Below, one piece after another: positions 1 through 29,395 of a stretch of 29,395 nt of DNA (positions within the stretch are counted from its first letter, which is position 1; each line of letters starts with the position of its first letter). The DNA is taken from positions 176,160 to 205,554 of the forward strand of contig RHPI01000733.1 in the NCBI GenBank assembly GCA_009103225.1. The letters run 5' to 3'. The notes under the pieces were generated by a model that worked only from the letters and a program-made list of their open reading frames with translations, did no database searches and was not told the DNA's origin. Source of the stretch: Chlorokybus atmophyticus (lineage: Eukaryota; Plantae; Mesostigma and Chlorokybus algae). The position numbers and the translations under genes are program-made.

Positions 1-5
1 GGCAG

Positions 6-923
6 GTGCACCACCTGCAGGAGACGAAACTTGCTCTACAGCAAGCATTCTCAGTTCGTGATCTTGGAGAGGCCAAGTGGTTCCTTGGCATGGTGATTGA
101 GCGCGACAGGGCGGCTCGCACAATCAAGATCAGTCAGGAGCAGATGGTGAGAAGACTCGTCACCAAGTTTGGGCTCACTGAAGCGAAGACCAAGACCACA
201 CCGTTGGCACTTGGCACTGCCCTCATCAAGGCAAAGGATGAGGAGGTACTCGACAAGGCTCAGTATCCATATGGTGAGCTGGTAGGCAGCATGCTCTATC
301 TGGCAGTGTGCACACGTCCCGATGTTGCACATGCTGTGGGAGTACTTGCTCGCTACATGTCTGCACCGAGCATGGAGCACTGGAGAGCAGCAAAGGGAGT
401 ACTACGCTATGTTGCTGGGAGCGCAACAGTTGGCATCAAGTTTGGGAGCGGGAGCACTGAGTTGGAGGGCTACTGCGACTCGGACTTTGCTGGTGACCTC
501 AACAGCAGGAGGTCCACTACAGGCTACGTCTTCAAGCTGAACGGAGGCGTGGTGAGCTGGAACAGCAGGCTGCAGCCAACAACAGCAGCATCTACATCAG
601 AGGCTGAGTACATGGCAGCGGCAGCAGCAGTGAAGGAGGCACTCTGGCTTCGCAAGCTCATGGCAGACTTGGAGCACCCCATGGCGTGCATCGTCATCAA
701 CTGTGACAACCAAGGAGCCATCAAGTTGTTGAAGCACCCTATCGCCTCGGCAAGGACGAAGCACATTGATGTCATGCATCACTTTGTACGTGACAAAGTC
801 ACAAGGAAGGAGGTGGAGTTCCAGTACTGCAACACCGAGGGCATGCTGGCGGACTTCATGACAAAGCCATTGTCACCACTCAAGTTCAAGACTTGTTGTG
901 CAGGACTTGGCATCTGTGTTTGA
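6..923 (+). CDS. pol: Copia Pol C-terminal part (end of RT + RNase H), partial at 5' end
   Basis: Motifs PYGELVGSMLYLAVCTRPD, GYCDSDFAGD, STSEAEY, CDNQGA, TKHIDV, LADFMTKPL; open to the stop at 921-923; closely parallels the C-terminus of ORF 10927-14808. Confidence 0.95.
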   Translation: MHHLQETKLALQQAFSVRDLGEAKWFLGMVIERDRAARTIKISQEQMVRRLVTKFGLTEAKTKTTPLALGTALIKAKDEEVLDKAQYPYGELVGSMLYLAVCTRPDVAHAVGVLARYMSAPSMEHWRAAKGVLRYVAGSATVGIKFGSGSTELEGYCDSDFAGDLNSRRSTTGYVFKLNGGVVSWNSRLQPTTAASTSEAEYMAAAAAVKEALWLRKLMADLEHPMACIVINCDNQGAIKLLKHPIASARTKHIDVMHHFVRDKVTRKEVEFQYCNTEGMLADFMTKPLSPLKFKTCCAGLGICV

Positions 924-956
924 CTACAGGAGCAAGCGTTGGAGGTCAAGCTGCTC

Positions 957-965
957 GCGTGGGAG
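957..965 (+). other. Polypurine tract of copia element A
   Basis: GCGTGGGAG directly before TGTTG; identical to the PPT of the intact copia (reverse complement of 10882-10890). Confidence 0.85.
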
Positions 966-1389
966 TGTTGAGAGTATTCCTACATACGATCAGCATCGAC
1001 CCTCCACACAGGAGTAGAAGGTCGTAAGGACGAGCACTAGGTCCGGACTTAGCAAGATGGCATCGTCGGACCAGACTCCGGACTTCAGACTGGAGCCTTA
1101 CTAACTGCTTCGTATCTCCGCGTATACTTACTCATATTAGACGTGTGAGAGCTTGTTGGAAAGCTCTGGTTGTAAGGAAGACAACGCAGCTTAGAGCGCG
1201 TCAAAAGGCTGAGTATAGCTTACGCAGTGCTTGCAAACGTAGACGTGTGTGTAACTGGCTGGTATAAGAACCAGCGGACAACTTGTAATAGATGAATGTG
1301 ATGTGACTTGTGTATGCTCTGGTGGTGGTAGCTCTGTCCGTGTGTATCCATGCTTGCCTCAACTACATGTGCATGCTAGTCCACCAACA
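966..1389 (+). repeat. 3' LTR of copia element A (424 bp)
   Basis: Starts TGTTGAGAG and ends CCACCAACA (5-bp terminal inverted repeat). TATA-like GGTATAAG at ~1261 is followed by TGTAA at ~1284. The partner LTR is outside the window. Confidence 0.85.
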
Positions 1390-2065
1390 GAATTACCGGT
1401 GGTAATGTGCGAAAATTGGTACAAGGCCTAGCCCTAGAATTAGCTGAGACTTGTTCAGAAGGAGGGGAGCCCGTCACAACCTCCAACTGTGCCTTGTGCT
1501 TGTGTGGAGGAACTACAGGGTTGGCGGGAGCTGTGGGGGCTGTTAAAGAGGGCGTTACCCGCCTGTTTTGGTTGTTGGTGCTGACATGAAGGGTGGAGGG
1601 TTTGAGGTTTGAAGTTGAGTGAATGTTGTATATGTTGAAGTAGAGGGTTGGGGGGTGGTCAAGACTCCACTTGGTGAACCTCCATGGTTGTCATCTTGGT
1701 GGATGAAAGCAGCATCCACCGTCGCCGCCTTTTGTTGCCAACATTGCTACAGACGGCAAAATGAATCAAAACTGTTTTATTTCGTGAATCACGAAATAAA
1801 TCAATGGCAAGTCGCCGCCTGGCTGCAAACGGCGGCGTGGGAGGAGGCTGAAGGATGGGATGGGGAAGCTAGGTGTAAGGAGAGGGGTTGCTACCTCCTC
1901 CTTTTTATCCCCTACCCCAACACCGCCACCAGCCACGACGCCGTCACCACCGCCGCCAGAGCAACCGCCGAAATGGAAGATCCCCTGGCTATGGGGGCCG
2001 CTGCGTTGGCAGCGCCGCCATATAGCTGATATTGGCATGAGACTTATGACACATGTCGATATCAG

Positions 2066-2217
2066 TGTTACAGATAAGTAACATTACATTAGGGCCTTAA
2101 CATTAGGTTAACGGCCTCAATACGGATTAATTGGCTGTTTATACTCGTTGGGTTTGGGACCCTTATTTAAGCCAAAATAAGGGCAGGGAACCTCTATAAA
2201 GGTAGCAATCTGTTACA
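2066..2217 (-). repeat. Candidate 3' LTR of the chromovirus (152 bp)
   Basis: On the minus strand it reads TGTAACAGAT...ATCTGTAACA (10-bp inverted repeat, 1 mismatch). It starts right after the PPT and contains GTATAAA followed by TGTAA. No second copy is available to confirm the distal boundary. Confidence 0.65.
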
Positions 2218-2236
2218 TCCCCCCCCACCCCACCCA
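2218..2236 (-). other. Polypurine tract of the chromovirus
   Basis: Minus strand is a G-rich tract (TGGGTGGGGT + G-run + A) abutting TGTAACA. Confidence 0.85.
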
Positions 2237-2349
2237 CTTAGGTTTTAATGTCCTTATTGAAGGGTTAGCAAAGCCCCACTATAAGCATTCAAAATAAAAA
2301 CAGTGCGAAAAACAGGGCCGAAGCGGTAGAGATGTCTGCCAGCACCCTT

Positions 2350-4970
2350 TTACCATCCGCGTGTGGGCACACCACTCAAGTACCCCCGAAAAAACTCTTG
2401 GCAGTTGGTAAGATTACTTTCGGGCTCCCACGTGTTGTGCTCAACACCATACCCTTTCCATTCACCAAGTAAGATGGCGCATATCCGCGTCGTGGCTTAC
2501 GGTGACTCATAATTGCTTCCACCTCATACTCGAAAGTATCGTCGCCATCCACTGCAATGGGATGTGGAGGAGGTTGAACCCGACCGTCAGAACGGTATGG
2601 TCTCAGTACACTCACATAAAACACATTGTGAATACGTATCGACTTCGGCAAGTTCAAACGATACGCGCGAGTGCCGACTCGATCAATTACTATGAAAGGG
2701 CCTATCCAGCGAGGAAAACACTTTCGGGTACCCATTCCCTTGATGGATATGTTTTGGGTATTCAGAAGTACTGAACAACCCGCAGCGTAGTTGGCCTCTC
2801 TACGATGCGCATCAGCTTGGGCTTTGTGTCTGTCTTGCGCTGCGCGCACACAGTCCTTTGCCTATGTTAACATATCCTGCAGAGCCGAAGCCATCTCTCG
2901 CGCTGCAGGTACGCGAGTTACGTCAGTAGCGAGCAACTTGAAGTTCGCAGGACTTAGTGGATGCACTCCGTAATTCAAGAGAAGTGGGGTTTCCTGCACA
3001 CTCTCTTGCCATGCATTACTAATCGCGAACTCGCCATTGAAAGATAGACATCCCAATTACTCTGATTCGGACTCACATAATGCCGGATGGTTTCCTCAAT
3101 AACTTGATTGGCGCGTTGTCTGACCATCCGTCTGCGGATGATAAGCTGTGCTCATATTTCGTTAAGTCTGTAAGAAGCTGCATAGCGACTTCCAGAACTA
3201 AGCTACAAACCGCGCATCACAAATTGACACAAAGTTGTGAGGCAAGCCATGCAACTTAAACAAAGATGCGACAAAAACCATAGCTAACTCACGGGAGCCT
3301 ACCTACGTGCGACAAGGGACAATGTGATCCATTTTGGTTAAGCGGTCCACAAAAACTGCAACCGCAGTGTGATCTAATGTTGTCTGTGGGAGTGCAGTCA
3401 TTAGGTCCATACTCACCCTTTCCCATTTGCCATCAGGAACAGGCAATGGTCGCAGCAACTCAGCGGGTTTCAGACGTGGCGGTTTGTCACGCTGACATGT
3501 GTCACACGTGCTCACATAATGCTTTGCGTCAACAAGCACCGATGGCCACCAAAACAACTGTTCCGCTGCCTTAACAGTCTTGCCAAAGTGCCCAGCATAT
3601 GGATCGTGTAAATCAGCTATGCATTTCGTACGCAACCCGGCATGGTTAGGTATCACCAAGCTGGTGCCCACGTAACACAAGTAGTCTCGTTGGTCAAGCT
3701 TTTGCGTGTGCTCTTATGAAGAGAACCATGAGTCTGAAGTATAATACCCTTGCACAACAGCTTGCACAAATTCATCATCCGGAGACAATGTACCGCGCGT
3801 TGCAAGCAATTGCGCACACGTAACTGCCAACAATCACGGACATCGACTTAGAGGATCAGCAACATTAGTTCTGCCTGGCCGGTATACCCATTTTAAAATA
3901 AACTGCGTCGAAAACTCATTCCAGCGAGCTTGTCTATGTGAGAAGTTTTGTTGTGTCGAGAAGTACACCAACGGGTTATGATCAGTCACCATTGTGAACT
4001 AAACCCCCTCCAAGTAACATCGCCATATTTCCAGAGCATGTACTATACCAAGCAACTCTTGCTCAGTGGTAGTGTAGTTCACCTCTGCTGGGATGCACTT
4101 CCTACTCTCATAAGCACAGGGTCTGCCATCTTGCAAGAGACCTGCACCACACCCAAGGGTGGACGCAGCGCTAACCACAGTGAAGTGCTTGTCCCAATTC
4201 GGCAATGCCAAAACTGCAACCGAAGTCAAAGTCAGCTTCCCCTGTTGCATAGCAGCTTCTTGTTCCGCTGTCCACAAGAATGGAGCATCTTGTCGCAATA
4301 GCTTTGTTAAGGGCACCACAATCGTAGAGTACCCCATCATAAACTTGCGAAAGTAGTTTGCCAACCCCCAGGATGATTGCAGCTGATGTGTATTCTTGGG
4401 TTGAGTCCAATCGCTTACAGCTTGCACTTTGCGAGGGTCAGGTTTGACACCCGCATCGCTCACAATGTGCCCCAAGATTGGCAACTCTGTTTTGCAAGAA
4501 TCACACTTTGCAAGATTGGCAAACAAGCGATGTGTTCGCAGTAAGGCAAACACCGCTTCCAAGTGCTGCTTATGCTCTTCTTTGGGTTTTATTAAAGACA
4601 ATCATGTCATCCAAGCAAACCGTAACATACTTGCCAAGTATGCCACCAAAGATCTTATTCATTTCCTTCTGAAACACTGCGGGCGCATTAGTCAGTTTAA
4701 ATGGTAAAACTTTGTACTGATAATGACCTAAAGGTGTTTGGAAATGCAATCTTGCAAACATCACAAGGATGAATCCGGATTTGATAATACCCACTTGTCA
4801 AGTCCAGCATACTAAAGTACGCATTTCCCCAACAGTTTATCAAACACATCATCAATCCGGAGTAACGGGTATCGATTCTTTATCATGATCTTGTTTAACG
4901 CACGGTAATCTACACACATGCGCAGCTTTCCATTCTTTTCCATAACAAACAAGATGGGCGCGCCAAAGGC
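2350..4970 (-). pseudogene. pol: Frameshifted gypsy pol: RT-RNase H-integrase-chromodomain
   Basis: RT: [37 protein letters not shown] (YLDD variant), PILGHIVS. RNase H: AYESRK..YTTTEQELLGIVHAL. Integrase: HDPYAGHFG..CDTCQ, SMDLMTALP, VFVDRLTKM, PRWIGPF..HNVFYVSVLRPY. Chromodomain YEVEAI..YLV(K)WKGYGVEHNTWEPESNL after one frameshift at ~2460. Confidence 0.92.
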
Positions 4971-5614
4971 ATCCCACGCTGCTGCACCGCCCAGCGTCAA
5001 GTTAGTCAGTCAACCCTGCAACCCACCTGCGACAGTGGATACAACATTGCAAGTACAAGCTAGTGTTTGGGGATGTTGAGATGGTTGCTATTTCTGTGAG
5101 CTGTTGACACATTCACATGAGGCATGCGTGCACGTCAGTGTCGGAACAGTTTTTTGCGAGCCAACTGTTGGTGGTTGCGAGACGGTCGAGACAAGTACTG
5201 TCTGCATGTGAAGCATGTGCAAATCTGTAGGTCATATGATGGCAACAACAACAACAACGACAACACAACTTAATGCATGTACATGTCATGCTATTCTAGC
5301 TGAAGTAAAGTCACAAGGCGTTAGAAGCACAGCAACAATGTCGACGAATTATCACCCACCATGCAACCATGTACCTGGGTTGCCCCAACCGGCGCTCATC
5401 ACCCGCACGCCCGCTTATTTCGTCTACCTCATGACACACGAATATAGCATGTGAGGCGTGCAGCTACAACCCCATCCTATAACGTGCACACGTGTGGTGC
5501 AGATAACAATGCTGTTGTTGGCCAAGTATCACCTATCAGCAGATGGCAAACAGCGCAAATTTTGCCATACTTGCAGGTGCCATGAAATAGAACAGGTTTC
5601 AGCCTGCTCTATTT

Positions 5615-6883
5615 CTACCATGACCATGACAATTTACAGGCGCTTATCACTCCTGTCTGTCTTGGAGGGCCTTCACTTTGTTTTATTACTAGAAAGGTGC
5701 GGTGCCTGCCCTCTTGCAGCATGTTATTGTCGAAAGGTACAGTCGCTGTGCTGGGGCGGTTGAGCTTTGTTGCATCACTTGCAAGCACCCGTGTGAGCGC
5801 GGCATCAGCCTCGCCATACTCGTTTTCATTTTTCAACAAGTTTGCCAAGAATTCGAGGGACACGTCCAGCATTAAAGCCAGGTGCTTGAGGACGGCAGCG
5901 GTTACGGGGTGGTCTCAGCCCAGCTTCTTCTTAAAATCTACAAGCGCTCGTCAGAGCTCCGGAAGCGCCACCAGACTGTTGCACCCGTTCAGGCTCAACT
6001 CTTACAGAGCAGCCAGCTCACTGAAGGAATTCGGCAGACCCACCAAGGTGACACACTTGGATAGGTCCAGCTTTTGCAGAGTAGCGAGCTTACCGAAGGA
6101 CACCAGTAGCGCAAGTAGTAGTACGAGGATAGGTCCAGCTGTTGCAGAGCAGCGAGCTCATAAAAAGACTTCGGCAGCGCCGCTAAGCCGATACACTTGA
6201 ATAGGTCTAGCTTTTGCAGTTTTGGCGAGATTGCCAAAGGACTTCGGTAGCACCTTTAAGCTGCCGCACCTGCTCAGGTAAAGCTCATGCAGAGCAGCCA
6301 GCTTGCTAAAGGAGTCTGGCAGACCCGCCAAGCAGCAGCACCCGCTCAGGTTACATAGTCGCAGGGCAGCAAGCTTGCCAAAGGAATCCGGCAACGCCTT
6401 GAATAAGCGGCAATTGAGGATCAGCGTTTGCAGAGCCGTGTGATCTCTAAAAGACTCAGGGAGCGTACTAAAACCCATGTGATCGAGGACTAGAGTTTGT
6501 AGCATAGCGAGCCCGCCATACGCTTCAGGCAGCTCTTTCAACTCGTAACAGCCGCGCAGCACCGAGATCTGCAGCGCCTTGAGGTTGCAGAAAGATTCAG
6601 CCAGCAGCACTGAGACATCAACATTGGAGGTGGTTTGTCCTATAATTAGGACGACCAATTGTGTGCACGCCGCAACATTATGCGATAAAGCGCTCAAAGC
6701 TGCACAACACGGACGCTGCCACTCCAAGTATACTAGCTTTGCAGGGACTCCGTTGGGAAATGTGCCATTCCAACCAGTTGTGAAGTAAAGGTCTAGCAAG
6801 CGGAGATGAGGCATGAAGGGCATGCCATGCAATGTTTCGCTGCAGTTGTCATCCAAAGACATGGTCTCAATGAGTTCGTAGTC
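5615..6883 (-). pseudogene. NLR-like leucine-rich-repeat exon with in-frame C-terminal TPR-like segment
   Basis: Acceptor CTGAACGCAG at 6884-6893. About 9 repeats of ~24 aa (SFxxLxxLxxLxLxxCxxLxxLP) with frameshifts near ~6210 and ~6110 and in-frame stops. Continues as EL*RALVDFKKKLG*DHPVTAAVLKHLA...ENEYGEADAALTRVL. Confidence 0.8.
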
Positions 6884-6986
6884 CTGCGTTCAGCAGCATT
6901 TGTTCATGTTGAAGCAACATCCTTGATGTAACATGCATATTGTAACAACGTTTTCAAGCTGCCAACTCCAGTGAATGCATGCATGC

Positions 6987-7137
6987 TGTCACAACCCACT
7001 CGACCATACAAGACTGGGTGCTTTTATGGTCGATTTGTGGTAATGTCATAGCCCACTCGACTTTAAAAGACTTGGTGCTTTTATGGTCGATTTGGGGTAA
7101 TTTAATGTACCTTCCCGTTACATTCCCCCCCACTTAA
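6987..7137 (-). mobile_element. 3' tip of another gypsy element: PPT plus LTR start containing a 57-bp tandem duplication
   Basis: Minus strand GAGGACGTCAGCGTTCTTAAGTGGGGGGGAA|TGTAACGGG is a typical gypsy PPT/LTR junction. Plus-strand units 6987-7043 and 7044-7100 are near-copies. The distal LTR boundary is uncertain (6941 or 6987). Confidence 0.6.
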
Positions 7138-7369
7138 GAACGCTGACGTCCTCGGCAGCTGGCTCCCGTCATCTGGGGAATCATCCCTGGGGTCTGAGTA
7201 GGGTCGGTCACCGGCCCCACCACCCAAGGACCGGCCAGGCCCATACCGGTCAACGCGCGCATAGCGCACTGCTGCCGGTCCCAAAGGTTGCATTGCGACA
7301 GGCAGGTCGCGCCCCCCCGCGCCGACTGAACGCCGGCACGACTGCCATTAGGCAAGTCGCAACCCATCA

Positions 7370-8246
7370 ATGATAGCACTTATGACCGTTTACGATGCTA
7401 TTGGATCGAGAAGCAACGACCGCGGAATTCGTGTGCAAGGCATGAATGTGCAAACCCGGGTCTCAAGCTCCGACACNGTAGTATATGTCAATGAGTTGGA
7501 TGCCACCCTGAGCGAGTCGACGCGCCTGACCCTGAACTACAGTTGGCCCGTTGGCTACACGCTCAAGGAATCTTTCGAGACTGCACAAGCCATCCAAGCG
7601 CTTGGTGTATGAGAATGCAGTGTTGGACATCAACCGCAGCGCCTCACGGCCTGTAGCAAGCACAACTGCCGAGCCCCCTCGCCGCGAACATGGCCGGGAC
7701 ACTCCACCAGCACGCTACAATTGGAAACGGTCAGCGCATATTGCTTTGCCTGCCCCTGTGCTATGTCATCGCTGTGGACGGCATGGGCACTACCAAAAGG
7801 AGTGCACCGAAGAGTACTCAACTCTGGTCTGCGACTACTGTCACAAGACAGGCCACTTACAGACAGTCTGCTGGCTCAAGTTCCCTGAGTTGAGACCCGC
7901 CAACAACTACAACGGCAACAACTCTAGTGGCTACAACAGCAACAACACTGAAGGCCACAACTCTGCTGGCTACAACAGCAACTATACCGGAGGCCTTAAC
8001 AACACCAACAACTACGCCGACGCTTGCAAGGAAGAGCAAGGCTACAGGGGGAAGAATCGCCCTCCTCAGCGCAAGAGACTTGAAGAACGTCCGCGCACTG
8101 CTGCTGTTGCCGCCAAGGCTTCAGCCAACCCGCCAGCTGATGACCATATGGCTGCCCTCATGGCGCGTATGGCACGCTTGGCGGGAAAAAAAGAGCAGGA
8201 CTACCGCGCCTGCTACTCTGCCCGTTGGGCACTGATGGCTCCATAG
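7370..8246 (+). pseudogene. gag: Gag-like region with two zinc knuckles
   Basis: CHRCGRHGHYQKEC and CDYCHKTGHLQTVC (both CX2CX4HX4C) in ORF 7551-8246, followed by an Asn/Gly/Tyr-rich repeat. Apparent frameshift near 7600. Confidence 0.75.
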
Positions 8247-10220
8247 CGCACGAGAGACACCAGTACTCCGTCACGTATTTAATCATTCCGACGGGTTTGA
8301 GGGGAAGCCGCAACGTCGTCAGCAGCTACCTCCTTCAAAGCCACCAGGGGTGGTGCACCAGCAGCAACAGCTACACCGGCTACGACGTCGAATCCTTCAA
8401 CGTCCGTTGCAACTACTCCAGTTGCACCAGAAGTTGGTACATCAGCCAGCGCCATGACGCAAACACGGGGGAGCACGTTGGCGACAGCCACTGCTGTCAC
8501 TGACCTTGCAGCAATAAGTCGCACGAGTCCCGCGCCAATTACAGGACCACCTGTGTCAACGAGCGTCGAGACCACTCTCGCGCCACTGAGCGGCACTCTC
8601 GCCACCACCGGCAATGCCATCGTCGAGCCCGCTGCCACTGTAGCGACACACGCAGCTACATTGCCCGCTGTCGACGTCACTCAAGCTGCCCCGCGAGGTC
8701 AGCTGAGCGTGCATGGGCGATCATCATGCGTGGAGCAGATCCCACTACCATTGCTTTTGGGCGCGAAGGGGAGCGCACAACACGCATTGAACGCAGAGAC
8801 CGAGTCTTCTCATTGCCTGAATATCACACCCTGCCAGAACAGACTCAGCAACAATTAGAAGATGAAATGCTCGCCGGCACGGCGCCTCCCATGCGAGATC
8901 GCGTCTTCGTGGTCAGATTACCTGTTGTACTGGAGTTGGCACTACGACTGTTTTGGACTCTGCATAACGATATGCAGACTACGCCACGCTAGCCCGCACC
9001 AGTCCGTCATGAACCCTTTGAGCCAAGCCCGCTGGACATGTATTCAGACCAGCAACCCAACGTATAGCAGCACATCGCTGGTACAGCCGACATACCTCTG
9101 GGTGACAACGAAGCACTGAGACCCCTCAGTGCCGTTCGGCTTCATGAGCGCTACATCGCTCTGGAATAGGCGTGCACCTGGCGACAGGACCAAATGGCAG
9201 CAATCGATGCAAGAGCGCAAGCCCTTGCCGCTGCTCGCGCTCTCGTTCTTCAACCAACAGTCGCTGGCCCATCATCCAGCACAACAACTCTCGCTGGTGA
9301 GCCCAACAATGACCAGGCGAGGGCACTGGCCCAACAAACCAGGGGGTGATCGCCCCGATGCTACCCCCCTTGGAAGGATTGCCTGACGATCAACGAGATC
9401 CAGGGAGAGGCTACCTCGCACCACAAGGGTGTACACAATGGGATGGAGCAGGCTTGATCAAAGAACAGCAACTTCACACAGCCCTGTTGCGACAAACAAC
9501 CATGCTGCATCGATAAGAAGACATTGGCCTGAGACGGATGTTGGGGATGCGAGAAGGTGGTAATGCAGCTCGAGCAAGACTGGTGACTTGGCTAGTCACC
9601 AATCACCCCGCAGCCTCCCTGTTCGCACTCAGCACCGAATTGTTTTGGGTTGGACGCCTTCCTGAGCTCGCTACGGCAAGCCTATGACGAGGTTGCCTCG
9701 ACAGCCACTGACACCTTAAAAGAAGCGCAAGAGGCCATACTCAGGTTGCCAGGGGTGGAAGCTGTGCGACAACGCCGACGCATCGCAGCTCCTTTGGATG
9801 ACAAGGATGGAGAGGTTTAAAGATATCTGCCTCCCGAGCTGGTGGCTCGCACTCGCTCTCACCGAAGGTCAGCTGCAGCAGCCACCTACAGGTCGTTGTC
9901 GACAACCATTCACAGGTCAGCTGCAGCAGCCACCCACAGGTCGGTTTCAAGAACCACTAACAAATCAGCTGCGGTGGTCACCCACAACTTTGACCAAGAC
10001 TCTCCTATCCCATACGACGAGTCTCAGGAAGATGCCACTGAATAAGTGGCCCACCCAAAACCAGCGAAAAGCCGCTGGCGCGCACAGGTGGTCGCGGAAT
10101 CTACTACTGACAAGACCACGGCTCACTTCACAATTCCCTCTCTATGAGGACCAAGCTGCGGTCCAGGAGCAACACCAAGTGGCCGTTAGAGTAGTGGAGT
10201 TTCACGTATTCCGTCGATAA

Positions 10221-10479
10221 CAAGGCATCACCGCGGAACTATTTGGAGGAATATGTAGTGGCCTCGCCGCTGTCCTTTACACTGGCGCGACGGTCACCAA
10301 GTAATTCTACTACTGTGACCCTGGTCCACATGCACAGATTGCCCTGGGCCACCACCTGTGCCACCTATAGATATGCTACCCGCTGCGACTGCCGCTGTTG
10401 GCATGACAAGGCAGTTTGAAGGCACTGCTAAAGGACATCCGTTTAAACACTAAGGATCACCTCCTGGCGGTGGGCAACA
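10221..10479 (+). pseudogene. C5-cytosine DNA methyltransferase, N-terminal part (motifs I-III)
   Basis: Reading through stops in the frame of ORF 9798: QGITAELFGRICSGLAAVLYTGATVTK*FYYCDP...ALLKDIRLNTKDHLLAVGN. ELFGxxxxG at 10236-10262 is motif I-like, YYCD is motif II-like and KDI is motif III-like. Confidence 0.75.
10475..10479. repeat. Target-site duplication CAACA (left copy; right copy 15534-15538)
   Basis: The same 5 bp flank both LTRs; removing the element plus one copy restores the methyltransferase reading frame. Confidence 0.93.
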
Positions 10480-10881
10480 TGTTGAGAAGCAAGCATGCAA
10501 GTGAAGAGGGCAAGCAATGACACACAGGAGAAGGCAACACACTTCCCAATTTATTACCAACAAACTGCGGGGTTATATACCCGCCAGTTAGTACACAGTT
10601 TGTACACACTGCTGGTCTAAACGCAACAGCGTCCGATCTACTGAACCGAATCCTACGCTGTAAGATGTGACACGTAGCTAACTTGACAAGCTTTCCAACA
10701 AGCTATGCCACGTCCCAAATGACTGAGTATTCTAGGAGATATGACGATTCTCCTAGAACCCTTCTCTGCAGTCCGCGCCAGGACCTTTATGTCCGGAGTC
10801 TTCGAGGTCCTCCCATCGAGGTCCCTTCTCTTCTCTCTTGTATGCAGGGCAGGCTGACCGGATGTAGGAATATCTTCAACA
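10480..10881 (-). repeat. 3' LTR of intact copia (402 bp)
   Basis: Direct repeat of 15132-15533 with 4 substitutions by manual alignment; ends TGTTG...CAACA. Confidence 0.97.
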
Positions 10882-10890
10882 CTCCCACGC
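10882..10890 (-). other. Polypurine tract of intact copia
   Basis: GCGTGGGAG on the element strand abutting the 3' LTR. Confidence 0.85.
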
Positions 10891-10926
10891 GGGCAGCTTG
10901 GCCTCCAACGCTTGGTCTTCTTTCAA

Positions 10927-13900
10927 CTAAGCACATATGCCGAGTCCCTTGCAACATGCCTTGAACTTCAGCGGTGACAGTGGCTTCGTCATGAAGTCTG
11001 CGAGCATGTCTTCCGTATTGCAATATTGGAACTCAACCTCCTTGCGTGTGACTCTGTCTCGCACAAAGTGATGCATGACATCAATGTGCTTTGTCCTTGT
11101 CGAGGCGATGGGGTGCTTCAGCAACTTAATGGCGCCTTGGTTGTCGCAGTTGATCGTGATGCACGCCATCGGTTGCTCCAGATCTGCCATCAGCTTGCGA
11201 AGCCATAACCCCTCCTTCACTGCAGCCGATGCTGCCATGTACTCCGCTTCCGAAGTAGATGCAGCTGTTGTGGGTTGCAGCCTACTGTTCCAGCTCACCA
11301 CGCCTCCATTCAACTTGAAGACGTACGCCGTGGTGGACCTCCTGCTATCGAGGTCACCTGCAAAGTCTGCGTCGCAATAGCCCTCCATCTCTGTGCTTCC
11401 GCAACCAAACTTGATGCCAACACTTGCGCTTCCAGCCACGTAGCGCAATACTCCCTTCGCTGCACGCCAGTGCTCCATGCTTGGTGCAGACATGTAGCGC
11501 GCAAGCACTCCAACTGCATGTGCGATGTCGGGTCTTGTGCACACTGCTAGGTAGAGCATACTCCCAACAAGCTCACCATAGGGATACTGAGCCTTGTCGA
11601 GTACTTCCTCATCTTTCGCTTTGACGAGGTTGGTGCCGAGTGCCAATGGAGTAGACTTGGTCTTTGCTTCATTGAGTCCGAAATTGGTGACAAGTTGCTT
11701 TACCATCTGCTCTTGACTGATCTTGATTGTGCATGCTGCTCTGTCACGCTCTATCACCATGCCAAGAAATAACTTGACCTCTCCAAGGTCGCGTACTGCG
11801 AATGCTTGCTGCAATCCGTGCTTCGTTTCCTTCAGGTCTTCAACTTGCTTGGCCGTGACGATGATGTCGTCCACATACACGAGCAAGTAAACCTTCTTCT
11901 CTTCATGGATGAAGAGCCCCGGATCCGCTGAGGATGCTTTGTAGCCGAGTTTCTCCAACTCTTTCGTGAGGCGAATGTGCCACACACGTGGTGCTTGTCG
12001 CAGCCCATACAAAGCCTTGATCAACTTGCAAGCCATGCCTGGCTCCCCTTCTGCGTAGCCTGGTGGTTGCTTGGTGTAGATCTCTTCCTCCAGCTCTCCG
12101 TAAAGGAAAGCAGTCTTCACATCAAGGTGGTGACACTCGAGGTCTTCAGCAGCAACCATGGCGATTAATGTGCGGAAGGTTGCATGCTTACTTGCAGGTG
12201 CAAATACTTCATTGAAATCCACACCTTCTTGTTGCAAAAATCCCTTTGCCACCAACCTTGCCTTGTAGCGCTCGATGTTGCCTTGACCATCACGCTTCAC
12301 CTTGAACACCCACTTGACCGGAATGGGCTTCACACCTTGCGGGGGCTTCTCCAACACCCATGTGTTGTTGGCATGGAGTGATGCAATCTCATCATCCATA
12401 GCTCGCTGCCATTGTTCTGCATCTGGTGCTCGCAATGCCTCCTCGTAGGTGCTTGGTTCTTCACTCTCGTCATTGTGCACACTAGCGATGTGTGCCTTGT
12501 AGAAGTCAGGTGCTTGTCTTTCCCTCACTGGGTAGCGTCGAGCTTGCTCCTGCTGCTTCTGCTTCTCGCCTGCTACAGATGAGCCCTGCTCTTTATTGAT
12601 GACTGATGCCTCGCCTTCAACCTCTTCTCTGCTTGAAAGCTCTTCAGGTTGTGCTTTGTCATCTTCATCTTGAGGGTAGAAACCTTCTTCAGCTTCAACT
12701 TGTGATGAGCCTTCGTGGAACACGACTTCTCTGCTCACCACAATCTTGCGCGTGTCCTCCAGTAGGACCTTGTACGCCTTTGAGCCTGGTTCGTAGCCAA
12801 CGAAGATGCCCTTCTTGCTGACCGGCTCCAACTTGTGTCGCAATTGACTTGGCACAAGTGCATATGCCACACATCCGAACACACGCATGCCACTCACATC
12901 TGGCGCTTCACCGTAAAAGAGCTCCCACGGAGTCTTTTGCTCAGAGCTTATCGGTGAACGGTTGCGGATGTAGTTGGCAGTGAGAACGGCCTCTTTCCAC
13001 AGACTGTCCTCCAACTTGGTGTCATTGAGCATGGCTCGAACACGCTCCAACAACGTTCGGTTGAGACGTTCAGCTGCTCCATTCTGCTGCGGAGTGTATG
13101 GTGCTGTTGTCTCATGCCGTATGCCTTTGCTGGCGAAGAACTCTTTGAGCTGGGCGTTGATGTACTCCCCTCCTCGATCACTTCTCATTGCTTTCATCTT
13201 CTTGCCCGATTGAATCTCAAGCAATGCAATGACTGTACGCACAGCTCCAGCGACTTCTGACTTTTGAATCAAAGGGAAGACGATGGAAAGCTTGCTGTAG
13301 TCGTCGAGGAATGTTGCAAAGTACCTTACCCCTCCTTTCGCCACAATGCGCATAGGCCCGCAAACGTCCATGTGCACAAGCTCGCAGGGATGTTTGCTAC
13401 TTGAAGAAGATGATGAGAACGGCATGCGATGCTGCTTGGCCAACACACAGGGTTCACAGAGCGTAGTTGAAGACGCTTGAAAATCTTCCTTGCTCCCAGT
13501 AATGCCCTTCACCATGTCTTCAGCGACCAGGCGTGTGAGGTTGCTGTAGCCCAAATGCCCGAACCTTCGATGCCAAAGCTCAGCCGTCTCCTTCTCCTTC
13601 ACAATCATGGCCTTGCTGCCATGAGTCTGCTCCACAATGTAGAGCCCTCCTCGTTGGGTGCCGACCATGTACTCGACCCCATCCATGCGTACGGAGCAGC
13701 GTCCCTCCCGGATCACTATCTCAGCTCCCACGCGCTCAGCAACTCTCACAGAAAACAAGCTTGCAGCAGCTCCAGGTACGTGCAATACTTCACGCAGTAC
13801 CACCTCTCTCTCACCATCACCAATCTTGCATTGAAGCCTCACTTCACCAACTCCTATTGCTTCCAACTCGTGACCACTAAAGCCTTCCACCTTCCTTGTG

Positions 13901-14808
13901 GTTGACATCTTCCTGTAGTTCTCCATCACCTCCTTGTGCGGTGTGAGATGCTGGTCACAGCCTGAGTCAATTGCCCATGAAGTTGTATCAAACTTCCTTG
14001 AGGCAGTAAATGCAACACCCTTTTCTTTGCGTTGAGCGTTGCTACTGGTGCCTGCTTCAGATTGCTCTCGTTGGCGCTTACGACAATCCTTTGAGATATG
14101 TCCTTTAATACCACAATAGTGGCATGTGAGATTCTTGAACTTTGAGTTGCTGCCTTTCGCCTTGTTCTTGTCTTCATAGTTGCTTAATTTCTTGTATTTG
14201 TCTCGTGTGTAGAAGGCCACAGAGTCCGCTTGCTCTTCCTTCTTTGAGACGCGTTGCTCCACAGTGAGCAACTTGGGTAGCACATCGTCTAGGGTTAGCT
14301 CCGATGACGATGTCTCGAGCAGAGTAGCGACAACTTCGTACTCTAATGGCAGTCCTGCAACAATCGCCAATACGACCTCCGTCTCTTCCATCTTGTGGCC
14401 GACGTTGATGAGGTCCGCCCACAGCTCTCTCGCACGTGCAACATACTTTGTGACCGGCTCGGCCGTCTCTTTATGAAGCGCGCTTAGCTGCTTGCGTAAT
14501 TGTATCTTTCTGGCGTTGTTCTTGGCTTGAAATACGGCTGCAAGCTTCTCCCAAGCTTGTCTGCCATCTTCACATGCTGTGAGCATGGGAAAGTGATGTG
14601 GCTTGCAGTTAAGCACCATCAAGGAATGTGCTTCAACTGAGTGTTCAAGCCAAATGCTTTCTTCTCCTGCTCTTGGTGCAGATGCCTTCGGGTCAACATA
14701 CTTCCACATCTTCTTGTGGATCAGTAGTGCCTTCATCTCTACACACCAAGTGCTGTAATTGTTTGTGTCCAGCTTTGTGATCAGCCCCTTATCGTAGCTT
14801 GCCTCCAT
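10927..14808 (-). CDS. gag-pol: Copia Gag-Pol polyprotein (1293 aa)
   Basis: Gag with CHYCGIKGHISKDC; protease WAIDSGCDQH; HRRFGH..CEPC; integrase HMDVCGP/DDYSK/SDRGGEY/GAAERLN; RT KARLVAKG, LDVKTAFL, LVYVDD; RNase H DADFAGD/EAEY/DNQGA. Integrase precedes RT (copia order). Confidence 0.98.
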   Translation of the reverse strand: MEASYDKGLITKLDTNNYSTWCVEMKALLIHKKMWKYVDPKASAPRAGEESIWLEHSVEAHSLMVLNCKPHHFPMLTACEDGRQAWEKLAAVFQAKNNARKIQLRKQLSALHKETAEPVTKYVARARELWADLINVGHKMEETEVVLAIVAGLPLEYEVVATLLETSSSELTLDDVLPKLLTVEQRVSKKEEQADSVAFYTRDKYKKLSNYEDKNKAKGSNSKFKNLTCHYCGIKGHISKDCRKRQREQSEAGTSSNAQRKEKGVAFTASRKFDTTSWAIDSGCDQHLTPHKEVMENYRKMSTTRKVEGFSGHELEAIGVGEVRLQCKIGDGEREVVLREVLHVPGAAASLFSVRVAERVGAEIVIREGRCSVRMDGVEYMVGTQRGGLYIVEQTHGSKAMIVKEKETAELWHRRFGHLGYSNLTRLVAEDMVKGITGSKEDFQASSTTLCEPCVLAKQHRMPFSSSSSSSKHPCELVHMDVCGPMRIVAKGGVRYFATFLDDYSKLSIVFPLIQKSEVAGAVRTVIALLEIQSGKKMKAMRSDRGGEYINAQLKEFFASKGIRHETTAPYTPQQNGAAERLNRTLLERVRAMLNDTKLEDSLWKEAVLTANYIRNRSPISSEQKTPWELFYGEAPDVSGMRVFGCVAYALVPSQLRHKLEPVSKKGIFVGYEPGSKAYKVLLEDTRKIVVSREVVFHEGSSQVEAEEGFYPQDEDDKAQPEELSSREEVEGEASVINKEQGSSVAGEKQKQQEQARRYPVRERQAPDFYKAHIASVHNDESEEPSTYEEALRAPDAEQWQRAMDDEIASLHANNTWVLEKPPQGVKPIPVKWVFKVKRDGQGNIERYKARLVAKGFLQQEGVDFNEVFAPASKHATFRTLIAMVAAEDLECHHLDVKTAFLYGELEEEIYTKQPPGYAEGEPGMACKLIKALYGLRQAPRVWHIRLTKELEKLGYKASSADPGLFIHEEKKVYLLVYVDDIIVTAKQVEDLKETKHGLQQAFAVRDLGEVKLFLGMVIERDRAACTIKISQEQMVKQLVTNFGLNEAKTKSTPLALGTNLVKAKDEEVLDKAQYPYGELVGSMLYLAVCTRPDIAHAVGVLARYMSAPSMEHWRAAKGVLRYVAGSASVGIKFGCGSTEMEGYCDADFAGDLDSRRSTTAYVFKLNGGVVSWNSRLQPTTAASTSEAEYMAASAAVKEGLWLRKLMADLEQPMACITINCDNQGAIKLLKHPIASTRTKHIDVMHHFVRDRVTRKEVEFQYCNTEDMLADFMTKPLSPLKFKACCKGLGICA

Positions 14809-15117
14809 CTTTGCCGCGCCTGCTTTCTTCTTGCAGTTAGCACTTGAGACTTGCTTTGATAATCTTCACGTGTTGTGACTTGAGTGACTTTGTTGACTTC
14901 AGTAACTTTAATCAACACTTCACTTTTGAGTGACTTCAATGACTTCGGTCTTGAATGTCTTCGGTCTTCACTTCACTCTTCAACGCCTTCAGTCTTGAGT
15001 GACTTCGGTCTTCTTTTCACTCTTCAATCTTGAGTGACTTCGATCTTCACTTCAATGCACTTTGTCACTTTTCTTCACTTCGCTTTCTTTCTCTTTCTCA
15101 CACTTTTCACGCGTAGT

Positions 15118-15131
15118 GTGGGCCCATAACC
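15118..15131 (-). other. Primer-binding site for the 5'-half of initiator tRNA-Met
   Basis: GGTTATGGGCCCAC follows the 5' LTR. It is complementary to the anticodon-stem region of plant-type tRNAiMet (GUGGGCCCAUAACC), the half-tRNA priming mode known for Drosophila copia and Volvox Osser. Confidence 0.9.
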
Positions 15132-15533
15132 TGGTGAGAAGCAAGCATGCAAGTGAAGAGGGCAAGCAATGACACACAGGAGAAGGCAACACACTTCCCA
15201 ATTTATTACCAACAAACTGCGGGGTTATATACCCGCCAGTTTGTACACAGTTTGTACACACTGCTGGTCTAAACGCAACAGCGTCCGATCTACTGAACCG
15301 AATCCTACGTTGTAAGATGTGACACGTAGCTAACTTGACAAGCTTTCCAACAAGCTATGCCACGTCCCAAATGACTGAGTATTCTAGGAGATATGACGAT
15401 TCTCCTAGGACCCTTCTCTGCAGTCCGCGCCAGGACCTTTATGTCCGGAGTCTTCGAGGTCCTCCCATCGAGGTCCCTTCTCTTCTCTCTTGTATGCAGG
15501 GCAGGCTGACCGGATGTAGGAATATCTTCAACA
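15132..15533 (-). repeat. 5' LTR of intact copia (402 bp)
   Basis: Partner of 10480-10881; on the element strand it begins TGTTGAAGAT and ends CTCACCA, directly before the PBS. Confidence 0.97.
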
Positions 15534-15538
15534 CAACA

Positions 15539-16275
15539 TTGTCCTACTGATAGCAGAATGGGAGTGTCAAAGACACTCCAGAGCAGGTAGAGTCGAAGGA
15601 CTCACTGATCCATGCTCGCGACTGTTCAGGGAACTGATGCGTATCATCAAGATCCTGCAAAGCAATTAGCTGACCAGGCTTCCAGGGTACATCATTGAGA
15701 ATGTGCACTCCGAGGACGATAAGCGCCATCACGTGTCCAACAGCTTTCGACAAGTGTGTTCCTTACTGGGACACCCTCTCAAAATCAATGCAGCGCGTCA
15801 TGGCTCCCGTGTTCATCGCGTCCGCGCCAAGTGGACCAACCTTGCTATAGTCGAGGATCTCTTTGCTGCTAAGTCTCTGCACAGAAGTCGTTCACGCAAT
15901 CTCACCGTCGACGCTATCCGAGACACTGGGCGCACAGCACAACCAGTCACCCGACACGATCAGCAGCACTTCTATCAGTGCAACCAGCCTGATCAACCAC
16001 ATCGTGCGCTCCCCACTCTGGTGTCTTACCCAGGATCATACGCCTTCCGCAACCACGGCGCAGTCATGGTGTTGGATTCCAACACAGGCCAACTGGAGGA
16101 ACCCAACGCACGTGAGAGCAAACGTGCCATGGGATTCTCTCCAGGTAGTATCACAGGTACCACGCTGACCGGCAGTCAGCAATGTCATCTATTGGGACGC
16201 GCCATGGACCAGAACAGCATGGTGTGGTTATTGCAAATATGCTTTGCTCTCCAGGACCGCCATGTGTCCTTCTAG
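15539..16275 (+). pseudogene. C5-cytosine DNA methyltransferase, C-terminal part (motifs IV-X)
   Basis: VLLIAEWECQRHSRAG (motif IV, Cys codon 15565-15567), SRLFRELMRII, YIIENV (motif VI, 15697-15705), NAARHGSRVHRVRAKWTNL (VIII), EEPNARESKRAMGF (IX), HLLGRAMD (X). One in-frame stop at 15667-15669. Confidence 0.88.
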
Positions 16276-16559
16276 GAGCTCGAACACCTGGCGGGGGGGT
16301 GGCCAATTGCGTGCAAGAGACCAAAGCGGCACATACCGCCCATATGGAGGAGCAAACAGCAGTCATTATGGAAGACATCCCAGTAGTCGCCAACGCTACC
16401 TTTTGGTCCCATGGCATTATACCACTGGCTATAGGCCAGACGCGAGAATAACTTGAGGCTCTTCTCAACAAGTGGAGGAGTCAATTCAGCTTCAGCGTGA
16501 AAGAACCGGGCGTTTGGTCAATTTATTAGATGGACATTGAGTTGGTGGACACCAAACTG

Positions 16560-17830
16560 GTGTTTCGATGATAGTATCGATTCTCCAAGTTGCAAGAAGA
16601 CTTGGTGGAGCAGAGGTGCAAGGCTCTGCTAGATGCAGGCCTGATTGAGGAGTCTACATCGGACCTGGCGGCCGCAACCGTCATGCCCCTAAAGAAGGAT
16701 TCAGCAGGCAACTGGACAAACCGGCGTATGTGCGGCGAATACCGCCCCCGCAACAACAAAACCAAGCAAGACAGGTATCCAATGCTTACGGCAGAAGGTA
16801 TATTTAAATGATGTAGGAGACTGTACCGTCTTCAGCGCCCTGGACATGCGCCAAGGGTACAACCAGATTGCCATCAAGGAGGAGGACAAGCACAAGACCT
16901 CCTTTTGGGGCAACCGGCAGCTGTACTAGTGGAAGGTCATGCCCATCGGACTGAAAAATGCTCCCGCCAAGTTCCAGCGCGTTATGGACAAAGCTTTTAA
17001 GGGGCTCGACTTCGCGTGATGCTATATTAATGACATTTTCATCTTCAGCCGCAACAAAGAAGAGCACCTACAGCACATCGAGGAAATGCTGGAGAGACTC
17101 AAGGGGGTGGGGATGACGGTGCACCCCGACAAGTGCACCTTCTTCACTCGCAAGGTACCCTACTTAGGGCACATAATTTCGCCCCACGGTGTGTACGTAC
17201 AGCAGGCGAAGGTGGAGGCCTTGATAGCTATCCCTGCTCCAACGGACCTTACTCGCCTGCGCGCCTTGTTGGGCTTGGCCAACGACTATCGCCAGTTCGT
17301 GAAGGACTTCGCAAAGATCGCGCGACCCCTCAATGAGCTTCTGAAGAAGGAAGTGGAGTTTGCGTGGAAGGAGCCACAGCAGCAGGCGTTTGAGGAGCTA
17401 AGGAGCAGGCTCACCACCGCTCCCATCCTGCAACGCCCTAAGTACAGCAAGCCCTTCATCCTCCACACCGACTGGAGCAAGCTTGGGATGGGGGCTGTGC
17501 TGCACAATGAGAACAAAAAGGATTGAGTGGTGTCGTATGCCAGCCGAAGCAACAATTGCGCTGAGGCCAACTTCAGCAGCTACGAGGGAGAGTGCCTCGA
17601 TACAGTGTGGGCTATCTCCTTCTTCAGACCTTTCCTCTTTGGTCGGCGATTCCAGCCGATCATCAGCCACTCAAGTGGTTGACCAACCAACGTGTGACAG
17701 GGAAACTTGCTCGCTGGGCCCTGTTGTTGCAGGAGTGTGACTTCGAGATCGATCACCGCGCCGGCCTCATCAACCAGGACGCCGATGGCTTCAGTCTCAA
17801 TCCTCATCGCAGTACCAATGATGCAACTGG
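16560..17830 (+). pseudogene. pol: Gypsy reverse transcriptase and RNase H (degenerate)
   Basis: RRMCGEYRP..DRYPM, FSALDMRQGYNQI, WKVMPIGLKNAPAKFQ, CYIND (YIDD variant), PYLGH, LLGLANDYRQFVKDFAKIARPL, FILHTDWSKLGMGAVL, SYASRS..SSYEGECL, DHQPLKWL..KLARWALLLQE. Confidence 0.93.
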
Positions 17831-18039
17831 AGCTCGGCACGAGCTCAAGCTTACAGCAGCAGCTCCCACCGTGGCGGCCATGTTTGCTGTTGCCGCGTTA
17901 CGTTCATGGCGCCAAATCAACACCACCGCCATTTAAATGGCAGAGGAGATTCCTGCCCTTGAGTCTATAGGCCCCACAGTGACCACACCCCTAGGGGACG
18001 TCCATGCGGTCGACATTGCAATCAATTGAAGTTGACGAC

Positions 18040-18695
18040 ACCGAGCTAGCACCCACTTACACCAGGCAGAACATATGGCTGGATAAGCCATCACTCTCCT
18101 TCCTTTAAAGGACAGCTTCCCCCCGACATGAGTGCACGAGAGAAAGATCGTGTCAGTCAACGCACCCGCCACTATCGATGGGCGGATGACACGTTGTATC
18201 GCCGCGTCCATGACGAGGACAAGGAGGTGCCGACATCAGCCACACGCAAGGGCATCATCGCTGCCCTGCACACTGAGCTTGGACACTTCGGTGTCAAGCG
18301 TACCGTCAGCCAGGTAATGCGCAATATTGGTGGTATGGGCTGTCCAAACAGGTGAGGGAGTTCGTCAGTCACTGCCAACAGTGTGACATGGTACGCGCCA
18401 GCCTCAACACACGTAGCACCACCTTGCACCCTTTCCCCATCTCCGGTCTTCTCTATCGCTGAGAACTCGACATTTTGAGAGACTTGGCACCCTCGGCACG
18501 GCAACCGTTACATTCTGATTATGATCGAGCACTTCTTCAAATGGGTGGAGCTGGTGCCATTACCCGACAAGAGCAGCAGGGGGGTGTCTCAAGCCTTCCT
18601 CTCCATGGCCTCAGCCGGTTTGGTAGGTGCGCTAAGGTCATCATAGACTAAGGCACTGAGTTCAGAGGGGAGTTCAACAACCTGTTGGACAGATG
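18040..18695 (+). pseudogene. pol: Gypsy integrase N-terminal half, truncated
   Basis: LHTELGHFGVKRT..CQQC (HHCC), GNRYILIMIEHFFKWVELVPLPDKSS, SRFG..VIID*GTEFRGEFNNLLDRC; homology ends at ~18695. Confidence 0.88.
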
Positions 18696-19450
18696 CACCG
18701 GTAGAAATGGGTTACAGCAAGTCAGGCTGGATCCACAACTTTGTTTGTGATTTTGTGCAAAGTTTGTTGAGGATCTGCAAGAACCCTAATTAACTTATGG
18801 CTACATACTTAATCCGGTTTGTGCCTGTCACAAAAGCGCTTTCTCGTTGACACTTCCTTGCGAATAGATCCACAATTAAGTTGTGGATATGTCTTGAACA
18901 AACTGCCATCAACCTCTGTTAATGCTCTATACTATATAGATACCTAACAAAGTTGTGACCTCCTCCGGCTTTTGTGACCCATGATCAAAGGCCCTAACAA
19001 GATTGTGACTTGAACTTGATAATACTTTTAAGTTGCAGTCACAATATACTCTTGGTTAACTCCGCAACAGTGATCTCACAACACGATTTTGTCCTAATGC
19101 CTAAGCAAGTTGGGACCAGCTCCAATTTAATTTGACGAGCTCGCAAAGGGTCCAATCAAATTGTGGCCCCATGCGAAACAAAATTCACACTCAAGGCATA
19201 AACAGTTACTTGCTTATTTATCACTTGCCCTAGCTCTAAATGTTATGACCGCATCCATAACTTCGTTCAGCCTAACACCCAGTGTCTTTGTGTGTTTCTT
19301 GCTGAGTCCCAAATCTTATGACCACAACTGTGTCCAGCCTTACACCTGTGTCGTTGTGTGTTTTTTGCTAAATCCTAAATGTTGTGGCTACTTTCACAAC
19401 TTGTTATATTGTCACCCAGTGCTGTTGTGTGAATGGTCTGCGTTTCAAAC
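18696..19450. mobile_element. Probable terminus of a CACTA/EnSpm-like DNA transposon with subterminal repeats
   Basis: Starts CACCGGTAGAAATGGG exactly where the integrase breaks and resembles the CACTAGTAGAAA-type TIR. It is followed by many TTGTGAC/GTCACAA-like motifs in both orientations and a ~67-bp duplication (19267-19390). The partner TIR was not found in the window. Confidence 0.55.
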
Positions 19451-19607
19451 GTTATGGCTGCAGTACCAAGTTGATTGCTGCTAGACCCACATGCAATAAA
19501 GTACACAAACTCTGTATTTAGGTTACACAAAGTTTCTCTAGTTCAAGCCAGCAATGTAGGCTGTGACAACATACAAACTAGCAACCAGAGACAAAGCACT
19601 CAACTAC

Positions 19608-21090
19608 CTACCCTCTAGCTCCAAGTCTCTCCAGCGGTTGCACAATCGCTCCTCTCTTCTCAATGGCATCCCTCACTAAAAACCACCTGCGATGCATCTG
19701 CGAAAACAACCAAGTGTTAGTGAGAATGGCTGCTAGTAAAGCAAGTCAGTGTATCCTCACCTGTTGCACAATAGGTGACGTGGGTGAGACAGGTTCATCC
19801 CCAACAGCTTACGCAAATAACTGTACGTAGTGCAAGGCAAAAACACCACAGTTTGATTCGTTCCGCTGCTGTGGCACCTGTGCTAATGGTAGATGGCATT
19901 AGTCAGTGCAATCCTTCTTGTAGCAACGCAGCACAATGTGCAGACACTCACTTTGGGTGTTATCAATGGCATGTTGACCAGTGAGAAGCGATCACCAGGG
20001 CTTGTACGCCGCACGCGCTGCCACATGAGCTCTAGCCATGCCCTAAACAGCCCATCCACGTTCACATTGAATCCGGGCTTTAAGTCAAGATGCAGAAGGA
20101 AAGGAGGCGTGTTGCTGACGGGCTCACCACCAGGGTTGCACACAATCACCATCGACCAATGCACACTGCCAACAATTGCTGTCATGAATAGATGTTCCAC
20201 ACGCACTGCAAGGCATGCAAACTGTGAGTTCACGAGCACACGATGATTGCCTTTGGTTGACGGGTGCCACAAGGTAGTTGAAGCTGAAGGGGTCCTGCAA
20301 TCATGGCCAGCCCGCAACACGCTGGATGCTCTCAGCTGCTAAGCTGTAAAAGAAGGGCGATAGCATGACTACCTGATCTCGTCGCCTATTCCAACATTCT
20401 TCTTGCAAGTACCTACCATTGCATGAAATAGTGATTCTGTGTTGGTTGATTATTCTTTAAATTAGAAGTAAGCTTGCAAAGTGCAAGCCGTTACGTTACC
20501 TGCAGTAAAAATTGATAATGGTATCGTTGAGCCATTATCCGGGCTGCAGCGCTGCGATGACGTGTTTAGTAATTGGCACTCGAGAATCACCTGCTGCAGG
20601 ATAGTACAAGGTGTCGAGCACCAAAGGGACTGCACTTGCGCGTGAAGTCACCATATCCTCAGCACCGCCATCACCCAAGTTGTTATCTTCGCTAAGCGCA
20701 GCCTTATCCATGTTTTCATGCGTATCCATATAAATCACCTCTGCGTCAACCTCTGCGCACACGCATTGTTGGTTAGCACTATGTGGCTATGCATAAGTAC
20801 AAAAACAGCAAGCAAACATAACACATACACACCTTGTCCAATGCGGGCACGTGCCTGCGTGCGGGCATCACTCTCATCCGCTTGCAATTGACTGACTTTG
20901 GAAACATCATCAGCAACACCCTCCTTCCCTTCCTCGGCGGACGCCTTGGCATCTTGATAGGTGCACCACCCTCCTCCAATGCAGCACAGCGCATACATGT
21001 AACGAGTTTCGTGCGACCAGTTGAATGCTTCCTGCAGAAGCTGACTAGGCAAGTTGCGCAGCGCTACACCGCCGGAAGCTCACAGTTGTA
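19608..21090 (-). pseudogene. Spliced zinc-finger + ULP/SENP (peptidase C48) SUMO-protease gene with in-frame stops
   Basis: Manual splicing gives CYNC..RCATCLVSFCRKH..CMRC, then LYYPAAGDSRVPIT..LQPG*WLNDTIINFYC|RYLQEE..LSPFFYSL..VAGWP*LQDPFSFNYLVAPVNQ|SVHWSMVIVCNPG..FLLHLD..TPK|VPQQRNESNCGVFALHYVQLF..|..WFLVRDAIEKRGAI. The His-Asp-Cys triad and oxyanion Gln are present. Stops at 20535, 20301 and 19809. Confidence 0.85.
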
Positions 21091-21249
21091 GCAGCTGCAT
21101 TGCAAAATGCACAGTGAAATCAACAACGTAATGAGGTTCACACAATGTGAGTTTAATTGTCAAAATTGGCTACCTGTGCCTTGGGCATTCCCATTCGGCC
21201 TCACCAGAAATTCTGGACCCCCCGAATTTCTGAAAATTCAGCGCATTTG

Positions 21250-21920
21250 CCCTGAATACTCATCTGTTTCATGTGTGAACTCGCCACTTGCGTGGCTGCA
21301 GAGGTCGCTGTTACAATTGCTGATTATTCAGGCCAAATGCCCTGAATACAAGCAATGGATATTCACACGTTTTGGTCATGAATAATTGTAGTTGTCCATC
21401 TCGCACACAACCTCCTACATGTGAGTAGTTATTCACTCGCGACAGAACTGCATATTCAGTCTTCTTAGGTATACATGGTCCTAGACTTGTACCATGGCAC
21501 CAAGTGATTATTCATACTTTGTGTGCATGAATATTTACAGCGCCTGCTCTCACACTATGTCCTCCTTATAGGTAATTATTCACACGCGTATTGGCTTAAT
21601 GTTCACACATACTAAAGCTGTTTCAACAGCACATGTACCATACTAGCAAGTGATTATTCATATGATTTGTGATTGAATAATACAGCATATCTGCTCTCAC
21701 ACAATCCTATATATGAGTGGTTATTCACCCATAGTATGGTTGAACAATCACTGCTGCCTTTGGTCGATTTTTCACGCGAATGATAATTGAATCATACAGC
21801 ACTTCTGCTCACACACAGTCCTACATATAAGTGGTTATTCACTCACAGTTTGGTTGAATAATCACTGCATCTTGCTATCGTCAACAGCTGTGACATAGCA
21901 TAGCTGTGACATAGCACATA
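21250..21920. repeat. Degenerate repeat array rich in TTATTCA/TGAATA motifs
   Basis: About 15 motif copies in both orientations; a longer unit (CTC.CACAC..CCT.....GAGT.GTTATTCAC) at ~21400, 21548, 21694, 21807; a 15-bp direct duplication AGCTGTGACATAGCA at ~21885-21916. Confidence 0.7.
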
Positions 21921-22018
21921 GCAATCAGTCCAGCCGGTGAATCTGGACAGCAATGTCAGCTGAATGGCAGCTGACTCGAACAACAAATTCACTGATGTCT
22001 ACAATGTATCTCTGCTAC

Positions 22019-24540
22019 CTACTTCTTGCTGCCTCGACCACGCCCACCGCGCCCACCCCGCCCACCCCGGCTGCCCTTCCCACGGCCCCTCCCGCGCTGT
22101 GTGGTTGTGCCTTCCTTTGCTGGCTCCCTCACCTTGATACTCTTCAGCAACCCAACAGGCCAAAGTAGCAACAAACCCGGCTCGCACTCTGCGCATACAT
22201 CAACCACACATGAACTCAGCTGACTTGCACAATGTTGAAACTGTTCATGCAATCGCATGCACACAAACGCGTTCACCTTTCAAGTGGGTCACTTGCACTC
22301 CAACCCCATCACGCTTGAAGCTGATTGGCAGAGGCACAACCTCTTCTTCCCCTGGTCCGGGACGTCTGGTCCTAGTGATGGGAAGACTGCGGCTGAACTG
22401 GACCACCATGTTGCCGTCTCCAATCTTCTTGCCATGAAACTTGTTGACAGGATTGATGTCGCTTACGTGCGCCTCCCCTACTGGTTCTTTGCGCCCGTTA
22501 ATGAACAGTTGGACTTCACTGCCAACCTTCATCGTCGGTGCGGTGTCGTCCTTGTCGCTCAGCTCTTCCTGCGCATGCAAGTGACAAACACATCAAGAGG
22601 TACACACATACACAGATGTGATCTCTCATACAGCGCTTGCGAAGCGACCTGCCTTCTGCGAGTCGTTGTCGCTGTTGTTGGGGCTGTCCCCCTCGCTGTC
22701 CGGGGCGCTGTCCTTGGCGCCATCTTCACCGCTGTTCTCGCTTCTATCTGTCTCAGGCATTTCTGAATACGTTGGCTCATCCTGCGCGACAAGGTGACAC
22801 GACGTGTTAACAAGCTTACAACCGTCACGCAACGAATGCGTGCCTGCCGCAGGTGACAGTTTGTGTGCAGCCAGAAGAACGCAAGAAGCCCATAAGATCA
22901 AGTACATGGTGCTTTCATACCTCCTTTTGCTTGCCGCTCTTCTTCTCCAACACCGTCTCCTGCTTGCCAGTCGAGTGGCCTGCCTCCTGAGACTTGTAGG
23001 GAGCCGGTATCGAGCGAACAGTTTTGTTTGTTTTCTTTTTGGGGGGGCTTGACACCTCATCCTCCTGCCAACAGCATGAAGTCAGATGGTGAGCCACAAC
23101 TCAGTGCATTGCCGCTCTATCAAGTCCAATGCTGCGTACCTCACCAGACACTTTGCGCTTCCCTGAGCTGCTGTCACGCACATCAGCACCCTGCTTGGCA
23201 CGTGCCTGAACACAACAGTCATGAACGATCATGAACACATGTTTAGCAAAGTACAAGCAGGAGCGGCATCTGACCTGTGAACCAGTAGCAGGAGAACTTG
23301 AGGGTTGTGGTGCAGTGCCTTCCTTGTTACCTATCGCATACACAAGGCACCGATCACAAAAGCCTGCATATACACACAGTACTCTAGCAGCTGCCTGCGC
23401 GCGCAAGACGCGGCTCACGCTGCGAGGTGCCATTCTTGTCGTCGCTGGCGTCGCTGGTGGGATGTGAACGCGTGGGCGCCGTGCAATTACAAGGGGTCAT
23501 CATACACACCACACAACCTGCATACATAAGGCACCATCAAACACAAAGCATCGTTCTCAACACGACATTGACAAAGCCAACTTTGTGCAAACTGTAGGTC
23601 ACCCTCTGAGGTGGCATCCTCGTCGTCGCTGGCAGATTGCACTTCTTTTGACTTCTTGGGCTTCTTCTTGTTGGCTTTCTATCAAGCACATGGCAAAGGC
23701 ACTCAAGACATGCACATCGCACGAACACCTTAGTCACTACATGACACACACCTTGTTGTTCTTGTCGCTAGGCCCTCCCCTGCGCCTTGGCACAAAGCCC
23801 CCCGCGAAAGCCTTCTCCATCATCTCCTTGTAACGATTCCGACTCTTTTCTTTCTGCTTCTCTTTGTGCTTGGGGTTGCTGTATCCCTTTTTGTTGCCCA
23901 GATACTGTTGAATCTTCAAACGCGCCTACCCACCAATGAAGAAGTTGTGAAGGCCAACACATGCAAAGCAAACTCCTCCCAGCTCAGACAATGCTGCCAT
24001 ATTGCATGACAGCTCATGTAACTGTGGGAAATTGCCAACCATTTGATAGGAGAGCTCTGGATTCAGCAGATGCCAGCATTTGGTTGCAAGAGCGAACTTG
24101 AATGGGTCCTGCTTCGTTTGAGTCTTCCCCGGCATCATGCGACAGTACTCGTAGCAAATCCGGCCTTTGTCGGCCAGCTTGGTGACCTTGCGACGATCAC
24201 GGGCATGATGCTTCCCACGCCAATGTAGGACCTTCAGTGCCTGCATGATTTACATTGGTGCACTAGTACAACATGGGACAAAACAGACTTCGGCAGCAAG
24301 GTCTGACATTGATTGCGGATGCTTGATGCATAAGCTCACTTTTAAGGAGACCATTGCTGTGGTCTCAAGATCACGCAGGTGAACAGTCGCCTCACTGGTT
24401 TCCCACTCATGCTGCAGCTGCTCATCAGAAGGACCACCAGCATTCTTCCCCCATATCTCTTCGTCCAAATTCTCCCATCCTTCGCTGCAGTTGCTGGACC
24501 GCCCACCCGACGTGGTGCCTGACATGATGATGCCCTCCTG
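22019..24540 (-). CDS. Multi-exon gene of low-complexity Lys/Ser/Asp-rich protein with a possible CACTA TnpA/TNP1-like beta domain and RGG tail; integrity unverified
   Basis: About 10 exons with short GT-AG introns (e.g. 24241-24339). One exon reads VGSEVQLFINGRKEPVGEAHVSDINPVNKFHGKKIGDGNMVVQF..VPLP, recalling the plant EnSpm TNP1-type domain. The last exon has RGRGRGKGSRGGRGGRGGRGRG. Confidence 0.5.
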
Positions 24541-25366
24541 TAGATAGATCAAGCTTGCTTTACAAGTCAGTTGCAACCGCAACCCTAATCAACCTCAAGT
24601 CTTGGTTGACTCAAGTGACTGCAGGTTGTAAGCCATGTGGACTTGCTTGTTGACTTGTCACAGCAAGCAAACCATGTACCTTGCAAAAGAAGTGTCTCTA
24701 AGCTGCTTGCACAAAGGCGTGCTTGTGAACTTGTCAAACAGGCACACAGCAAGCCAAACACCCAGTACCTTGTAGAGTAGAAGCTGCTTCAGCTTCTTGC
24801 CAGCTGAACACGACAAAGGTAAGCCTAACAGCAAGCTAGCAGGCAAATGGCAGTCCAGAATGCTAGCGGCACAACACCATGCTGTATTTGCTAATTGCAA
24901 CGACGTGACCCAGCATGCAACCACTAGAAAGGCAGTGCGACAAGACAGCTGACAACGCTCGCTCACCTCGCCACAGCGCCGCCGCCGCCAACACAACCAG
25001 CAAGTACGCCGGTGCTGTGGGACAATCAGTGCAATTCCCGGTGCGGAAATCCCTGCAATCAATGGAATGCAGTGATCGTTCGGAAAATCCACATCAGCAA
25101 TTGTGCTGGTCGGACACCAGTCGCGTCTCCGCTTGCTCCGACCGCAATAGGCCGCACGAGCAATTGCCGTGGAAATTGCCTTTTGTCGAAACTTTGATTG
25201 CCAAAATGAACTCTATGTTTATTGGTCCATACAAACCAAGCGAAATTACATTCTCTATTTCCGATGAAATCTTCCATGTCCGAGGACGGTGTCTGTGTGG
25301 CTTACCCCAAACTATAAGTAACCCTAACCCAAACATCCAATGCATGCTGGTAGTTGTGCTGCAACA

Positions 25367-26276
25367 ATGGACCCCCCTGTACCCATGCGCACCATGAATG
25401 AGGCTCTAACGCAGGCGCTCCTCGCAGTCGGGCGGCGATTAGTGGGACTAGGTCAGGTCTTGATACAACCGTGGAACGGCTATGTGGACTCTGGCGATGC
25501 TCGCTATCATCAGGTATCTTTCTCGCTATTCATGGTGTGAGTTGCGTGCGCTATGTCACTCTGCATGCTGCTGACTATGCATGCCACTATGCATGTGCCA
25601 TACTGTTGCGCATTGTTTGTACATGCGTATGCCTTGTGTGCGATTTGGGTTGAGTTTGCCTGTGTAGTGTGCATATGTTTGTCCTGCTATGATAGGAACG
25701 CCTATATATATGCACAGCTCTGATTGCTACCATGCAGCACCCTTGCGCGTTACATGCCGTGCATGTCATGCCATGCTACTGCCTGAATGCGTGTCCAGTT
25801 CATGTCCATAACAATAGAGGCGCTGCCTATGCATTTGCATCAACTTCTGGCGCACGTTTATGAATGAATGCGATGCAACATGCGAGTTAACCTGTAAACT
25901 TGTTTGTCAGGTCCAATTATGCAATTGGGAGCTTTCAACTCGTGGAATTGTTCATCAGGCACCCATTGCGATTGCAGCTACTGTACAAACCGGTGTGTAT
26001 GTGGCAGTCTCCGTGCATGAGAACACTCCCTCGCCTCCTGATGCGCCTCTTCCTGCTCGCACTATCATTGACTCGGGCACCTATGGCGCTGCTGGCCTGC
26101 GCGTTGTGATCGAGTGCGACAACAATATTGCTGCACGCTGGAGTGTGTTTACTGGCTCCGAGGTCCCTGCACCTGGTGCAACGCCCGGTACCAATCTCAC
26201 ACCAACTTGTAATGGAATTTTCCCCACTCGCGACCCTCCTAGTGAACCTAGTGACTCTAGTGACTCATCGCAATGA
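25367..26276 (+). CDS. Possible small spliced gene of unknown function
   Basis: MDPPVP...ARYHQ ends at donor CAG|GTATCT (~25512). Phase-0 acceptor TTCATCAG|GCA (~25958) opens a ~105-aa exon APIAIAATVQTGVYVAV...SDSSQ*. No family recognised. Confidence 0.3.
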
Positions 26277-26485
26277 CCATTGCTCCACACTTTGTTTGCC
26301 CTTTACACTATGGTTACCGTTGAGCTGCTCTGCTGGTAATTCTCCAAGTGTGGCTGTTGCATGTGCAATTACTGATAACAGTGGGGTGTGTGCCTTTGTG
26401 CAAGTTGGAGATCTAGCAGCAGATCAGCTCAGGCACAACCGCCACAATTGTGTTCACAACAACTAGTGACTAGCAGATTAGTTAC

Positions 26486-26596
26486 ATTACAACTATACTA
26501 CACAACAACTACCAAACTACCACCAAACTATACAACTACACAACAACAACAACTACACAACAACTATACAACTACCAAAACTACCACCAAACTATA
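26486..26596. repeat. G-free low-complexity tract of CAACTA/CAAACTA/ACA units
   Basis: About 110 bp with no G on the plus strand. Confidence 0.85.
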
Positions 26597-27412
26597 GGCC
26601 TTGTGCAAGGATGACGCAAAGATCTGACCTTGTACTTTGTATTACCTCATGGCCGTAGCACAGCCTGCAAGGCAAAGCGGGTTGCGCTCAAAACTGTTGG
26701 ACACAAATCAGGCATGCAAGCGCCTAACACTGGCAGTAGAATTGCCCAAACATGCTGTTGGAAAAACCCCTCACAACTGCACTCACATATGCACAAATAC
26801 AAGGTATGTTTGCGCAGCAGAAGAAGTGAACACGGACTTTTGCGACACACGCGCGCATACACACACATGAGGGCTTACAATCAACTGCCCCAGCTGACTG
26901 GACACCATACACACACATGCACATTCATGTGATACGCATGCAAGGATGCATTTATCTGTCCCTGTCGTCGCTGGAGCTCTTGCCAACTTCTTGGGCACCG
27001 TGACTGGCGGTGTCCTGCAAACATGCTGCAGGCAATGCTCAACCTGTTGATAGCAGCTGTAAGAATGCCAAGACACCCAAAACACAGAGCCAAATACTCT
27101 GACCTGAGTCTCATCCACAAACACACCATGCCTGGCATGCGAGCTCTGGTTTACCTGCTGTCTTGGAAGCAGCCGGCTGGATCATCATACCCTCTGTTGA
27201 ATGCATGCAAGCATCTGAGTCAAGACCAAATACCTACCTCATGTTCGACGAGATCAACTACACTGGACCTAAAGCGACCGGCCATCGCTGAATGGTAGCT
27301 GTTTACCTGTAGATCACACACCGTAGTTAACCAACAGTAGAGTCAGAAATGGAGCAGGGAAATGACTCTTGAGAGACACAATGCTAGCGCAAGCACACAC
27401 AGAAAGAACACC

Positions 27413-27561
27413 TTTTTGCCGCAGCATAGGCAAGGCCACTGAGGGGTTATGCCCAAGGCTGCCCCAGCGGCTTGCAGCAAACAGCTTTTGTGCCGCAGCA
27501 CAGGCAAGGCCACTGAGGGGTTATGCACAAGGCTGCCCCAGCGGCTTGCAGCAAACACAGC
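27413..27561. repeat. Two tandem ~74-bp units
   Basis: TGCCGCAGCA.AGGCAAGGCCACTGAGGGGTTATGC.CAAGGCTGCCCCAGCGGCTTGCAGCAAAC occurs twice. Confidence 0.9.
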
Positions 27562-27865
27562 ACGCACCGCACACACACACACACACACATGCATGGAATG
27601 CGCAAGGAAGCACGGCATGCACGTATCTGCTGTGTAGCCGCTAGCGCTCCAGCATCGCCGCCGCCGCCGACGACGACGATGACCTTGCCTGCGCCGGCGC
27701 CGCCGCCGCCGACCTTGACTAAAATCTGCATGCGACGTATCTGCCTGAGTTTCTTGCTAGGAACTCAAGATCGCTGGCGCCGTCGCCACCGACCTCAAAG
27801 ACTTCGCCGCCAACCACGGCAACCTCGCCGCCTCCCGGCCACAACCTACAACAACATGTCCGGGC

Positions 27866-27882
27866 GGTTAGGGTTAGGGTTA
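27866..27882. repeat. Short interstitial (TTAGGG)n tract; second tract at 28511-28528, degenerate third at 28717-28738
   Basis: GGTTAGGGTTAGGGTTA and TTAGGGTTAGGGTTAGGG are directly visible. Confidence 0.85.
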
Positions 27883-27929
27883 TGACATATGGCGAAACAG
27901 AGTCACAAAAACATTCACCCAGTCCACAC

Positions 27930-28265
27930 CACAGGGCCGGTCTGAGGTCTTACAGACCGCCCCAGCTCCTCACCAACACATTCACAGAAAAACAAAACCA
28001 CAAGGCAGGACACTGAGGTCTTACAGACCGCCCCAGCGACTCACCAGCACACATGCACAGAAACACAAAAACAAGGCAGGTCACTGAGGTCTTACAGACC
28101 GCCCCAGTGAATCACCAACAGAATCACAGAAACAAAACCACAAGGCAGGTCACTGAGGGCTTACATGCCGCCCCAGTGAATCACCAACACATGCAAATAA
28201 CGAAAACCACAAGGCAGGACACTGAGGGCTTACATGCCGCCCCAGTGAATGACCAGCACACATAC
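27930..28265. repeat. Minisatellite, five ~70-bp units
   Basis: CTGAGG cores at 27942, 28013, 28084, 28153, 28222 (periods 71,71,69,69); unit AAGGCAGG.CACTGAGG.CTTACA..CCGCCCCAG..ANTCACCA.CAC. Confidence 0.92.
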
Positions 28266-29040
28266 ACACACGCACGCGCACAAACAAAACATGCATGCAG
28301 GCAGGCTTGCACGTATCTGCCTAAGTAGCTCTGCATCAACCAAGGATGGCTGCCGCCGTCGCCGCCAACCTCAAGCACCTCGCCGCCGACCACGCCGCCC
28401 ACAACTCTTATAACTAAAATCGCTGCCGCGGCCGACCAAGACAACCTCGCCGCCGACCACAACAACCTCCCCGCCACCAACCTTGCAAACTACAACAACT
28501 TACAAAAACATTAGGGTTAGGGTTAGGGATGCCGGCTATGGCGTCAAAGGTGACTGATGGACCATCATGTCAGTCCTGCACACTCCAGGTACAGTCTAAC
28601 CATCACGCCAATCCTGACATCCATCAAGCCAGCGTGACAAGACACTCAATGCCCTATATAAAATGCGTGACGCGCGCTACAGTCCCTGGTGTACATTGTG
28701 ACGATTACGCTTATGAGTTAGGGTTTGCTTAGGGTTTTGGTGTAGCGATCGAGCAGACAACTTGCAGCTGGCAAGGCTGGGCGGCAAGGGCGGCGTTGTT
28801 GGCGAGGTCGGCGGCGGCGTTGGCTTCATTGCTGAAGTGCAAGTGTTGTGTTTTTGCTTGGTTGTTGTAGTCACTTCATTGGGTCCGAGAACCCTGGCGA
28901 GGTGGTTTCTTGCAGCTTCGGGTGGGCTTGCTGGAGGGTTTTGGCACTGCTTCCAACAAGGTGCAGCACATGCCGTGCTTGTCTTTGTTTGCATGCATGC
29001 CCGTTTGATCATTTCGCTAACTATCAAAAGTGCATGTTGT

Positions 29041-29395
29041 CACTCTTGTTAGCCACCACTAAATGCTAACCGGATGGGCGGCCTCGTGCGTAAGACCACC
29101 TCTTGCTCAATTTTTAAGCTGTTTTATTTGAGCATGCACTCTTGTTAGCCACCACTCGATGCTAACCAGAGGGGCGGCCTCGTGCGTAAGACCACCTCTT
29201 GCTCAGTTTTCAAGCTGTTTAATTTTAATCATGCTGTTTAATCAAGCTGTTTAATTTGAGCATGCACTCTTGTTAGCCACCACTTGTTGCTAACCAGAGG
29301 GGCGGCCTCATGCGTAAGACCACCTCTTGCTCAGTTTTCAAGCTGTTTTATTTGAGCATGCACTCTTGTTAGCCACCACTTGATGCTAACCAGAG
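29041..29395. repeat. 96-bp tandem repeat running off the window end
   Basis: CACTCTTGTTAGCCACCACT starts at 29041, 29137, 29265 and 29361 (periods 96,128,96); the 128-bp unit carries an extra 32 bp built from the GCTGTTTAAT motif. Confidence 0.93.

What the first reader, a model, noticed from the sequence alone, without database searches (positions are those of the whole stretch)
7370..18695. Ty3/gypsy retrotransposon carrying its own C5-cytosine DNA methyltransferase between gag and RT
Seen: once the copia is removed in silico, a collinear set of C5-MTase-like motifs appears on the gypsy strand: ELFGRICSG (I), YYCD (II), KDI (III), AEWECQ (IV, Cys retained), YIIENV (VI), HGSRVHRVRAKWTNL (VIII), EEPNARE..AMGF (IX), LLGRAMD (X). 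They are in one frame with only point stops, lie ~300 bp upstream of RT, and sit downstream of a double-knuckle gag. Known: DNMT-bearing retrotransposons have been reported in Symbiodinium dinoflagellates and in charophyte algae such as Klebsormidium, so the class has precedent but is rare. Inference: this element encoded the MTase in its polyprotein, possibly to methylate its own cDNA or alter host silencing. WEC instead of the usual PC in motif IV may be a family signature. If the host is a chlorophyte, this could extend the known range.
Basis: partly seen in the sequence, partly recalled or inferred. Interest (0 to 1): 0.9.

Follow-up and report, generated by a model that had tools for sequence, protein, structure and literature searches.

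The report
Dead methyltransferase-carrying Gypsy retrotransposon copy
This is a real but dead and truncated copy of a green-algal Gypsy retrotransposon that carries a DNMT3-type DNA methyltransferase, a kind of element already published in 2018 for another alga, so the interest lies in the wider family rather than in this copy.

Summary
A young, intact Ty1/copia sits at 10480-15533 with a CAACA target duplication. Removing it in silico joins 10221-10479 to 15539-16272 into one frame. That frame aligns without a gap over about 330 residues to the methyltransferase domain of more than 150 retrotransposon polyproteins (blastp E 1e-50 to 1e-60).

The domain is Dnmt3-type. Its family profile and a confident model of a relative both match DNMT3A/3B best.

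Downstream, RT, RNase H and integrase follow in the same order as in relatives with gag-PR-DNMT-RT-RH-IN polyproteins. Among named organisms these include Closterium.

This copy is dead:
- four stops lie inside the methyltransferase
- the copia sits 26 nt before the catalytic Cys codon
- the rest of pol has frameshifts
- the RT active site reads YIND
- the integrase is cut at about 18700
- no protease can be recognised

The odd "WEC" motif IV is a true family signature: Glu precedes the catalytic Cys in 108 of 157 relatives and Pro in 43.

The class is published (KnitGypsy-Dnmt3, Klebsormidium, 2018). This scan has already noted the same family elsewhere in this genome.

Extras found here: the lineage is large, reaches a chlorophyte (Monoraphidium), and places the methyltransferase at two different positions in pol.

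The parts
7551..8246 (+). gag-like ORF (231 aa) with two CCHC zinc knuckles (7764-7805, 7830-7871) and an Asn-rich tail
   Evidence: PF00098, E 4.4e-4, 20.7 bits against a cut-off of 20.8. tblastn of the Closterium P0171 knuckle region gives E 4e-4. Membership in the same element is inferred only from its position upstream on the same strand.
8247..10217 (+). Unassigned stretch where relatives have the rest of gag and the aspartic protease. No protease is recognisable. It holds a 48-bp tandem duplication at 9866-9961.
   Evidence: No Pfam hit. tblastn with seven relatives found nothing beyond the knuckles. An HMM of relatives' PR region against six-frame pieces gave a best E of 0.27.
10221..10479 (+). 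N-terminal part of the Dnmt3-type methyltransferase domain (motifs I-III). In-frame stops at 10302, 10368 and 10404; stop at 10218 just before it.
   Evidence: tblastn with P0169 over 10236-10481 gives E 4e-6 alone.
10475..10479 (.). Target-site duplication CAACA of the copia insertion; the second copy is at 15534-15538
10480..15533 (-). Nested young Ty1/copia element. LTRs at 10480-10881 and 15132-15533 (about 99% identical). Intact 1293-aa gag-pol ORF at 10927-14808.
   Evidence: Pfam hits for RVT_2, rve, Retrotran_gag_2 and others.
15539..16272 (+). C-terminal part of the methyltransferase domain (motifs IV, VI, VIII, IX, X). Catalytic Cys codon at 15565-15567. In-frame stop at 15667; stop at 16273 after the domain.
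   Evidence: Pfam PF00145 on the motif IV piece: E 0.0056. phmmer E 1.9e-41. Alignment A1..
16404..17340 (+). Linker and reverse transcriptase, with a frame change near 16805. The active-site box reads YIND at 17023-17034.
   Evidence: tblastn with P0169/P0172/P0154/P0171: 39-53% identity, E 1e-100 to 1e-127. Pfam RVT_1 tail. Translation.
17365..17930 (+). RNase H domain, with a frame change near 17660
   Evidence: Pfam RT_RNaseH_2 E 4e-15. RT_RNaseH E 7.6e-5. tblastn.
18107..18700 (+). Integrase: H2C2 zinc-binding region and part of the catalytic core, in two frames. Homology stops at about 18700 and AT-rich unrelated DNA follows from about 18745. The C-terminal part that relatives have, with a PHD finger in some, is missing.
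   Evidence: Pfam Integrase_H2C2 E 2.8e-4. tblastn ends at query residues 2053 of 2327, 2120 of 2352 and 2078 of 2358. No continuation anywhere in the window. Sequence.

Best explanation
The stretch is a decayed, 3'-truncated copy of a Ty3/gypsy retrotransposon. In living relatives one polyprotein reads gag - protease - Dnmt3-type C5 cytosine methyltransferase - RT - RNase H - integrase, with a terminal PHD finger in at least one. The methyltransferase is an integral, selected part of pol in this lineage and not a host gene fragment lying next to an element.

Shown: homology, domain order, fold type, the family-wide Glu-Cys catalytic loop, purifying selection in relatives, and the death of this copy.

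Inferred, following the published proposal for such elements: in live copies the domain, made with RT and integrase, methylates the element's own new cDNA or its landing site. The new copy would then carry a host-like CG mark rather than being treated as foreign.

This particular copy does nothing now. It has stops, frameshifts, a mutated RT box, a lost integrase end and no recognisable protease. A young copia then landed 26 nt before the catalytic Cys codon.
For: - **Copia excision.** Removing the copia with one TSD copy restores a gap-free alignment to relatives across the join.
- **Homology.** phmmer gives 560 hits, the best at 1.9e-41. blastp of the X-read domain reaches 1e-59.
- **Domain order.** The window is collinear DNMT-RT-RH-IN with P0154, P0169, P0172 and Closterium P0171. 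P0022 shows zf-CCHC, Asp protease, PF00145, RVT_1, RNase H and integrase in one ORF.
- **Dnmt3 type.** The profile's best PDB hits are DNMT3A/3C/3B (1e-19 to 1e-17), ahead of DRM (1e-11) and M.HhaI (1e-9). The AlphaFold model of P0022:960-1300 has pLDDT 94. Its top 50 Foldseek hits are all DNMT3, with TM 0.70 by the model and 0.81-0.84 by the target.
- **Catalytic residues.** Across 157 distinct domains, the catalytic Cys, the ENV Glu and Asn, the RxR motif and the motif I glycines are conserved at about 80-90% or more.
- **Selection.** dN of the DNMT domain among three intact copies is 0.18-0.23 with saturated dS, so dN/dS is about 0.1 or less.
- **Clade.** In the DNMT tree the window falls in the clade of elements with DNMT before RT (SH-aLRT 99).
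- **Copy number.** Two public runs from two studies hold 443 and 189 contigs at 80-99% likeness along 15539-18695.
- **Precedent.** PMC5890265.
Against: - No window piece on its own reaches the Pfam gathering score. The motif IV piece scores 16.6 bits against 22, and the 201-aa piece has no Pfam hit.
- No protease is detectable.
- No LTR or split repeat flanks the element in the window, so its ends, and whether the gag part belongs to it, are not proven.
- No methyltransferase activity has been shown for any Gypsy-borne DNMT. The Klebsormidium domain gave no methylation in yeast.
- Pro of the canonical Pro-Cys dipeptide is replaced by Glu.
Confidence: 0.88

Rival explanations
1. Composite locus. 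Only 10221-18700 (DNMT-RT-RH-IN) is a fragment of the methyltransferase Gypsy, truncated at both ends. The gag-like ORF and the 2 kb after it (7370-10220) belong to another element or to unrelated DNA.
For: No protease and no homology to relatives between 7900 and 10200. The spacing from the knuckles to the DNMT is 2.3 kb, against 0.7-1.75 kb in relatives (coordinates). There are no terminal repeats. Relatives have about 340-530 residues of gag before the knuckles. That leaves little room here before the LRR ORF, which ends at 6862.
Against: The gag ORF lies on the same strand and in the right order. Its double knuckle resembles that of Closterium P0171 (E 4e-4). gag evolves fast, with only 51-60% identity between copies whose DNMT domains are 71-76% identical, so missing homology is weak evidence.
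Confidence: 0.25
2. The family's methyltransferase-like domain is no longer a DNA methyltransferase. With Glu in place of the loop Pro, it could serve as a DNA- or chromatin-binding or regulatory module (as DNMT3L does for DNMT3A), or it could act on RNA.
For: Glu precedes the Cys in 108 of 157 domains. The Klebsormidium Gypsy domain gave no methylation in yeast (PMC5890265).
Against: The catalytic Cys, ENV, RxR and the SAM-binding motif I are kept in about 80-90% or more of members. A dead module would be expected to lose them. A minority of members keep Pro-Cys, scattered through the tree. The domain is under purifying selection.
Confidence: 0.25
3. A fragment of a host Dnmt3 gene lies next to an ordinary Gypsy RT by chance or by a one-off transduction.
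For: Only that this copy is broken and lacks its ends.
Against: 21 polyproteins have the same DNMT-RT order in one ORF. The window's domain groups with them at SH-aLRT 99. It shares the family-specific GWECQ and GR.MD motifs. The family is multicopy across the DNMT-RT junction in two runs.
Confidence: 0.02

Closest known systems
KnitGypsy-Dnmt3 of Klebsormidium nitens (de Mendoza et al. 2018, PMC5890265)
   Same: An LTR/Gypsy-type retrotransposon with an unrearranged Dnmt3-type domain inside the Pol ORF. The copies are intronless, motif X is poorly conserved, and the domain is under purifying selection. The paper notes DIRS-like split repeats, and I saw similar ones in relative L007.
   Different: No Klebsormidium sequence was available to compare directly. 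The best database identities to the window are only 46-51%, so this is probably a different host and sub-lineage. The paper's text, as far as I could read it, does not give the position of the domain in pol or the Glu-Cys loop.
SymbioDIRS-Dnmt3 and SymbioLINE-Dnmt of Symbiodinium (same paper)
   Same: Retrotransposons that carry a C5 methyltransferase in their coding region. The DIRS one is Dnmt3-type and methylates CG de novo in yeast.
   Different: The backbones differ: DIRS with a tyrosine recombinase, or LINE, against Ty3/gypsy with a DDE integrase here. The paper treats them as independent captures.
Host DNMT3A/3B/3C (animals) and plant DRM
   Same: Best sequence-profile and structural matches. 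Motifs I-X are in the same unrearranged order as DNMT3. Motif X is 'GR...' as in DNMT3.
   Different: About 20% identity. Glu replaces Pro before the catalytic Cys in most members. There is no PWWP or ADD domain. The domain is embedded in a retroelement polyprotein. DRM has a circularly permuted motif order, and this family does not.
EpiLTRs and DAM-LTRs (bioRxiv 10.64898/2026.05.21.726589)
   Same: Ty3/gypsy-like elements that captured DNA methyltransferase modules, some between RT and integrase.
   Different: Those carry adenine (Dam-like) methyltransferases, and DNMT4-related cytosine ones in Euglena. That preprint lists the streptophyte Gypsy-DNMT3 as a separate, earlier case.

Membership tests
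C5 cytosine DNA methyltransferase (PF00145), Dnmt3 type | Motif I (FxGxG, SAM binding) | tested here: met
   The window has ELFGGICSG at 10239-10265 in frame. The motif I glycines are conserved at 80-90% in 157 relatives.
C5 cytosine DNA methyltransferase (PF00145), Dnmt3 type | Motif IV Pro-Cys with the catalytic Cys | tested here: inconclusive
   The Cys is present (15565-15567) and is kept in 90% or more of the family. The Pro is replaced by Glu in the window and in 108 of 157 relatives; 43 keep Pro.
C5 cytosine DNA methyltransferase (PF00145), Dnmt3 type | Motif VI ENV and motif VIII RxR | tested here: met
   The window has YIIENV and HRVRAKWTN. The family conserves E, N and R.R at about 90%.
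C5 cytosine DNA methyltransferase (PF00145), Dnmt3 type | Significant profile match | tested here: met
   The window pieces alone fall below the Pfam cut-off (16.6 bits, E 0.0056). The X-read domain matches relatives at 1e-50 to 1e-60. 20 of the 26 rows of A1 hit PF00145, with a best E of 8e-16. The family profile hits DNMT3A at 1e-19.
C5 cytosine DNA methyltransferase (PF00145), Dnmt3 type | Fold: class I SAM methyltransferase with a DNMT3-like target-recognition part | tested here: met
   Tested on a relative of the same clade, not on the broken window copy. The model has pLDDT 94. The top 50 PDB matches are all DNMT3A/B/C, with TM 0.70 and 0.81-0.84 and E 1e-18.
C5 cytosine DNA methyltransferase (PF00145), Dnmt3 type | Open reading frame and enzymatic activity | tested here: not met
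   This copy has four internal stops and a 5-kb copia inside the domain. The activity of intact relatives cannot be tested with these tools.
Gypsy-DNMT3 retrotransposons (KnitGypsy-Dnmt3 kind) | Ty3/gypsy pol order RT-RH-IN with a DDE integrase | tested here: met
   tblastn and Pfam place RT at 16404-17340, RH at 17365-17930 and IN at 18107-18700.
Gypsy-DNMT3 retrotransposons (KnitGypsy-Dnmt3 kind) | Dnmt3-type domain inside the same pol ORF | tested here: met
   The window is collinear and on the same strand, and intact relatives have one ORF (P0022, P0154, P0169, P0172, P0171). In the window itself the ORF is broken.
Gypsy-DNMT3 retrotransposons (KnitGypsy-Dnmt3 kind) | Terminal repeats (split, DIRS-like layout according to the 2018 paper) | tested here: inconclusive
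   None are found around 7370-18700, but the 3' end is missing. Relative L007 has split repeats on both sides of its ORF.
Gypsy-DNMT3 retrotransposons (KnitGypsy-Dnmt3 kind) | Aspartic protease between gag and the rest of pol | tested here: not met
   Not detectable in 8247-10217 by Pfam, tblastn or a custom HMM. Relatives have D[ST]G[ASC] 150-270 residues before the DNMT.
Gypsy-DNMT3 retrotransposons (KnitGypsy-Dnmt3 kind) | Direct sequence relationship to the Klebsormidium elements | not testable with these tools
   No Klebsormidium sequence surfaced under a name. The paper's alignments are images.

The most novel reading that the evidence does not exclude
Gypsy-DNMT3 elements are not a Klebsormidium oddity. 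They form one old, large lineage of green-lineage retrotransposons with these features:
- They occur in streptophytes (Closterium, the window's host) and in at least one chlorophyte (Monoraphidium).
- They form hundreds of 50%-identity clusters in environmental data.
- They share one captured Dnmt3 domain with a derived Glu-Cys catalytic loop. A PHD-tailed integrase occurs in both layouts.
- The methyltransferase sits at two places in pol, PR-DNMT-RT or RH-DNMT-IN, and the two layouts separate on a single branch of the domain tree.

This implies one capture followed by a move within pol. In the papers I could read, none of this is described.
Probability: 0.5. Interest if true: 0.55.

Novelty: new member of a known kind. 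Interest (0 to 1): 0.35.

Why it matters
A transposon that carries the enzyme hosts use to silence transposons is a striking case of a parasite adopting host epigenetic machinery. So far it rests on one streptophyte genus and on dinoflagellates.

This copy adds little, because it is a dead relic. It does show that the family occurs in a further genome. Following it up showed that the family is large and spans streptophytes and a chlorophyte. The family keeps its catalytic residues under selection while replacing the canonical Pro of the Pro-Cys loop with Glu. That gives a concrete, testable question: do EC-type Dnmt3 domains methylate DNA, and in which sequence context? It also gives a set of intact sequences with which to test it.

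Tried and rejected
- **Pfam on window pieces.** Only the motif IV piece gave a sub-threshold PF00145 hit, and the 201-aa piece gave none. I therefore relied on relatives.
- **Search with the 201-aa piece.** The search for homologous proteins found nothing, which reflects its length and word limits and is not evidence of absence.
- **Host identification.** An exact look-up of the copia protein found nothing. A homology search with it gave a best identity of 54% and no names. The sequencing runs are coded. NCBI assembly accessions came without names. I could not name the host. 'Chlorokybus' comes only from other agents' notes.
- **Klebsormidium as host.** It looks unlikely, because its TE-inclusive proteome should have given close hits. 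This is not proven.
- **Protease.** Pfam, tblastn with seven relatives and a custom HMM found nothing. A 'LVDTGGP' string in a minus-strand ORF (8282-8680) had no Pfam support, and I dismissed it as chance.
- **Integrase continuation.** I looked for the missing integrase end or a PHD finger downstream of 18700 and found none.
- **Terminal repeats.** None were found around the element.
- **CpG depletion.** CpG observed/expected does not set the element apart from its surroundings.
- **Iyer et al. 2011.** The paper is not held in the library.
- **Rejected readings.** Chance motifs and a juxtaposed host gene fragment are both rejected (see the rival explanations).

Full report
**1. The observation**

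A Ty1/copia element lies on the minus strand inside the region.
- Its LTRs are at 10480-10881 and 15132-15533, with 399 of the 403 compared positions identical.
- It is flanked by the 5-bp duplication CAACA (10475-10479 and 15534-15538).
- Its 1293-aa ORF (10927-14808) is intact and has all copia domains.

Deleting the element and one duplication copy joins 10479 to 15539 and keeps one reading frame.

The frame has stops at 10218, 10302, 10368, 10404, 15667 and 16273, and no frameshift. The first and last stops flank the domain. The catalytic Cys codon is 26 nt after the join.

**2. Is it more than chance?**

Yes.
- The 201-residue piece 15670-16272 finds 560 proteins at E <= 1e-3 and 303 at E <= 1e-10 among 1.84 billion representatives. 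The best is at 1.9e-41 with 46% identity. Many hits are 1500-3000 residues long with the match in the middle.
- The domain read with X at each stop aligns over 320-360 residues to more than 150 of them at E 1e-48 to 1e-60.
- In the multiple alignment the two halves meet across the copia site without any gap. The copia therefore hit a single continuous domain.

**3. What the domain is**

- Pfam scores the window's motif IV piece below threshold (PF00145, 16.6 bits, E 0.0056) and misses the longer piece.
- 20 of the 26 rows of alignment A1 hit PF00145, with a best E of 8e-16.
- A profile of the family finds DNMT3A, 3C and 3B first in the PDB (1e-19 to 1e-17). Plant DRM follows at 1e-11 and M.HhaI at 1e-9.
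- An AlphaFold model of the domain of P0022, a member of the window's clade, has a mean pLDDT of 94. Its 50 best Foldseek matches are all DNMT3 chains, with TM 0.70 by the model and 0.81-0.84 by the target.

So the domain is Dnmt3-type, with the ordinary unrearranged motif order.

Across 157 distinct family domains the following are kept in about 80-90% or more:
- the motif I glycines
- the acidic residues of motifs II and III
- the catalytic Cys
- E and N of ENV
- the RxR of motif VIII
- the E..RA.G and GR.MD motifs

The residue before the catalytic Cys is Glu in 108, Pro in 43, Ser in 3, Asp in 2 and Cys in 1.

**4. The element**

The window is collinear with polyproteins that read zf-CCHC, aspartic protease, DNA_methylase, RVT_1, RNase H, integrase. 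These are P0022/P0154, P0169, P0172 and P0171 of Closterium sp. NIES-53.

| Part | Window coordinates | Notes |
|---|---|---|
| DNMT | 10221-16272, less the copia | four internal stops |
| linker and RT | 16404-17340 | 39-53% identity to relatives |
| RNase H | 17365-17930 | |
| integrase | 18107-18700 | truncated |

Frames change near 16805 and 17660, between 17930 and 18107, and near 18320. The RT box reads YIND.

Integrase homology stops at about 18700. That is 230-280 residues before the end of the relatives, which in P0172 carry a PHD finger. No continuation exists elsewhere in the window.

Upstream, a 231-aa ORF (7551-8246) has two CCHC knuckles that resemble those of the Closterium element.

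Between the knuckles and the DNMT lie 2.3 kb in which I found no protease and no similarity to relatives. Relatives have the D[ST]G[ASC] motif 150-270 residues before the DNMT.

No terminal repeats flank the element. The 3' end is therefore lost. The 5' end is not defined, since 7370 is only an ORF start. Whether 7370-10220 belongs to the same element is likely but not proven.

**5. The family**

Among 227 relatives the DNMT lies before RT in 21. It lies after RNase H and before integrase in 82, and a further 41 show DNMT followed by IN.

On a tree of the DNMT domain the two layouts separate on one branch (SH-aLRT 99). The window sits in the 'before RT' group, nearest to P0169, P0170 and P0172. 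Both groups share the GWECQ loop, and PHD-tailed integrases occur in both (P0172, and P0005/P0009). This points to one capture and a later move within pol. Without an outgroup this is an inference.

Three intact copies of the window's clade differ by dN 0.18-0.23 in the DNMT with saturated dS. dN/dS is therefore about 0.1 or less. RT, RH and IN have dN 0.07-0.14. The domain is under purifying selection.

Named hosts are Closterium sp. NIES-53 and NIES-54 (a streptophyte genus) and Monoraphidium neglectum XP_013895387.1 (a chlorophyte, RT-DNMT-IN layout with the GWECQ loop). Most other hits are environmental contigs.

**6. This copy and its kin at the DNA level**

Two public runs from two studies (organisms coded) hold 443 and 189 contigs at 80-99% likeness along the whole of 15539-18695. 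Of these, 30 and 10 are 99% or more alike. The family is therefore multicopy.

Of the 40 best-supported places where other copies differ from the window, the window has T or A against C or G at 26. The reverse holds at 3 (table 3). This copy has thus collected C-to-T type changes. That is the usual fate of methylated, silenced repeats, although a general GC-to-AT mutation bias would look the same.

**7. Mechanism**

Shown: the domain is a conserved, selected part of pol in living relatives.

Inferred: it acts on the element's own DNA. De Mendoza et al. (PMC5890265) proposed this for the Symbiodinium DIRS elements, where the cDNA would be methylated upon reverse transcription and so avoid recognition as foreign.

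Two points count against a simple reading:
- In that study only the Symbiodinium DIRS domains methylated yeast DNA. The Klebsormidium Gypsy domain did not.
- Most family members have Glu instead of the canonical Pro next to the catalytic Cys.

I put about 0.5 on 'active DNA methyltransferase that marks the element's new DNA' and about 0.25 on 'non-catalytic or RNA-directed module'.

**8. Comparison with what is known, and novelty**

The class was published in 2018 as KnitGypsy-Dnmt3. Papers of 2025 and 2026 still cite only that work for streptophytes.

Other agents of this scan have already described the same family elsewhere in this genome and name the host Chlorokybus. I could not test the name.

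The best protein identities to public collections are only 46-54%. This argues against Klebsormidium nitens, whose TE-inclusive proteome is public, but does not prove it.

I file this as a new member of a known kind: real, correctly read, but dead, and of moderate interest. The wider points (family size, a chlorophyte host, the Glu-Cys loop, two positions in pol) are the part worth following.

Broken frames were read with X at the stops only.

Noticed in passing
window 10480-15533 (minus strand): The nested Ty1/copia has an intact 1293-aa ORF, LTRs about 99% identical and a clean 5-bp TSD, so it is a recent and possibly still active family. Its best public protein relatives are only 54% identical.
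   Followed up: partly
window 1-923 (plus strand): A second copia of the same family, cut by the window edge. By eye, its 305-aa ORF is about 90% identical to the C-terminus of the intact copia.
   Followed up: no
window 2376-4973 (minus strand): Another, ordinary Ty3/gypsy fragment (RT-RH-IN) with no methyltransferase. It matches the DNMT-carrying relatives only in RT, RH and IN at 24-38% identity.
   Followed up: partly
relatives P0001-P0227: The methyltransferase sits at two positions in pol: before RT in 21 proteins and between RNase H and integrase in 82 or more. The two layouts fall on opposite sides of one well-supported branch of the DNMT tree and share the GWECQ loop, and PHD-tailed integrases occur in both. 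This suggests a domain move within pol.
   Followed up: partly
L006:1-18357: The contig that encodes P0172, one of the window's nearest relatives, is a perfect head-to-tail repeat with a period of 8261-8262 bp at 100% identity. The cause could be a tandem array, a circular form read round and round, or an assembly artefact.
   Followed up: no
L007:8595-18801: The element encoding P0169 is flanked by split, permuted repeats rather than simple LTRs. 8595-9040 recurs at 18355-18801. 9368-9667 recurs at 17465-17764. 17146-17442 recurs at 18038-18334. This fits the 'DIRS-like repeat structure' remark of the 2018 paper.
   Followed up: partly
window 15539-18695: Of the 40 best-supported places where other copies in two public runs differ from this one, the window has T or A against C or G at 26, and the reverse at 3. 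This is a C-to-T type decay signature in a methyltransferase-bearing element.
   Followed up: partly
   Followed up: no
window 27413-28275 and 29041-29395: Several arrays of about 70-bp and about 130-bp tandem repeats near the window's end.
   Followed up: no
window 6158-6862 (minus strand): A 234-aa leucine-rich-repeat ORF lies directly upstream of the gag-like part. It leaves little room for a full-length gag and hints that the Gypsy is also damaged at its 5' side.
   Followed up: no
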